Of a stretch of DNA of 48,277 nt, positions 1 through 48,277 are shown in pieces. This stretch comes from Christensenellaceae bacterium (GTDB taxonomy: Bacteria; Bacillota; Clostridia; Christensenellales; Borkfalkiaceae). How positions within the stretch are numbered: position 1 is the stretch's first letter; each line of letters starts with the position of its first letter. The stretch covers positions 1 through 48,277 of the forward strand of contig JAZQVG010000167.1 in the NCBI GenBank assembly GCA_045631625.1. The letters are read 5' to 3'. Made by a program: the position numbers and the translations under genes. The notes under the pieces were generated by a model that was not told where the DNA came from, did no database searches, and worked only from the letters and a program-made list of their open reading frames with translations.

Positions 1-327
1 TTCGTAGCCACCTTGTCTACCGTGATGTCCGTCATTACGCATATCGCCATAGTCTTGACCTGCTCTATCATAACCACGAGTTATATCGCCCATATCGTAT
101 GAGCCGTAATCGCCACCACGCATATCTTGGTTGTAGTCGCCCATATCTCTATATCTTCTCATAGAGTATTGAGAGCCACCACCTCTCATATCTTGTTCGG
201 CATAGTCCATACCTCTATCGCCCCTACGACCACGCCTTGACCTACGAGATACTACATAGCCACCACGAGAACCGTAAGGGTTTCTACCGTCACGAACCGC
301 CATAATTCTATTGCCTTGTCTTTCCAT
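1..327 (-). CDS. R/G/D/Y/M-rich low-complexity protein, partial (C-terminus beyond window start)
   Basis: Absent from the ORF track because it is open at the edge. Minus-strand ATG at 327-325 with AGGGGG about 8 nt upstream. The frame stays open to position 1 (109 codons): MERQGNRIMAVRDGRNPYGSRGGYVVSRRSRRGRRGDRGMDYAEQDMRGGGSQYSMRRYRDMGDYNQDMRGGDYGSYDMGD... It has degenerate D-Y/M-R-G-G repeats and is visibly more G+C-rich than its neighbours. Confidence 0.55.
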   Translation of the reverse strand, partial: MERQGNRIMAVRDGRNPYGSRGGYVVSRRSRRGRRGDRGMDYAEQDMRGGGSQYSMRRYRDMGDYNQDMRGGDYGSYDMGDITRGYDRAGQDYGDMRNDGHHGRQGGYE

Positions 328-341
328 AGTCAAACACCCCC

Positions 342-785
342 TTAAACAACCTTATCTACATTTACGATAACGCTTGTAAAGGTAGCGTCAACGCCTGTAT
401 TAACAAGCGAAATTGTTTGAGCAATAGTGCTTTCTCTACCAAGAATACACTCTTTATCAACTAATACATAATAGTCAATAACAAAGGTTCTTAATTCGGT
501 ATCGGCAGGTGTAATTGTTTGTGAAGAAACTGCTCCGTCAACTAAAACGCCATTTTGTGCAAGTTGAACAGTTACAACGCCTGCAACATCACCACTACCA
601 ACTAAAGTAGCCGTAATGTGGTAAATACCTTCTTGTTGCAAAGAAACGCCATTAGCCGTAGCGTTAAAAGTAGGGAAACCGCAAGCATTTTTCTTGCAAT
701 ACCTACGATAAACCGAGCCAATGTTGATAACTCCGTCAGCAAGCACAGTTTGAGTGCCAATATTTTTTACACCTAAAAGTAACAT
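342..785 (-). CDS. BclA C-terminal-domain-like (C1q/TNF-type jelly-roll) protein without collagen stalk
   Basis: 147-aa ORF with AAGGAG RBS. The strand pattern EGIYHITATLVG...VTVQLAQNGVLVDGA...FTSVIVNVDKVV parallels the Bacillus exosporium BclA C-terminal domain as I recall it (GFYKITV...LTIQVNGVPVPG...SIIIEKVA). No G-X-Y repeats are present. Confidence 0.5.
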   Translation of the reverse strand: MLLLGVKNIGTQTVLADGVINIGSVYRRYCKKNACGFPTFNATANGVSLQQEGIYHITATLVGSGDVAGVVTVQLAQNGVLVDGAVSSQTITPADTELRTFVIDYYVLVDKECILGRESTIAQTISLVNTGVDATFTSVIVNVDKVV

Positions 786-829
786 AATTTTAATTCTCCT
801 TAATTGATTAAATTATGATTAAATTTAAA

Positions 830-849
830 GGGGTATAGAGAAATACCCT
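830..849 (-). terminator. weak hairpin between the 903-1655 and 342-785 genes
   Basis: GGGTAT(831-836)/ATACCC(843-848) stem. On the minus strand it is followed by CTTTAAATTT, which is not a clean U-run. Confidence 0.25.
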
Positions 850-902
850 ACACCCCCATAGGATAATCAATCCTTTTCGCAATAATATTTAGTTTTGTTT
901 AA

Positions 903-1655
903 TTATTGAATACTTGCACAACCACCAAAGTTAGCGTATGCTACATTACCGCAACAGTTAGTAGGGAAAGTAACAGGTTGCGCAGGTTGTACTACATAAG
1001 CAGGTTGAGGGCATTTTGGCGCAAGTGCGTCTATAATATAAGCACTTTGTCTATCGTTAGAAATTTGTGCTTTTAAACCGCTATTTTCCGCTTGTAACGA
1101 AGCAATCTTTTCGCCTGTTAAGTAGTCAAGAATTGCCCTTGTGTTAGCGTTGCTTGCATTGATAACATCGCAAGTTTGCTTTTCGTTTAAGTAACGATTT
1201 TCAAGGTTCATAGTCTTGAGGTCGCAACAGCAAGAAGCGATTTGGTTAGCCAATGAATTAAAGCCTGCTTGAGTGTTGTAACCAAGCGTGCATACTGCAT
1301 TGTCTACGCCGTGAAAACCTTGCATAACGGTTTGTTGAAGTCCGTTAAAGCCTTGACAAAGAGCCGATTGAACACTTGCAAAACCGTTAAGCATATTGGT
1401 ATTTTGAGCATAGAAACCATCGCATAAACCATTGTTTACGCCGTCAAGTTTTCTCTCAATCGTAGCAAAGTCGGTTGCAAGAACATAGTTAGAGCCTACA
1501 CCACCGTTGCCACCACCAAAGCCCCAACCGCCGTTACCAAGTAAGGCTAAAAGCAAGAACGCCCAAATCCAATCGCCATTGTTTCCGAACATTCCATTGT
1601 TACAGTTTCCTGAAGTTGCTACTACAGGAAGTTCGCCATCTACATAAAGTGACAT
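903..1655 (-). CDS. Gly/Asn/Cys-rich single-pass membrane protein with ~11-residue GF repeats (unknown family)
   Basis: 250 aa with AAGGAG RBS. N-terminal GNCNNGMFGNNG, one hydrophobic helix (WIWAFLLLALLG), then GFGGGNGG. Repeats follow: LCDGFYAQNTNM / LNGFASVQSA / LCQGFNGLQQTV / MQGFHGVDNAV. There is a CCC triplet, a coiled-coil-like segment and a Cys-rich C-terminus (NCCGNVAYANFGGCASIQ). Confidence 0.7.
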   Translation of the reverse strand: MSLYVDGELPVVATSGNCNNGMFGNNGDWIWAFLLLALLGNGGWGFGGGNGGVGSNYVLATDFATIERKLDGVNNGLCDGFYAQNTNMLNGFASVQSALCQGFNGLQQTVMQGFHGVDNAVCTLGYNTQAGFNSLANQIASCCCDLKTMNLENRYLNEKQTCDVINASNANTRAILDYLTGEKIASLQAENSGLKAQISNDRQSAYIIDALAPKCPQPAYVVQPAQPVTFPTNCCGNVAYANFGGCASIQ

Positions 1656-1740
1656 AATTTTTTTCTCCTTATAAAAATATATTTATATTAACAATACTTT
1701 TTAGTGCACATCAAAAATATTGAAAATATCGTTAAAATAC

Positions 1741-1769
1741 TTGCTAAACCCCTCAAAGTATGCTATAAT
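1741..1769 (+). promoter_or_regulatory. sigma-A type promoter of the AP2/HNH-like gene
   Basis: TTGCTA(1741-1746), 17-nt spacer, TGcTATAAT (-10 at 1764-1769), 25 nt upstream of the ATG at 1794. Confidence 0.6.
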
Positions 1770-1793
1770 AATAGTATAATTAGGAGGAATTTT

Positions 1794-2450
1794 ATGAAAA
1801 AATTAGATTTATTAAACCAAAGATTTGGTAGATTAGTTGTTGTTGCCCCAAGTAAATCCAAAAATAATGAAACTATGTGGGAATGCAAGTGCGATTGTGG
1901 AAATATTAAAATAGTTAGCACTTCAAACTTAAAAGCAGGTAGAATAAAATCTTGTGGTTGCTTTAAGTCCGATAAACTTATAAAACGAAATACCACACAT
2001 AGCCAAAGGCACACTTTTTTATATGAAGTATGGAAATCTTTAAGACAAAGATGCAATAATCCTAAACACGCTTCATATTATAATTACGGTGGTAGGGGAA
2101 TTACAATTTGCGAAGAATGGAATAAAAGTTTCCAATCTTTTTATGATTGGGCTTATGCCAATGGCTATTCATTAGAACACCAAAAAGACGAAGTAAAAAA
2201 ATTAACAATCGATAGAATTGATGTTAATGGTAATTACGAGCCAAATAATTGTAGGTGGGTTGATAGAAAAACCCAAGCAAGAAATACAAGAATTACCAAA
2301 TTTATAACATTCAAAGGACAAACAAAACCTATAGTAGAATGGTGTGAAATATATGGCATAAAAAGAAATTCTTTTGATATTAGAATAAAATGTGGTTGGT
2401 CTATAGAAGAGGCACTAACTACGCCTATCAAAACCAAAAAATCTAAATAA
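1794..2450 (+). CDS. AP2/HNH-type phage DNA-binding (homing-endonuclease-like) protein, paralog 1
   Basis: The ORF track starts it at 1704, but the ATG at 1794 has an AGGAGG RBS and lies downstream of its own promoter. Motifs: FGRLVV..W.CKCDCGN..(Zn ribbon)..SCGC, YGGRGITICEEW and IDRIDVNGNYEPNNCRWVDRKTQARN. It is the only plus-strand gene inside a minus-strand block. Confidence 0.65.
   Translation: MKKLDLLNQRFGRLVVVAPSKSKNNETMWECKCDCGNIKIVSTSNLKAGRIKSCGCFKSDKLIKRNTTHSQRHTFLYEVWKSLRQRCNNPKHASYYNYGGRGITICEEWNKSFQSFYDWAYANGYSLEHQKDEVKKLTIDRIDVNGNYEPNNCRWVDRKTQARNTRITKFITFKGQTKPIVEWCEIYGIKRNSFDIRIKCGWSIEEALTTPIKTKKSK
2118..2152. repeat. 35-nt stretch identical to 48141-48175
   Basis: TGGAATAAAAGTTTCCAATCTTTTTATGATTGGGC occurs in both AP2/HNH paralogs, whose remaining nucleotide sequence is clearly diverged. 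Confidence 0.9.
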
Positions 2451-2684
2451 CTATCTTTTATTTGCTAAACTATTATAGGCTTGCATAAGTTGTTCTTCGC
2501 TTATACCTTGTTGTTTAGCGAGTTGCCTAACAGTTTGCTCTACTGAACGCCCATTTGACATATTTTTCATTTGTTGCATTTGTTGTTGAACTTGCGGATT
2601 TCCTTGCAACATATTCATAAATACTTGTTGTGGGTTTTTATATTGTTGCATTTGTTGTATTATTTGAAAAAATTGATTATTCAT
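2451..2684 (-). CDS. Gln-rich small protein
   Basis: 77 aa with an RBS (AGGTAGGGG). Sequence MNNQFFQIIQQMQQYKNPQQVFMNMLQGNPQVQQQMQQMKN..., with no recognised family. Confidence 0.6.
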   Translation of the reverse strand: MNNQFFQIIQQMQQYKNPQQVFMNMLQGNPQVQQQMQQMKNMSNGRSVEQTVRQLAKQQGISEEQLMQAYNSLANKR

Positions 2685-2692
2685 AATTGCCC

Positions 2693-2875
2693 CTACCTTT
2701 TAATAGATTTTCTTAAAGTTTCTAATTCTTTTTTAACGGCTTGCAAATCTTTTACGAGTTCTTCTATTTTTTTGAAACAAGAACAGTCTTTTTCTTTGCC
2801 TAATTTTTCGATTTTTTTTTCCAAGTTTGAAATTCGCTTTAAAAAAGGTGTATTATTGGTTGATTGTTCCGACAT
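2693..2875 (-). CDS. small K/E-rich coiled-coil protein
   Basis: 60 aa with AGGAGG RBS. Its start overlaps the upstream gene end by 23 nt. Confidence 0.55.
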   Translation of the reverse strand: MSEQSTNNTPFLKRISNLEKKIEKLGKEKDCSCFKKIEELVKDLQAVKKELETLRKSIKR

Positions 2876-3353
2876 TTGCCTTTCCTCCTAATTGTTTCTT
2901 TAAATCTTCGACCTTTAAAAGAAGTGTGTTATAGTCTTTAAGGCTCACAAACCTCTTTAAATCGTCTTTTTGCACATAGTTTGATAAATCTATCGTAGGC
3001 TCTTGTTTTTGTGGCTCTACGGCTTGATTTTCGCCTTGTGCTTCAACTCTTTTATAATGTGTCATTGAAGATAGACCGTCATTACCGCAAATCTTTTCAT
3101 AAACCATACCATTAGCCTTGTCAATAAAGATAGCCTTTTGGTTTGGGAATAGGATATGACCTTCCGCCTCTTTCAAGTTGGTGTAGCCTACATAATTTAT
3201 AGGCATATCGTATTGCATAGGTTGTTGCGGTTGCATAGGCATAGGTTGGGGTTGAGCCATAGGGGCATTATACATTTGACCTTGCCTTTGCATATTTGAT
3301 TGATAGCCTTGTGGGTATTGTGGGTAGCCGTTGTAACCATAATAATTGTTCAT
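2853..3353 (-). CDS. protein with Q/P/M/Y-rich (prion-like) N-terminus
   Basis: 166 aa with AAGGAG RBS. The first ~55 residues are MNNYYGYNGYPQYPQGYQSNMQRQGQMYNAPMAQPQPMPMQPQQPMQYDMP. A globular segment and a C-terminal coiled coil follow. Confidence 0.65.
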   Translation of the reverse strand: MNNYYGYNGYPQYPQGYQSNMQRQGQMYNAPMAQPQPMPMQPQQPMQYDMPINYVGYTNLKEAEGHILFPNQKAIFIDKANGMVYEKICGNDGLSSMTHYKRVEAQGENQAVEPQKQEPTIDLSNYVQKDDLKRFVSLKDYNTLLLKVEDLKKQLGGKANVGTINQ

Positions 3354-3356
3354 ATT

Positions 3357-3521
3357 TTAAATCTCCTTTTTATTGCTAAACATATCGTTTATAAGTTTGT
3401 CGTAAAACTTTATAAAAATAATATCGCTTTCTAACATTTCGCCACTATCTACTACTCTTTTTCTAATATTTGCGTAAATTTCGCTTAACCCATTGATTAG
3501 GTCTACTGTTTTCTTTTCCAT
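3357..3521 (-). CDS. small hypothetical protein
   Basis: The track ORF extends to 3557. The internal ATG at 3521 has GGAGAG 8 nt upstream, and the longer form would have to include the terminator hairpin at 3558-3587. Confidence 0.5.
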   Translation of the reverse strand: MEKKTVDLINGLSEIYANIRKRVVDSGEMLESDIIFIKFYDKLINDMFSNKKEI

Positions 3522-3557
3522 AATCGTTGCTCTCCTTTTTTGACTAAATTTAAGCAC

Positions 3558-3587
3558 AAAAAAAGAGCCTTGTACACCTACAAGACC
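3558..3587 (-). terminator. rho-independent terminator
   Basis: The minus-strand RNA is GGUCUUGUA-GGUG-UACAAGGCUC followed by U7, directly after the stop of the 3589-4185 gene. Confidence 0.6.
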
Positions 3588-3588
3588 C

Positions 3589-4185
3589 CTACATTTTATT
3601 AAATTTATTAAGTTTTTGTTTTAGCCTTCGTTTATTTTGTTGTATTGATTTTTCTTCAATACATAATCTATCGGCTAACTCGCTTTGTTTAGTCTTTTTA
3701 ATAAAGAACTCTATGGCAAGTAAAATATTTTCGTTGCTTAATCTTAATTCTTTACACCTTTCAATCAATTCTTCTTCGGTACAAGTGTCGGTGTTAAAGT
3801 CTTTCTTGCACTCTAATTGTTCTTTAAGCCTATAATACTTTAATTCAAAATAGTCGGCTTGCTTTTTAGTAAAGCCTACCCAAGATATAAAATAACAAAT
3901 AGGTACTGCCGAGAATAAACTCAAGGCTAAAGGCAAGATAAAACTAACACCAAAGAAAAATACTACACTCGTTATTAAACGGCACATAGCGTGTGTAGAC
4001 CTATGATATTGTTTAGGGAATTGTTCTCTAATAAACCAATGGCAAATAAAGAATACAATGCCCTCTATCCACTTATCGAAAAGAAATGAAGGTACAAAAA
4101 TGGCGATAATCGAAACGAGTACCGCCAAAATTGCATTTTTAATTTTAATCTTCGTTAGTAGTCGCATACTTAACAATTTCCGCAT
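3589..4185 (-). CDS. membrane-anchored protein with C-terminal sigma-70 region-4 / LuxR-like HTH
   Basis: 198 aa. About four hydrophobic helices lie in residues 15-105. The C-terminal 60 aa (LSNENILLAIEFFIKKTKQSELADRLCIEEKSIQQNKRRLKQKL) follow the region 4.2 HTH pattern. The start is uncertain (4185 or 4167) and neither has a strong RBS. Confidence 0.5.
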   Translation of the reverse strand: MRKLLSMRLLTKIKIKNAILAVLVSIIAIFVPSFLFDKWIEGIVFFICHWFIREQFPKQYHRSTHAMCRLITSVVFFFGVSFILPLALSLFSAVPICYFISWVGFTKKQADYFELKYYRLKEQLECKKDFNTDTCTEEELIERCKELRLSNENILLAIEFFIKKTKQSELADRLCIEEKSIQQNKRRLKQKLNKFNKM

Positions 4186-4315
4186 TTACTTCGGCAAGTT
4201 CTTTAATGTCTTTTTCATCGTACTTGTTGCTTTCAATTTTAGCAATAAGTTTTTTTGCCGTTTCGATAGCGTTTGCTAAATCTTCACCGTAAACAGGATA
4301 AAAAGGATAACCCAT
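4145..4315 (-). CDS. small hypothetical protein (56 aa, below ORF-track cutoff)
   Basis: ATG at 4315-4313 with GGAGAG 8 nt upstream, directly after the stop of the 4317-4913 gene. Sequence MGYPFYPVYGEDLANAIETAKKLIAKIESNKYDEKDIKELAEVNAEIVKYATTNED. It overlaps the next gene start. Confidence 0.4.
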   Translation of the reverse strand: MGYPFYPVYGEDLANAIETAKKLIAKIESNKYDEKDIKELAEVNAEIVKYATTNED

Positions 4316-4316
4316 A

Positions 4317-4913
4317 CTATTCACTCTCCTTGTTATTTTTATAGTTATAAAATAAATAAAGTAAAATTCTCCAAATCCAAGTGTCTATTAGTAAAATAGT
4401 CATAGTTGCAGAATTTATACAAATTGTCATAAATATAATATTTCTTATTACTAAAGATAATGCTTGAGCCGATATATCTATACTAAAGCATAAAGCCGTA
4501 GAAATAAATGTTTCTTTGTTTAACTTTTTCTCAATATACAACATTAAAAATGGAGCAAAAACAAAAAACACATAATTAAAAGAACTATACACTTGAGGTG
4601 TTAAAACTTGCAATATCATAAGAACTATTATAAGCGATACAAATACTAATGTTTGGTGTAAAGATAATTTGTATGTTCTACAACAAGCACAACAATAAAT
4701 ATATCCACCTAAAAATGATATTACAAAAGTATATAAATAATAAGCCCATTTATGACTGTCTACATAATTCCCAAATTTTACTATCGAAGGCAATTCCGCC
4801 ACACCAATAATAAATTGTGGGAAAAATATTTTTGCTATATAGAAGGCTATGAGTATCGCCCCAAATAGTAACAATCCCATAGCCCATAAGTTTTTAAAGC
4901 GTTTAACTTTCAT
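4317..4913 (-). CDS. polytopic membrane protein (unknown function)
   Basis: 198 aa with at least 5 hydrophobic segments and a CCACC motif. No convincing RBS. Confidence 0.6.
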   Translation of the reverse strand: MKVKRFKNLWAMGLLLFGAILIAFYIAKIFFPQFIIGVAELPSIVKFGNYVDSHKWAYYLYTFVISFLGGYIYCCACCRTYKLSLHQTLVFVSLIIVLMILQVLTPQVYSSFNYVFFVFAPFLMLYIEKKLNKETFISTALCFSIDISAQALSLVIRNIIFMTICINSATMTILLIDTWIWRILLYLFYNYKNNKESE

Positions 4914-4924
4914 ATTTTTGAATT

Positions 4925-5980
4925 TTAAAGATTACCTGCTTTGATTTGTGCTTTGATTGCTTCAACTTTTGCTTGATTTTCGGCAGTCTTTTTAGCATTT
5001 TCAGCGTCAAGAACTTTTTGTTTTTGTTCAATCATTTCTTTCGCTTTTTCTTGAGCAAGTTCTTTTTTTGCTTCTTTAATTAAGTTTGCTTCGTCTTTTC
5101 TCTTTTTGTATTGTTTAGGGTTTTCAAAGTATACACCTGCAAAACCTACGCCAAGACCTAAAATAATGTAATAAAGGTATGGTGTAATGTTTAATGGTGG
5201 CACAACTTTTTCTTCTTCTAAAACAGTACCTGCTGGAGTAATGACATCGCCTACATTGTATAAAAGTTTTGCTTCTTCAATAATATCACCTGCTTTATAT
5301 AAAAGTTTTGCAGGTTCAATTACATCGCCTTCGTTATAAATTTTTACTTGCGACATATATTTAAAGAAATCAGCATTGTCGATAATATCGCCTACATTAT
5401 ATTTAATAGTCGAGCCATCTTCGCTATAAATAACTTGAGTTGCAATCATAGTTAATTTTTCGGCAAGCACAGGTTCACCATAAATATCTTCGGTTGCGAT
5501 AACAGGTTCGCTATAAATTTCTTCAGTCGCAATTAAATCTTCTTTTTGAATAACTGCTTCAACTACGGTTTCGCTACCAATTTCGATAGCAGGTAACTCG
5601 TCAATATTGATAATATTAGCACCGCTAAAAACCATTAAGCAAGCACCTAAAATAACAATGAGTGAGCATTTATTCGATTTAATGAGTTCCCAAATCTTTT
5701 TTAATTTATCCACTTTATCTTCTCCTTCTTTATAAGTTAGTTTGTGTATAAAAGTCATAAAAAACTTTTGTAGTTGTCTTAACATACTTTGAGTGAGTGT
5801 TACAATAAGAAATGTAGTTAAAAGTTTTACCGCTAAAAGGGTTATTGCACTTGAGATAAAATAAGCAATCGCATACTCAAGCAAACTTTCTACACCTTCC
5901 CACACTAACATTGTGAGAAATGCAAGACCGCTACTACTAAATATCCTTTGTTTGATGGATATTTTGTTAGGTAAGTACAT
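4925..5980 (-). CDS. membrane protein with internal Y-x-x-GD-[IV]-I repeats and C-terminal K/E coiled coil
   Basis: 351 aa with an RBS (AAGGGGTG). It has N-terminal TM helices. Repeats: EEIYSEPVIATEDIYGEPV, and YNVGDIIDNA / YNEGDVIEPAKLLYKAGDIIEEAKLLYNVGDVITPA. A further TM helix is followed by a lysine/glutamate-rich tail. Confidence 0.7.
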   Translation of the reverse strand: MYLPNKISIKQRIFSSSGLAFLTMLVWEGVESLLEYAIAYFISSAITLLAVKLLTTFLIVTLTQSMLRQLQKFFMTFIHKLTYKEGEDKVDKLKKIWELIKSNKCSLIVILGACLMVFSGANIINIDELPAIEIGSETVVEAVIQKEDLIATEEIYSEPVIATEDIYGEPVLAEKLTMIATQVIYSEDGSTIKYNVGDIIDNADFFKYMSQVKIYNEGDVIEPAKLLYKAGDIIEEAKLLYNVGDVITPAGTVLEEEKVVPPLNITPYLYYIILGLGVGFAGVYFENPKQYKKRKDEANLIKEAKKELAQEKAKEMIEQKQKVLDAENAKKTAENQAKVEAIKAQIKAGNL

Positions 5981-5996
5981 TTTCCGTCACCCCTTG

Positions 5997-6236
5997 TTAT
6001 TCGGTATCAACGGCTACACTCTCTTGTGTGTCGTCTTGAATATTAACAAGACCAAGTTTAATCGCACATTCGGTTAGTTCGTCAATGTCCTTAACCACTT
6101 GCTCTTTGTCAAAATCGGCAATTTCCTTATCGACTATTGCTAATTCAAGTGCAAGATTATCTCGCCTTTCTTTTTTAGCACTAAATTCGACAAGTTCATT
6201 ATTCTTTTGTTCAATTAACCTAATAATGACACTCAT
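5997..6236 (-). CDS. small acidic coiled-coil protein
   Basis: 79 aa with AAGGGGG RBS. Confidence 0.6.
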   Translation of the reverse strand: MSVIIRLIEQKNNELVEFSAKKERRDNLALELAIVDKEIADFDKEQVVKDIDELTECAIKLGLVNIQDDTQESVAVDTE

Positions 6237-6279
6237 TAGACATATACCCCCTTTTTAGATTTTATTTTAGCGATTGCTT

Positions 6280-6714
6280 TTACTTGTTTAATTCTTCGCT
6301 TGCCCTTAAAATGCACTTTTCAACATATTCGTTGTATTCTAAAAAGTCCAATTTATATTGAGCGTTTGAAGGGTTGGCTAAATATCTTCGCATAATCTTG
6401 TTTTCATCTTCCAAAGGATATTTTTGCCTAATATACCTTTTAGAAAGTTCTTTATGCTTTCTTTCTTTCATTGCCTCTAATTGTTCGGCGGTGTATTCGT
6501 AAAACTTTGGCAACAAATCACAAGTAGTGTAGGTTTCAACTTTACCGTCAATCGTTGTCCTTTTTGCTTCTTTAATATTTTCAACTACGAAATAATCACC
6601 AATTTGTGGGATATTGTCACATTCCGCTATGGATAAGTTTTCACTTATATAAGAAAAATTGCTTTCTTTTATTCCAACTACTTTTTTAGTATTTCTATTA
6701 TACGCTATATACAT
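6280..6714 (-). CDS. tail-fibre assembly chaperone-like protein (paralog of 21758-22234)
   Basis: Start chosen at MYIAYN (ATG 6714, GGGGTG RBS), 2 nt after the stop of the fibre gene. It shares MYIAYN...ECD/N.IP..DY..V.N..EA.R....TYYTCDL.PKF with the 21758-22234 product. Confidence 0.55.
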   Translation of the reverse strand: MYIAYNRNTKKVVGIKESNFSYISENLSIAECDNIPQIGDYFVVENIKEAKRTTIDGKVETYTTCDLLPKFYEYTAEQLEAMKERKHKELSKRYIRQKYPLEDENKIMRRYLANPSNAQYKLDFLEYNEYVEKCILRASEELNK

Positions 6715-6716
6715 TT

Positions 6717-7250
6717 TTACACCCCATAAACACTGTAATCCCACGATACTAATTTTCTTGATGGAACAATTGTATAAATACCATCTTCAGCCTCAAGTTC
6801 ACTTAGTACATCGCCATCATCTTGAAATTTAACATTTCCAATTATTGAAAAATAATTGGAACGAGGAATGAAAAACTCTTCTTGGTCTTCATCATAGATA
6901 ACAATTTTGGCAGAAGTAGTTGAGTAAAAAATAAATTGTTCTTCATAACCTTCTTCAATTTTTGCTTCTACAATATGATAATATATTTTTAAATTATCAC
7001 TTGAACCGCCTGAACCTTGCGGAATAGAATAAATAGTCTTGTCAATTTTAATTTTATTTAAAATAGATGTTGCAGTTCCGCTTGGATTAGCCTCAACAGT
7101 AGTTCCACCTCCACTACCGCCATTTTCGTTTAACCATAAAACGCCTTTAACAATGGAGTTTATATCATTAGGTGCTAAACCTTGTCCGTTGGTAAATTCA
7201 TTACCGCCATTTATATCGGTAGCAACTAACTTTTTCGTACTAAAAGCCAT
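6717..7250 (-). CDS. short tail fibre / receptor-binding tip protein
   Basis: 177 aa with AAGGAG RBS. An N-terminal ATDINGGNEFTNGQGLAPNDINSIV fibre-type motif and a GGSGGG linker precede a C-terminal domain. That domain has FYSTTS, resembling FYSTSQS in the 22236-23717 product. Confidence 0.55.
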   Translation of the reverse strand: MAFSTKKLVATDINGGNEFTNGQGLAPNDINSIVKGVLWLNENGGSGGGTTVEANPSGTATSILNKIKIDKTIYSIPQGSGGSSDNLKIYYHIVEAKIEEGYEEQFIFYSTTSAKIVIYDEDQEEFFIPRSNYFSIIGNVKFQDDGDVLSELEAEDGIYTIVPSRKLVSWDYSVYGV

Positions 7251-7264
7251 AATCTATCTCCTTA

Positions 7265-8512
7265 TTATTTTTCTTGCAAAGTTAAATCTTGCCAAGCAAC
7301 ACCTTGTGCGTGAATATTTGTCGCAAGAACCTTAAAAATTTTGTCGTTGCCGTCTTTATAATTCGACATTGCCTTATCCCCAACATTTGTATAAACCATA
7401 GGGATAACTTCGTCACCAACTTCAAAAATTCTTTTATCTCCGCTTGGTGAAATCACAACATTTCCGCTTTGGTCTTTGTACTCGCCCAAAGAACACCTTA
7501 TTGTAGCCGTTTCTTTGCCGTTTTGAAAGGCGTTTAAAGTATTTTCATATAAATACTCAACCGCACTAACTTCACCGCTTGTAGCCGTGTTTAATCGGTT
7601 TGTAGTTTGCATTAACTCATTTCCGTCAAACGATAAAGGTTTGTTGCCTTCTTCTATTGTTATTGTTTTGTCGGTTAAGTCTATGCCTATTGTGTTGCCA
7701 TAAGCAGTAAATGTTATTTGTTCCGCTTTATATTCTTCATAAATGCCCTCAAGTGGGATTGTGGTTGTTTGTGCGGTTGCTGTGCTTGATGTTTTGCCTT
7801 TCAAAGAAACGCTTTTTATATAACATAAAATATATACGTTAATTGTTATATTTTTATCTTCATCGCTATAATTATTTATAGTATAAGAACTTTCATTAGA
7901 AAGACCTACAACTTTTGCCTTTAAATTAGGGCTTATAGACGGATTTATTTCTTCAACTATTATAGGCAAGTCGGGTAGATTTAAAATTCCGTCTTTTTGA
8001 GATTGAGTTCCGCTAAAAACAATTTCCGACATCGAAGAATTATTACCAAAACTTTCGTTTAATTTAGATGTAACGCTTGAAGAAACATTTTGAGTTGTAT
8101 ATCTACCCTCTAAAGAATAAGATAATACATCTTTAGGTTTTTTTTCTCCATTTTGTTCTTCTTCGCCGTTATATAATTTATTGATAAATTTATTGTCTTT
8201 ATATCTTGGAATTGTTATTTTAGTATTAAAATATTTAACATCGTTATCTAAATAAGCACAAGAATAAAAAAAACCTGTTATTGTTCCGTTACTTGAAGTA
8301 GATGGGGTAGCAACGAAATCTTTTTTATTTGAGTTTGATTTTGTTGTTGTTAATGAATAATCTATTGATATTGCTTCATTATAAACAGGTGTTTCATACT
8401 CATTATTAGGTGTAACTTCGTTAACGGCAACTTCTACCTTATCCACAAGGTTATCCCTAACTTTAGGGTTTTGTATCTTGTAAATGCTTCTACTTGGAAT
8501 AATAATTGCCAT
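7265..8512 (-). CDS. baseplate / tail-tip structural protein
   Basis: 415 aa. Its start is translationally coupled (ATG overlaps the stop of the 8512-9654 gene). Its position between the Tal-like and fibre genes supports the call. S/T/N-rich. Confidence 0.5.
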   Translation of the reverse strand: MAIIIPSRSIYKIQNPKVRDNLVDKVEVAVNEVTPNNEYETPVYNEAISIDYSLTTTKSNSNKKDFVATPSTSSNGTITGFFYSCAYLDNDVKYFNTKITIPRYKDNKFINKLYNGEEEQNGEKKPKDVLSYSLEGRYTTQNVSSSVTSKLNESFGNNSSMSEIVFSGTQSQKDGILNLPDLPIIVEEINPSISPNLKAKVVGLSNESSYTINNYSDEDKNITINVYILCYIKSVSLKGKTSSTATAQTTTIPLEGIYEEYKAEQITFTAYGNTIGIDLTDKTITIEEGNKPLSFDGNELMQTTNRLNTATSGEVSAVEYLYENTLNAFQNGKETATIRCSLGEYKDQSGNVVISPSGDKRIFEVGDEVIPMVYTNVGDKAMSNYKDGNDKIFKVLATNIHAQGVAWQDLTLQEK

Positions 8513-9654
8513 TAGTTGCCACCCCTATAAACAAATGTCGTTTTCCCGTTATCTAACTTATAAATGTGTGCTTGTGCTACTTGACACATTTTAGTCCATT
8601 GTTGCCATAAACTACCGCTTTTCAACATTGGGTATCTTATAGTGTAATTTGATAAAATATTTTTAGTTGTAGTATCAAGTTCTTCAAAAGCCAACATTTT
8701 ATATTTCGTTGGAGTTCTAGCACTATCGTGCAAATGTCTATAAAACCACTCTAAAGTGTATTGCGGTCTATTTTTTGCGTCATAACTGAACCCTTCAATG
8801 TTTATATCCTGCCATTCTTCAAGGTCGTCTTTGAGAGAAACGCTAACTTTTCTATTGTTGTTATCGTATTCCCAATTTGCCGTTGTAAATACGCCAATCA
8901 ATTCGCCGTCACTTTCAAAACTATCGTATAAAGAGTTTTTTAAATAAATGTTGCACTCTAAACCTTCTTTTAAAAGTAAGTCTTTTGCATATTGCAAAAT
9001 TTTACCATTGGTATCGTTAAATTCAATTTCGCTTGTATTTGATATAATACCAAAACTTGGAAGTTTGAAGTCCGCCCTATCGCTACTATTTCTTGAAATG
9101 CTTATAATGTTTCTACTATTTATTTCTATCGTTTCGCCACTATATATACCTTTTAAAACAAATGGACTATTAGGCTTGTTTAAACCAACAAAATATATTC
9201 TATATTTAGTAGGAACTTTATCCTCAAAAGGTTTTTCTATTGTTAAAGTAGAAGAAGTTACATTTATTGTTTTTATCTCATTATAATAACTATTATCATC
9301 AGCAAAACGAATTTGATAAGGGTGAATATCTTTTAAATTATCAAAAATAAAAGTTAAACTATTTATTTTATTTTGTGCAGTTATTTCTAACCACATATTT
9401 AAACTTTGATTATAACTATAATATCCGCTTGAATTTATTGTAGAAAAACTTAAATCACTTGATATAAAATAATCAACACTATCATATAAACAAGAACCGT
9501 CACCAAACTTACTTACGCCAAAAATAAACGGATTTTGATTTGTGTTTTTTACCGAAGTGATTTCAGAAGATATATTATTTCCATTAAATCCGTGATTAGC
9601 ATAAGTAAAACTATCTCCTTCTATTACATTTATTTTTGCGTTTATATTGTTCAT
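8512..9654 (-). CDS. tail-associated (Tal-like) baseplate protein
   Basis: 380 aa, immediately downstream of the Dit-like gene in the canonical TMP-Dit-Tal order. Confidence 0.5.
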   Translation of the reverse strand: MNNINAKINVIEGDSFTYANHGFNGNNISSEITSVKNTNQNPFIFGVSKFGDGSCLYDSVDYFISSDLSFSTINSSGYYSYNQSLNMWLEITAQNKINSLTFIFDNLKDIHPYQIRFADDNSYYNEIKTINVTSSTLTIEKPFEDKVPTKYRIYFVGLNKPNSPFVLKGIYSGETIEINSRNIISISRNSSDRADFKLPSFGIISNTSEIEFNDTNGKILQYAKDLLLKEGLECNIYLKNSLYDSFESDGELIGVFTTANWEYDNNNRKVSVSLKDDLEEWQDINIEGFSYDAKNRPQYTLEWFYRHLHDSARTPTKYKMLAFEELDTTTKNILSNYTIRYPMLKSGSLWQQWTKMCQVAQAHIYKLDNGKTTFVYRGGN

Positions 9655-9669
9655 AGTTTAAAATTCCAT

Positions 9670-10401
9670 TTAATAAATTTCGGCTATATAATTTATATTT
9701 TTAGAAGATATTTCCTTTCCCGTTATTAAAGTCGCTTGCAATTCAGTACCGTAAGTAAACCTATTATCTATACCTTCTCTTTTCCATCTAATTTGATAGT
9801 TTTCGTTGTTATTAACAACTATGTCTTTACCTACAACATACCAAGAATTTGGCTCTACTGTAATTGATTTTATTGGGTTTGAAGATATACCTTCTGTACC
9901 ATAATACTTGATTGTTATAAGTTCCACATCTACATTTGTTCCAATAAGTTCAATAGTATAATCTTGAACCCCAAGCACTTCTATAAATTTTTCGCCTTGA
10001 AGTTTTCTCGCCATTGCATAAAGTTTAGGCATTTGGTCGGGTGCAAAATACATTTTTTGAGTAATTGCTTGTCCGTCTAATACATTATAAGCGGTTACAA
10101 GAAATTCGTTTTTGGTTAACATTAAACGATATAATTCTCTATAATCTTCAATCGACATCATAGCAAAATTTACCTTGACTATAAAAGTAGTAAATGTCGC
10201 ATAATCGTCAAGATTGTCGATAACACCGCTTGCACTTCTTTCGGGTTGCTCAACATAAGTCTTTTCCCAATGCGAAGAAAATGTCTTGTACCCACTAAAT
10301 ATTTGTCCGTCTATAATCAACCTTTGTATATCGGTAGTGCCATATAAATCTTTCCTTAGCGATAAAGGTTCACTTAAAATATTTATTATCGAAGTTCCCA
10401 T
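9670..10401 (-). CDS. distal tail protein (Dit-like)
   Basis: 243 aa directly downstream of the tape measure gene. Call rests on size and position. Confidence 0.55.
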   Translation of the reverse strand: MGTSIINILSEPLSLRKDLYGTTDIQRLIIDGQIFSGYKTFSSHWEKTYVEQPERSASGVIDNLDDYATFTTFIVKVNFAMMSIEDYRELYRLMLTKNEFLVTAYNVLDGQAITQKMYFAPDQMPKLYAMARKLQGEKFIEVLGVQDYTIELIGTNVDVELITIKYYGTEGISSNPIKSITVEPNSWYVVGKDIVVNNNENYQIRWKREGIDNRFTYGTELQATLITGKEISSKNINYIAEIY

Positions 10402-10413
10402 ATAGCACCACCT

Positions 10414-12615
10414 TTATATATTAGCAAAGCCTAAACCTTGCTTTTTAGCCGTCTTTCTAACGGCAGTAAATACTTCTTGTTCGCCAATTTTAACTATGAT
10501 TGGTTGTTCTACCGTAGAGCCACCATTTAAGTCGCTACGAGCCGATAAAGCGTTATAAACACCTTTTGCTACCGCAACTTCCATTATGTCGCTCATTTGC
10601 GTATCGTTTACTATCGCACTAGAGCCTGCCGCTTTGCCTACCCACTCACGCTTTCCGTTTTCGTGTGTCATTATTAGGTTGGCGTTTGTGTAACCACCAA
10701 ATGAATGTGCGGAATATGATATTGGCTTTCCCATATCCTTTTTTACTGTTGCAACTGAAGCAATAATTGCAGATATTCCCGCAACAATACCAGCAGTTGC
10801 AAAACCTAAAGACCAAGCACTATGAAAAGCACCGAAAGCCATTGCCAAACCTAAAATTGCAGTAGTAGCAACACCTATAATACCTACAATTTTTTGCCAA
10901 TTACTCATATCGCTCCAATTTGATATAATAGCAAATGCCCCTAATACAGCAGAGCCTAAACCTATAAATGCAAAAGATAACCCTAAAATTCCTTTTAATA
11001 AACTTCCTCTTGCTAAAGTATTAACTAGGATTGCTTGAATTAAAAATTTACCTAATCCTTGCCAAGCAAGCAATATTGCGTTTTTATGTAAATAAATAAA
11101 TGCACCAGCAAGTAAAACCCCAATAGTTCCTGCAAGAATAGTAGCACCTGTATCGCCTTTTTGTATTGCTTCATACATTTTAACAAAAGCATATATAGCA
11201 CCACCTATTAAGGCTATATTTAACAATAATGTTGCATTTTTAAGAGTAAAAAGTGATTTAACAAGACTTAAAACACTATCAACCACTTTTAATCCAATAA
11301 TACTACCTAAAGAAATCAAAGCCGAACCAATTAATTTTGCATTATCAGTCCAAATAGGCATACCATCTTTAAAAAGAACATTGCCTTCTTCATCTACTTC
11401 TAAAAGAAAACCAACTATATTTTTAGAAAAATTTACTGCTCTATTATTTATGTCATCTAAAGCCTTTCCTAATGTGTCCTCATAAATACCTGCTTGTTCC
11501 AATAAAAGTTGATTTAATGCTTCGGTTGTTGCAAGAGTTGAATTTGAACTTCCACCTTGTTGCAATACATTAAATTTATCAAAACTTGCAAGTTTGCCTT
11601 GAAGTTTATCCAATTCTTCGTTTGCATTTTCTGCACCTTCGGTAATACCTGTAAATTTAGGTGTTTTATCTTCGGTTGTTAAAGGTACAAATGCTCTAAT
11701 AACATTAGTAATACCAATAATAAAGCCATTGATATAAACCATTGCCTCGCTTAAAGGCTTATTTACTAAATCGCCAATAGCAAGCCTAAAGTTTGCCAAT
11801 GAACCTTGAAAAATTCTAAATTGCGATTGCAAGTTGTTGATTTCTCTTGCCATTGTGCCGAAACTATCTTTACCGCTTTGTAATGTGATAATCAAACGAG
11901 CAAGAACTTTGTCGCTTTGAGATAAGTTTCGTGCATTTACACCAAGTTGTCTTAATGCTTCGTTGGTTTCAAATAAAGCGTCTATTTGGTTTTGCGAAAT
12001 ATCAATACCATACGCCCTTAAAGGTCTAACATTACCACTAAATACACCACTTTGCAACTTTTCCATTGCTTGTTCAACTGTGGTATTAAATAAAGCGGAA
12101 AGGTCGTAACCTAATTTTGTTACGGTTTCCGAAACTAAATCGGCAGTATTACCAACTAAACCAAGCGAAGTTGACAATTCACGGAAAGTACCTGCGAATT
12201 TGATAACTTCGTTATTTGCTAAACCATACGCTTCCGCAATACCTAACGCCCAATCTAATTGTTGTTGATAAGTTTCGCCATAAGCAACCGCAAACAAGTT
12301 AAGGTTTTCTATGTAGTTCGCACTTTCTTTAATTGCACCACCCATAAAGTGTGCAAGTTTTCTCGCTACTACAACTACCGAAGTTAGTTTTGCAAGATAA
12401 GAGCCAAGTGCTTTTGTATTCTTCTTAACTTGTTTTTCTTCTTTAGGGTCACCAACATTTGTAGTAGAAGAACCACCTTTTGTGGGTAATTTTTTACCTT
12501 CAAGTTTGTATATATATTCTAATTTTTCAATTATTTTATCTAAACGAGAAACGGCAGTTTTATAACTTTTCTCACCGACATTTATCTCAAAACCTAAATT
12601 TACAAAATCGGGCAT
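10414..12615 (-). CDS. tail tape measure protein
   Basis: 733 aa, the longest ORF in the tail module. The N-terminal half is helical and the C-terminal half has several Gly/Ala-rich hydrophobic segments. It is preceded by two chaperone-sized ORFs and the tail tube gene. Confidence 0.8.
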   Translation of the reverse strand: MPDFVNLGFEINVGEKSYKTAVSRLDKIIEKLEYIYKLEGKKLPTKGGSSTTNVGDPKEEKQVKKNTKALGSYLAKLTSVVVVARKLAHFMGGAIKESANYIENLNLFAVAYGETYQQQLDWALGIAEAYGLANNEVIKFAGTFRELSTSLGLVGNTADLVSETVTKLGYDLSALFNTTVEQAMEKLQSGVFSGNVRPLRAYGIDISQNQIDALFETNEALRQLGVNARNLSQSDKVLARLIITLQSGKDSFGTMAREINNLQSQFRIFQGSLANFRLAIGDLVNKPLSEAMVYINGFIIGITNVIRAFVPLTTEDKTPKFTGITEGAENANEELDKLQGKLASFDKFNVLQQGGSSNSTLATTEALNQLLLEQAGIYEDTLGKALDDINNRAVNFSKNIVGFLLEVDEEGNVLFKDGMPIWTDNAKLIGSALISLGSIIGLKVVDSVLSLVKSLFTLKNATLLLNIALIGGAIYAFVKMYEAIQKGDTGATILAGTIGVLLAGAFIYLHKNAILLAWQGLGKFLIQAILVNTLARGSLLKGILGLSFAFIGLGSAVLGAFAIISNWSDMSNWQKIVGIIGVATTAILGLAMAFGAFHSAWSLGFATAGIVAGISAIIASVATVKKDMGKPISYSAHSFGGYTNANLIMTHENGKREWVGKAAGSSAIVNDTQMSDIMEVAVAKGVYNALSARSDLNGGSTVEQPIIVKIGEQEVFTAVRKTAKKQGLGFANI

Positions 12616-12637
12616 ATTACCGTTCTCCTTTCATTTT

Positions 12638-12946
12638 CTACTTAAAATTTGCATTTATCTTGGCAACCATAATCTCAAACTTTTCTTTCATAGTTAATTG
12701 CTTTTCTTTTTCTTTTGCAAAGAATAAAGGTTTGTCGGGGAATTTTATAGTTTTTTCTAATAAACTACCTATCGCCAACCTTGAATAAAAAGCCGATTGC
12801 CAATTTAAAATATCTTTTTCTTTTAAACTATCAAAATAACTATCTTGATAGTCGTAATATAATTGTGGGTCATCACACCAAAATTGTTCATAAGTCATAC
12901 CATACTTAATGCTTTCTTTAAATTGAGTTTTAAAGACTTCAAGCAT
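12638..12946 (-). CDS. tail assembly chaperone-position protein 2
   Basis: 102 aa between the first chaperone-like ORF and the TMP. No overlap or slippery site links it to the upstream ORF. Confidence 0.45.
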   Translation of the reverse strand: MLEVFKTQFKESIKYGMTYEQFWCDDPQLYYDYQDSYFDSLKEKDILNWQSAFYSRLAIGSLLEKTIKFPDKPLFFAKEKEKQLTMKEKFEIMVAKINANFK

Positions 12947-12978
12947 AGTATAATCTTTTTTAGGTGTAGAACAATCGT

Positions 12979-13407
12979 TTAGATTACTCTCCTCACCATT
13001 TTCTTCTTCGGTGTTTCTCCCACTTGGGTAAAATTTGCCGTTAATTCCTTACAAAGTTCGGCTACTTCTTCTTCGCCATATTCCTTAATTGCAAGGTCGA
13101 GTAATTGATTTGATTTCTCAACACTCATTTTAGGATAATTTTTCACAAGACTTGCAAAAAAGATTTTTTCTTGCTCAATCATTGTGATTTGTTTAAGAAG
13201 CGTAACGTCATTTTCTAAAATAATTTCCGCTACACTTAATGCAACTTCTTGTTCGTTTGCACCTTTAGCACCTTTAGAACGAGAAAGTTGACCGAGTTTT
13301 GTTTGAATTGCCGAATATTCGGGGTCTTGTAATACATACTTTCTATAATTTTCTCTATTTAAGTCGAAAGTGTATTCCTTTTCATTGATTGTGATTGCGA
13401 TTGCCAT
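12979..13407 (-). CDS. tail assembly chaperone
   Basis: 142 aa, acidic, directly after the tail tube gene. The N-terminus MAIAITINEKEYTFDLNRENYRKY is typical of TAC proteins of Gram-positive siphoviruses. Confidence 0.55.
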   Translation of the reverse strand: MAIAITINEKEYTFDLNRENYRKYVLQDPEYSAIQTKLGQLSRSKGAKGANEQEVALSVAEIILENDVTLLKQITMIEQEKIFFASLVKNYPKMSVEKSNQLLDLAIKEYGEEEVAELCKELTANFTQVGETPKKKMVRRVI

Positions 13408-13438
13408 ATTTTTTTGTTGCTCCTTATTATTTTAAATT

Positions 13439-13900
13439 TTAAGTTCCGCTATATTGAGTAGTTGAAAAAGTAACTGAACTTCCTGATTTAACTACTTTAT
13501 TTGTAGCCGAAATAGAAGTTCTCATTTCTCTTGGCGAATTTACTCCACCACCTGTAACCCAACAAGCAATTTGACCTTCCCAAGTAAATATACCATATTC
13601 ACCTGTGTCACCAAAAGAAACACAAAACTTTCTAATAGTACCATCGGCTAATGAACTTACTAAATCATAATCCGCAGGGATATAGTTTGAAGAAAATTCT
13701 AAAGCCGACATAGTTTGAACACCTAAAAGAAATTTTTGAACGTCATCATCAAGGTCAGTAATTTCTACTTGGTCGGGTGCTCCACCTAAATCGGGAAAGT
13801 CCTTAATAGGAATAAGTTTTTTATATGCAGTTCCATCAGTTGAAATACCGAGATAAGTACCTATTGTCGTACTTGGCATTTTTGATACATCAGTTGCCAT
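13439..13900 (-). CDS. major tail (tube) protein
   Basis: 153 aa. The pattern IPIKDFPDLGGAPDQVEITDLDD...LEFSSNY resembles TP901-1/phi13-type major tail proteins. It lies upstream of the chaperones and the TMP. Confidence 0.7.
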   Translation of the reverse strand: MATDVSKMPSTTIGTYLGISTDGTAYKKLIPIKDFPDLGGAPDQVEITDLDDDVQKFLLGVQTMSALEFSSNYIPADYDLVSSLADGTIRKFCVSFGDTGEYGIFTWEGQIACWVTGGGVNSPREMRTSISATNKVVKSGSSVTFSTTQYSGT

Positions 13901-13913
13901 ATTTTAATCTCCT

Positions 13914-14351
13914 TTAATTAGAATAAATAATTTTGTTTATGTGGTCGTAAGTGAAACGGAAAGTAACATTTCTTCTAAATACATCGGTTCTAAAAGGAAC
14001 TGCACTATTCCTTGTCACTACGAAATTGCTATATTTTTCAAGAATACCTTTAATAAGAATTTGCGAAAGTTTAATAACGCTATCGTCAAGAGAAAAATTT
14101 TCAAGTTCGTTAGAGTATAGATTACAATTAAGAGAAAGGTTAATGTATTGATAAGTGCCACTACTATCGGCATATCTTTCCGCCGAAGTTGGCTCTAATA
14201 TATTCACTACACAAGACGGAAAACTCGCTTCTTGGCTAAATCTTTTATCAACATACACTTCACTCTCAAGCACATCGTATGCTTGATTGTAGATTTCTTG
14301 TATGTCTTTAATAAAACTATCTCTTAATTCTATTTCATTAAATTCAACCAT
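13914..14351 (-). CDS. tail terminator / head-tail joining protein (by position)
   Basis: 145 aa between the gp10-like ORF and the tail tube gene. Confidence 0.4.
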   Translation of the reverse strand: MVEFNEIELRDSFIKDIQEIYNQAYDVLESEVYVDKRFSQEASFPSCVVNILEPTSAERYADSSGTYQYINLSLNCNLYSNELENFSLDDSVIKLSQILIKGILEKYSNFVVTRNSAVPFRTDVFRRNVTFRFTYDHINKIIYSN

Positions 14352-14871
14352 TTGCTTGTTCCTTTAAAATTTCGTTTAAAAATTCTTTAGCCTTTTGTTG
14401 AGCATTGTACATAAAGTTAACACCTTGTACACCTTCGGTTTCATAAAATTGACCGTCTAAACCCATATACCACCAAGCGTAAGTATGACCGTTAATATTA
14501 TATTCCCAATCAAAATACTCGTGATTGTGTTTAGGGTTATTTTGACCTGTAATACCAAAACCAAACTCAATAAAAAATGCGGGGTTTACAAATGTTCCGT
14601 CATTCATTTGATATTTTGGCAAATTATCACCGATAGAAATTCTAACCGCTTTTTCGCTTAAAGGTGTAATAGTAAAATCAACACTTGATATATTTTCAAG
14701 AGAACCTTTTTCCGCCCATTGTAAACGATTGACTTCTATTTCGTTTTTCATAAACTCAATCATTTTTTGAGCAAGTTTTTCGGCTACACTATCAAGTACA
14801 ACTTTAAAGTTTTCAACCTTTTTGCGATAATTCTCTAAAAATTGCTTAATGTTAGACTTTACAGTAATCAT
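14344..14871 (-). CDS. HK97 gp10-like head-tail joining protein
   Basis: 175 aa. The FIEFGFG motif resembles the vEFGT motif of the gp10 family. It overlaps its neighbours by 4-8 nt (coupled translation). Confidence 0.4.
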   Translation of the reverse strand: MITVKSNIKQFLENYRKKVENFKVVLDSVAEKLAQKMIEFMKNEIEVNRLQWAEKGSLENISSVDFTITPLSEKAVRISIGDNLPKYQMNDGTFVNPAFFIEFGFGITGQNNPKHNHEYFDWEYNINGHTYAWWYMGLDGQFYETEGVQGVNFMYNAQQKAKEFLNEILKEQANG

Positions 14872-15431
14872 TTAAAAGTAAACCTATATGACTTGTCAAG
14901 CCTTTCCTTTTTTACGAACTGAATTAAATTCATAGTGCTTTCGCTTCCGTTAGGTTTTGTAAACCAAATTTTCGTGCTTGGATTTATAGGCAAATACTTA
15001 TTCAATGGTACTATTGCCGTTAAAGTGTCTTTGTCGAAATCAACCTTAACTTGATAGATTTTACCACCATATTCATAATACAACGATTTGGTGTTATTTG
15101 TCAAGGAATTACAATATAAAATTATATTTCCGTCAATAATATCGCCAAGCCTTTCTATTTTGTAGTCCATATTGCTTTTTTTAGCATTAGGCTCAACATC
15201 AACCCACAATAACGATTGCTCGTCTATAAATTGAGTGTTTGCACCATAAGGCACAAGTATCAACCTATCGTAGTCGGGTATAATACCCACGTTTTCTCTC
15301 AAAATCAAAGACTTCACATCTTCGGTTTGAGCATAAATCTTAATAGGTTCGGCATAACCAATCTTGTCGCCTTCATTACCTAAAGCATAAGCCACAAAAA
15401 TAGGTTTCAATAATGAAGTTTGCATTACCAT
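14868..15431 (-). CDS. head-tail connector-region protein
   Basis: 187 aa. It is translationally coupled on both sides and sits within the connector block. Confidence 0.4.
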   Translation of the reverse strand: MVMQTSLLKPIFVAYALGNEGDKIGYAEPIKIYAQTEDVKSLILRENVGIIPDYDRLILVPYGANTQFIDEQSLLWVDVEPNAKKSNMDYKIERLGDIIDGNIILYCNSLTNNTKSLYYEYGGKIYQVKVDFDKDTLTAIVPLNKYLPINPSTKIWFTKPNGSESTMNLIQFVKKERLDKSYRFTFK

Positions 15432-15769
15432 TATATCACCTGCTTATAAGTACCTTTAAGTGTGTTTTCGGGCGTTACTTTCATTGTAGCCCTTACACCA
15501 CCACTACTATAATCGACAAATAAATCTCTACCATTTGCTTGGTATTTTTCTTTCACGAATAACACAAGCCCACTATCGTATTCTTGTGTCAAAAAAGCAC
15601 TATCGTCTTTAATCTTTCTCCATTTCTTTAAAATAGATATTCCTTCTTCTAAATAATCGGAAAGGACAAGCGTTAATTCTTGAATTTCCGAACCCGACAT
15701 ATTATTGCGATAAGAAATTTGCCTTTTCGCTTTGTCTAATATGCTATCTTTCCACTCTTGGATTTCCAT
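15431..15769 (-). CDS. head-tail connector (gp6-like adaptor, by size and position)
   Basis: 112 aa, downstream of the capsid gene and a small ORF. Confidence 0.4.
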   Translation of the reverse strand: MEIQEWKDSILDKAKRQISYRNNMSGSEIQELTLVLSDYLEEGISILKKWRKIKDDSAFLTQEYDSGLVLFVKEKYQANGRDLFVDYSSGGVRATMKVTPENTLKGTYKQVI

Positions 15770-15786
15770 TTGCCCTTTCTCCTTTT

Positions 15787-16020
15787 TTAGACTTTAAATT
15801 TTGGTTGCGTAGCACTTGGTTGTGCTACTGTTTGCTTTGTAGGTTCAACTATTGTTTTAGGCTTTGTAACGGTCACAACTCCTTCTTGTTTATATCCACA
15901 CGCTACCATTTCTTTGCCAACTTTCTCGTCAACATTAGCAACGCCGTTAACAAATGAAATCATTTTACCGTATTTACTTACCCAAAACATTGTTTCGCCG
16001 TTTTTTGACCTAATTTTCAT
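15787..16020 (-). CDS. small protein after capsid gene (possible head decoration or unknown)
   Basis: 77 aa with an RBS. It has a Pro/Thr/Gln-rich tail. Confidence 0.45.
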   Translation of the reverse strand: MKIRSKNGETMFWVSKYGKMISFVNGVANVDEKVGKEMVACGYKQEGVVTVTKPKTIVEPTKQTVAQPSATQPKFKV

Positions 16021-16041
16021 AGTTTGCTCCTTTATTAGTTA

Positions 16042-17007
16042 TTAAGCACCTGCAGTAAATTTAATGTGCGACCATTCTGCACCAAAGTCAATACCTGCTT
16101 GACCATAGAGTTGACCTTGTTCAGCCGCACCTGTTTTTGCAAGGGCTTCATAGAACCAACAACCTTTGCCTTGAACATCAAGTTCAGCGATTGCTAATTC
16201 GTTCATATTAAGTAAAAGAACTGTGCCTTGTGGTATCATAACATCGTAATCAACTCTTACTGTACCAAAGTTAGTTAAAATGTTAGTGATTGCTTCACCA
16301 CCTTCAGTTCTACTTGCAGGTAAACCAAAGCCGTTAGCACTTGTATATTGTTCATTGATAAGTGCTAAATCCGCAGGGTTAACCCAAATTTCGTGAGAAC
16401 CATCAGCAAATGAGAAACCATTAGCCATAGCACTTACGATTGCTCCATTAAGACCGTCTTTAGTAAATGCACTACCAACAGCATTGGATTTAATACCTTC
16501 AATGATACCACCCGATTTAGCCGCAACCGCACTCGTTGTTGCTTCCGCTTTCTTACCATTGATAAGAGTGTAGTTAAGGTCTTTTTTCATTTTAGCCATT
16601 TTACCTGCAACTTGGAAATCAAGTTCATCGTTTACATTGCTATATTGACCTGCAACATTGATACCTGCCATATTGCCTACTGCACTTTGTTTTAAGTAAG
16701 AAACTGCGATTGCTTCTTGGAAAATTTGGATAAAGTTTTTCTCTTGGCTTCTTGTGATTGGGTCGCCAATAACTGCGTTTACTGACGCTTGTTCACTAAT
16801 GCTTGGTTGAGAACCATCGCCAATAGCGAAACCCGAAGCAAGTGCAAATTCAGTAGAACTTACTTTTCTTACACCTGTTGATACAACACCATCACCAAAT
16901 TTTCTACCACGAGAAAATACTGCGTCAAGAAGTCTTGTATCGTTGTTTGATTTTGCTTTTAAAAGACCGCTATAATTTAACACGGTATCGGTATAAGCAA
17001 CTGCCAT
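16042..17007 (-). CDS. major capsid protein
   Basis: 321 aa directly after the scaffold-like gene in the portal-scaffold-capsid order. It is Ala/Gly-rich with highly biased codon use, as expected for an abundant protein. I recognised no family-specific motif by eye. Confidence 0.65.
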   Translation of the reverse strand: MAVAYTDTVLNYSGLLKAKSNNDTRLLDAVFSRGRKFGDGVVSTGVRKVSSTEFALASGFAIGDGSQPSISEQASVNAVIGDPITRSQEKNFIQIFQEAIAVSYLKQSAVGNMAGINVAGQYSNVNDELDFQVAGKMAKMKKDLNYTLINGKKAEATTSAVAAKSGGIIEGIKSNAVGSAFTKDGLNGAIVSAMANGFSFADGSHEIWVNPADLALINEQYTSANGFGLPASRTEGGEAITNILTNFGTVRVDYDVMIPQGTVLLLNMNELAIAELDVQGKGCWFYEALAKTGAAEQGQLYGQAGIDFGAEWSHIKFTAGA

Positions 17008-17034
17008 AATTTTTTAATCTCCTTTAATATAAAT

Positions 17035-17706
17035 TTAATCTTTTAATGTGACATTACTTGCTTGAGCCGTTCTAATAATTTTTGCCACAAGTGCCATATT
17101 GCCACTTGCTTTTGCTTCATTATATTGTGACTGTAAAGCGTTAATGTCTTGCGAGCCAATATTTATACTTGGGTTGCTCGCTTGAAGTTCCTCTTGCCAC
17201 TTTTTATGAAGTCTATCTTGAGTTGCTTTTTGAGTGTCACAAATTCTTTTAATTTTACCCAAAGACGCTTCTCTATCTTCAGTAACAAGTTCCAAATAAA
17301 CTTCCATTTGCTCATCATCAAAACCTGCTTCTTTAAGAAAAGTGCTTGCTTCTCTTTTATTGAGTGCAATTTCCCTTTCTTTAAAAGACAACTCATATTG
17401 TCTTTTTTCTTCGTTAAATCTTTCTTCGGCAGACAACTTTTGTTTTCTCTCATATTCGGCTATGGCATTTGCTTCAATATCTTTTCTATAAAGTTTGTCA
17501 TAATCCGCTTTTGTCAAAACATTTTCACCGTCTTTAACTTGAACATTTCTCAAAGCCTTTTCAGCACCTTGCTTTTTAAGGCTCGCACAAAGGTTGTCAT
17601 ATTCTTGTTTTGTAAATTTAATATAAGGTTCTTCGTGTTCAGGTTGTTTAGTTGCCGTAGGTTGAACTTCGCCACCTACTTGTTCTTTGTTAAGCATTTC
17701 TTCCAT
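17035..17706 (-). CDS. capsid scaffolding protein
   Basis: 223 aa, a K/E-rich predicted coiled coil lying between the portal and capsid genes. Confidence 0.6.
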   Translation of the reverse strand: MEEMLNKEQVGGEVQPTATKQPEHEEPYIKFTKQEYDNLCASLKKQGAEKALRNVQVKDGENVLTKADYDKLYRKDIEANAIAEYERKQKLSAEERFNEEKRQYELSFKEREIALNKREASTFLKEAGFDDEQMEVYLELVTEDREASLGKIKRICDTQKATQDRLHKKWQEELQASNPSINIGSQDINALQSQYNEAKASGNMALVAKIIRTAQASNVTLKD

Positions 17707-17750
17707 AATTTTGCTCCTTCCGTTTTAAGTTCGTCAACTGCAAATTCCGT

Positions 17751-19373
17751 TTATGGTTCGTCAACCTTTTCCGTTTTATCGCTACCGTCAGCGTTTTTAT
17801 TATCAACCGATTGCTCGGTAGTTTTTTGTTTTGCTTTTTCTAAAGCGATTTGTTGGTTAAGAGCAAATTGAGCGTCTTTCTCTTTTTGCTCGTTATCCAT
17901 TTTAATCGTATCGCTAATATCCGCTACAAGACCGCTTTCCGCATAAGCCGTGTACCTATTAACACCTGCATTAACCATTTCTCTAAAGTTGTTAACCGCA
18001 GTAGTTTTGTTTTCGGCTTTATTTCTCATTGAACGAATTTCAATATCACCAATTTGTAAATCTTTGAAAGTACAACCCTCATAAGACTTACCAATCTCAA
18101 GCAATTTTTCAATAAACAACATTTCACCTTCTATCATATAGTCGGTTATTTTAGTTGCAAGGTTTTCAAATTGCCTAAATCCGTTTCTATTTTCAACCGC
18201 AATACCTGTATCTTGACCTGTGCCACCATTTCTTGTCGGTTGTTGCAATTCTTCGTTAAGTGCTTCAACTAAATAATCTTGCAACTCTTGAACTTGGCTT
18301 TGGTTTAATGGAATATCAAGAACGTCAATATCGGGTTGAACATCTGCTCCGTCACGGCTTTCTACCGCAAGGAAGTGATTAGCCATATATTTTTGTATTC
18401 TTTCTAAAACAGGGTTGTTGCCTTTCTCGTCAAACTCGCCTAAATCAATATCTCTTAACTTAATGATAAAGTCGGTACTTTGTTGTACGCTATCTAAACG
18501 ACAACTTGCTAAAGTGTTTATAGCGTCCATTAATCTAATAGATAATTCAAAGTCGGCAACTCTGTCGCCTGTCCTTTCAAATTCTTGTAAAGGAATAAAT
18601 GTTTCGTTAGCAGCACCTTTTAAAGAAACTTTAAAAGGGAAAGCGTCAATAAGTGTTGAAATTCCGTTAATTACAGTATTAAATGGCAAACTTACATAAT
18701 CACCTTTGCTATCCTTAACAAAAGTCCATTGGTGGTATTTAGTCCAACAATTAAACACGGTTTCAACTGCTTTGGTTTCTTCTCCTTTATCGTTTAAAAC
18801 TCGCCTATCGTAATAGGTTACGCCAAGCACTTCTTCTTTGTCAATAGTATTAGTGTAAACCTTAAATGTTTTAGAGTTGTCAATATCCGATACAATGCGG
18901 AAAAATTGACCTTTTTCTAAATCTTTTTTTGTAGGTCTTAATGCTAACTTATAAGAAATGCCGAATTTTGCACCGTTTTCGGCACAATTTCTCGTATGTT
19001 GGTGTCCTCTTGCTAACTTTAAGCACTTGTTAAAAGCAGTCATTTGTTCTTGTTTTGAAACTTCCGCCTCGTTGGTTACATACTTAAATGGTTCACCAAA
19101 ACAATAGCCGTTATTCATTTCAACGGTACTTTTAGCCTTTGCAAAAGTAAACTTGTTGTTTATTTCTTGCCTCATATACTTTTGCTTTGAAAGTATTTTT
19201 TCGGTGTCATTGAAATACCAACTTTCGTTAATGCCATAAGCCCTAACATTTTGTTTATGGTAGGGCAATGAATTTTCTATTATTTTTGGTATAAGTGCTT
19301 TATCGTGTGCGATATTGCCATTAAGCACTATATCGGTTAAAATTTTAACCCTTCCGTAGTTTTTGCTCGACAT
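17751..19373 (-). CDS. portal protein
   Basis: 540 aa immediately downstream of the large terminase gene, with an acidic C-terminal tail. Confidence 0.7.
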   Translation of the reverse strand: MSSKNYGRVKILTDIVLNGNIAHDKALIPKIIENSLPYHKQNVRAYGINESWYFNDTEKILSKQKYMRQEINNKFTFAKAKSTVEMNNGYCFGEPFKYVTNEAEVSKQEQMTAFNKCLKLARGHQHTRNCAENGAKFGISYKLALRPTKKDLEKGQFFRIVSDIDNSKTFKVYTNTIDKEEVLGVTYYDRRVLNDKGEETKAVETVFNCWTKYHQWTFVKDSKGDYVSLPFNTVINGISTLIDAFPFKVSLKGAANETFIPLQEFERTGDRVADFELSIRLMDAINTLASCRLDSVQQSTDFIIKLRDIDLGEFDEKGNNPVLERIQKYMANHFLAVESRDGADVQPDIDVLDIPLNQSQVQELQDYLVEALNEELQQPTRNGGTGQDTGIAVENRNGFRQFENLATKITDYMIEGEMLFIEKLLEIGKSYEGCTFKDLQIGDIEIRSMRNKAENKTTAVNNFREMVNAGVNRYTAYAESGLVADISDTIKMDNEQKEKDAQFALNQQIALEKAKQKTTEQSVDNKNADGSDKTEKVDEP

Positions 19374-19406
19374 TTAATCCACCTTAAAATACCTTTATAC
19401 ATTAAA

Positions 19407-19435
19407 CACATAGCACAAATAAAAGAATTTGTCAA
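19407..19435 (-). promoter_or_regulatory. promoter-like element with TGTGCTATGTGT -10 region (type shared with 24537-24565)
   Basis: Minus strand: TTGACA(19435-19430), 17-nt spacer, TATGTG(19412-19407). The spacer ends in TGTGC. It lies between terL and the portal gene. Confidence 0.4.
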
Positions 19436-19442
19436 GTGATTT

Positions 19443-21389
19443 TTACAAAATTCCCGAAAAATTTTTATGAAGTTCTTTAATTGTGCCTAATCTTTGCTTT
19501 TTATAAATAAATTCTTCGGCAAACATAGCCATACAATCGGGTGCGTCATCGGGGTTAGTTTTCTTTTGACCTTCCAATGAACTCCAATTACATAAATATT
19601 GCATAAACAACCTTAATTGGTGTCCTTGTGGCAATGTTTCGGGGTTAGGGAACTCCATATTTTCTTTGATAGTTTCTTCCATAGCAAGTATTCTACTCGC
19701 TTTATTTGATTTTTGACCTTTGCGACTTGTGTATCTATCCCTAAACTTACAAGATTTATAACCCATTTGACCGCAAATCATTTTAAGTAAAGCACTTGTA
19801 GTATTACTTGTATTGCTTTCTAAACAACACTCAATAGTTCGTGTGTCTATAAGTTTGCGACAAACTTTTTTTGCAAAAGTATTATTCCTATCTTCATTTA
19901 CACCAAGAGATTTTTGCTCGAATATACAATCCATTAAACGATATTTGCCATTTTGTAAATTTTTTCTAAAAATAGGCATTACAAAGAAGTCGTTACCGCT
20001 TTTTCTCGTTGTATCAACCATTGTCACCGCATAATTATCAACTGTGCCTTTTCCTACAAACCTAAAATCATAGGTATTTAAAAACCTAATATCGAAAGTT
20101 TTAGGCTCTCTACTATCTCTTTTTTGCCTATAAATAAGGTTGTAAACATAGGGCTTGCCACGATTTTCAAAGTATTGCCTTTTACTAACCAATTTTTTAT
20201 CGGTGTATAATTCGGGGGCTATACTATGACCTTCGCTATCTTCAATGTCTACAAGACAAGTAAAACATTTGCCATCGGGCGTTACTTTTATAAACTTAAA
20301 TTTAGGCAGTTTTTTTAACCCTTCCTTTTCCCAAATATCAATAAACGAGTTTTGAGTGTCATATTGGTTATACATTGTGCCTTGAATAAGAATAGGCGAG
20401 TTATCATCGTCACTTCTATCCATAACGTCAGACATTACTTTATCGGTTATTGCCTTGTGCCTTTCGTCATTATCCATTTCGTCTTGACCATTTGATAAGT
20501 CGTCAAGTACCGCACCGAGCATAGAACGCTTACCGTTGATACCTGCTTCTACACCGAACATAAATATACTATCGCTTACTTCGGGGTTGCAATCTTTTAA
20601 AAGCAACTTTTCAACACTTCTATTCTTCCAACAATCTAATTGCCCTTTCGCATTTATATACTTTCTTATTTCGGGGAATAAGTTTAACCAAACCTTATCT
20701 TCTATCATTTTAGCACATTGGTCGCCATAGTTGTTAGCGTTTGTGCCGTTGTTAGTCATACGAATAAGCCCACTTTCGCCATATCTTATCCAAAAGTGCA
20801 TAATCATAAGATTAGTGTAGCAGTTCGCCGCATAAGTCTTACCACTTGAAGGTGGTAAACAAGTAACCCCACGATTAGGGTTAAAGCCGTCAATATGGTC
20901 TATACCAAGTGCCGTTTCTAAAACCCTATCATAGCAAAAACAAGGCTCAACTAATAAAGTCAATCTTCTTGGCACTTTTTGCTTGTTGCGTTCTCTATCC
21001 ATATCGAAAACTCGCATAACTTGTAAAGTATTCCAACGAGCCGATATATAAAGCATTTTGTTGCGATTATCTATTAAATCACCCTTTTCTTCGGCACTAA
21101 TACTTGATTTGCCTTTGCCACCAATAAAATATGAAAGCAAACTTTCCATTGTTTCATACAAAAGCAATGCCCTTTTAGATATTTCATTGTCAAAAAATAT
21201 AATGTCTTGTGTAGGTATTGACCTATAGGCGTGTAAATATAACTCTTGCCCTTTAGATATGTTTTGGCTTATATAAATAGCAAGATTAAATTTCTCTACT
21301 TTATTTTCCGTAGCCTTTAGTTTACTCAAGTATTTGTCTATAAAGGCTAATAAAGAGTTAAATTTCGGTGTCTTTATCGCAGTAGTCAT
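19443..21389 (-). CDS. terL: terminase large subunit
   Basis: 648 aa. Walker A-like LPPSSGKT, Walker B-like GAVLDDLS, and a C-terminal nuclease-type acidic motif (MVDTTRKSGNDFFV). The portal gene follows. Confidence 0.8.
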   Translation of the reverse strand: MTTAIKTPKFNSLLAFIDKYLSKLKATENKVEKFNLAIYISQNISKGQELYLHAYRSIPTQDIIFFDNEISKRALLLYETMESLLSYFIGGKGKSSISAEEKGDLIDNRNKMLYISARWNTLQVMRVFDMDRERNKQKVPRRLTLLVEPCFCYDRVLETALGIDHIDGFNPNRGVTCLPPSSGKTYAANCYTNLMIMHFWIRYGESGLIRMTNNGTNANNYGDQCAKMIEDKVWLNLFPEIRKYINAKGQLDCWKNRSVEKLLLKDCNPEVSDSIFMFGVEAGINGKRSMLGAVLDDLSNGQDEMDNDERHKAITDKVMSDVMDRSDDDNSPILIQGTMYNQYDTQNSFIDIWEKEGLKKLPKFKFIKVTPDGKCFTCLVDIEDSEGHSIAPELYTDKKLVSKRQYFENRGKPYVYNLIYRQKRDSREPKTFDIRFLNTYDFRFVGKGTVDNYAVTMVDTTRKSGNDFFVMPIFRKNLQNGKYRLMDCIFEQKSLGVNEDRNNTFAKKVCRKLIDTRTIECCLESNTSNTTSALLKMICGQMGYKSCKFRDRYTSRKGQKSNKASRILAMEETIKENMEFPNPETLPQGHQLRLFMQYLCNWSSLEGQKKTNPDDAPDCMAMFAEEFIYKKQRLGTIKELHKNFSGIL

Positions 21390-21642
21390 ACTTTTTCTTA
21401 CCTGCCTTTTCCATTAGTTTCTTATAAATGTTAGTATTCTTCCTAATCAATAAAGCGTTGCACCAATTTTCAACTTCAAATTGCTCCCACAAATAGTCTT
21501 TCTTGCTTAAATATGCACAAATCATTCTCAAATCATTAGCATAGTTAAACCCAAGTTTCTTCGCAAGAATTTTTCTATCAAATCCTGTTTGCTTTATATA
21601 TTGCCTAAAATATTCACCAATAAAATTACTAATTTTGTTCAT
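21358..21642 (-). CDS. small HTH-like protein upstream of terL (possible small terminase or regulator)
   Basis: 94 aa with AAGGAG RBS. It overlaps the terL start by 32 nt. FDRKILAKKLGFNYANDL is HTH-like. Confidence 0.35.
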   Translation of the reverse strand: MNKISNFIGEYFRQYIKQTGFDRKILAKKLGFNYANDLRMICAYLSKKDYLWEQFEVENWCNALLIRKNTNIYKKLMEKAGKKKYDYCDKDTEI

Positions 21643-21660
21643 TTTACGCTCCTTTTCTTA

Positions 21661-21689
21661 AAAATATCATAGTAATTTTTGTTTGTCAA
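21661..21689 (-). promoter_or_regulatory. promoter of the packaging/head operon
   Basis: Minus strand: TTGACA(21689-21684), 17-nt spacer, TGaTATTTT (-10 at 21666-21661). This leaves a short leader containing AAGGAG. Confidence 0.45.
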
Positions 21690-21710
21690 GTAGTTTTTGT
21701 AATGTTTTTG

Positions 21711-21741
21711 CAAAAATAAAAGGTAGGGGTTTATTCCTACC
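21711..21741 (-). terminator. rho-independent terminator
   Basis: The minus-strand RNA is GGUAGG-AAUAAACC-CCUACC followed by UUUUAUUUUU, just after the stop at 21758. Confidence 0.65.
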
Positions 21742-21757
21742 ATTATTTTATTTATAA

Positions 21758-22234
21758 TTATAATTTTTCGAGTTGATTAATTTCTTCTCTATATGCTTGC
21801 CTTTGTGCTTTAATAGGTGCATATTCTTCTTCGGTCAACCAACCTTCCGCAAATTTAATCGCTTGATAATCAGTTTTTGCTAATTCTTCTTTAAGAACTT
21901 TAATTCTTGCTTTTGCTCGTTGCTTTACTAATTCTTCTTCGCTACGAAATTTAGGTATTAAATCACAAGTGTAATAAGTTTCGGTCACTTCTTCGTGTTC
22001 AACAAGTTTAGTTTCTTCTTGTTGCGTTTCTTCGTTCCACTCGATAACTTCTTCGGTGTATGCTTCTTGAACTACCCTTGTTGCTTCACGAACATTGTCA
22101 ACTAAAAGATAATCGTAGTTTTCGGGTATTACATTACATTCTACAACTGCTATATCTTCATCGTTAAATATAAAAGGCTTTTCGCTTGGTTTTCCTATTA
22201 CCCTATTATTTTTAATATTATATGCTATATACAT
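21758..22234 (-). CDS. tail-fibre assembly chaperone-like protein (paralog of 6280-6714)
   Basis: Start at MYIAYN (ATG 22234, GGAGG RBS 6 nt upstream). The C-terminus YQAIKFAEGWLTEEEYAPIKAQRQAYREEINQLE resembles tail-fibre assembly / DUF4376-type chaperones, as far as I recall. Confidence 0.5.
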   Translation of the reverse strand: MYIAYNIKNNRVIGKPSEKPFIFNDEDIAVVECNVIPENYDYLLVDNVREATRVVQEAYTEEVIEWNEETQQEETKLVEHEEVTETYYTCDLIPKFRSEEELVKQRAKARIKVLKEELAKTDYQAIKFAEGWLTEEEYAPIKAQRQAYREEINQLEKL

Positions 22235-22235
22235 T

Positions 22236-23717
22236 TTATACCTCCGTTGCAACGTCAACTACTTTTGTAAGTGTGTAAGTTGATTGAATAGTAAAATACC
22301 ACCATTGTTCAGGAACATAGATTCCTATTGGATTAGATGCACCGCTATCATACACAAGAATATTAGATGTTATAGTTTGAAGATTTGAAGCATTTATACT
22401 AATAGTGTCACCGTTAATTACAAACATATTTGTCGATTGCGAAGTAGAATAGAAGTAACCTTCAGCAGCAATGTTGTTAGTTGTCCCATCCAAATCTCCA
22501 TAAACAGTAAAAGTGTGTAAATATGATTTTGAGCCACCGCTTCCACCACCTACATTAGCAATAGCATCGTCAACATATTTCTTGTTTGCAGCGTGTCCGT
22601 CACCAGTTGGTGTACCAGTAACTAAAATACCACTTGGTACAACTTTATTATATTCTTTGGTTGCGTCAACATAAGCGGGTATTCTCCCTTTAATTGCACC
22701 GCCAGAATAATTACCTATTTGCATTAATTGTGTTGAACCATTTGCATTTATTCTTAATAAACTTTCTACTGATGGGTTATCAGGTTTAGTTATTTTTGTA
22801 TCTAATTGGTTTTTATCAACCATTTCAACCCAAGTGTAAACACCTTCAACTATTGATTTGCATTGATAACTTGTACCGCTTGTTGTATCGGTGTAGAATT
22901 GACCTAACTCGCCAACCGTTTCAGTAGTAGGTGCGGTTGTGCCTTGCAAGATTTCTTTAGGTATAGCATAAACAGTTTCGCCTACTTTTAACTTTGATAA
23001 ATCTTCAGTTGGTGCTTCCGTAGGGTTGGCTTTTACATCGCTACAATTTTTAATTTCTACATACTCTCCCTTTTCATTAAGGAATTTATCTTCGCTACCG
23101 TTTTCTACTTTGCTTAACTTTTTGTCAAGTGCTTCAGTAATCACCTTGTTTTGTACAGGGTTTTCGCTTGTAAGACTTAATTCTTTATCTACAACATTTA
23201 AAGAAATAAGTTTATCGTACCATTGTTGTAAAATGTCGGAATATTCTTCAACAATAGGTTCACCATTGTTCATACCATTTGCGATTGTAATATCCGTGAA
23301 AATCGCAGTATTCCAAGCATAGGTTATTTTATCTTCTTCACTACAAATAAATTTAACTAAAAAGTTAAGTTTACCTGCATAAATTGTAGCATTACGAGAT
23401 ATTAGCCAACTAAAAACAACTTTATCGCCATTTTCTTCGTTTAATTGTTTATCTTCGCATATATAGACATCTTCGTTTTTATCCGTACTACTTCCCGAAA
23501 TATTTATGTAATGAATTTCTACCCTATTGCTTAAAGACATATCGTGTCCTTCAACATATCGTGGTATTTCAAAAGTAAATCTTTCCGAGTTGTGGTCGTA
23601 TTGAATTAGTTTTGTTTTTTCTTTAGATTGGTTTGTTATTACCCTTGTAATTGGGTCTATTGAAAAGTGTGGGTCACTATCAAACACATAATGTCTATGC
23701 TCTAATATGTTTTCCAT
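22236..23717 (-). CDS. BppU-N-domain tail fibre / receptor-binding protein
   Basis: 493 aa. The N-terminal ~170 aa (FSIDPITRVI...IQYDHNSERFTFEIPRYVEGHDMSLSN.VEIHY...) follow the BppU_N (baseplate upper protein) pattern. It also has the fibre motif AANKKYVDDAI, a GGGSGGS linker and a C-terminal tip domain. Confidence 0.6.
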   Translation of the reverse strand: MENILEHRHYVFDSDPHFSIDPITRVITNQSKEKTKLIQYDHNSERFTFEIPRYVEGHDMSLSNRVEIHYINISGSSTDKNEDVYICEDKQLNEENGDKVVFSWLISRNATIYAGKLNFLVKFICSEEDKITYAWNTAIFTDITIANGMNNGEPIVEEYSDILQQWYDKLISLNVVDKELSLTSENPVQNKVITEALDKKLSKVENGSEDKFLNEKGEYVEIKNCSDVKANPTEAPTEDLSKLKVGETVYAIPKEILQGTTAPTTETVGELGQFYTDTTSGTSYQCKSIVEGVYTWVEMVDKNQLDTKITKPDNPSVESLLRINANGSTQLMQIGNYSGGAIKGRIPAYVDATKEYNKVVPSGILVTGTPTGDGHAANKKYVDDAIANVGGGSGGSKSYLHTFTVYGDLDGTTNNIAAEGYFYSTSQSTNMFVINGDTISINASNLQTITSNILVYDSGASNPIGIYVPEQWWYFTIQSTYTLTKVVDVATEV

Positions 23718-23739
23718 AATTTATTCTCCATTTTACAAT

Positions 23740-24402
23740 TTATCTATTAAAGAATTTAACAAGATTAGTTCCAAAAACCTTGTCTATTCCAAGCATTGCA
23801 CAATAAACAACCAACGCCATAATTAGCAACACAAAAATAGTGGTTGCTATAACCCTTGCCACCTTGCCAAATGTCGCTATTGCTTCAAATATCGCATTTA
23901 TGCCGTTAAAAAGTGCAAGCACAATACTAAACGCACAATAAGGCACAGTAAACAATATTAGCATAAGCACCATTAAAGGTATCCCATACGACCTATCTTT
24001 GTAATCTTTTTCAACTTTTTTGTCATTTAAAGGCTTATGTATAAGCGGTGAAAAATCAAATTCCAATATCGGTCTAAACGATACATAAAACGCTTCCGCC
24101 TTTACTTGCTTTGCATTTAACGTCTTTGCTTGTTGCTCAACCCTATCTTGCTTGAAACTTTCCTTTATCGTTTCCTTTTGCTCTTTAACTAACTCCGATT
24201 GTAGTTTTTCCGTTTCCTTGCCTTGACCGTTGATTATCTTGCTCGTTACTTGTGCTTTCGCAAAATCGTTAGTTGTTTCATTAAGACTTTTGCCATTTTC
24301 TACTTGCTTTTTCAAAAATTCTTCTTGCAGATTGTCTAATTTTACAAATTTTTTGTTGCCATTTTCGTCTACCTTGACAACCATTTTAGGCGTTTCTTCC
24401 AT
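23740..24402 (-). CDS. membrane protein with charged N-terminal half
   Basis: 220 aa. The N-terminal 110 aa are K/E/Q-rich and the C-terminal half has 3 hydrophobic helices. The start is preceded by a G9 tract that serves as its RBS. Confidence 0.65.
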   Translation of the reverse strand: MEETPKMVVKVDENGNKKFVKLDNLQEEFLKKQVENGKSLNETTNDFAKAQVTSKIINGQGKETEKLQSELVKEQKETIKESFKQDRVEQQAKTLNAKQVKAEAFYVSFRPILEFDFSPLIHKPLNDKKVEKDYKDRSYGIPLMVLMLILFTVPYCAFSIVLALFNGINAIFEAIATFGKVARVIATTIFVLLIMALVVYCAMLGIDKVFGTNLVKFFNR

Positions 24403-24408
24403 TTCGCT

Positions 24409-24417
24409 CCCCCCCCC
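24409..24417 (-). repeat. G9 homopolymer (C9 on plus strand) forming the RBS of the 23740-24402 gene
   Basis: Minus strand reads AAAGGGGGGGGGAGCGAAATG. Confidence 0.9.
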
Positions 24418-24536
24418 TTTCTTTTTCTAACAAAAAGTAGTTGACTAAAAACTCCACTCTCACGCAAAGAAAAACTCGCCAACCTTTTTAAGTTTTTAGA
24501 CTTTCAAAAACAGGAGCAACAAGAAAGCCTAAACCA

Positions 24537-24565
24537 CACATAGCACATTTTTATAAAAAAGTCAA
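24537..24565 (-). promoter_or_regulatory. promoter-like element with TGTGCTATGTGT -10 region
   Basis: Minus strand: TTGACT(24565-24560), 17-nt spacer, TATGTG(24542-24537). The spacer ends in TGTGC, the same 12-mer as at 19407-19418. Confidence 0.4.
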
Positions 24566-24570
24566 GTATT

Positions 24571-24765
24571 TTATGCTAAAAAAGGTAAAAATTTAATAAC
24601 AATTTCGGGATTGAATAACCATAAACTCAACACAAACCCACCTAAAAATAAAAATACTCCGCCTAAAAACGCCACAAAGTCACGATTGAATAGGTTTTTG
24701 CCTAAACAATAAATCACCCCAAGCGGAAATATCACAACCATTAAAATCGTCATAAATTTCTTCAT
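24571..24765 (-). CDS. small two-helix membrane protein
   Basis: The track ORF extends to 24819. The ATG at 24765 (MKKFMTIL...) lies 8 nt from AAGGGGG, and the longer form would have to include the hairpin at 24794-24824. Confidence 0.55.
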   Translation of the reverse strand: MKKFMTILMVVIFPLGVIYCLGKNLFNRDFVAFLGGVFLFLGGFVLSLWLFNPEIVIKFLPFLA

Positions 24766-24793
24766 TTCCATTACCCCCTTGCAATTAAAAATC

Positions 24794-24824
24794 GGTGCTT
24801 GATATTTTCCGTCCACCAAGCACC
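24794..24824 (-). terminator. terminator/attenuator hairpin in leader of first late-strand gene
   Basis: Perfect 8-bp stem GGUGCUUG(24824-24817)/CAAGCACC(24801-24794) with a 15-nt loop, followed by GAUUUUUAAUU. Confidence 0.45.
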
Positions 24825-24866
24825 TTAAAACATTTAAGGAGTTTCTTCACTCCCCCACCTATTCGC

Positions 24867-24895
24867 ATTGTAACATACGATTTCGCCTTTGTCAA
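24867..24895 (-). promoter_or_regulatory. sigma-A type promoter (late strand, proximal)
   Basis: Minus strand: TTGACA(24895-24890), 17-nt spacer, TGtTACAAT (-10 at 24872-24867). Confidence 0.65.
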
Positions 24896-24939
24896 TACCC
24901 TTTTGTAATCTTTTTCAAATTTTTAAAAATTTTTCCGCC

Positions 24940-24973
24940 AACAAAAAGAAAAAGGCACGACCTACCGCACCTT
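24940..24973 (-). terminator. orientation-specific rho-independent terminator
   Basis: The minus-strand RNA is AAAAGGUGCG-GUAGGU-CGUGCCUUUU followed by UCUUUUUGUU. Two G-U pairs in the stem become C-A mismatches on the plus strand. Confidence 0.6.
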
Positions 24974-25076
24974 TTCCCTCTAGGAGTTCTTTCTACGAAT
25001 GAAAAACAAACAACAAACGATTTGTGCGAAGCCCTACATTTAAGAAACAAACTTTTTACCGCCTGCCCCACTTCGC
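24942..25076 (-). ncRNA. candidate ~135-nt non-coding transcript (promoter to terminator, no ORF)
   Basis: Bounded by the promoter at 25083-25111 and the terminator at 24940-24973. The only ATG is followed at once by TAG. It has a long-range GCGAAG/CUUCGC pairing. Confidence 0.3.
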
Positions 25077-25082
25077 TCTCTT

Positions 25083-25111
25083 ATCTTACCACAAAAATTC
25101 CCCCTTGTCAA
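25083..25111 (-). promoter_or_regulatory. sigma-A type promoter (late strand, distal)
   Basis: Minus strand: TTGACA(25111-25106), 17-nt spacer, TGgTAAGAT (-10 at 25088-25083). Confidence 0.6.
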
Positions 25112-25166
25112 CCACTTTTTCGTAATTTCCGCTAATTTTTCTTCGCTTTCTACGCAAACAAGGTTT

Positions 25167-25217
25167 TGTAACCTTTTGCAAAATTGTGCCATTAACCCAC
25201 AAAATGTAACCTTTTGC
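25167..25217. repeat. 13-nt direct repeat TGTAACCTTTTGC x2 in control region
   Basis: Copies at 25167-25179 and 25205-25217. The first is embedded in the inverted repeat AAGGTT-TTGT-AACCTT. Confidence 0.85.
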
Positions 25218-25408
25218 CATTTTTAGAAAAGTTTGTTTGGGTAACATCTATATATGTCCGCCGTTTGTTATAGGGGGCGTGGTTGCCATTTTAAGCGGTG
25301 TTTATTCTTAACTTGAATATTTTATTGACTTTATGATTAAAACGGTTTTTAGGGCGGTTTTTGTGGCTTGTGGTATGTGTTTAAATGGTTTAAACGGCTA
25401 TAATATAG

Positions 25409-25424
25409 TTTTAAAGGCGTTAAC
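25409..25424. repeat. motif TTTTAAAGGC(G/T)TTAAC, second copy at 26879-26894
   Basis: 15 of 16 positions are identical. Both copies follow CTAT and lie in non-coding AT-rich DNA upstream of early promoters. A second shared motif, CATTTTAACG(G/C)C, occurs at 26809-26820 and in reverse orientation near 25479-25490. Confidence 0.7.
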
Positions 25425-25492
25425 CGTTCTAAAGTTTAGTAATATTAAACTTTTTGTTTACAAAATAATTACTAAAAACGGCGTTAAAATGC

Positions 25493-25521
25493 TTGCATTA
25501 TATAATTAAATATGTTATAAT
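25493..25521 (+). promoter_or_regulatory. early promoter
   Basis: TTGCAT(25493-25498), 17-nt spacer, TGtTATAAT (-10 at 25516-25521). Confidence 0.6.
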
Positions 25522-25529
25522 AGTTATAT

Positions 25530-25560
25530 CAGTTAAAGATAAAAAAATCTGCTTTAACTG
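25530..25560 (+). promoter_or_regulatory. perfect 9-bp inverted repeat between promoter and RBS (operator or 5' UTR hairpin)
   Basis: CAGTTAAAG(25530-25538), 13-nt gap, CTTTAACTG(25552-25560). Confidence 0.5.
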
Positions 25561-25575
25561 AAAGGGGTTTTTAAT

Positions 25576-25824
25576 ATGGTAAAAATAACAATTAAGCAAG
25601 ACTCGTTTAACTGCTCATTATCTTATCCGCAAAAAGCAGGCGGAATAATAAACAGCGCACAAGCAGAAGCAAAAGCAATTTTAAAAAAATATGATTATGA
25701 TTATATTTTAATTGTAACGTATTTTTTAGCAAAAGGAGTTGACGGTTTACGCCTTCACTTAAAAAACGACTACGCAAGACAACTAAAAAGCGAAATTAAA
25801 AAAGTATTAAAAATTAAAAAATAA
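25576..25824 (+). CDS. early hypothetical protein
   Basis: 82 aa with AAGGGG RBS. First gene after the early promoter. Confidence 0.6.
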   Translation: MVKITIKQDSFNCSLSYPQKAGGIINSAQAEAKAILKKYDYDYILIVTYFLAKGVDGLRLHLKNDYARQLKSEIKKVLKIKK

Positions 25825-25849
25825 AATTTATTTATAGGACGGTACAAAA

Positions 25850-26179
25850 ATGAAGGTTAAAATCACAAGACAAGAGGCAAGGGGCGAAAGGGCAACAGTT
25901 CAAGCGGGTTATTGTAGTTTACAGTTTTTATTGCGTTATAATAGCGCTTATGGGTATAACTGCGGGATTTACGGTTGGAATTTTGACAGCTACTATATCG
26001 ATGGCGTAGTTATAAATACAGGCTATAGGTCAATGGTTGGGCGTTCGGTTGATTATAAACTTATTGATGAGTACAACGAAAAAGCCCGCAAAATACAATA
26101 TAATCATAAATTGACCTATAATCAACAAAAAGCATACACTAAAAGACTTTTAAACAACTTTATCAAAAAGGCTATTTAA
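25850..26179 (+). CDS. early conserved-looking hypothetical protein
   Basis: 109 aa. The motif GYCSLQFLL...AYGYNCGIYGWNFDSYYI...INTGYR looks like a conserved phage/plasmid family that I cannot name. Confidence 0.6.
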   Translation: MKVKITRQEARGERATVQAGYCSLQFLLRYNSAYGYNCGIYGWNFDSYYIDGVVINTGYRSMVGRSVDYKLIDEYNEKARKIQYNHKLTYNQQKAYTKRLLNNFIKKAI

Positions 26180-26191
26180 GGGGGGCTAAAA

Positions 26192-26365
26192 ATGACAACA
26201 AAACAATATGGTGAATTTGCCTATATTTTAGGCAGTTTTAACGAAATTAAACAATTTTGCGATGCTAACAATTTAACGATGTCAAAAGTCCCACTAGGAC
26301 GATTAACACAAATAGGAAAAGACCTTTTTGAAAATTACAAATATTATACAACGGTAGAAAATTAA
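26192..26365 (+). CDS. small hypothetical protein (57 aa, below ORF-track cutoff)
   Basis: ATG at 26192 with AAGGGGGG RBS, TAA at 26363-26365, followed at once by a terminator. Confidence 0.5.
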   Translation: MTTKQYGEFAYILGSFNEIKQFCDANNLTMSKVPLGRLTQIGKDLFENYKYYTTVEN

Positions 26366-26372
26366 ACCAAGT

Positions 26373-26406
26373 AAAACGGCAAGCCACACGGCGAGCCGTT
26401 TTTTAT
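26373..26406 (+). terminator. rho-independent terminator
   Basis: AAAACGGC(26373-26380), 14-nt loop, GCCGTTTT(26395-26402), running into TTTTATT. Confidence 0.6.
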
Positions 26407-26989
26407 TGCCTTTTTTTAGGTTGCGGAACGCATCGCACCGCCCAAAAATTTGCACTTTTGTAAATTTATTTACTATTTTTAAAAAATAAGCATACCCCCA
26501 AAATAGCAAGTTATTTTACATTTTACTATACATTTTAAAGAGATATAAAAAGATATTTACAAACTTAAAAAAAATGATAATTGATAATAACTAATAAATA
26601 TAAAAAGAAAATAAATAAAAGAAAAGGCTACAAGAAAAATTTTGTTACCGCCAGAGAATAAGAACGGCAAAAACATTTTAAAAAATATTGCTTATATAAT
26701 TATTATAATATAAGGCTAAAAAAACATTGATTTATTAAAGACCGCTAAAAAATTGTTTGATATTATAATATATAAAAAATTAAAAATAAAAAATAACGGC
26801 TTAAACGCCATTTTAACGGCTATTTTAAAAACCTTGATAATTTACCCATAAAAACATATAAAACCGTTTACAAGCCTATTTTAAAGGCTTTAACGCTTAT
26901 ATTATTATATATTATTATTTATAAGCAAACACAAAAAACACTTGCTAAAACTTTACTAAAATTTTTTTAAACTTTTTTGTAAAAAACGC
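26407..26989. other. ~580-bp very AT-rich non-coding tract (candidate origin / regulatory region)
   Basis: No credible ORF (the two track ORFs here lack an RBS and are poly-Phe/Ile/Lys shadows). Long A/T runs are present. It carries motifs shared with 25300-25500 and lies between a terminator and a strong promoter. Confidence 0.5.
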
Positions 26990-27018
26990 TTGACAACTAA
27001 TTGAAATAATGCTATCAT
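26990..27018 (+). promoter_or_regulatory. early promoter, TTGAAATAA-spacer family (copy 1)
   Basis: TTGACAACTAATTGAAATAATGCTATCAT: -35 at 26990-26995, -10 TATCAT at 27013-27018, with TGc. Confidence 0.65.
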
Positions 27019-27080
27019 TATTACACAAGGGCAAGCAAGACCACACAAAATTTAAAACTTGCTTGTAAAGGTGGTACAAA

Positions 27081-27359
27081 ATGAAAACATTTATATATAA
27101 AGTAACAACATACCCAAACAGAACAAGAAACAATCGTGAATTAACAATATATAGAGTAAAAGAAAACATACCTATATATATAGGCTCACACTTTTTCAGT
27201 ATAGGCTCATCAAGGGGCGACCAACACGAAGTATTTAACTATTTAATGGAAAACGGTTATATTCCTAAAAAATACTATAACTCAAGTAAATGTAGTTGGC
27301 GTGGCGGTGGTTATTTTGCTGGCGAAGTAGAAAACTTTTATAGAATTATAGAAGTATAA
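27081..27359 (+). CDS. early hypothetical protein
   Basis: 92 aa with AAGGTGG RBS. Confidence 0.6.
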   Translation: MKTFIYKVTTYPNRTRNNRELTIYRVKENIPIYIGSHFFSIGSSRGDQHEVFNYLMENGYIPKKYYNSSKCSWRGGGYFAGEVENFYRIIEV

Positions 27360-27371
27360 GGCGGTGGAATT

Positions 27372-27575
27372 ATGAGATTTTCAACATTTATACCTTTTTA
27401 TAACAACAAAAACTGCGATACAAGATATTTTGCACATTTAGAAAACGGCAGTAAAAAAGAACTTAAACACGACCACGAAGATATATATTATTATTGTGTG
27501 GATAGAAAAAGAACTTTTGTAAAAATTAGCGGTGGTTTATACAATAGAAAATTTACAATTTTAGGGGTAAACTAA
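27372..27575 (+). CDS. early hypothetical protein
   Basis: 67 aa with an RBS (GGCGGTGG). Confidence 0.55.
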   Translation: MRFSTFIPFYNNKNCDTRYFAHLENGSKKELKHDHEDIYYYCVDRKRTFVKISGGLYNRKFTILGVN

Positions 27576-27661
27576 AAATGCACATACTATTATTTATAGC
27601 GGTGTTTGTTTACACACTTTTTAAAGATTTAAGCAAAATGAAATAAAGGGGCAACGTAAAA

Positions 27662-27943
27662 ATGTTAGCAGAATATAAAAATTATATCATTAAACAAGCG
27701 GAAGAAATGGCAGAAGAATTGATTGCTTGCGGTTGCGTAGGCGAAGAAAAACGGCAAGATTTAATTGACAAGTACACAAAAACGCATTTTGACAAGTTGG
27801 AAAATATTATGCAAAATGGACTTGATTGCGGTGGTATTATGAAAGCGGTTGCAAAAGTTGACGGAATAACGAAAAGTGGCGGAAGATACTACTTTATCGT
27901 AGGCAAGCAATTATTTGATTGTAATTATAAATTATCACAATAA
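27662..27943 (+). CDS. early hypothetical protein
   Basis: 93 aa with AAGGGG RBS. Confidence 0.6.
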   Translation: MLAEYKNYIIKQAEEMAEELIACGCVGEEKRQDLIDKYTKTHFDKLENIMQNGLDCGGIMKAVAKVDGITKSGGRYYFIVGKQLFDCNYKLSQ

Positions 27944-27955
27944 GGAGCAAGGGAA

Positions 27956-28279
27956 ATGCAAAAACTTAAATTATTAGATATTATGGAAAGTTTAGAAGAA
28001 AATGCGAAAGCATATCAAAAGGTACTCGATTTAGAGTTAAATAGCGACACAAGGGCATATTGCTATGCGGACGGATATATTGACGGACTACAAGCGGTTA
28101 GGCAAGCAATCTACGACACTATAATTAAACATATAACAACGCTTGAAAAAGAAACCGATTTACCATTGCGAACACATCAATTTGTTGATAGACAAGAGTT
28201 AGCCGATTGGCACGAAAAATTAGGCACTATTAAAACTATTAACGGAATTAAAGAAATTTTGGGGGTTAAAGACTTATGA
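27956..28279 (+). CDS. early hypothetical protein (DGYI motif, paralog of 28719-28940)
   Basis: 107 aa with AAGGAG RBS. AYCYADGYIDGLQAVRQAIYD is comparable to FNYFDGYITALMGVKAIIEQ in the 28719 product, at the same distance from the N-terminus. Confidence 0.6.
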   Translation: MQKLKLLDIMESLEENAKAYQKVLDLELNSDTRAYCYADGYIDGLQAVRQAIYDTIIKHITTLEKETDLPLRTHQFVDRQELADWHEKLGTIKTINGIKEILGVKDL

Positions 28280-28683
28280 AAGAATACTACAATAAACATT
28301 TAGGTTTTAAATTTTATACATTTAAAGAAGAAGAAAGCAACGGATATTACCGTTTTTGGCTGTGCGATAGCCAAGACCGAATTTGCGATTATATATCTTG
28401 CGATATTATACAAGAGTTAGCCGAAATGGAAAAAATTAGTGAAGAAGAAATGTTGGAGCATTTGCCAAAGGTTTTAGAAGAACAAACAGATTTTGATTGC
28501 TTTATGAATATTATGTGTGCAACATACGACTTTTGCGGAAAAGAAGAAATTGATAAACTTTTAAAAGAATTAGAAATTGAAGAAGATTATGTTGGTTTAA
28601 CGCTTGAAGAAAAAGTTAAAAAATGGTATGAAGAAAACGATTTTTCAAACATTTTTGGAAATTATTTAGTACAATTATATTAA
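28276..28683 (+). CDS. early acidic hypothetical protein
   Basis: 135 aa. ATGA start/stop overlap with the upstream gene. Confidence 0.6.
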   Translation: MKEYYNKHLGFKFYTFKEEESNGYYRFWLCDSQDRICDYISCDIIQELAEMEKISEEEMLEHLPKVLEEQTDFDCFMNIMCATYDFCGKEEIDKLLKELEIEEDYVGLTLEEKVKKWYEENDFSNIFGNYLVQLY

Positions 28684-28718
28684 GATATTATAACAAAATT
28701 ATAACGGTGGTTAGAACT

Positions 28719-28940
28719 ATGGATAAAAAAGAATTATTAACATACATAAACAAAGAACTCTACAACGCTGGCAAAAAAATTAGTGAGTTGCCCGAAGAAT
28801 TTACCTGCATAGAAGAAAGTTTAGACTTTAACTATTTTGATGGCTATATCACGGCTTTAATGGGCGTTAAGGCAATAATTGAACAACAAGACAAAGAAAA
28901 AATAAGCAAATTTTTGTTAAAGCAAAGGGGGTTAAAATGA
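28719..28940 (+). CDS. early hypothetical protein (DGYI motif)
   Basis: The track start at 28707 is GTG. The ATG at 28719 has GGTGG upstream. Confidence 0.55.
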   Translation: MDKKELLTYINKELYNAGKKISELPEEFTCIEESLDFNYFDGYITALMGVKAIIEQQDKEKISKFLLKQRGLK

Positions 28941-29131
28941 TAGAAAAAAGATTTTTTAACGATTATTCGGTTTTAGAAATTGAAAGAAACGGTATGTATG
29001 AATATTATTTAAGCCACAAAGATTATGGAAACCTTTACTTTATGTATGGCACGGAAGAAAAGTGTTTTCCTACACAAACAACGGTATTAGAACACATTAA
29101 AATTGCAAACACACTTGTATTTTGGGGGTAA
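28937..29131 (+). CDS. early hypothetical protein
   Basis: 64 aa. ATGA overlap with the upstream gene, and AAGGGGG RBS. Confidence 0.55.
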   Translation: MIEKRFFNDYSVLEIERNGMYEYYLSHKDYGNLYFMYGTEEKCFPTQTTVLEHIKIANTLVFWG

Positions 29132-29134
29132 ACT

Positions 29135-29299
29135 ATGAAAAATCAACCATTAAAACCTTGTTTAAATTGTATATATTTTAAGGCTTGTGGCGACACTATG
29201 CGAACTCAAAAATGCAATGGAAGAAAAACAAAAAGCGAATTAAAAAAGGAGCGAAAAAATGCAAAAAAAATACAAAGCAATACAAACAAAATCATTTAA
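29135..29299 (+). CDS. possible small Cys-rich protein (54 aa, not in ORF track)
   Basis: ATG 3 nt after the upstream stop, with GGGGG upstream. Sequence MKNQPLKPCLNCIYFKACGDTMRTQKCNG...; it overlaps the next gene by 41 nt, so it is uncertain. Confidence 0.35.
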   Translation: MKNQPLKPCLNCIYFKACGDTMRTQKCNGRKTKSELKKERKNAKKIQSNTNKII

Positions 29300-29633
29300 G
29301 GGTGGACTTGCCGACATTATTGAAGGCAACATTTACCAAGCCGATAAAGACCAAGAATACTTTATCAACGAATTTAACGAAACAATTTACTTGCCAAAAG
29401 AAAAGTTTAGCGAATATTTTAGCATACCGAAAAATGCAAAACAACAACAATACAATAATAAATACGCCAAGAATAATGTTAAGGTGGTTTATTTGCGATT
29501 ATTTCCAAGCGATATAGATATTATCGAGCATTTAGAAAATATTAAAAGCAACGAAAAATCGCCAAGCAAAAACGGTCAGAGCGAATATATTAGAAAACTT
29601 ATTAGAGAAGATATGCAAAGAAAGGGGGAATAA
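29259..29633 (+). CDS. early hypothetical protein
   Basis: 124 aa with AAGGAG RBS. Preferred over the overlapping K-rich frame 29185-29517. Confidence 0.6.
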   Translation: MQKKYKAIQTKSFKGGLADIIEGNIYQADKDQEYFINEFNETIYLPKEKFSEYFSIPKNAKQQQYNNKYAKNNVKVVYLRLFPSDIDIIEHLENIKSNEKSPSKNGQSEYIRKLIREDMQRKGE

Positions 29634-29637
29634 AATT

Positions 29638-29787
29638 ATGAAATTTAGAATTAACTATGACGGAAAATATCAAGATAGTTTTATTATTTACGGAACTACG
29701 ATAGAAGAAATAAGAGAAAAGGCTTACGAAGAGTGTGGAAATCGTGGTTGGGACATAAATTCTTGTTGGAGTGAACAATTAGATTAA
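29638..29787 (+). CDS. small hypothetical protein (49 aa, not in ORF track)
   Basis: ATG at 29638 with AAGGGGG RBS, TAA at 29785-29787. It exactly fills the gap between its neighbours. Confidence 0.5.
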   Translation: MKFRINYDGKYQDSFIIYGTTIEEIREKAYEECGNRGWDINSCWSEQLD

Positions 29788-29808
29788 AAACAAAAGGGGA
29801 ATAAGATT

Positions 29809-30369
29809 ATGGGAACAAGAAATTTAACAATGGTACAAAAAGATAATCAAATTAAAGTTGCACAATACGGACAATGGGACGGCTACCCAAGTGGGCAAGG
29901 CGTAACAATTTTAGAATTTTGTAGGGATAAAGACAACATTGAAAAACTAAACAACAAACTAAACGAAGTGAAATTTTTAGACCAAAACGAAGTTGATAAA
30001 ATCAATTTTAAACTTAAAACCAACGACAAAAAAACTATGCTTTTATATAACACTTTTTGGGATAGAGATATTGGTGGCGAAATTCTTGCAAATATTATAA
30101 ACAAACAAGGAAACATAGGCTTAATAAATAAGTTTTCATTTGGCTACGATAGTTTATTTTGCGAGTGGGCGTATTGTGTAAATTTAGACACTCAAAAGTT
30201 AGAAGTTTATGTAGGTTTTAACGAAAAAAAGTTAAACGAAAACGATAGATTTTACCGTGAAGAAGTAGAAAATGGTTATTATGGCGTAAAACTTATAAAA
30301 GAGTATGACCTTAATAATTTACCAAGCAAACAAGATTTCATAAACGAACTTGAAAAAGAAGAAGATTAA
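29809..30369 (+). CDS. early conserved-looking hypothetical protein
   Basis: 186 aa with AAGGGG RBS. N-terminal GTRNLT...YGQWDGYPSGQG looks like a conserved family that I cannot name. Confidence 0.65.
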   Translation: MGTRNLTMVQKDNQIKVAQYGQWDGYPSGQGVTILEFCRDKDNIEKLNNKLNEVKFLDQNEVDKINFKLKTNDKKTMLLYNTFWDRDIGGEILANIINKQGNIGLINKFSFGYDSLFCEWAYCVNLDTQKLEVYVGFNEKKLNENDRFYREEVENGYYGVKLIKEYDLNNLPSKQDFINELEKEED

Positions 30370-30374
30370 AAACA

Positions 30375-30406
30375 AAAAGGCAGGTTTAACGACTTGCCTT
30401 TTATTA
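30375..30406 (+). terminator. rho-independent terminator (usable in both directions)
   Basis: AAAAGGCAGGT-TTAACG-ACTTGCCTTTT followed by ATT. Flanking A-run and T-run allow termination on either strand. Confidence 0.65.
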
Positions 30407-30507
30407 CGCCCTAAAACCCACGAAAAATCTAAATGCAACTATTTTATCACGAAAAGATTAAACAAGGTTTATAATCGCCTTTTTAGGCTTTAAAACACCA
30501 TTGCACG

Positions 30508-30539
30508 ATAAAAGAAAAGACTACCCCACACGGATAGCC
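30508..30539 (-). terminator. rho-independent terminator of the minus-strand replication operon
   Basis: The minus-strand RNA is GGCUAUC-CGUGUGG-GGUAGUC (2 G-U pairs) followed by UUUUCUUUUAU, after the stop at 30560. Confidence 0.5.
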
Positions 30540-30559
30540 TAATATTTTGTTGCTCCTAT

Positions 30560-30910
30560 TCAAAATTCTACGCCATTTTCTTTTGCAATTTCTTTCAAGT
30601 CGTTTAAAAACTCAAAAATGGTTTTGCTTTCGTATTTATTTTCATAACCATACCAACTATCGACCTTATGTAAAAATTCTTCAATATTGGTTGCTTTTTC
30701 AAAATTACAATTAGGAGTATAACCAAGTTTTTTAAGTTTTTTCAAATACTTATCGGTTAGTTTTACGCCTTTAATTGCTTTCTTATAAGAAATTTTATTA
30801 GGCTTTGCTTTTATTTTAAGGTTTGGCGTATTATCGCTTTCCCACTTTATATCATACTCTAAAACATATAAAAACTTTTTCTTTCCACAAATATTAGTCT
30901 TTACTTCCAT
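30560..30910 (-). CDS. hypothetical protein
   Basis: 116 aa with AAGGGG RBS located inside the upstream gene end. Confidence 0.6.
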   Translation of the reverse strand: MEVKTNICGKKKFLYVLEYDIKWESDNTPNLKIKAKPNKISYKKAIKGVKLTDKYLKKLKKLGYTPNCNFEKATNIEEFLHKVDSWYGYENKYESKTIFEFLNDLKEIAKENGVEF

Positions 30911-31346
30911 TTTTTACCCCTTGCCTTTTCGCACCTTTAAGTAATTCTTCAAAATCGCTATAAGATACACCAAACGATTTCAACAAGCATAACGCCAAGC
31001 CTAATTCTTCGCTAAACTTATCTTCTTTGTCGCACTTGCAAACGTATTTCTTGCCGTCTTTATAAAGCACCGTTGTAGGCTCGTTGAAAATTACTTCGGT
31101 TTTTGGCTCTTTTTGTATTTTAAAAAATGCTACTTTATTATCTAAAATGTTTTTCACTAAATAACATCTATTTACAATATCGCAATTACAAGTAGGTTTA
31201 ATAGGCTTAAATTCAATATCTATTTCCTTATTACGCATAAAAAATAAACTTTCCAACTCGTGCAAATAATTATAATCACACGCAACGCTACAAATAGTTT
31301 TATTTTTAATAGCATTATATTCTATTTCAACAATTTTACCTTTCAT
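30894..31346 (-). CDS. conserved-looking phage hypothetical protein
   Basis: 150 aa. The C-terminal TTVLYKDGKKYVCKCDKEDKFSEELGLALCLLKSFG pattern recurs in many Gram-positive phage proteins of unknown function, as far as I recall. Confidence 0.6.
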   Translation of the reverse strand: MKGKIVEIEYNAIKNKTICSVACDYNYLHELESLFFMRNKEIDIEFKPIKPTCNCDIVNRCYLVKNILDNKVAFFKIQKEPKTEVIFNEPTTVLYKDGKKYVCKCDKEDKFSEELGLALCLLKSFGVSYSDFEELLKGAKRQGVKNGSKD

Positions 31347-31348
31347 AA

Positions 31349-31603
31349 TTATTCTCCCTTTAATTTTTCTTCTAACTCTTTAAAATAATCTTTTATCTTT
31401 TGGTCGTGTTCGCTTATGTGGTTAGTAAAGTCTTTTACTGCTTTGTCTATATTATCTTGTAAACTTTTGACTTGACTATTTTTAACACCAAGCCCCCTAA
31501 ACATACTCACCACCCACTTTTCGTGATAACCAAGCATATTTGCTATTGTGAATATTCTCAAATCAAGCCTTTTCAAAAATTTTTCTTGTTCTAAATCAAT
31601 CAT
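31349..31603 (-). CDS. hypothetical protein
   Basis: 84 aa with AAGGAG RBS. Confidence 0.6.
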   Translation of the reverse strand: MIDLEQEKFLKRLDLRIFTIANMLGYHEKWVVSMFRGLGVKNSQVKSLQDNIDKAVKDFTNHISEHDQKIKDYFKELEEKLKGE

Positions 31604-31607
31604 TTTC

Positions 31608-31925
31608 TTACTCCTTTGTTCTTATAGGCTCTTTATCATAAGGCATAGAACTATAATAAAACTTAATCTCGTTTCCGTTAATAATAACCTTTTGGGCGTT
31701 TTCTACGGCTTTATTCCAATACTCTCTCGCTCCCCTATGTGTTTTTTGCGGATAACTTTCAAGCCCACAATCTTTGCATTTATAAGCGTGTCCGTAAATC
31801 GTGTCATAGGCTCTCACGCTCAACTTTGCACCACAAGGGCATTTTGCCAATGGTATATACTTTTGCTTTTTAACTAATTTATACCCTTGCTTTTCCGCTT
31901 CTAATTTCAATTCTTCATAAGTCAT
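31608..31925 (-). CDS. Lar-like (restriction-alleviation family) zinc-ribbon protein
   Basis: 105 aa. CPCG...17 aa...CKDCG, followed by GAREYWNKAV, matches the Lar pattern CPFCG...C..CG...A...WN.R as I recall it. Confidence 0.45.
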   Translation of the reverse strand: MTYEELKLEAEKQGYKLVKKQKYIPLAKCPCGAKLSVRAYDTIYGHAYKCKDCGLESYPQKTHRGAREYWNKAVENAQKVIINGNEIKFYYSSMPYDKEPIRTKE

Positions 31926-31936
31926 TGTTTGTACTC

Positions 31937-32461
31937 CTATTTATTAACTTTCTCAAAAACTATTTGTTTAGGCAACATACCCTTGCAAACATATACACTT
32001 GAAAATGGTGGGTTAAGGCTTGGCTTTTGTTCTTCATAACTTTTAAAATATGCAATTCTCTTATCAAAATACATAATCTCAAAATCATTGTTAGCAAACA
32101 TATTAAACCTATGCGAACTCTCAAAAAGTCCAACCACACCAACAAGCATAGCAAAAGGCTTGCCTATTTCAAACAATCTCTCAAATACTTTACCTTTAAG
32201 GCTATAAGGTGGGTTGCTAATAATATAATCGCAACTCGGCACTTCGCACTTAAAAAAGTCAAATTCTTCACCCATACTTATATGAGTGTTTATCACTTTA
32301 TACCCCCCCCTAATCAGTTCCTTGACAAAAAGGCTTTCTTCGGTATCAAAAGGACACCAAATCGTGCTATTAGGCTTTATATACTTTAAAATAGGTTCTA
32401 TCGCATATAAAGGCGTATAAAACTCGTCATTTCCACTATTTGCTACTTGGTCTAATTTCAT
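31937..32461 (-). CDS. DNA N6-adenine methyltransferase
   Basis: 174 aa. It has an N-terminal DEFYTP motif and the catalytic NPPY motif (IISNPPYSLKG). It contains a G8 tract on the coding strand. Confidence 0.6.
   Translation of the reverse strand: MKLDQVANSGNDEFYTPLYAIEPILKYIKPNSTIWCPFDTEESLFVKELIRGGYKVINTHISMGEEFDFFKCEVPSCDYIISNPPYSLKGKVFERLFEIGKPFAMLVGVVGLFESSHRFNMFANNDFEIMYFDKRIAYFKSYEEQKPSLNPPFSSVYVCKGMLPKQIVFEKVNK
32303..32310 (-). repeat. G8 homopolymer (C8 on plus strand) inside the adenine MTase ORF
   Basis: Coding strand ATT AGG GGG GGG TAT encodes I-R-G-G-Y. Confidence 0.9.
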
Positions 32462-32477
32462 TGTTTGTAATCTCCCC

Positions 32478-33062
32478 TTAAAAAATCTCGTCTGGGTTAT
32501 AGTCTATACTATTACCAAAGTAATTATTACTCTCTTTATTAGAAGATAAAGAATTAGAATAAGAATTAGAGTTAGATATAGATTTAGAATTAGATATAGA
32601 AGGTAGAATATGTGTAGTATCTACATAAGATTCTACATTTGTACCTACTAACCCTTTTGCCTTTCTTTCTCTCCACCTTGCTTGTGCCAACCTTTTTTGT
32701 TCTCTTATCTTTTCAAGACCGTCTTTGTTTTGATATTGCATAAAGTTAGTCAAGCAATAAACCTTTCCTATAAGTTCTACCATTTTTTCTTTTAAATAAA
32801 ATTGCATACATAGTTCAATTTCTTCGGTATCTCTATCAAGCATAATGGCAATATCTTCATAAGTTTCAAAAGGTATTTCGTTATTATCCACTAAATAACC
32901 ATTTGCATTTCCTTTTCCTGCAAGGTCTAAAAGTTCAAACCAAATTGCCGTTAGTTTATCTCGGTAGTTTACCCCACCTATTGTTGCTCTCTTAATCTTC
33001 TTAAAAGAGTTTCCATCAAACATACCAACTTTAAGTTTTATCCATTGAACATTATCCGACAT
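32478..33062 (-). CDS. phage replisome organizer (N-terminal domain) protein
   Basis: 194 aa. The N-terminus VQWIKLKVGMFDGNSFKKIKRATIGGVNYRDKLTAIWFELLDLAGK matches the replisome-organizer N-terminal pattern. The C-terminus is an (S-x)n low-complexity tail. Confidence 0.6.
   Translation of the reverse strand: MSDNVQWIKLKVGMFDGNSFKKIKRATIGGVNYRDKLTAIWFELLDLAGKGNANGYLVDNNEIPFETYEDIAIMLDRDTEEIELCMQFYLKEKMVELIGKVYCLTNFMQYQNKDGLEKIREQKRLAQARWRERKAKGLVGTNVESYVDTTHILPSISNSKSISNSNSYSNSLSSNKESNNYFGNSIDYNPDEIF
32541..32600. repeat. (AGANNN)10 hexamer-periodic repeat; AGAATTAGA x3 and AGATATAGA x2
   Basis: AGA occupies every second triplet from 32544 to 32600. On the coding strand each one is a Ser TCT codon (SISNSKSISNSNSYSNSLSS). 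Confidence 0.85.
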
Positions 33063-33179
33063 AATTCCCTTTATAAAAATTTAACCCCTACGATACTTGC
33101 GTGGTCAGTCGCTTTCTCGTAGAGGCTATTTTTACCTATAATATTAAAACTATAACAAACGCCTGACCTCATTTATTAC
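33063..33179 (-). promoter_or_regulatory. structured ~117-nt 5' leader of the replisome-organizer operon
   Basis: There is no ORF between the promoter and the RBS. A 9-bp stem (plus-strand coordinates 33086-33094 / 33118-33126, one G-U) is present. A 6-bp long-range pairing GGTCAG/CTGACC (33104-33109 / 33164-33169) crosses that stem, as in a pseudoknot. Confidence 0.4.
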
Positions 33180-33185
33180 ACCCTT

Positions 33186-33214
33186 ATTTTATCACACCGA
33201 AAAGTGTTTGTCAA
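33186..33214 (-). promoter_or_regulatory. promoter of replisome-organizer operon
   Basis: Minus strand: TTGACA(33214-33209), 17-nt spacer, TGaTAAAAT (-10 at 33191-33186). Confidence 0.6.
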
Positions 33215-33238
33215 GGGTTTATGGCAAGATTTTGCAAA

Positions 33239-33454
33239 TTATTTTTTATTAGCACCAAATAATTCAAAAACGCATTTAGCATAGGTAATTTCATAATTAG
33301 GAACATTGCCATATTCAAGATTTATTCTTATGTCTAAACCTTGACATCTATCCATAATAATATCAAGAATTTTCTCTTTATCGTTTTTAATTCCTTCTAA
33401 AACACTATCAAGGTGAAAAGACCAATATTCTCTCGTTCCATAATTCTTTTCCAT
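33239..33454 (-). CDS. small hypothetical protein
   Basis: 71 aa with an RBS (TAGGAG). It has its own promoter. Confidence 0.6.
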   Translation of the reverse strand: MEKNYGTREYWSFHLDSVLEGIKNDKEKILDIIMDRCQGLDIRINLEYGNVPNYEITYAKCVFELFGANKK

Positions 33455-33477
33455 AATTTTTACTCCTATTTTCTTTT

Positions 33478-33506
33478 ATTATACCATATATTACCAAAAT
33501 TTGCAA
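33478..33506 (-). promoter_or_regulatory. promoter (minus strand of divergent pair)
   Basis: Minus strand: TTGCAA(33506-33501), 17-nt spacer, TATAAT(33483-33478). Confidence 0.6.
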
Positions 33507-33560
33507 TAGTTTAGCGAAAAATAAATTACAAAAATTTCACGAAAAAGTTATGCAAAAGTA

Positions 33561-33589
33561 TTGACAAAGTATTTTTTATGTGCTACAAT
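33561..33589 (+). promoter_or_regulatory. promoter (plus strand of divergent pair)
   Basis: TTGACA(33561-33566), 17-nt spacer, TGcTACAAT (-10 at 33584-33589). Confidence 0.65.
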
Positions 33590-33619
33590 GGTGGTACAAA
33601 CTAAAAAGGAGAAACGAAA

Positions 33620-34342
33620 ATGAAAGATATAAAGAAACAAGCGAAAAGGCTTGAACAACCGAAAAAGCCAACGGATAAAGAAATCGTGAAAAAGAATAAC
33701 GACAACGTAAAAGAACTCAATAGGCAATTAGAAGTGGTGGCTCAAAAGTTCATAGAAAACCCACAACCGTTTTTTGCGGAAAGAGAGAAAGAAGTTGCCG
33801 AAGTAATTGAAAAGTATGGCGATTTGCAAAACCAAGACTTGCAAGAAGGAATTATAAGCAAGAAAGATTATGCGATACAACTTTCAAAGCACCTTATCAA
33901 GCCGTTTATCAAAAATGCAGGTAGTGTAAAGGCAAAGCACACACCACACTCAATCAAAATGGTTAGCGATTGGTATTGGGAAAATATCGTTCTTAAAGTA
34001 AACGAAACTACACAATTCGTGCCAAGCATTTACCACATTTGCAAATTGTTAGGTATTAGTTATACGGCTTTACGAAACTATGCAAACGAAGGCAGTCAAG
34101 AAATGCGAGAAACTTGCGAAATGATTAAAGACGAGTTTGTCGAATACTACCAACAAAAAGGCTTAACGAAAGAACTTAACGATGTAATGGCAATGTTCGT
34201 GCTTAAAACTTCTTTCCAACAACGAGAAAATGATGTACCACAAATTGCAGTTGTCAATGTAAATACTTCCGCACAAGAAAAAATCGACAAGTATGCAAGG
34301 CAATATGGCTTTGAGATTTGGAACGAAAATGATAATAATTGA
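33620..34342 (+). CDS. terminase-small-subunit-like HTH protein
   Basis: 240 aa with AAGGAG RBS. It has a K/E-rich N-terminus and an HTH (SIYHICKLLGISYTALRNYANEG). A C-terminal KGLTKELNDVMAMFVLKTSFQQREND segment resembles the TerS motif G....a.iFlLKn.fgw.D. Confidence 0.4.
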   Translation: MKDIKKQAKRLEQPKKPTDKEIVKKNNDNVKELNRQLEVVAQKFIENPQPFFAEREKEVAEVIEKYGDLQNQDLQEGIISKKDYAIQLSKHLIKPFIKNAGSVKAKHTPHSIKMVSDWYWENIVLKVNETTQFVPSIYHICKLLGISYTALRNYANEGSQEMRETCEMIKDEFVEYYQQKGLTKELNDVMAMFVLKTSFQQRENDVPQIAVVNVNTSAQEKIDKYARQYGFEIWNENDNN

Positions 34343-34360
34343 AAAACTTTTGAAAAACAC

Positions 34361-34389
34361 TTGACAATTACTTGAAATAATGTTAAAAT
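34361..34389 (+). promoter_or_regulatory. early promoter, TTGAAATAA-spacer family (copy 2)
   Basis: TTGACAATTACTTGAAATAATGTTAAAAT: -35 at 34361-34366, -10 TAAAAT at 34384-34389, with TGt. Confidence 0.65.
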
Positions 34390-34395
34390 TATAAT

Positions 34396-34484
34396 AGCAA
34401 AGCAAGGACAGTAGGTTGCAAACTATTGAACTTTCGCTATTCAAAGTTCTTACTTGCTTTGACTATACTTTAAGGAATAGCATT
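34396..34484 (+). promoter_or_regulatory. structured 5' leader (nested hairpins)
   Basis: Outer 9-bp stem CAAAGCAAG(34398-34406)/CTTGCTTTG(34453-34461). Inner 7-bp stem GAACTTT(34428-34434)/AAAGTTC(34443-34449). It begins at the predicted transcription start. Confidence 0.4.
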
Positions 34485-34838
34485 ATGGTAGTAAAAATCA
34501 AAGACCTTAACAATGGAAATTATGTTAGCATATTAAATGATATAGCACAAGATATGTCATTATCGGTACACTCTCGTTCTATGTTATTGTATATGTTAAG
34601 TATGCCACCCGAAACTCAATTTACGGTTAGCAAGTTAGCAATTAAAAATGGGTTTACGGATAAACGAACAAAAGCAACTATTAAAGAATTAGTTGAGCGT
34701 GGGTATATGAAGTCTATAAAAATAAAAGACGAAAAGGGCAAATTTATTAAGTTTGATTATATAGTAACTCAAAGGCAAAATCAATTTTCTCAATTAGAAG
34801 AAGATTTTAATGCTATTAAAAGTGACTTGCCTTTTTAG
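34485..34838 (+). CDS. RepA_N-like winged-helix DNA-binding protein (replication initiator-like or regulator)
   Basis: The track start (34416, TTG) is rejected in favour of the ATG at 34485 with AAGGA upstream. The pattern YVSILNDIAQD.SLS..SRSMLLYMLSMP....FTVSKLA...G.....TKATIKELVERGYM is typical of RepA_N/DnaD-type winged helices. Confidence 0.5.
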   Translation: MVVKIKDLNNGNYVSILNDIAQDMSLSVHSRSMLLYMLSMPPETQFTVSKLAIKNGFTDKRTKATIKELVERGYMKSIKIKDEKGKFIKFDYIVTQRQNQFSQLEEDFNAIKSDLPF

Positions 34839-34920
34839 TAAATACTACTCACTCTTATTAGCAATAAATAAGTATTAAATAAATAATATATTAAATAAAT
34901 ATAATAAAGGGTGTCGAAAA

Positions 34921-34944
34921 CCATTGGGTAGTTTACCCATTGGG
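34921..34944 (+). promoter_or_regulatory. direct repeat CCATTGGG x2 (16-nt period) upstream of XRE gene
   Basis: Copies at 34921-34928 and 34937-34944, about 35 nt before the start at 34979. Possible operator. Confidence 0.35.
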
Positions 34945-34978
34945 GCGGATTTGATACCTAATGGATAAAGGAGATAAT

Positions 34979-35158
34979 ATGAAACCTAATCAAATCAAAG
35001 AATTAAGGGAAGAACTTATATTAGACCAAAAGCAATTTGCGATATTATTTGGCGTATCACGAACCACTATTAGCGATTGGGAAAACGGAAAAACTAAACC
35101 ATCTTTTGCGAATATGAGAAAATTAAGAGATATGTATAATAAGCATATAGTTAAATAA
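34979..35158 (+). CDS. XRE-family HTH regulator (Cro/CI-type)
   Basis: Start at MKPNQ (AAGGAG RBS). QKQFAILFGVSRTTISDWENGKTKPS is a canonical XRE HTH. Confidence 0.75.
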   Translation: MKPNQIKELREELILDQKQFAILFGVSRTTISDWENGKTKPSFANMRKLRDMYNKHIVK

Positions 35159-35171
35159 AAGGAGTAATAAA

Positions 35172-35348
35172 ATGGCAACTGAAAAACTTTATACACTTGA
35201 AGAAACGGCAAAGCAACTTGGTGTAAAAACAAGAACTATGTATAATTATATGAGAGATAAAAAAGTTCTTGGAATTAAGTTAGGCAAATCTTGGAAAATT
35301 AAGAAAAGCGAAATTGATTATATTAAAGAAAATGGTTTAAGACAATAA
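35172..35348 (+). CDS. excisionase/MerR-type HTH DNA-binding protein (58 aa, not in ORF track)
   Basis: ATG at 35172 with AAGGAG RBS. LYTLEETAKQLGVKTRTMYNYMRDKKVLGIKLGKSWKIKKSEIDYI matches the HTH_17/Xis pattern. Confidence 0.65.
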   Translation: MATEKLYTLEETAKQLGVKTRTMYNYMRDKKVLGIKLGKSWKIKKSEIDYIKENGLRQ

Positions 35349-35360
35349 AGGAGCAACATT

Positions 35361-37169
35361 ATGAAATTTACACGACTAATTAAATTACAAATAGAGAATT
35401 TTAAAGGCATAGCAAACGGCAATTTTGTTTTCAATGGCGAAAACACCGAAATCGTAGCCGACGTTATGCAAGGCAAATCAACTATCAAAGACGCTTATTT
35501 ATGGTGTTTAGGTATGGAAATCGACAATTTCTACCCTTGCGACAAAGACAATAAAATTATCGAAGGGTTAGAAACGAAAGTTGAACTCACACTTGATATT
35601 GACGGCATTGAATATGTTTTGAGCCGTAGTGCAAAAGTTAAGTATAAAAACAAAGTGTTTGACGGCTACAAAAAAGATATGTTTGAGTTTGACCGAGTGC
35701 CTTGCAATACCACCGAGTACAAAACCAAACTTTGCGACCTTTTAGGTGTAGATAATTTTGACACCCTTAAATACTTGACTATATTAAATTATTTTAATGA
35801 GCAAGTAAATTGGAAAGACCGTAGAGCATTGATTTACGATTTATTCGTTGACAAGACTGCTATTGATAGCCTTAAAGACAATGAAAAGAATAGCCTTATA
35901 AGAAAAGAATTGTTAAAGGGCAAAACAAGTGCCGATATTAACACTATGCTTAATAGCGAAAACAATAGCCTTGTTGATAGCAAGCGAAAGAACGAAATCT
36001 TACTTGCCGACAAACAAAACGAATTAAGTGGTTTTGCGAATATTGAATATGCAAGTATTGAAACCGAATTAGAAGTCGTAGAAGGCGAAATAAAGGGCGA
36101 AGAAGATAGGGTTAGAGCAATTAACCAAGCCGACAATAAAAAGGCGTTAGAGAGCCAAATAAAGTCGTTAGAAGTGGACTTGCGAGTTGCACAAGGCGAA
36201 GATAAACTCAAAAAAGAAGAAATTGAAAGAAAAATAGGCACTTGCGAAGTAAATGTTGATTATCTTAAAGCAGACGGAGAAAGCCTTGAAAAAGACATTG
36301 AAAAGTACACAAAAGAATATAACGATTTAAAGGTTGAAGAATTTAAAAATGATATGGCTACTTGTCCTTATTGCAAGCAACCTTTACCGTTAAGTGAAAT
36401 CGAAAGTAAAAAAGCCTACTTTGAAGATTATAAAGAAAAGCAATTAGAAAACCTTAAAGAAGTTATTATTAAAGATAGGAAAGAACTTGAAGAATTAAAG
36501 CAACATTACACTTTCAAACTTGCTTTATTAGAAAACGCTAAACAAGAATTAGCCGACTTTAAACCAAACGAAAAGATTGGCGAGTTGTCAAGTAAAATTT
36601 TACAACTCAAAGAAGAACTTGCAAAGTGCGAAAACAACGTAATCGACACTTCATACCTTGAAGAACTCAAAGCAAGGCGAAACTTCCTTATCGTTGAACT
36701 TGGCAAAAAAGATAGCCACGAAAAGTTAAAGGCAAAAATCAACCAACTTATTGCCGAACAAAAAGAACTCGTAAATGTAGAAATTGAATTGGCTAAAAAA
36801 AGAAGTCAGTTAGAAGAATATACACTTGATATTATCGCATTAGTAAATGATAGTATTAACTCGCATTTTGACGGTGTTAAATTTAAGTTGTTTGAAGAAT
36901 TAACGGCTACTGCTTCAAAGTCGATAAAAGAAACGCTTATTTGCCTTAACAATGGCGTAGATTATGTCGCACAAAGCACTGGACAAAAAGCCAACTCTAA
37001 TTGCATTATCGTTAGCACTTTACAAAAAAGATTAGGAGTGAATTTACCAATTTGGCTTGATGACGCTTCAATCTTGAACTTGAAGAACGAACCAAACAAT
37101 CAACTTATCTATTTACTTAACCAAAAAGGCAAAGAGTTAGATTGTGTGAAAATTAAGGAGATATACTAA
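35361..37169 (+). CDS. Rad50/SbcC-like ABC ATPase with coiled coil and CxxC zinc hook
   Basis: 602 aa. N-terminal IENFKGI...VADVMQGKSTIKDAYLW is a Walker A variant (A instead of the first G). The central ~320 aa are K/E/L coiled coil, with CPYC (about 36362-36373) at the midpoint. C-terminal QSTGQK is signature-like and IWLDDAS is Walker B. Confidence 0.65.
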   Translation: MKFTRLIKLQIENFKGIANGNFVFNGENTEIVADVMQGKSTIKDAYLWCLGMEIDNFYPCDKDNKIIEGLETKVELTLDIDGIEYVLSRSAKVKYKNKVFDGYKKDMFEFDRVPCNTTEYKTKLCDLLGVDNFDTLKYLTILNYFNEQVNWKDRRALIYDLFVDKTAIDSLKDNEKNSLIRKELLKGKTSADINTMLNSENNSLVDSKRKNEILLADKQNELSGFANIEYASIETELEVVEGEIKGEEDRVRAINQADNKKALESQIKSLEVDLRVAQGEDKLKKEEIERKIGTCEVNVDYLKADGESLEKDIEKYTKEYNDLKVEEFKNDMATCPYCKQPLPLSEIESKKAYFEDYKEKQLENLKEVIIKDRKELEELKQHYTFKLALLENAKQELADFKPNEKIGELSSKILQLKEELAKCENNVIDTSYLEELKARRNFLIVELGKKDSHEKLKAKINQLIAEQKELVNVEIELAKKRSQLEEYTLDIIALVNDSINSHFDGVKFKLFEELTATASKSIKETLICLNNGVDYVAQSTGQKANSNCIIVSTLQKRLGVNLPIWLDDASILNLKNEPNNQLIYLLNQKGKELDCVKIKEIY

Positions 37170-38284
37170 TGCACTTAACATATCAAGAAAAATTAAAAGG
37201 TAGGAAAGTTGGTGTTGTGTTTGGCTCTTTTGCCCCACTTCATCAAGGGCATTTAGATTTAATAATGAGAGCAAAAAAAGAAAATGACGGTGGTTGCGTT
37301 GTAATTGTATGTGGCTATGACGGAGATAAAGGCGAACCTTTAATGCCACATAAAAAGCGTTATCGTTATGTAAGAGAGTTTTTTGCCGATGATGAACTTG
37401 TTTCCGTTTATGCAATTAACGACACCGAAATTAAAATTGGAAAATATCCAAGCGGTTGGGAAGGGTGGCTAAAAGAATTTAATTCTATTTGGGAAAATGC
37501 AGTATCAAATTGTTTTGACATCGAAAGAATATGGTATGTTGGAGAACAAGAATATTATAATGACCTTATTGAAAGACACGAAAAAGCAGTTCTTGTTAAT
37601 AGGAAAGAAAATCTTATTAGTGCAACAATGATACGCCAAAACCCTATAAAATATTGGGATAAAATAACTTTCCCTTTCCGTAGAGTTTTTAGTACAAATA
37701 TACTTATTATAGGAACTGCAAGTGAAGGTAAAAGCGTTTTAACTAAAGATTTAGGAAAATATTTTAATGCTCCATATAGTTGGGAGTGGGCAAGAGATTA
37801 TATGATTGAAAGTTGTTTGTCTGATTGGGAAATAGAAAGCACCGATTTTATGGCTTTTCTTGAAGGGCAATATAATCTTAATAAAAAACTAATAAATTCT
37901 CACGAAAATCACGGGGTTTTCTTTGCGGATAGTGACGCTATGACTACAAGAATGTATGCCGAACAATACGCAAAAGAAGAAAGTTGTGTTTTTACACAAG
38001 ACGAATTTGAAAAAATTGCAATTATGGCTGATGAATATACAAGAAAAAGCAAATGGGATAAGATTTATTTGCTTTGTCCTAAAGGTAAATTCGTTGACGA
38101 CCACTCTCGTTTTATGATACACGCAGGTATGGAAAAAAGACAAGCATTATTTGATATACTTTGCGAAAATATAAAAAGAACAGGTAATTGGGATAAAGTA
38201 ACTATTCTTGATGGTGGTTATTGGAAAAACTTTGAAAAAATAGTTAAAGATGTAAAGGAGATTATTGAAAATGGGAAAAATTAA
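37169..38284 (+). CDS. nadR: bifunctional NMN adenylyltransferase / ribosylnicotinamide kinase NadR (no N-terminal HTH)
   Basis: 371 aa. GVVFGSFAPLHQGHLDLI matches E. coli NadR GVVFGKFYPLHTGHIYLI. ISATMIRQNPIKYWDKI matches ISGAQIRENPFRYWEYI. The kinase P-loop IIGTASEGKSVLTKDLG matches ILGGESSGKSTLVNKLA. SDAMTTRMY matches TDFVTTQAF. Confidence 0.85.
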   Translation: MHLTYQEKLKGRKVGVVFGSFAPLHQGHLDLIMRAKKENDGGCVVIVCGYDGDKGEPLMPHKKRYRYVREFFADDELVSVYAINDTEIKIGKYPSGWEGWLKEFNSIWENAVSNCFDIERIWYVGEQEYYNDLIERHEKAVLVNRKENLISATMIRQNPIKYWDKITFPFRRVFSTNILIIGTASEGKSVLTKDLGKYFNAPYSWEWARDYMIESCLSDWEIESTDFMAFLEGQYNLNKKLINSHENHGVFFADSDAMTTRMYAEQYAKEESCVFTQDEFEKIAIMADEYTRKSKWDKIYLLCPKGKFVDDHSRFMIHAGMEKRQALFDILCENIKRTGNWDKVTILDGGYWKNFEKIVKDVKEIIENGKN

Positions 38285-38963
38285 AAATTGGTTTTATAAT
38301 GAATATATAAAAGATTGGAAGGTGTTTGATTATGTGTTTTTATTTGGTTTACTTGCCGTTCAACTTGCTATGACACCATTTATGATAGATAGTGGTTTAT
38401 CTATTGGTTGGAATATATTTACATTGTTTGCAAGTTTTATAGGAACTCTTGCTACAATAATTTGTGCAAAAGGTAAAATGAGTTATTACGTTTGGGGTTT
38501 CATTCAAACAATTATGTTCTTGATTTTCAACATAAAATTAAAATTATGGGTTGAAAGTGCCGAACAAGTTTATTATCTAATAATTATGGTTGTTGGCGTT
38601 TTTGTTTGGAATAAAAACATAAACAACAAGACAAGTTCTATAAAAGCGAAAAAGTTAAGCCCACTAAAAATGATTTTTATGATAATTGCTTTAGTTGCTT
38701 TATCGGTAGTAATTTATTTTGTAGATGTGGCTATTGGCGGAACTGCTCCATTGCTCGATACTTTAAGTTTAGCAATTTCAATAGTAGCAGGTGTGTTAAA
38801 CTCATATTGCTACAAAGAACAATGGATTTTATGGTTTGTTCTTGATGTCGTTCAAACAATTTTATACTTTGTTATTGCTCAACCTATTATGGCGGTTATG
38901 TATATTGCTTGGACTATTAACACAATCTATGGTTGGGTTAAATGGAGTGAAGTAAAAAATTAA
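38271..38963 (+). CDS. pnuC: nicotinamide riboside transporter PnuC
   Basis: The ATG at 38271 is 10 nt after AAGGAG (the track start at 38265 is TTG). About 7 TM helices. KEQWILWFVLDVVQTILYF matches E. coli PnuC ENWLLWVIINVISVVIF. The C-terminal W..N..YGW.KW motif is present. It overlaps the nadR end. Confidence 0.8.
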   Translation: MGKIKNWFYNEYIKDWKVFDYVFLFGLLAVQLAMTPFMIDSGLSIGWNIFTLFASFIGTLATIICAKGKMSYYVWGFIQTIMFLIFNIKLKLWVESAEQVYYLIIMVVGVFVWNKNINNKTSSIKAKKLSPLKMIFMIIALVALSVVIYFVDVAIGGTAPLLDTLSLAISIVAGVLNSYCYKEQWILWFVLDVVQTILYFVIAQPIMAVMYIAWTINTIYGWVKWSEVKN

Positions 38964-38988
38964 AGATTTGTATTAAAGGAGAAACATA

Positions 38989-39558
38989 ATGAAAAGATTT
39001 ATATTATTAGTATTAACAATTATTTGCTTTGCTTTACCATTCCCAAGTTGGATATATAGTATTGTCAAGACTGTACAATTTAGTGCTAATTGTGGCGATT
39101 ATATTGAACTTTCGGCAGACGCTAATTCAGTTGTTTTAGCGGAAAAACATTTGACAAGTGCAATAAATTATCTTGAAGAAAACAATCTTACGAGCGGTCA
39201 AGCAAAGTGGTTTGTAGCATATCCTAAAAATGACATTGGTTTATGGTATGAAAACTTAAAAACCGCACAATCACAATTACAAGAAATGATTAAAGACGGC
39301 AACTATACGGAACTTGAACAAAGTAATATGCTTATGAAGTTAAGGGAAACCCTTATGAATGGTGGAGAAAGCGAAAATATTACTGTGCCTTTAGCAATAT
39401 CGTTAATGCCTAACGGAACATTATTGGTTTGGCTAAATAGCGTTTTATGGATGTTTGCTTGGGCGTTAGGTGGAATTATGTGTTGGAGAACTGTAAATGC
39501 GTTTGAATATGCGTATTGTAAAAGGATAATATTCGATACAAGTCGTAGTTGTTGGTAA
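38989..39558 (+). CDS. membrane protein (N- and C-terminal TM helices), unknown function
   Basis: 189 aa with AAGGAG RBS. A signal/anchor-like N-terminus and a hydrophobic C-terminal segment flank a ~110-aa soluble domain. Confidence 0.65.
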   Translation: MKRFILLVLTIICFALPFPSWIYSIVKTVQFSANCGDYIELSADANSVVLAEKHLTSAINYLEENNLTSGQAKWFVAYPKNDIGLWYENLKTAQSQLQEMIKDGNYTELEQSNMLMKLRETLMNGGESENITVPLAISLMPNGTLLVWLNSVLWMFAWALGGIMCWRTVNAFEYAYCKRIIFDTSRSCW

Positions 39559-39572
39559 AAGGAGAATAACCA

Positions 39573-39824
39573 ATGAAAAAAACAGTTTTATCAATTAGAG
39601 ATTTTGTAATCTTGTATAATATAGTAGTTAGAGAAATAGGCTATATGGAAAGCCCAAGATTAAGTTTTTGTCTTAAGGAAGAAGAAATAGAAAAACGAGA
39701 ACAAGAATATAAAGAAAGGCTTTCTAAAAACCCTCATTACCAAGATTTATTGCGTATAAGGGAAAAACTTGGCGAACTCAATATCGAAATTGAAACGCCT
39801 AATGTGGAGATTGAAGAAAAATGA
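39573..39824 (+). CDS. small hypothetical protein
   Basis: 83 aa with AAGGAG RBS and an E/K-rich C-terminal half. Confidence 0.6.
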   Translation: MKKTVLSIRDFVILYNIVVREIGYMESPRLSFCLKEEEIEKREQEYKERLSKNPHYQDLLRIREKLGELNIEIETPNVEIEEK

Positions 39825-39899
39825 TAGATAGAACAAGAGAAATGATAAAATTAAAACAAGACGGTATGACTTATAGAGAGATAGCAAGGGGAAAGTTTT

Positions 39900-41087
39900 A
39901 TGAAAGACTTAAAAATATTTACTAACAATATAGAAGAAAAAGCAACGCAACAAATTGATTTATTATTGAACCAAGAAGCATTTAAGAATTGCAAAGTAAG
40001 AATTATGCCTGATGTTCACGCTGGAAGTGGTTGTGTAATTGGTTTTACTGCTGACTTGGGAGATAAACTAATACCTAATGTCGTTGGGGTAGATATTGGT
40101 TGTGGTATGACTTGGGTAAAACTTGCAAATAATGAAATTGATTTAGAAAAACTTGATAAAGTAATAAGAGATAATATTCCTTGTGGTATGAACGTAAGAA
40201 GTGAGAAACTACCTACCGATATAAAATTAACTGATTTATATTGTTATAATCAATTAAGAAATGTAGAATATTTAGAGTGTTCTTTGGGTAGTCTTGGTGG
40301 GGGTAATCATTTTATAGAAGTTGATAAAAACGAACAAGGAGAGTTGTATTTAATAGTTCATAGTGGAAGTAGAAATTTAGGCAAACAAGTTTGCGATATT
40401 TACCAATCACTTTCTATTGATAGGTGTTCTTTCAAAGAAGAAATGAGAGCCGAAAAGGAAAAGGCTATTAAAGAATTAACGGAAAGTAATAGAAAAACCG
40501 AAATACAAGAAACACTTAAAACGATAGAGAAAAAGTATAGTGGCAAAACTAAACTACCAAAAGACTTGTGCTATTTAGAATTAGAAGATAGAGAACATTA
40601 TTTGCACGATATGAGATTGTGTCAAAAATGGGCTAAACAAAACCGTGAATATATTATTAAAATTATATGCGAAGAAATGGGCTTTATTAAAACTAATTTA
40701 GTTCATACAATACACAATTATATAAGCGATGACAACATTGTTCGTAAAGGAGCAATATCTTGTCAAAAAGGCGAATTTGCACTAATTCCTATGAATATGA
40801 AAGACGGCTGTTTAATTGTCGTTGGTAAAGGAAATGAAGATTGGAATTGTTCAGCACCACACGGAGCAGGTCGCATAATGTCAAGAGTACAAGCAAAAAA
40901 AGTGTTATCTATGCAAGATTATCAAAACGAAATGAAAGACATTTACACAACTTCGGTTTGTCAAGAAACTATTGATGAAGCACCTATGGTTTATAAGCCT
41001 ATGCAAGAAATTATTGACAATATAAAAGATACTGCCGATATTGATAGTATTATTAAACCAATATATAATTTTAAAGCAAAAGAATAA
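39900..41087 (+). CDS. rtcB: RtcB-family 3'-phosphate RNA ligase
   Basis: 395 aa. All hallmark motifs are present: IMPDVHAGSG, GGGNHFIEVD, VHSGSRNLG, IHNY, IPMNMKDG and SAPHGAGR. Confidence 0.9.
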   Translation: MKDLKIFTNNIEEKATQQIDLLLNQEAFKNCKVRIMPDVHAGSGCVIGFTADLGDKLIPNVVGVDIGCGMTWVKLANNEIDLEKLDKVIRDNIPCGMNVRSEKLPTDIKLTDLYCYNQLRNVEYLECSLGSLGGGNHFIEVDKNEQGELYLIVHSGSRNLGKQVCDIYQSLSIDRCSFKEEMRAEKEKAIKELTESNRKTEIQETLKTIEKKYSGKTKLPKDLCYLELEDREHYLHDMRLCQKWAKQNREYIIKIICEEMGFIKTNLVHTIHNYISDDNIVRKGAISCQKGEFALIPMNMKDGCLIVVGKGNEDWNCSAPHGAGRIMSRVQAKKVLSMQDYQNEMKDIYTTSVCQETIDEAPMVYKPMQEIIDNIKDTADIDSIIKPIYNFKAKE

Positions 41088-41120
41088 ATGAAAAATTCTT
41101 AAAAAGTTTACTAAAAGTTA

Positions 41121-41149
41121 TTGACAAGTATTGAAATAAATGTTATAAT
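41121..41149 (+). promoter_or_regulatory. early promoter, TTGAAATAA-spacer family (copy 3)
   Basis: TTGACAAGTATTGAAATAAATGTTATAAT: -35 at 41121-41126, -10 TATAAT at 41144-41149, with TGt. Confidence 0.7.
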
Positions 41150-41173
41150 TGTAATAAGAAAAGGAGAGAAGAA

Positions 41174-41356
41174 ATGAACATTGACACGAAAAAAATTAGA
41201 GAGCAGTTATTCTTAACGCAAGCCGAATTTGCAAAACTAATCGGTTTGAGTGAAGTTGCGGTTTCTAAATGGGAAAGGGGTATCAACAAGCCTACCCTTA
41301 AACACCTTAAAATCATAGTCGAAATCGCAAGAGATAATGGAATTTGGGTGGAGTAG
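41174..41356 (+). CDS. XRE-family HTH regulator
   Basis: 60 aa. LTQAEFAKLIGLSEVAVSKWERGINKPT is a canonical XRE HTH. Confidence 0.75.
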   Translation: MNIDTKKIREQLFLTQAEFAKLIGLSEVAVSKWERGINKPTLKHLKIIVEIARDNGIWVE

Positions 41357-41359
41357 GGT

Positions 41360-42085
41360 ATGAACTTTCATTTTTTGTTTGAGCAGTCAGGAACATTTAA
41401 AAATGTTTTTAAGGAATTAGGGCATAATTGCTATGATTATGATATTCTAAATGAAAACGGACAAACCGACTTTGTTGTTGATTTATTCAAAGAAATAGAA
41501 AATGAATATGATAATATTGTTTACAATAAAAATATAAAAACAATCTTTACTAATATGACGAAAGAAAATGATTTTATAATTGCATTTTTCCCTTGCACTC
41601 ATTTTTGCGATGCCAATAGTTTGCAATATAGACTTTTAATTGGCGGAAAGAAAAGAGAACTTGATAAAGTTTCTATTGAAAGATTGATAAAACGAAACCA
41701 AGATAGAGCAAGATTTTTTGAAGTCTATTTGAAATTTTGTTTTATTTGCAAAGAAAAAGGTATAAAAACAATTATTGAAAACCCTGCAAGTGGGGGGGGG
41801 AATAATTATTTAGAGGTATTTAGTCCTATTGATATAGCATATAAAGAGAAAAACAGAGCATTGTTTGGAGATGACTTTAAAAAGCCAACAAATTATTTTT
41901 CAATAAATTTTGATATGAAAGAAACTTTTTATATGTTCTCTGATAACAATATCTTTACTAAAAACATATACGATATACAAAGCAAAAATGTTAGTACAGG
42001 TGGTAGAAGCCTAATAACTAAAACCTATGCAAAAAATTTTTATTTTAGATTTATAGAAAATAACATAAAGGAGCAAAATAAATGA
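41360..42085 (+). CDS. phage-type DNA (cytosine-5) methyltransferase-like protein
   Basis: 241 aa. FLFEQSGTFKNVFKELGHNCYDYDI, FFPCTHFC and IIENPASGG parallel the ACEYSG.VR.AF...GH.A.SCD / PPCTYL / ENP.G motifs of short prophage cytosine MTases, as I recall them. It contains a G9 tract. Confidence 0.5.
   Translation: MNFHFLFEQSGTFKNVFKELGHNCYDYDILNENGQTDFVVDLFKEIENEYDNIVYNKNIKTIFTNMTKENDFIIAFFPCTHFCDANSLQYRLLIGGKKRELDKVSIERLIKRNQDRARFFEVYLKFCFICKEKGIKTIIENPASGGGNNYLEVFSPIDIAYKEKNRALFGDDFKKPTNYFSINFDMKETFYMFSDNNIFTKNIYDIQSKNVSTGGRSLITKTYAKNFYFRFIENNIKEQNK
41792..41800 (+). repeat. G9 homopolymer inside the C5-MTase-like ORF
   Basis: GCA AGT GGG GGG GGG AAT encodes A-S-G-G-G-N, right after the ENP motif. 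Confidence 0.9.
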
Positions 42086-43140
42086 ACGAAATTATAGAAA
42101 AAAAACAAAGTACAAACGATTTTGCATTACAAGTAGAGCAAAAGAAAAACGAATTGACTACGATATTGCAAAAAACAATTTTAGAGCAATATGCGTATGA
42201 CCTTAATTCGCAAACGCCCGAAAGTTTCAAGAAGAAACAAGAAGTTGCAAAGTTTATAAGTCAACTTGTAAATACGAAAGATAAAAGTGGTAGATATGCG
42301 ATTTTATCGTGTAGCCAAGAAAGTATTATGGATTGTTGCATTACATATTGCAATAACGAGTTAAACTTTTTCCGTAATCAAGCCTATCTTTTCCCATTTG
42401 GGAATAAACTTTCGTTTATGATTGGTAAAGACGGATATGTTGCTATGGCTAAACAACTTAACCCAGACATTGAAGATTTTTACTATGATGTAGTATATAA
42501 CGGCGATATTTTTGAGTATAATAAAGTTGCAGGCAAGACAACTATTGTTAAGCACGTTCAAAAACTCGCAAATATCACTTGCAATATAAACGATATAGTA
42601 TGTGCTTATGCTACGGTTTGCTATAAAAATGGCACTCACGAAGCCGATATTATGACTATTCAAGAGATTTTAAATGCACTTAAAACGGCACAAAAGGGTG
42701 GTTTTACCGACACGCACAAATTAAATCCAAAGTTGATGTTAAGCAAGTTCCCTTTAAGAAGATTAGCCAAGAAGAAAATCAATCAAACGGCAAACGAAGA
42801 AATGCGTAAAAATCTTGTCTTTGAAGATGATAATTATATTACTAATGAAGAATTGCAAGGTAATATCGAACTTGAAATAGACGACACACAAGAATTTAGC
42901 GAACCAACGGAAGTAGAAGTTGTAGAGCCTATTGAAGTAGTTGAGCAAGAAGAAACGGAATTTACACAAGAAGAAATTGCCGAAATAATGCAAGAAGAAT
43001 ACGAAGAAGAAAAGCAAAAAGAAAACGAAAAGACTATTTACTATTCTCAATGGCTAAACGAATACAAAAGCAATGGTTGGAAAATGGTTGAAGGCTCGTA
43101 TGACAAGGCGAATAAAACGGTTAAGGTGGTAAAGGTATAA
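42082..43140 (+). CDS. recT: RecT-family single-strand annealing recombinase
   Basis: 352 aa. SQESIMDCCITYCNNELNFFRNQAYLFPFGNKLSFMIGKDGYVAMAKQ follows the RecT core pattern (ayliPyg...iGy.G...la). It has an acidic C-terminal tail. Confidence 0.6.
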   Translation: MNEIIEKKQSTNDFALQVEQKKNELTTILQKTILEQYAYDLNSQTPESFKKKQEVAKFISQLVNTKDKSGRYAILSCSQESIMDCCITYCNNELNFFRNQAYLFPFGNKLSFMIGKDGYVAMAKQLNPDIEDFYYDVVYNGDIFEYNKVAGKTTIVKHVQKLANITCNINDIVCAYATVCYKNGTHEADIMTIQEILNALKTAQKGGFTDTHKLNPKLMLSKFPLRRLAKKKINQTANEEMRKNLVFEDDNYITNEELQGNIELEIDDTQEFSEPTEVEVVEPIEVVEQEETEFTQEEIAEIMQEEYEEEKQKENEKTIYYSQWLNEYKSNGWKMVEGSYDKANKTVKVVKV

Positions 43141-43142
43141 TT

Positions 43143-43370
43143 ATGGAATTTCACTTAAAATTAGGCGAAAATGAAACAATAGAAGATATAAATACTTTGA
43201 GTGTTGCTAATGCTTTGGTTAAGTTTATAAGTCACCACAATAAATTTAATAATATGCCAATATTTGAGAATGATATTTTTATAAATGATATTGCAAAGAT
43301 TTTGCAAGTTTTGGCGAATAGCGAAGAAAGATTTTATGATAACTTAAAGGAAGAAAATGCTAACACTTAA
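43143..43370 (+). CDS. small hypothetical protein
   Basis: 75 aa. It overlaps the next gene by 14 nt. Confidence 0.55.
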   Translation: MEFHLKLGENETIEDINTLSVANALVKFISHHNKFNNMPIFENDIFINDIAKILQVLANSEERFYDNLKEENANT

Positions 43371-44055
43371 AGTAATAGGCACAGGTTCGTTAGGCAATAT
43401 GTATTTGCTTAACTACAATGGCGAAAATTTGCTTATCGAACTTGGTATGCCATATAAAGACTTGCTATTAAATATAAACGATATAAATTCGGTTGTTGGT
43501 TGCTTATGTAGTCATCTTGAGCATTTCGACCATAATAACGATAAAACGAATAACGAGTTGAGTAAAATTGGCATTAAAATATTAAGCCATAATAATACTC
43601 AAATAGGCAAGAGATACAAGTTAGGAAGTTTTGAAATCGTGCCTTTACCTTGCATACACAATGTAGAGTGTAGGGGCTATCTAATAAAAGTTGGTGGAGA
43701 TACGTTGCTTTTTGCAACCGATACAAGACTACTACCAAAAGTCAAAAATGTGAAATTCGATTATTTTATCGTTGAAGTAAATTATATTGAAGCAATTAGA
43801 GAGCAAGTAGTTTTAACCGACAACGAAAGTAATGGCTTGCATTTAAACGGAATTTACAAAAACCACCACTCGCTTGAAAGTGCAGTTGAGTATTTTTCAA
43901 GCCTTGACTATAAGCCTAAATATATTATTACTATTCATAAGTCTAATAGTGGGCTTTTCAATGAAGAAAGTGTTGTGGAAGAATTAAGTAGGTTTGCAAA
44001 AGAAGAAGTTTGCATAGCCGAAAATAATACAAAATTTATTTTAGAGGAGATTTGA
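43357..44055 (+). CDS. metallo-beta-lactamase-fold hydrolase (probable recombination nuclease partner)
   Basis: 232 aa. The N-terminus LKVIGTGSLGNMYLLNYNGENLLIELG is followed by SHLEHFDH. This is a variant of HxHxDH with the first His displaced by one residue. Confidence 0.5.
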   Translation: MLTLKVIGTGSLGNMYLLNYNGENLLIELGMPYKDLLLNINDINSVVGCLCSHLEHFDHNNDKTNNELSKIGIKILSHNNTQIGKRYKLGSFEIVPLPCIHNVECRGYLIKVGGDTLLFATDTRLLPKVKNVKFDYFIVEVNYIEAIREQVVLTDNESNGLHLNGIYKNHHSLESAVEYFSSLDYKPKYIITIHKSNSGLFNEESVVEELSRFAKEEVCIAENNTKFILEEI

Positions 44056-44057
44056 CA

Positions 44058-44276
44058 ATGACAAACATTGAAAGACAAAAATCGCTTGACAAACAAAAGT
44101 GGCTTGAAAGCGAAAATCAAGGTCACGATATGAGTGGGTGTATGCTTTATTGCGAGTGTTGCGAAAAAGCCGACCATACTCACCCTACCGAAAACGGAAA
44201 ATGTTATGCAAGCCAAGAAGAACGAGAGCGAAATTGCTTATGTGCAAAAGCATTTAATCGTATGAAAAGGAGATAA
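44058..44276 (+). CDS. small Cys-rich protein
   Basis: The ATG at 44058 is 8 nt after GAGGAG (the track start at 44052 is TTG). It contains SGCMLYCECCEKADH...C...C.C. Confidence 0.55.
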   Translation: MTNIERQKSLDKQKWLESENQGHDMSGCMLYCECCEKADHTHPTENGKCYASQEERERNCLCAKAFNRMKRR

Positions 44277-44277
44277 T

Positions 44278-44643
44278 ATGAAACTTGAAGAACTAAAAAT
44301 TACAATTACAAGGCTTGAAGATGGGCTTGATAAAGACGGAAATACTTATTTGAAAGCCAAAGGTTACAACTCGTTTAAGAGTGGCGGTAGAACTTCATTT
44401 AACTTTTTTAGCAATATTAAGTTATACCCTATAAGCCAAGAGCAAATGGACGAAACCAAAAATAGACTTTTTTCACAAACCGAAGAAAAGCCTAAAATTA
44501 ACATTATTGCTTATCAAAGTGAATTGGTTACACCTTTGCAAAACGGCACTTTAAGGGCAAATCTTATTTGTTATAAATACGACTTTGCTAAAAGAAAACT
44601 TTACAAAAAAAAGGAGTTGCTAAACTATGGCAAAGATAATTAA
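44278..44643 (+). CDS. hypothetical protein
   Basis: 121 aa with AAGGAG RBS. Confidence 0.6.
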   Translation: MKLEELKITITRLEDGLDKDGNTYLKAKGYNSFKSGGRTSFNFFSNIKLYPISQEQMDETKNRLFSQTEEKPKINIIAYQSELVTPLQNGTLRANLICYKYDFAKRKLYKKKELLNYGKDN

Positions 44644-44839
44644 CTACGGAAATGCAAAACCTATCTATTGTGCTTGTTGTCACGCAACTTATCAATGGGA
44701 GTATGGTGACAAAATAGAAACGGAAGAATTATATCAAATTGATAAAAGTATAATAGTAGCAAGACGGCTTGAATGTCCTAATTGCCATTATTATAACGAT
44801 ATTGAATTTATTAAAGAGGAGAATAAAAATGAAAACTGA
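44627..44839 (+). CDS. zinc-ribbon protein
   Basis: 70 aa with CACC...CPNC and AAGGAG RBS. Confidence 0.55.
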   Translation: MAKIINYGNAKPIYCACCHATYQWEYGDKIETEELYQIDKSIIVARRLECPNCHYYNDIEFIKEENKNEN

Positions 44840-45179
44840 AAACCCAATGCAATATTACAAAGATTTTGCCAATGGCAAATTAAACAAATACAACCACATT
44901 AAGCCTTTAATTGATGTCTATGGCAAAGATTTTAACGACAAAGACCTTTATGGCGAAAATGGTTTAGTGGCTCTACTTGCACCATACCAAAACGCATACA
45001 ACGATATTATGGACGACCAACTTTTTTATATCAATAAATGCACAACAAAAAGCAAAAAGTTAGGCGAACCTAAAACCGAAGGCTATATCAAAAGTGCCGA
45101 GTTTTGCTTAAATCGTATGTATCAAATCGTGGCAAATTATGTAGAAGCAAAGAAAAATCAAAAGAAAAAGGAGAATTAA
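44829..45179 (+). CDS. hypothetical protein
   Basis: Start moved from 44769 to the ATG at 44829 (GAGGAG RBS). 116 aa. Confidence 0.55.
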   Translation: MKTENPMQYYKDFANGKLNKYNHIKPLIDVYGKDFNDKDLYGENGLVALLAPYQNAYNDIMDDQLFYINKCTTKSKKLGEPKTEGYIKSAEFCLNRMYQIVANYVEAKKNQKKKEN

Positions 45180-45182
45180 ATT

Positions 45183-46148
45183 ATGTTATATGGAATTTTA
45201 TTTGGCGTATTATTTGTAGGTTTAGCAATCGGTGCAATAGCACTTGCCACTTACGGCTATGAAGAAGATAAAGGCGGTTGCAAGGTAGGTGGAATTATTG
45301 GAACAATAGTTTCCGTACTTTTATTTGCTTGTATTCCGTTTAGTTTTAAGACTATCCAAACAGGTGAAGTCGCAATCGTAAAAGAAATGGGTAAAGTAAT
45401 TGACGTTAGAGAAGCAGGTACTCATTTTGATTTTTGGCTCATTAGAAGTTATGAAAAATACGACATTAAAGTACGAAGCGTAACTTCAAACACTATGGCT
45501 TACTCAAACGACAAGCAAACAATGACAGTTGAAATGACAACACAATACCAAGTTAATAAAGACAAGTTAAAAGAAATCGCAAGCACCTACGGCTCTTTAT
45601 CCGCTTTAGAAGATAGGATAAGTTCAATAGTTATTGAAAGAACAAAATCGGTACTTTCTTCTTATAATGCCGATAGTATTATTAGTGATAGAACGAAAGT
45701 TAGTGTTGAAGTGGCTACGGTTGTTGAAGAAGCCATTGGCGAAAAATATTTTATTGACGTTACCAATGTCGCTCTTACCAATATTGATTTCTCTGACGCT
45801 TATGAACAATCGGTTGAACAATCTATGATTGCTAAACAAGAAGTAGAAAAAGCAAAAGCGGAAGCGGAAAAACTTTTAGTTGAAGCACAAAACAAAGTTG
45901 CGATTGCGGAAGCCGAAGCAAACGCTAAAAAAGCACAAGCAAATGGTGAAGCCGAAGCATTAAAAATTCAAGCCGAAGCGGAAGCAAAAGCCCTCGAAAC
46001 TGTGCAATTAGCGTGGGAAGCCATAAGCCCCGAAGTTAGAGAAATTATGTTAAGAGAAATGGGCATTGAAAAGTGGAATGGCGAACTTCCCGATACTATG
46101 GTTGGTAGCGATTTTATTGAACAATTATTAGGTTTATTAAATAAATAG
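45183..46148 (+). CDS. SPFH/band-7 (prohibitin/HflK-like) membrane protein
   Basis: 321 aa. N-terminal TM helices are followed by IQTGEVAIVKEMGKV...GTHF, the start of an SPFH domain. The Ala/Glu-rich coiled coil AEAEANAKKAQANGEAEALKIQAEAEAKA is typical of HflK/C. Confidence 0.7.
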   Translation: MLYGILFGVLFVGLAIGAIALATYGYEEDKGGCKVGGIIGTIVSVLLFACIPFSFKTIQTGEVAIVKEMGKVIDVREAGTHFDFWLIRSYEKYDIKVRSVTSNTMAYSNDKQTMTVEMTTQYQVNKDKLKEIASTYGSLSALEDRISSIVIERTKSVLSSYNADSIISDRTKVSVEVATVVEEAIGEKYFIDVTNVALTNIDFSDAYEQSVEQSMIAKQEVEKAKAEAEKLLVEAQNKVAIAEAEANAKKAQANGEAEALKIQAEAEAKALETVQLAWEAISPEVREIMLREMGIEKWNGELPDTMVGSDFIEQLLGLLNK

Positions 46149-46158
46149 GAGAATTGAT

Positions 46159-46500
46159 ATGCAAAAATTTTACTTTATTGGAAATCTCGTCAGAGATGTG
46201 GAAACGAAACAAAGCCAAAACGGAAACCCAATCGCAAAGTTTTGTGTTGCCGTTCAAAGACCTTACAAAAAAGATACTGCCGACTTTTTTGAAGTTGTTG
46301 CTTATAATAAACTTGGCGAGTTATGTTCAAACTATCTTTCAAAAGGTAGACAAGTTGCCGTTATAGGTTATATGACAACTCGCACTTACGAAAAAGACGG
46401 AACTACAAGAAAAATTTACGAAGTTGTAGCCGAAGATATTAGATTTTTAGACCGCAACTCAAAAGAACAAGAGCAAGTAGACGAAAACACACTATTTTAA
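46159..46500 (+). CDS. ssb: single-stranded DNA-binding protein
   Basis: 113 aa. OB-fold pattern GNLVRDVE......G...A.F.VAV.R......DFF.VV.....AE.....L.KG..V.V.G. The acidic C-terminus ends in ENTLF. Confidence 0.85.
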   Translation: MQKFYFIGNLVRDVETKQSQNGNPIAKFCVAVQRPYKKDTADFFEVVAYNKLGELCSNYLSKGRQVAVIGYMTTRTYEKDGTTRKIYEVVAEDIRFLDRNSKEQEQVDENTLF

Positions 46501-46511
46501 AGGCGAGAATT

Positions 46512-46583
46512 AGCCCTATAACCGATTTTTAGGCTTGGCACGATAAATTTATCAAAGGAGCAACTATCGTGCCTTGTAGGGCT
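46512..46583 (+). other. nested perfect inverted repeats between ssb and the GIY-YIG gene
   Basis: Outer stem AGCCCTA(46512-46518)/TAGGGCT(46577-46583). Inner stem GGCACGATA(46537-46545)/TATCGTGCC(46565-46573). No U-run follows, so it is not a classic terminator. Confidence 0.5.
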
Positions 46584-46598
46584 TAATAAGGGAGAATT

Positions 46599-47189
46599 AT
46601 GACGAAACCAAATTACAAGCAAATATTTGCTAAAAAGAAAGCAATAGCCGAAAAATTAAAAAAAGTTTGCCCTAATATAACCAATGTTAGTGGAATATAT
46701 TTTTATACAAGAGAAAAACCATTAGAAGAAGATGGTGGTGGTTCTGCATTTTACATCGGCAAAAGTCGAACACTGCTCGATAGGTGTATTTCTCACGATA
46801 TGGGATATTCACAACGAATAGATATTAGCCTAAAGAAACGAAAATATTATAGCAAAGCAAATCCTTATGGGTGGAAACTGAATGTTTTATTCTTTCCCGA
46901 ACATTTGTTAGATGAAAAGGAAAGATACTATATAGAGTTATATAAGAGCAAAAATTTTGAGTGTTATAACATAGAAAATGGTGGGACTACTAACAAACAA
47001 ATAATAGGCGAAAGAAAGCCACCTAAAAGTTATCGTGACGGAATTGCTCAAGGGTATAAGAACGCCGTCAAAGAAATCAAAGTTTTTTTTGAAAAGTATC
47101 TTGACTTTACAATAAAAGGGAATTATAATAAAACTAAAGAAAGAAAATTCAATGAGTTTAAGGAGTGGCTTAATAGTGAAGAAAATTAA
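46599..47189 (+). CDS. GIY-YIG family (homing-type) endonuclease
   Basis: 196 aa. SGIYFYT...FYIGKSRTLLDRCISH...YYIELYKS...YNIENGG gives the GIY / YIG / R / E / N signature in order. Confidence 0.65.
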   Translation: MTKPNYKQIFAKKKAIAEKLKKVCPNITNVSGIYFYTREKPLEEDGGGSAFYIGKSRTLLDRCISHDMGYSQRIDISLKKRKYYSKANPYGWKLNVLFFPEHLLDEKERYYIELYKSKNFECYNIENGGTTNKQIIGERKPPKSYRDGIAQGYKNAVKEIKVFFEKYLDFTIKGNYNKTKERKFNEFKEWLNSEEN

Positions 47190-47496
47190 GTGGCGTTGGA
47201 AATTTGATTGCTACTTGCCGTTTTGCCCTTATTGCGACACGAAAGTAGACGAAACAAATAATAAATGCGACCATTGCGGTAGAAAATTCAAGTGGACTAT
47301 TTTAAAGCATAAGCCGACCATTTTTGAAATCGGTCATTATACTATTATGCAATGTTTAGATAATAGCGTTAGGGTTTATAATAAAAACGATAATGTACTT
47401 GTATTTTTAATCGAACACACTAAAAAATTAAGCAAGCGAAAACTCAAAAAAGAAATAGAGAGTTTATTTAAACTTTTAGAAATTAAACTTATATAA
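47176..47496 (+). CDS. zinc-ribbon protein
   Basis: The GTG at 47176 is 10 nt after AAGGAG (the track ATG at 47152 lacks an RBS). It contains CPYCDTKVDETNNKCDHCG. The start is uncertain. Confidence 0.5.
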   Translation: MKKIKWRWKFDCYLPFCPYCDTKVDETNNKCDHCGRKFKWTILKHKPTIFEIGHYTIMQCLDNSVRVYNKNDNVLVFLIEHTKKLSKRKLKKEIESLFKLLEIKLI

Positions 47497-47501
47497 ATAA
47501 A

Positions 47502-47527
47502 GGGTAGTGGAAACACTACCTTTTTTC
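47502..47527 (+). terminator. rho-independent terminator
   Basis: GGTAGTG-GAAA-CACTACC followed by TTTTTTCTTT. Confidence 0.75.
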
Positions 47528-47565
47528 TTTCCAAAAAAATATTTTAAAAATTTTTGCAAAAATAG

Positions 47566-47594
47566 TTGACAACTTAAAATGAGTATGTTAGAAT
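47566..47594 (+). promoter_or_regulatory. sigma-A type promoter
   Basis: TTGACA(47566-47571), 17-nt spacer, TGtTAGAAT (-10 at 47589-47594). Confidence 0.65.
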
Positions 47595-47637
47595 ATGGTT
47601 AGAATTTGATTACAAAATTAAAAAAGGGGGTGTAAAA

Positions 47638-47796
47638 ATGAAGTGTGAAAATAAAGAACTTGCAAGAGTTGGGAATAGTAATTGCTTTATATTTAGTAAG
47701 GTTATGCTTGAACAAGCGAACTTTACTAATAAAGATAAATATACTATTAACATTAAAAAAGATTTAGTTACGATTAGAAAACAAAAGGAGAATTGA
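47638..47796 (+). CDS. AbrB/MazE/SpoVT-type small DNA-binding protein (52 aa, not in ORF track)
   Basis: ATG at 47638 with AAGGGGG RBS. LARVGNSNCFIFSKVMLEQANFTNKDKYTINIKKDLVTIRK follows the swapped-hairpin pattern (vGNS..v.iPk.....l....d...i......i.i.k). Confidence 0.5.
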   Translation: MKCENKELARVGNSNCFIFSKVMLEQANFTNKDKYTINIKKDLVTIRKQKEN

Positions 47797-47798
47797 TT

Positions 47799-48277
47799 AT
47801 GACGACATTAAAGAATTTAGTTGGGCAAAGATTTGGAAGGCTTGTTGTTTTAGAAAGGGCTGGTAGCACAAAACATAAAAAGGCTTTATGGCGTTGTAAA
47901 TGTGACTGTGGAAATGAAAAAATTGTATGTGGAAGTATAATGTTGAATGGTGAAACTAAAAGTTGCGGTTGTTTACATAACGAAATAATTGCCAAAATAG
48001 GTAAAGAAAAAAATATAAAACACGGTCAAAAAAACACAACACTGTATAGAATATGGAATGGAATAAAAGCCAGATGTTTTTGTAAAAATAATAAGAACTA
48101 TGAGAATTATGGTGCAAGGGGTATTACTGTTTGTGACGAGTGGAATAAAAGTTTCCAATCTTTTTATGATTGGGCATATAAAAACGGATACAAAGAAGAA
48201 CGCTTGAATACAGGAAAAAGCAAGTTAAGTATAGATAGGATTGACAATAATGGTAATTATTGTCCTGAAAATTGTCG
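47799..48277 (+). CDS. AP2/HNH-type phage DNA-binding protein, paralog 2 (partial, runs off window end)
   Basis: ATG at 47799 with AAGGAG RBS. MTTLKNLVGQRFGRLVVLERAGSTKHKKALWRCKCDCGNEKIV...SCGC...YGARGITVCDEWNKSFQSFYDWAYKNGY...IDRIDNNGNYCPENC is collinear with the 1794-2450 product. Confidence 0.65.
   Translation, partial: MTTLKNLVGQRFGRLVVLERAGSTKHKKALWRCKCDCGNEKIVCGSIMLNGETKSCGCLHNEIIAKIGKEKNIKHGQKNTTLYRIWNGIKARCFCKNNKNYENYGARGITVCDEWNKSFQSFYDWAYKNGYKEERLNTGKSKLSIDRIDNNGNYCPENC

Follow-up and report, generated by a model that had tools for sequence, protein, structure and literature searches.

The gene block at positions 34,361–41,149 of the window (the whole 48,277-nt stretch of DNA analysed) probably reflects ordinary phage mosaicism with accessory-gene slots rather than a discrete cassette, as judged from sequence comparison with related phages. 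Its genes are of known kinds, and the comparison lends no support to a single undescribed system: the ATPase belongs to a recombination module, and homologues of a 189-aa membrane protein and of the RNA ligase RtcB occur apart from the other genes. A preliminary description of this DNA had proposed one co-transcribed cargo island. With no internal terminator seen, the block could plausibly be co-transcribed by read-through, but the genes assort independently, so that the single island does not stand.

Conserved Anchors and Proposed Variable Slots

The block was compared with seven related metagenomic phage lineages; about 100 further relatives of the ATPase lie on contigs outside this set. Among the seven, NadR and PnuC occur together in two lineages, XRE65 in one and HTH_17 in four, and RtcB, the 189-aa protein and a 241-aa methylase in none. 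Lineages L004 and L027 both show 94% ATPase identity and carry different cargo: L004 has NadR–PnuC without the 117-aa winged-HTH (wHTH) gene, XRE65, HTH_17, RtcB or the 189-aa gene, and L027 has the wHTH gene, XRE65 and HTH_17 without NadR, PnuC, RtcB or the 189-aa gene. The block junctions are sharp and gene-sized, and homologues of the 189-aa protein and RtcB occupy unrelated phage contexts that have no other block genes. Comparison of related phages for gain and loss of the block as a unit had been suggested in the preliminary description, which set independent assortment against its own reading; independent assortment is what this comparison revealed.

The anchors of the region would be the 240-aa gene, the SbcC/Rad50-like ATPase, the 83-aa gene, the promoter with XRE60, RecT, the MBL hydrolase and SSB, with three or four variable slots between them in which single genes or small sets would be swapped by recombination among related phages. 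This arrangement resembles P2/P4 hotspots and morons (PMC9122126) in its fixed inter-anchor positions, differing cargo and sharp junctions, and the hotspot-like cargo in the window region and its relatives includes methyltransferases, NAD+ salvage genes and RNA ligases. Unlike that of the P2/P4 hotspots, the window cargo looks like counter-defence, not defence, and most of its inserts have no promoter or terminator of their own, the wHTH–XRE65 cassette alone having its own promoter.

As for gene order, the assignments of the XRE regulator, HTH_17, ATPase, NadR, PnuC, two-TM 189-aa protein and RtcB made in the preliminary description were confirmed, whereas a gene stump at 39,821–39,925 had been missed. 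All genes described below are on the plus strand. The backbone gene at 33,620–34,342 encodes a 240-aa protein with a weak GP3_package-like HTH (Pfam, E = 1.6e-7) and is found at 55–97% identity in all seven lineages. It is followed by the 117-aa wHTH gene (34,485–34,838; likely start, ATG 34,485), XRE65, which encodes a 65-aa XRE-family HTH regulator (34,961–35,158; Pfam HTH_3, E = 1.4e-14), and HTH_17, which encodes an excisionase/MerR-like small DNA-binding protein (35,172–35,348; Pfam, E = 1.6e-10). The 117-aa protein resembles the N-terminal part of replication initiators or DnaD; its earlier label, RepA_N-like, is a weak call, as the PHROG matches (E = 7e-11 to 1e-8) extend only over the wHTH found N-terminally in replication initiators and Pfam gives no match.

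Window 34,328–35,137 is 96% identical to L027 9,772–10,581, which there lies downstream of the ATPase, and the promoter of about 55 nt is identical at the head of the L027 copy. The wHTH gene itself is 96% identical at L027 9,860 and 63% identical in L014, where it is on the opposite strand and the orientation of the mini-cassette is inverted. Among the seven lineages an XRE65 orthologue occurs in L027 only (92%), and HTH_17 is 100% identical in L006 and L027, 46% identical in L011/L013, and not found in L004, L008 or L014. L004 has no 34,361 cassette: window 34,337–35,374 is missing there, and the ATPase comes straight after the 240-aa gene. Slot 0, located 5′ of the ATPase, would hold a self-promoted mini-cassette (P34361, the 117-aa wHTH gene and XRE65) and then HTH_17.

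The ATPase as Part of a Recombination Module

The gene at 35,361–37,169 encodes a 602-aa SbcC/Rad50-like ABC ATPase with a coiled coil and a CxxC hook (phrog_77, E = 4e-36); its Walker A residues (G38 K39), the C335/C338 CxxC motif and D567 D568 are invariant in 16 family members, and it is present in all seven lineages at 66–94% identity. Farther downstream are genes for a RecT-like single-strand annealing protein (42,082–43,140; phrog_148, E = 3e-29; Pfam RecT precomputed in relatives) and an MBL-fold metal-dependent hydrolase (43,357–44,055; phrog_392, E = 2e-35), which usually accompanies the ATPase and RecT. RecT is present in all six lineages whose sampled DNA extends that far (L027 stops short), and the hydrolase in most of those six. 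In Listeria phage B054 (gp49–51), Clostridium phage phiCp-D and Aeribacillus phage AP45, the ATPase homologue lies directly 5′ of RecT/Bet and the hydrolase, with the same three PHROGs in identical order and strand. The trio is contiguous in these annotated phages, whereas in the window and its close relatives 0.9–5.7 kb of variable accessory genes separate the ATPase from RecT. On this sequence evidence, the ATPase is a backbone gene of the ATPase–RecT–MBL recombination module, not cargo. The view that no gene of the block is needed for core replication fails for the ATPase, which accompanies RecT in every relative and directly precedes RecT/Bet and the hydrolase in the three annotated phages.

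The NadR–PnuC Pair and the 189-aa Protein

Slot A, from the ATPase stop codon to the 83-aa gene, would hold the NadR–PnuC pair and a private orphan membrane protein. NadR (37,169–38,284) is an HTH-less NadR-like bifunctional enzyme (NMN adenylyltransferase and ribosylnicotinamide kinase) with Pfam CTP_transf_like at residues 17–157 and AAA_28 at 178–340 (phrog_3462, E = 1e-69). It matches the Lactococcus-type HTH-less NadR of PDB 6GYE over residues 6–349 (E = 8e-61) and, at a greater distance, 9X6F (E = 2e-23), which is deposited only as 'nicotinamide-nucleotide adenylyltransferase'. Overlapping its 3′ end, the gene at 38,271–38,963 encodes a PnuC-type nicotinamide riboside transporter with multiple hydrophobic segments (Pfam NMN_transporter, E = 8e-33; phrog_1880, E = 1e-38). 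NadR is found in 439 phage records. The two genes are always co-present: they occur in L004 and L008–L010 at 95–98% identity (two of seven lineages; three of eight if the window is included), and this identity holds even where that of the ATPase is 74%.

By homology, NadR–PnuC corresponds to a published counter-defence system, NARP3 (phage NAD+ reconstitution pathway 3), represented by Bas30_86/Bas30_87 of Escherichia phage TrudiRoth (Yan et al., Sci Adv 2026; PMC13464706). The window pair shares with it an adjacent two-gene phage module, the HTH-less NadR with NMNAT and ribosylnicotinamide-kinase parts, the PnuC-type transporter, and co-inheritance across phages. NARP3 was described in Enterobacteriaceae phages, whereas the window pair, known here by homology, is from an uncultured low-GC gut phage family and is embedded between the recombination ATPase and RecT. 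Its order is NadR–PnuC, whereas Lactobacillus phage LpeD has PnuC–NadR–Nudix.

The gene at 38,989–39,558 encodes a 189-aa orphan membrane protein with two TM segments (residues 1–26 and 145–164) and a helical-bundle ectodomain between them. No match was found in Pfam, PHROG or PADLOC, and its AF2 model (pLDDT 80.7) gave no fold match with E < 0.2. Its family comprises 352 homologues of about 169 aa; the closest genome matches are Clostridia MAGs, the sole hint at a host. The gene is missing from all seven lineages, and at the L004 position an unrelated 140-aa gene is present (39,003–39,557 replaced); the alignments indicate a single-gene replacement private to the window phage. The next gene, the 83-aa anchor (39,573–39,824), is 82–91% identical in L004, L008/L010 and L027, each time 5′ of an HTH_23 gene.

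Replacement of an HTH Gene by RtcB, and Slot C

In the window this HTH_23 gene, of about 120 aa, is reduced to the 34-codon stump ORF at 39,821–39,925, which is homologous up to 39,884 (64 nt) and from there continues in another frame into rtcB. Its first 22 codons match L004 and L008 (21 of the 22 being identical in L004), with divergence beginning at the junction; DNA similarity to L004, L008 and L027 stops at 39,884/39,885. The insert (39,885–41,086), which carries RtcB, stands for the rest of the HTH_23 gene and four small genes in L004. Judged by these alignments, the stump is a recombination scar, and because 22 codons of HTH_23 remain, single-gene replacement by RtcB is confirmed. Slot B would contain RtcB, whose acquisition by replacement cut an HTH gene short.

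The gene itself (39,900–41,087) encodes an RtcB 3′-phosphate/5′-OH RNA ligase (Pfam, E = 1.5e-58; phrog_1075, E = 3e-128) with a full-length domain, and its catalytic segments (metal-binding, guanylyl-histidine) align with RtcBs in the PDB. It was not found in the seven related lineages. An 86% identical homologue occurs in two other phage contexts; RtcB appears in 676 phage records, and identity of the window RtcB to any deposited phage RtcB is at most 56%. Like the phage RtcBs of phrog_1075, Bacillus phages Hoody T and CAM003, and mycobacteriophages (PMC7824862), it is a stand-alone phage gene with a full-length domain; it differs from them in its traceable history of single-gene replacement with a truncated HTH gene. 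No RtcA, Pnkp or tRNA genes are alongside it.

XRE60 (41,174–41,356), an anchor, encodes a 60-aa XRE-family regulator (PHROG transcription regulators) that is 95–100% identical in L004, L006, L008 and L027. Slot C, 3′ of XRE60, would hold a methyltransferase gene: the 241-aa DNA methyltransferase-like gene at 41,360–42,085 (phrog_757, E = 9e-18) has no homologue in the seven lineages, whose slot contains other methylases or nothing.

Promoters and Transcription

The motif TTGACAA-N3/4-TTGAAATAA has three exact copies in the window (at 26,990, 34,361 and 41,121), with none expected from 100 shuffles. The copies at 34,361–34,389, heading the mobile mini-cassette (11/12 consensus with TG), and at 41,121–41,149, ahead of XRE60 (12/12 consensus with TG), conform to the sigma-70/sigmaA-type promoter consensus, each with a 17-nt spacer and a −10 element extended by TG. 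The third (TTGACAACTAATTGAAATAATGCTATCAT; 26,990–27,018, plus strand) is an exact match that aligns with the other two (nhmmer profile, E = 3e-14); it was absent from the earlier list. All three belong to a wider group: the window has at least nine TTGACAA-N14/15-TGnTAnnnT promoters, among them those at 33,561(+) and 47,566(+). The two copies at 34,361 and 41,121, taken in the preliminary description to bracket a unit of about 6.7 kb, are real, but they do not uniquely bracket the block because of the third copy and the nine-promoter set. The promoter–XRE60 segment is 94–96% identical in L004, L006, L008 and L027, and promoter 41,121 belongs to the backbone and does not mark the end of a cassette.

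A sequence scan identified a further sigma-70-like promoter with an extended −10 at 33,561–33,589 (plus strand), 5′ of the conserved 240-aa gene. Relatives without the 34,361 cassette have no promoter candidate closer to the block, and its position suggests that it can also drive the block. The statement that the unit contains no terminator was borne out: no convincing plus-strand terminator lies inside the block, and the first one downstream of 33,561 is the hairpin with T-tract at 47,499–47,524 (GGGTAGTG-GAAA-CACTACC and T6), the remaining candidates in 34,300–47,700 being weak and all within coding sequence. Position 41,149 is no unit boundary, because a promoter does not end a transcript and the absence of terminators runs on to 47,499–47,524. 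Transcription would start at the strong sigmaA-type promoters 33,561, 34,361 and 41,121 and read through to this terminator, and the block would be the front part of an early/middle operon of about 14 kb (33.56–47.52 kb) in an uncultured low-GC siphovirus-like phage.

Alternative Explanations

The close packing and common orientation of the genes, the lack of an internal terminator, the similar promoters at either end, and the NadR start one base inside the ATPase stop codon would all suit a single island gained and lost whole, in which the ATPase, membrane parts, NAD+ salvage and RNA repair make up one undescribed counter-defence system. This is most improbable, and largely refuted by the comparative data: relatives show independent assortment and gene-sized junctions, the ATPase is universal and pairs with RecT and the hydrolase, RtcB and the 189-aa gene are found elsewhere without the others, the promoter motif has a third copy and a nine-member family, nothing terminates the unit before 47.5 kb, and PADLOC gives generic domains only. 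It is also very unlikely that the 189-aa protein, and perhaps the 83-aa protein, serves as a membrane accessory of PnuC/NadR (e.g., modulating nicotinamide riboside uptake) in a three- or four-gene NAD+ module. The 189-aa gene does lie directly 3′ of PnuC, L004 and L008 also have a variable gene right after PnuC and then the 83-aa gene, and a loose association may exist, since NadR, PnuC and a homologue (49%) of the 189-aa protein are encoded within 5 kb of one another in L033. However, nine ORFs intervene in L033, the post-PnuC genes of L004 (140 aa) and L008 (257 and 63 aa) share no homology with the 189-aa gene, neither NadR nor PnuC lies in the sampled flanks at 14 of the 15 independent loci of the 189-aa family, L027 carries the 83-aa gene but no NadR/PnuC, and published NARP3 functions with two genes (PMC13464706).

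A rather doubtful alternative assigns NadR–PnuC and RtcB to general auxiliary metabolism or housekeeping (NAD+ for phage DNA ligase and metabolism; phage or host RNA processing), with no role against immunity. PHROGs annotates NadR/PnuC as auxiliary metabolic genes, genes for NAD+ synthesis are common among large phages (PMC11662467), and neither a host NADase nor an anticodon nuclease is known for the window phage. Against this, the same two-gene module experimentally overcomes Sir2–HerA NAD+ depletion (PMC13464706); the patchy, recently exchanged distribution (95–98% identity where the ATPase has 74%) fits arms-race cargo better than core metabolism; and neighbouring slots carry methyltransferases, and in L014 the slot flanked by the MBL hydrolase and SSB carries an RNA ligase. 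Both kinds are typical cargo for anti-restriction and RNA repair. The earlier suggestion that NadR–PnuC and RtcB are countermeasures to host immunity is in line with these comparisons, both being accessory genes of kinds linked to counter-defence (PMC13464706; PMC7824862).

Predicted Roles of the Slot Genes

In a mosaic of accessory-gene slots, the slot genes would each act independently. PnuC would import nicotinamide riboside, and NadR–PnuC, by homology, would restore NAD+ lost to host NADase defences. Phage RtcB has been interpreted as RNA repair against RNase effectors (PMC7824862), and the window RtcB would likewise rejoin tRNA or rRNA after cleavage by host ribonuclease effectors whose products have 2′,3′-cyclic-phosphate or 3′-phosphate and 5′-OH ends. 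The methyltransferase would shield phage DNA from restriction, and in recombination-dependent replication the backbone ATPase would have RecT and the MBL hydrolase as its partners.

Promoters, terminators and extent of the early operon

The preliminary description had taken the segment at 34361–41149 (here called the block) for one cargo island delimited by promoters. The promoter motif and the gene calls on which that proposal was built are real, but the delimitation of a unit is not. The window (GC ~32%) has the overall look of a phage genome: the minus strand carries structural-size ORFs as far as ~24.4 kb, and plus-strand early genes begin near 25.8 kb. TTGACAA-N3/4-TTGAAATAA is matched at 26990, 34361 and 41121 (zero matches expected, 100 shuffles), and all three copies are predicted to be near-consensus sigma-70/sigmaA promoters with a 17-nt spacer and a TG-extended −10 element. 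The motif does bracket the block at 34361 and 41121, but it has a third copy at 26990, and a further promoter, at 33561, sits immediately 5′ of the block. Direct scanning of the window for TTGACAA-N14/15-TGnTAnnnT promoters yields nine, at 26990, 33561, 34361, 41121 and 47566 on the plus strand and at 33214, 25111, 24895 and 21689 on the minus strand; the 34361/41121 type, originally called unusual, is therefore a sub-family of the general strong promoters of this phage. The minus-strand promoters face into minus-strand blocks, suggesting that one promoter consensus seems to drive early and late regions alike, and there is no sign of a late promoter type specific to the phage.

Two terminator scans found no convincing plus-strand terminator inside the block, as had been noted, but this absence runs on to 47499–47524, where an intergenic gap contains the first convincing plus-strand terminator, a hairpin rich in GC with T6 behind it. 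There is thus nothing to close a unit at 41149. The genes 3′ of 41121 encode, in order, the 60-aa XRE-family regulator XRE60 (41174–41356), a methyltransferase, RecT, a 75-aa protein, an MBL-fold hydrolase, a Band_7 protein and SSB. The promoter and XRE60 together form a conserved anchor in the related contigs L004, L006, L008 and L027. Rfam families, among them the NAD+-II 'pnuC motif' riboswitch, had no match anywhere in the window, a tRNA scan found no tRNA, and Pfam searches of the structural and lysis ORFs, in which host clues were sought, gave none that were useful.

Independent assortment of genes in related lineages

Close relatives of the ATPase encoded in the block (~117, 50–94% identity) are found in a large protein database and all derive from ENA/Logan metagenome assemblies; none was found in INPHARED, IMG/VR or GTDB genomes. 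The ATPase, used singly or as an alignment, has no relatives in IMG/VR and GTDB genomes, and JGI metagenomes give only a fragment and a 23% match. No exact match to it is on record, and megablast of the block and of both window halves against 50,697 phage records gave no match. Gene contexts were scored by tblastn in seven lineages represented among the ~117 relatives. The ATPase and a 240-aa gene are present in all seven, RecT in the six whose sampled sequence extends to its position (that of L027 stops short of it), and the MBL hydrolase in most of these six. RtcB, the 189-aa gene and the 241-aa methylase are absent from all seven; the 65-aa XRE-family regulator XRE65 occurs in L027 alone, and the HTH_17 gene in L006, L027, L011 and L013. 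NadR and PnuC occur both or neither, being present in L004 and L008–L010 and absent from L006, L011, L013, L014 and L027. The ATPases of L004 and L027 are each 94% identical to that of the window, and NadR–PnuC is found in L004, not in L027. In more distant relatives the variable positions between anchor genes (slots) are minimal: a 47-aa gene and an HNH gene lie between ATPase and RecT in L011, and Dcm methylases do so in L013 and L014.

At the DNA level, segments shared with L004 (33605–34336; 35375–39002, with ATPase, NadR and PnuC at 95%; 39558–39884; 41087–41365) alternate with segments private to the window: 34337–35374 (promoter, wHTH, XRE65, HTH_17), 39003–39557 (189-aa gene; an unrelated 140-aa gene takes its place in L004), 39885–41086 (RtcB) and 41366 to ~42860. 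The tblastn contexts and the DNA junctions indicate that the genes assort independently in these lineages and are not gained and lost as a unit, the very outcome that the preliminary description had named as refuting it; a single promoter-delimited island or system is thus not supported. As judged from sequence comparison, the block belongs to an ordinary, well-resolved mosaic early operon, whose accessory slots hold the NAD+-salvage pair, RtcB, a methylase and orphan genes.

A transposon-like or integron-like cassette is rejected, since no direct or inverted repeats flank the block and no integrase or transposase was found among the ORFs of 25.8–47.2 kb or the other ORFs scanned. A moron is a self-contained insert that would come with both a promoter and a terminator. 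Neither accompanies the inserts of RtcB, the 189-aa gene and NadR–PnuC; the wHTH–XRE65 cassette has a promoter, which moves with it, and no terminator.

The ATPase and the recombination module

The ATPase (602 aa, 35361–37169) is an SbcC/Rad50-like ABC ATPase (phrog_77, E 4e-36) in which P-loop residues G38 and K39, D567 and D568, and the central CxxC cysteines C335 and C338 are invariant in 16 relatives; its match to the Rad50 N-terminus is weak (E 0.0065). The predicted ABC head (Walker A and Walker B) and long coiled coil with a CxxC zinc hook are features of SbcCD/Rad50–Mre11, and assignment to SbcCD is nevertheless rejected because no SbcD/Mre11-type phosphoesterase nuclease is encoded in 33–47 kb. 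Full-length homologues (~26% identity, tblastn) occur in 108 phage records, and RecT/Bet and an MBL hydrolase come directly after the homologue in Clostridium phage phiCp-D, Listeria phage B054 and Aeribacillus phage AP45. Having RecT and the MBL-fold hydrolase as partners and no SbcD/Mre11 neighbour, the ATPase is filed as a member of a phage ATPase–RecT–MBL module; the trio is contiguous in these annotated phages, whereas in the window it is split by 37169–42081. The ATPase is, on this evidence, a backbone gene and not cargo. A defence-type ABC ATPase (Gabija, PARIS or Septu-like) is disfavoured by the universal RecT/MBL linkage; PADLOC, run on the ATPase and the unknown proteins, gave only generic HTH matches and a marginal match to the N-terminal P-loop region of PtuA (E 4e-4). 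Nor does the 1-nt overlap of the ATPase and NadR genes point to a functional link, because other genes lie at that junction in L006 and L027.

Within the operon for recombination and replication, the MBL hydrolase and SSB flank a Band_7/SPFH-domain protein (45183–46148; PHROG label 'lipoprotein'). Its gene is present in L004 and L008 and absent from L006 and L011–L014, and this patchy distribution marks a further variable slot.

Regulatory genes and a cassette that changes slot

The 117-aa winged-HTH (wHTH) protein (34485–34838), labelled RepA_N-like in the preliminary description, is followed by XRE65 (34961–35158; Pfam HTH_3) and the HTH_17 protein (35172–35348; Pfam). Assignment of the wHTH protein as a RepA_N replication initiator is not supported: no Pfam match is found at E ≤ 0.01, and the protein is only 117–140 aa long, aligning to the N-terminal ~100 residues of PHROG initiator families. 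The site of the 34361 cassette is occupied in L006 (9227–9643) and L027 (7204–7620) by another promoter (TTGACATTTATTTACATTAGTGATATACT) and a non-homologous 138-aa gene, an allele that does have a RepA_N domain; promoter and wHTH gene have both undergone allelic replacement. The segment corresponding to 34328–35137 of the window, comprising the promoter, wHTH (96% amino acid identity) and XRE65 (92%), is found 3′ of the ATPase in L027, in the slot held in the window by NadR, PnuC and the 189-aa gene, and its promoter is identical to that at 34361 over ~55 nt. This cassette is inverted in L014.

A direct, partly palindromic repeat, CCATTGGGTAGTTTACCCATTGGGG (34921–34945), lies in the 123 AT-rich nucleotides that separate the wHTH gene from XRE65; it has no T-run after it on the plus strand and may be an operator for one of the HTH proteins. 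The 240-aa gene (33620–34342) at the head of the early operon weakly matches DNA-packaging protein gp3 (small-terminase-like HTH), and probably encodes a DNA-binding regulator rather than a terminase subunit because it is distant from the structural module.

The NadR–PnuC pair

NadR (37169–38284) consists of an NMNAT domain (CTP_transf_like, 17–157) and a kinase domain (AAA_28, 178–340) in Pfam, lacks an HTH, and aligns from residue 6 with the HTH-less NadR structure 6GYE (E 8e-61). HxGH-type (HQGH), ISATxxR-type (ISATMIR) and P-loop (GTASEGKS) motifs are present. PnuC (38271–38963), whose gene overlaps that of NadR by 14 nt, has several hydrophobic segments and matches Pfam NMN_transporter (E 8e-33, 174/175 profile positions) and phrog_1880 (E 1e-38). 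Both proteins are 95–98% identical in L004 and L008–L010, even where the ATPase is only 74% identical; L005 ends within NadR. The published NARP3 pair, HTH-less NadR and PnuC, imports nicotinamide riboside and rebuilds NAD+, overcoming Sir2–HerA (PMC13464706). The window shares with it a bifunctional NMNAT and ribosylnicotinamide kinase NadR without the N-terminal HTH, a PnuC-type nicotinamide riboside transporter, and adjacency of the two genes in a phage with inheritance as a pair; at the level of sequence, NadR–PnuC therefore has all the defining features of NARP3. NAD+ restoration and rescue from NADase defence were shown for Bas30_86/87 of phage TrudiRoth only (PMC13464706). NadR occurs in 439 phage records, and in Lactobacillus phage LpeD the genes for PnuC, NadR and a Nudix protein adjoin.

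RtcB as a single-gene replacement

RtcB (39900–41087) matches its Pfam family at E 1.5e-58 with 199.5 bits against a curated cutoff of 27, and its catalytic segments VGVDIGCG, GGGNHF, HSGSRNLG and PHGAGR align to conserved segments of Thermus RtcB (2EPG). By published structures, these segments would correspond to Asp95, Cys98, His203, His234 and His404 of the P. horikoshii enzyme; the metal-binding residues and the guanylylated histidine appear to be retained. RtcB occurs in 676 phage records, and relatives with 86% identity lie in two further phage contexts, neither of which has NadR or PnuC. By an established comparative-genomic reading, phage RtcB repairs RNA cut by metal-independent RNase effectors (PMC7824862).

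A 34-codon ORF lies at the left junction; its ATG, at 39821, overlaps the 83-aa gene (39573–39824) in the stop codon. Over the first 22 codons this ORF corresponds to the 120-aa HTH_23 gene found in L004 and L008 (21/22 identical to L004), and it diverges exactly where DNA similarity ends, 15 nt 5′ of the RtcB start. This stump and the exact divergence point indicate that RtcB replaced most of the HTH_23 gene and four small genes in one event.

Relatives without RtcB carry another RNA ligase (Pfam RNA_ligase PF09414, 210 aa) just 5′ of SSB (L014, 17457–18089; L016, 10626–11258), suggesting that RNA repair in this phage family is provided by non-homologous genes in different slots.

The 189-aa protein family

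Neither the 189-aa protein (38989–39558) nor the 83-aa protein has a match in Pfam, PHROGs or PADLOC. The 189-aa family comprises 352 proteins of ~169 aa, and its AlphaFold model (pLDDT 80.7) predicts two TM helices with a helical bundle between them; searches of PDB and BFVD with this model returned only generic four-helix-bundle noise (best E 0.2). Homologues in three metagenomic contexts lie in unrelated phages with no NadR, PnuC or RtcB nearby. Among 12 genome/MAG loci, the closest being from Acutalibacteraceae, Oscillospiraceae and other Clostridia MAGs, L033 alone also has NadR (65%) and PnuC (31%). There (3027–8507), NadR and PnuC are separated by 3.2 kb and nine ORFs from a 49% homologue of the 189-aa protein, which hints weakly at a loose association with NARP3 based on one extra locus. 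The L033 contig (156 kb; yak caecum) was assigned to a Paludibacteraceae MAG, yet its GC content of 33% and its long series of small ORFs in one orientation give it the look of a large phage.

In the MAG contig L021 (NCBI; 5342–6836), a homologue directly follows a phage-borne reverse transcriptase (RVT_1, 341 aa) and an ERCC4 nuclease. More distant members (28–41% identity) occur on contigs L037, L039, L042 and L043, whose bins are Patescibacteria/CPR (Wolfebacteria, Saccharibacteria) and Nanoarchaeota MAGs; so broad a distribution is unexpected for a two-TM protein that lacks annotation.

Accessory slots and a possible role in counter-defence

A broader reading, which taken jointly we consider rather unlikely, is that the slots between the ATPase, the 83-aa gene, XRE60 and RecT form a counter-defence hotspot filled with new genes and that the promoter acts as a linker. 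The phages concerned belong to an uncultured gut family, probably ruminant and Clostridia-infecting. Unannotated occupants, such as the 189-aa TM–bundle–TM family, the 83-aa gene and, in relatives, the 140-aa, 257-aa and 328-aa genes and DUF5662, may be new anti-defence or superinfection-exclusion genes, which could be found through guilt by association. The repeated promoter element may serve as a portable recombination linker that shifts cassettes between slots.

The block reveals no new multi-component system. What it provides is a single-gene replacement resolved to the base pair, with RtcB beside a leftover gene stump, a promoter-headed cassette seen changing slot and orientation, and defined anchor genes with which variable slots can be mined for new counter-defence genes. 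A NARP3-type NAD+ salvage pair is now placed in a low-GC gut phage family known solely from metagenomes, and NadR–PnuC moves among phages as a two-gene unit, in support of the published idea that NARP3 is mobile cargo in an arms race.

Follow-up and report, generated by a model that had tools for sequence, protein, structure and literature searches.

An operon of phage-borne NadR and PnuC genes was proposed as a route of NAD+ reconstitution by Osterman et al. (2024), and the pair has since been named NARP3 and shown experimentally to work with the proteins Bas30_86 and Bas30_87 (Yan et al., Sci Adv 2026; PMC13464706). This prototype consists of the NadR-like Bas30_86 and the PnuC-like Bas30_87 of Escherichia phage TrudiRoth, which are identical in protein sequence to orf77/78 of Salmonella phage S114. 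It binds and transports nicotinamide riboside (NR), converts it via NMN to NAD+, requires both genes, and rescues from the Sir2-HerA and DSR1 defences; the rescue is 10^3-10^4-fold and specific to NAD+-depleting systems (PMC13464706). A non-phage enzyme of the same type, the NadR of L. lactis, lacks the helix-turn-helix (HTH) domain and is biochemically bifunctional, converting NR to NMN and NMN to NAD (PMC7221760). The pair that we describe here, in a stretch of DNA of 48,277 nucleotides (hereafter the window), is a distant new example of this published and tested system and not a new system. An earlier note on this DNA, made from its sequence, had suggested that the importer plus two-step enzyme would be a distinct route; the implication that it was not yet known is now out of date.

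The NadR and PnuC genes of the window

The first gene of the pair (37169..38284, + strand) encodes a predicted HTH-less, bifunctional NadR-like enzyme of 371 amino acids, with matches in Pfam, NCBIfam, PHROGs and the PDB. A ribosome-binding site, AAGGAG, can be read at 37155..37160 (+ strand), and the ATG start shares one base with the TAA stop of the upstream gene (TAATG). Pfam assigns CTP_transf_like to residues 17-157 (E 4e-10) and AAA_28 to residues 178-340 (E 2e-15), both above the gathering cut-offs. The NMN adenylyltransferase (NMNAT) domain (37217..37639, + strand) carries GSFAPLHQGH (19-28), YPSGW (93-97) and ISATMIR (150-156), and the ribosylnicotinamide kinase (RNK) domain, a P-loop kinase (37700..38188, + strand), carries a Walker A motif GTASEGKS (182-189), a Walker B-like motif FFADSD (251-256) and a lid DDHSR (310-314). 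The catalytic motifs (HxGH, ISxTxxR, Walker A, Walker B and lid) are thus all present and align with their counterparts in 6GYE, 1LW7 and 9x6f; Walker A, Walker B and the lid occupy the positions described for L. lactis NadR (PMC7221760). The full-length NadR model of NCBIfam, NF005988, aligns only from its profile position 58 and just 12 residues precede the NMNAT domain, from which we conclude that the HTH domain is missing. The best match of solved structure is L. lactis NadR (6GYE, E 8e-61 over residues 6-349), while the Bas30_86 structure 9x6f matches with E 2e-23. The protein also matches TIGR01526 (nadR_NMN_Atrans, E 4e-61) and phrog_3462 (E 1e-69), and scores below the NCBIfam equivalog cut-offs (207 vs 341 bits for TIGR01526, 127 vs 201 for NF005988). 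Judged by its sequence, the enzyme would be classed as a divergent Gram-positive-type NadR.

Mutation has shown K10/F11, S37, E80/P84/G89, F110, S112/D115, E230 and D275 to be important in Bas30_86; the region 100-125 aligns ambiguously. In a pairwise alignment, F11, G89 and D275 are identical in the window NadR (F21, G96 and D297), and K10, S37, P84 and E230 are replaced by S20, G49, G91 and N238, this residue set being specific to the prototype. The window protein agrees with L. lactis NadR at several of these positions.

The second gene (38271..38963, + strand) encodes a PnuC-family transporter of 230 amino acids. It matches PF04973 (E 8e-33, 114 bits vs a cut-off of 27.3), the PnuC equivalog TIGR01528 (95 bits vs 42.5), phrog_1880 (E 1e-38) and, by sequence, N. 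mucosa PnuC 4QTN (E 1.5e-17). The motifs YKEQWILW and YGWVKW are both present, and the WxxW(x)3[D/N] motif of TM6 reads W185-I-L-W188-F-V-L-D192. Its AlphaFold model (pLDDT 84.8) has a single significant match in the PDB, 4QTN, with a TM score of 0.81; the 8 predicted TM helices are seen as 8 long helices, made up of the 7-TM Pnu core and an N-terminal TM, like those of 4QTN. The start is probably the ATG at 38271, which we prefer because an AAGGAG lies 10 nt upstream, within the 3' end of nadR (38255..38260, + strand, read from the sequence), and the same start is called in relatives. The TTG at 38265, the mechanical start of the open reading frame, was dropped on the spacing of the ribosome-binding site and the gene calls of relatives. 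With this start, the stop region of nadR and the start of pnuC overlap by 14 nt (38271..38284, + strand), an arrangement suggestive of translational coupling; an overlap of comparable size is found in most related loci.

These results bear out most of what the earlier note had claimed for the two genes, namely overlapping NadR and PnuC reading frames at 37169-38963, an NMNAT GxFxPxHxGH motif and a kinase P-loop without an HTH domain, and the Pfam matches that it predicted for both proteins. Of its description of PnuC, the motifs KEQWILW and YGW.KW hold and the count of seven helices gives way to eight.

The putative binding site of the transporter is altered. The positions equivalent to Q124/Q196/N214/Y242 of N. 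mucosa PnuC (NmPnuC) are M106/G174/D192/W214, and three of the four residues reported to coordinate NR in the N. mucosa protein are changed. M/D/W are common to the related gut-phage and Lak PnuCs examined (the M position is C in two), and Q, N and Y/F stand at these positions in Bas30_87, the Streptococcus chromosomal PnuCs, the PnuC of Bacillus phage Tsamsa and NmPnuC. The window PnuC belongs to a gut-phage subfamily together with the Lak megaphage PnuC examined and PnuCs from many contigs of Clostridia phages. Residues N45/Q94/N180 of Bas30_87, mutation of which abolished NR binding, correspond to G58/M106/D192. N. mucosa PnuC likewise has G at the N45 position, the N45/Q94/N180 set being a feature of the prototype and not of the whole family. 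The M/G/D/W signature shared by the window PnuC, related gut-phage loci and a Lak megaphage, in place of the Q/Q/N/Y of characterised NR transporters, goes beyond the literature.

Phage setting and distribution of the pair

The window is phage DNA, as the earlier note had held, with matches to terminase, portal, major head (capsid) and tape-measure proteins. The pair sits inside a replication/recombination block, with an SbcC-like ATPase on one side and RtcB, RecT and SSB on the other, and its GC content (32% for NadR, 29% for PnuC) is close to that of the phage (33%). The SbcC-like/NadR/PnuC block is 95% identical at the nucleotide level to that of a sister phage contig, and the flanking genes are mosaic. 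RNA-repair genes recur beside the pair (RtcB in the window; Pnkp-like/RNA ligase, CCA-adding enzyme, RlaP and Thg1 elsewhere), as would fit a neighbourhood of anti-defence genes, and at one related locus (L093) the pair adjoins a NARP1-like pair and NADAR. The phage belongs to a lineage of ~50-58 kb phages of animal-gut Clostridia/Eubacteriales. A megablast search of positions 35000-41500 against 50,697 phage records gave zero matches, nor did the large terminase find one there by tblastn, and on the latter result the phage cannot be placed beside any cultured relative or host. ARAGORN detected no tRNAs in the window, Rfam at gathering thresholds returned nothing, and hence no NAD+ riboswitch or pnuC-motif RNA, and 40 further ORFs of the window, most of them without a match when scanned with Pfam, revealed no integrase. 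No terminator-like site was seen on the + strand within 33-42 kb, so that no separate transcription unit can be defined for the pair.

About 400 deposited phage genomes carry NadR and PnuC, a co-occurrence that the earlier note had proposed to check; a single-protein scan of IMG/VR gave just 3 loci, and co-occurrence was judged from other sources. Within the clade of NadRs more than 60% identical, 26 of the fetched loci run on past the NadR gene, and in 25 of these the next gene downstream is PnuC, which overlaps NadR or follows it within 20 nt. These loci stand on very different phage backbones, on contigs of 34 kb to 325 kb. The analysis thus shows directly that both genes are present, their domain architecture and catalytic motifs, the fold of the transporter, the phage context and the conservation of the coupled pair across backbones.

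According to identity matrices, the histories of NadR and PnuC are incongruent, which would indicate a swap of the transporter at the gene boundary and goes beyond the existing literature. We consider it improbable that the subfamily with the co-varied changes Q to M, N to D and Y to W, together with the importer exchanged between NadR lineages, amounts to a variant of NARP3 with another mode of NR binding or with an importer for another precursor suited to the anaerobic gut; in that case the system would be a modular kit, an enzyme with a swappable importer.

Proposed role and competing explanations

We propose, with a probability of about 0.7, that the pair is a phage cassette of the NARP3 type for NAD+ reconstitution. 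Homologues are our guide to the substrate, to both enzyme activities, to the time at which the genes are expressed and to their part in counter-defence. Both genes would be expressed in the early/replication block of the + strand, on a long transcript and with translational coupling. PnuC would enter the host membrane and let external NR diffuse into the cell; NadR would phosphorylate NR to NMN through its RNK domain, trapping NMN there, and adenylate NMN to NAD+ through its NMNAT domain, such that the host NAD+ pool is raised or restored during infection. The main selected benefit would most likely be survival of NAD+-depleting abortive infection of the SIR2, TIR or DSR type, with general NAD+ supply secondary. 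The pathway would require external NR, the presence of which in the gut niche we assume. We favour this cassette reading because NadR keeps its domains and motifs intact, PnuC has the expected fold, the HTH-less L. lactis relative of NadR is bifunctional, the homologous Bas30_86/87 pair is demonstrated, the pairing is conserved on varied backbones, the block with the SbcC-like gene is kept in the sister phage contig amid mosaic flanks, the GC content matches that of the phage and RNA-repair genes recur next door. The low identity to the validated pair (28% for NadR and 23% for PnuC), the altered NR residues and the NadR scores below the equivalog cut-offs count against it. The sequence of import, NMN and NAD+, which the earlier note had put forward as counter-defence or metabolic boost, is supported as counter-defence in so far as it has been demonstrated for Bas30_86/87 (PMC13464706), and homology would extend it to the window copy.

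The genes might instead be general auxiliary metabolic genes that boost NAD+ for replication with no defence involved, for example in niacin/NR-auxotrophic hosts or under nutrient limitation. PHROGs files both families under 'moron, auxiliary metabolic gene and host takeover', the jumbo-phage literature regards them as auxiliary genes of NAD+ synthesis (PMC11662467), the same adjacent nadR-pnuC order occurs in Streptococcus as an ordinary chromosomal salvage operon, and the Pfam scans of the 40 other window ORFs detected no further NAD/ADP-ribose-related gene and no NADase-related or defence-sensing gene. We nevertheless think this explanation unlikely, given the large rescue by the validated homologue, specifically against NAD+-depleting systems, and the RNA-repair neighbours, NARP1-like pair and NADAR described above, which look like counter-defence clustering. 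The counter-defence and metabolic roles are not mutually exclusive.

The altered binding site raises the thought that the M/D/W PnuC brings in a different pyridine or vitamin nucleoside, such as nicotinic acid riboside or some other cationic vitamin, feeding a modified pathway. The replacement of the four NmPnuC residues, with M/D/W common to the gut-phage and Lak proteins examined, points in this direction, as does the thiamine transporter PnuT, which has D in the same WxxW motif (PMC5749112). However, PnuCs of this subfamily always come coupled to a NadR, an enzyme with a kinase domain for NR, the window PnuC passes the equivalog cut-off of TIGR01528, the WxxW(x)3[D/N] motif permits D, and an acidic residue would suit the positive charge on the pyridinium of NR; we therefore consider a change of substrate very unlikely. 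Still less credible, to the point of being nearly dismissible, is that these are host genes of no use to the phage, present as captured passengers or as part of the flanking chromosome. A 67%-identical NadR is found in a genuine bacterial chromosome, beside cotJ, glyA and ribosomal protein genes, and the genes are therefore of cellular origin; yet the pair lies within the phage replication/recombination block, is intact and translationally coupled, keeps its 95% identity in the sister phage while its neighbours vary, and recurs on many unrelated phage backbones. A host flank of a prophage was rejected on gene context and conservation in the sister phage.

On the cassette reading, NARP3-type systems would not be confined to phages of Enterobacteriaceae, contrary to the suggestion of the founding paper, and would be common and mobile among animal-gut Firmicutes phages, from ~35 kb phages to contigs of more than 300 kb. 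This may help to gauge the spread of NAD+-centred conflicts in gut microbiomes and to pick diverse NadR/PnuC pairs for phage engineering. On the evolution of the module, the swap of the transporter and the altered signature of its binding site offer leads that are modest but testable.

Comparison with known systems

Like the NARP3 prototype, the pair is phage-borne, with two co-oriented genes in the order NadR then PnuC, an HTH-less NadR of NMNAT and RNK domains with the same catalytic motifs, and the PnuC fold. Beyond its low sequence identity, it differs from Bas30_86/87 in its gene junction (a 14-nt overlap vs a 1-nt gap in S114), in host clade (gut Clostridia/Eubacteriales vs Enterobacteriaceae) and in phage type (a phage of ~50-58 kb with no cultured relative vs a T5-like phage). 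L. lactis NadR (6GYE/6GYF/6GZO) shares the HTH-less architecture and the layout of Walker A, Walker B and lid, but is encoded on a bacterial chromosome and serves a housekeeping function. N. mucosa PnuC (4QTN), at 26% identity, has the same fold with 8 helices including the N-terminal TM, and its WxxW motif and gate tryptophans are kept in the window protein.

Adjacent NadR and PnuC genes are also annotated in Lactobacillus phage LP65 (orf83-85), LpeD, the Lak megaphages, Bacillus phage Tsamsa and Cronobacter phage GAP32. They are the best matches in the phage database (~40% for NadR, ~30% for PnuC, none more than 60% identical to the window genes), and belong to larger phages (130-550 kb), with the gene order reversed in LP65 and Tsamsa; the Lak PnuC has the M/D/W signature of the window protein. 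Finally, the proposed role resembles that of NARP1 (Adps and Namat) and NARP2 (Nampt and Nmnat), by which phages rebuild NAD+ against NAD+-depleting defence (Osterman et al., 2024). These two pathways use intracellular breakdown products (ADPR and nicotinamide, or nicotinamide and PRPP) and no transporter, whereas the window pair would depend on NR from outside the cell.

The NadR and PnuC genes and their phage setting

Our analysis places a coupled NadR/PnuC pair, recognisable by its architecture, motifs and fold, in a phage genome. The NadR-like ORF (37169-38284, + strand, 371 aa in the mechanical ORF list) matches NCBIfam nadR_NMN_Atrans (E 4e-61) and carries CTP_transf_like (residues 17-157, E 4e-10) followed C-terminally by AAA_28 (residues 178-340, E 2e-15); the downstream ORF matches NMN_transporter (E 8e-33). 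These are the three Pfam families that an earlier note, made from the sequence alone, had predicted, and all exceed their gathering thresholds. The NMNAT motif GxFxPxHxGH and the kinase P-loop that it had also reported are present as GSFAPLHQGH (residues 19-28) and the Walker A sequence GTASEGKS (182-189) and, together with YPSGW (93-97), ISATMIR (150-156), FFADSD (251-256) and the lid DDHSR (310-314), line up with their equivalents in solved NadR structures. The HTH domain is absent, as the note had said, since the full-length trifunctional NadR model of NCBIfam aligns only from profile position 58; just 12 residues precede the NMNAT domain.

The mechanical ORF of the transporter gene (38265-38963, + strand) encodes 232 aa. 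Its true start is most likely the ATG at 38271, because AAGGAG lies 10 nt upstream and the same start is called in relatives; this gives a 14-nt overlap with nadR. At 95 bits the protein exceeds the TIGR01528 (PnuC) cut-off of 42, and it contains both motifs quoted in the note (YKEQWILW and YGWVKW). Compared with the PDB, its AlphaFold model (pLDDT 84.8, pTM 0.80) matches a single structure significantly, the Neisseria mucosa nicotinamide riboside (NR) transporter 4QTN (TM 0.81). The assignment as PnuC thus stands, but not the seven transmembrane segments: the model shows eight long helices and, like 4QTN, adds one at the N-terminus to the Pnu core of seven.

The window is a phage, with the large terminase, portal, major head protein and tape measure genes on the - strand at about 10-21 kb. 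The NadR/PnuC pair lies in a + strand block running from about 33.6 kb to the window end, preceded there by HTH regulators and an SbcC-like ATPase and followed by genes for a predicted membrane protein, RtcB, a methyltransferase-like protein, RecT, a metallo-hydrolase, a Band_7/SPFH protein and SSB. The ATPase (SbcC/SMC-like, 602 aa, 35361-37169, +) matches phrog_77 (E 4e-36), and NadR is translationally coupled to it through a TAATG junction, in which the NadR start codon and the ATPase stop share one base. No + strand terminator-like site was found between 33 and 42 kb, which places the pair within a long transcript. The predicted membrane protein directly after PnuC (189 aa, 38989-39558, +) has its own RBS and no match in Pfam, NCBIfam or PHROG. 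Between RtcB and the methyltransferase-like gene, which is at 41360, a promoter sequence at 41121-41149 (+) fits the sigma-70 consensus perfectly (TTGACA, 17 nt, TATAAT, extended TG); no other site in 33-42 kb scores 12/12. The GC contents of NadR (32%) and PnuC (29%) match that of the phage (33%). Most structural and early ORFs of the window match no Pfam family, and neither an integrase nor a tRNA was detected in it. Among 50,697 deposited phage genomes, the window has no nucleotide match and its large terminase (19443-21389, -) no tblastn match at E<=1e-5; this phage lineage is without cultured relatives.

Distribution, origin and probable PnuC exchange

The co-occurrence of NadR and PnuC in other phages, which the earlier note had proposed to examine, is widespread. 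Both families are already classed as auxiliary metabolic genes in PHROGs (phrog_3462 for NadR, E 1e-69; phrog_1880 for PnuC, E 1e-38), and tblastn against deposited phages found 439 records with NadR-like sequences and 397 with PnuC-like ones. Counts by genus are almost equal (NadR/PnuC: Salmonella 171/166, Klebsiella 43/40, Escherichia 37/34, Bacillus 24/22, Lactobacillus 18/18, Prevotella (Lak) 15/15, Erwinia 14/14), and the two genes are adjacent in every deposited record inspected; Lactobacillus phage LP65 (AY682195), among the oldest matches, already has the pair annotated. A NadR fragment of the type found in Bas30_86 of Escherichia phage TrudiRoth matched 792 phage records, 355 of them from Vibrio phages; the window proteins had just 14 Vibrio matches for NadR and 40 for PnuC, so that a NadR-like gene may stand without a detectable PnuC partner in many Vibrio phages. 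Enterococcus phages gave 27 NadR-like matches and are absent among the genera listed for PnuC.

A sister phage is represented by a 57.6-kb metagenomic contig (L001), with NadR and PnuC 98% and 97% identical to those of the window. Over the 3.6 kb of the SbcC-like/NadR/PnuC block the two phages are 95.4% identical, with mosaic cassettes on either side: of the two, only the window has RtcB, the sister phage having other small genes in that place, and a 140-aa ORF fills the slot of the 189-aa membrane protein. A large protein database contains 2,711 NadR homologues at E<=1e-20, of which more than 100, all metagenomic, are 72-98% identical. The inspected contexts of NadR relatives are phage-like, on backbones quite unlike one another, from a 34.5-kb contig (L008) with a replisome organiser, resolvase, Lar and terminase to contigs of 80-160 kb (L003, L004), 260 kb (L093) and 325 kb (L006).

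Among GTDB representatives, NadR copies at 62-81% identity are confined to MAG contigs that bear the labels Clostridia, Eubacteriales, Lachnospiraceae or Ruminococcus, apart from a few whose implausible binning, under Paludibacteraceae or Bacteroidales, is consistent with phage contigs having been drawn into MAG bins. Their sources are goat, sheep, yak, deer, rabbit and human gut, and the NARP3-type pair, as this NadR/PnuC module is named, is abundant in gut Firmicute phages. Identity then drops sharply, to the chromosomal NadRs of Streptococcus at about 39-43%. One 67% identical NadR (contig L020, region 2089-7617) lies in a bacterial chromosome by cotJ-like genes, glyA and the genes for ribosomal proteins L7/L12 and L10; no pnuC adjoins it. 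This context points to spore-forming Eubacteriales as the origin of the NadR family and as the probable hosts. Within the clade whose NadRs exceed 60% identity, 25 of the 26 loci that were fetched and reach past NadR have PnuC immediately 3' of it, usually with an overlap of 4-26 nt, and the order is the same in Streptococcus chromosomes; the phage module is thus a captured cellular salvage operon.

NadR and PnuC co-diverge across most related loci (NadR/PnuC identities of 89/89% for L008 and L012, 76/65% for L008 and L003, and 76/80% for L003 and L018). The window departs from this pattern, its NadR being 81-82% identical to those of L008 and L012 and its PnuC only 38-39%. At 68-94% identity, the window PnuC groups with a second lineage, whose partner NadRs are 68-71% (L017, L094) or as little as 47% (L093) identical to the window NadR; the L093 PnuC itself is 75% identical. 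These comparisons indicate that the PnuC gene was swapped between cassette lineages at the gene boundary, as the window NadR is L008-like through to its C-terminus. The overlap architecture was preserved through the exchange.

A probable NARP3-type cassette and its relation to known systems

NadR has been counted among the NAD+ synthesis domains with which phages counter NADase effectors (Iyer et al., 2022; PMC9503650) and is usually found in phages in an operon with PnuC (Osterman et al., 2024). The module was named NARP3 by Yan et al. (Sci Adv, August 2026; PMC13464706), who showed for Bas30_86/87 of phage TrudiRoth that the transporter binds NR (Kd about 0.66 uM), that the HTH-less NadR performs the conversion of NR to NMN and then NAD+, and that both proteins are needed. 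The pair restores NAD+/NADH, rescues T7 and lambda 10^3-10^4-fold from Sir2-HerA, and also counteracts DSR1. The earlier note's interpretation, NR import and its conversion to NAD+ against NAD+-depleting defence, is therefore correct and established for a homologue; its suggestion that this would be a distinct route is superseded, the route being already known and experimentally characterised. By homology, we infer the substrate, activities, timing and defence role of the window pair: external NR would be admitted by PnuC, trapped as NMN by NadR and made into NAD+, keeping up the pool through infection. That it is a NARP3-type cassette sustaining NAD+ during infection, chiefly against NAD+-depleting defence, has in our estimate a probability of about 0.7.

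The weakest point of the homology inference is the binding site of PnuC. In N. mucosa PnuC, Q124, Q196, N214 and Y242 coordinate NR (Yan et al.; PMC13464706). An alignment pinned by invariant flanking motifs puts M106, G174, D192 and W214 of the window PnuC at these positions; M (C in two loci), D and W are common to related gut-phage and Lak PnuCs, and Q, N and Y/F are found in Bas30_87, GAP32, Tsamsa, Streptococcus chromosomal PnuCs and the N. mucosa protein. Import of a different substrate might be considered, the thiamine transporter PnuT having D at the motif position where the window PnuC also has it. This D is permitted by the PnuC family motif WxxW(x)3[D/N], and this PnuC subfamily is always coupled to NadR, so that we read the altered signature as a probable different binding mode for cationic NR and consider a new substrate improbable.

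A defence-independent boost to NAD+, which is compatible with a counter-defence role, is an appreciably less likely main function; the cellular origin of the operon and the fact that no NADase opponent has been demonstrated speak for it. The genes around the pair lean, circumstantially, towards counter-defence. RtcB RNA ligase (39900-41087, +; Pfam E 1.5e-58, phrog_1075 E 3e-128) is encoded two genes 3' of PnuC, and RNA-repair genes occur near the pair on phage contigs unrelated to the window: a Pnkp-like kinase/phosphatase/RNA ligase (RNA_lig_T4_1), a CCA-adding enzyme and RlaP in L003/L004, and RlaP with an AAA_33 kinase in L006. The jumbo-phage-like L093 has a dense NAD island of NADAR, a NARP1-like pair (Pribosyltran and NAMPT-like), NadR and PnuC, NAD synthase and, for RNA repair, RlaP and Thg1, all packed into 12 kb (1662-13491). 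A recurrent anti-defence/repair neighbourhood may surround NadR/PnuC. That the two are passenger genes is highly improbable given their phage context and conservation.

Compared with NARP3 of TrudiRoth, whose proteins are identical in Salmonella phage S114, the window NadR is 28% (E 6e-29) and the window PnuC 23% (E 4e-17) identical. Far closer to the window NadR is the Lactococcus lactis enzyme (6GYE; E 8e-61), which likewise lacks the HTH domain and for which the kinetics of both steps have been measured. The NadR/PnuC incongruence and the PnuC binding-site signature are, as far as we could find, new to the literature. The window pair is a divergent new example of a known system, from an uncultured gut-phage lineage, to which the transporter exchange and the binding-site signature would add two modest evolutionary and structural twists.
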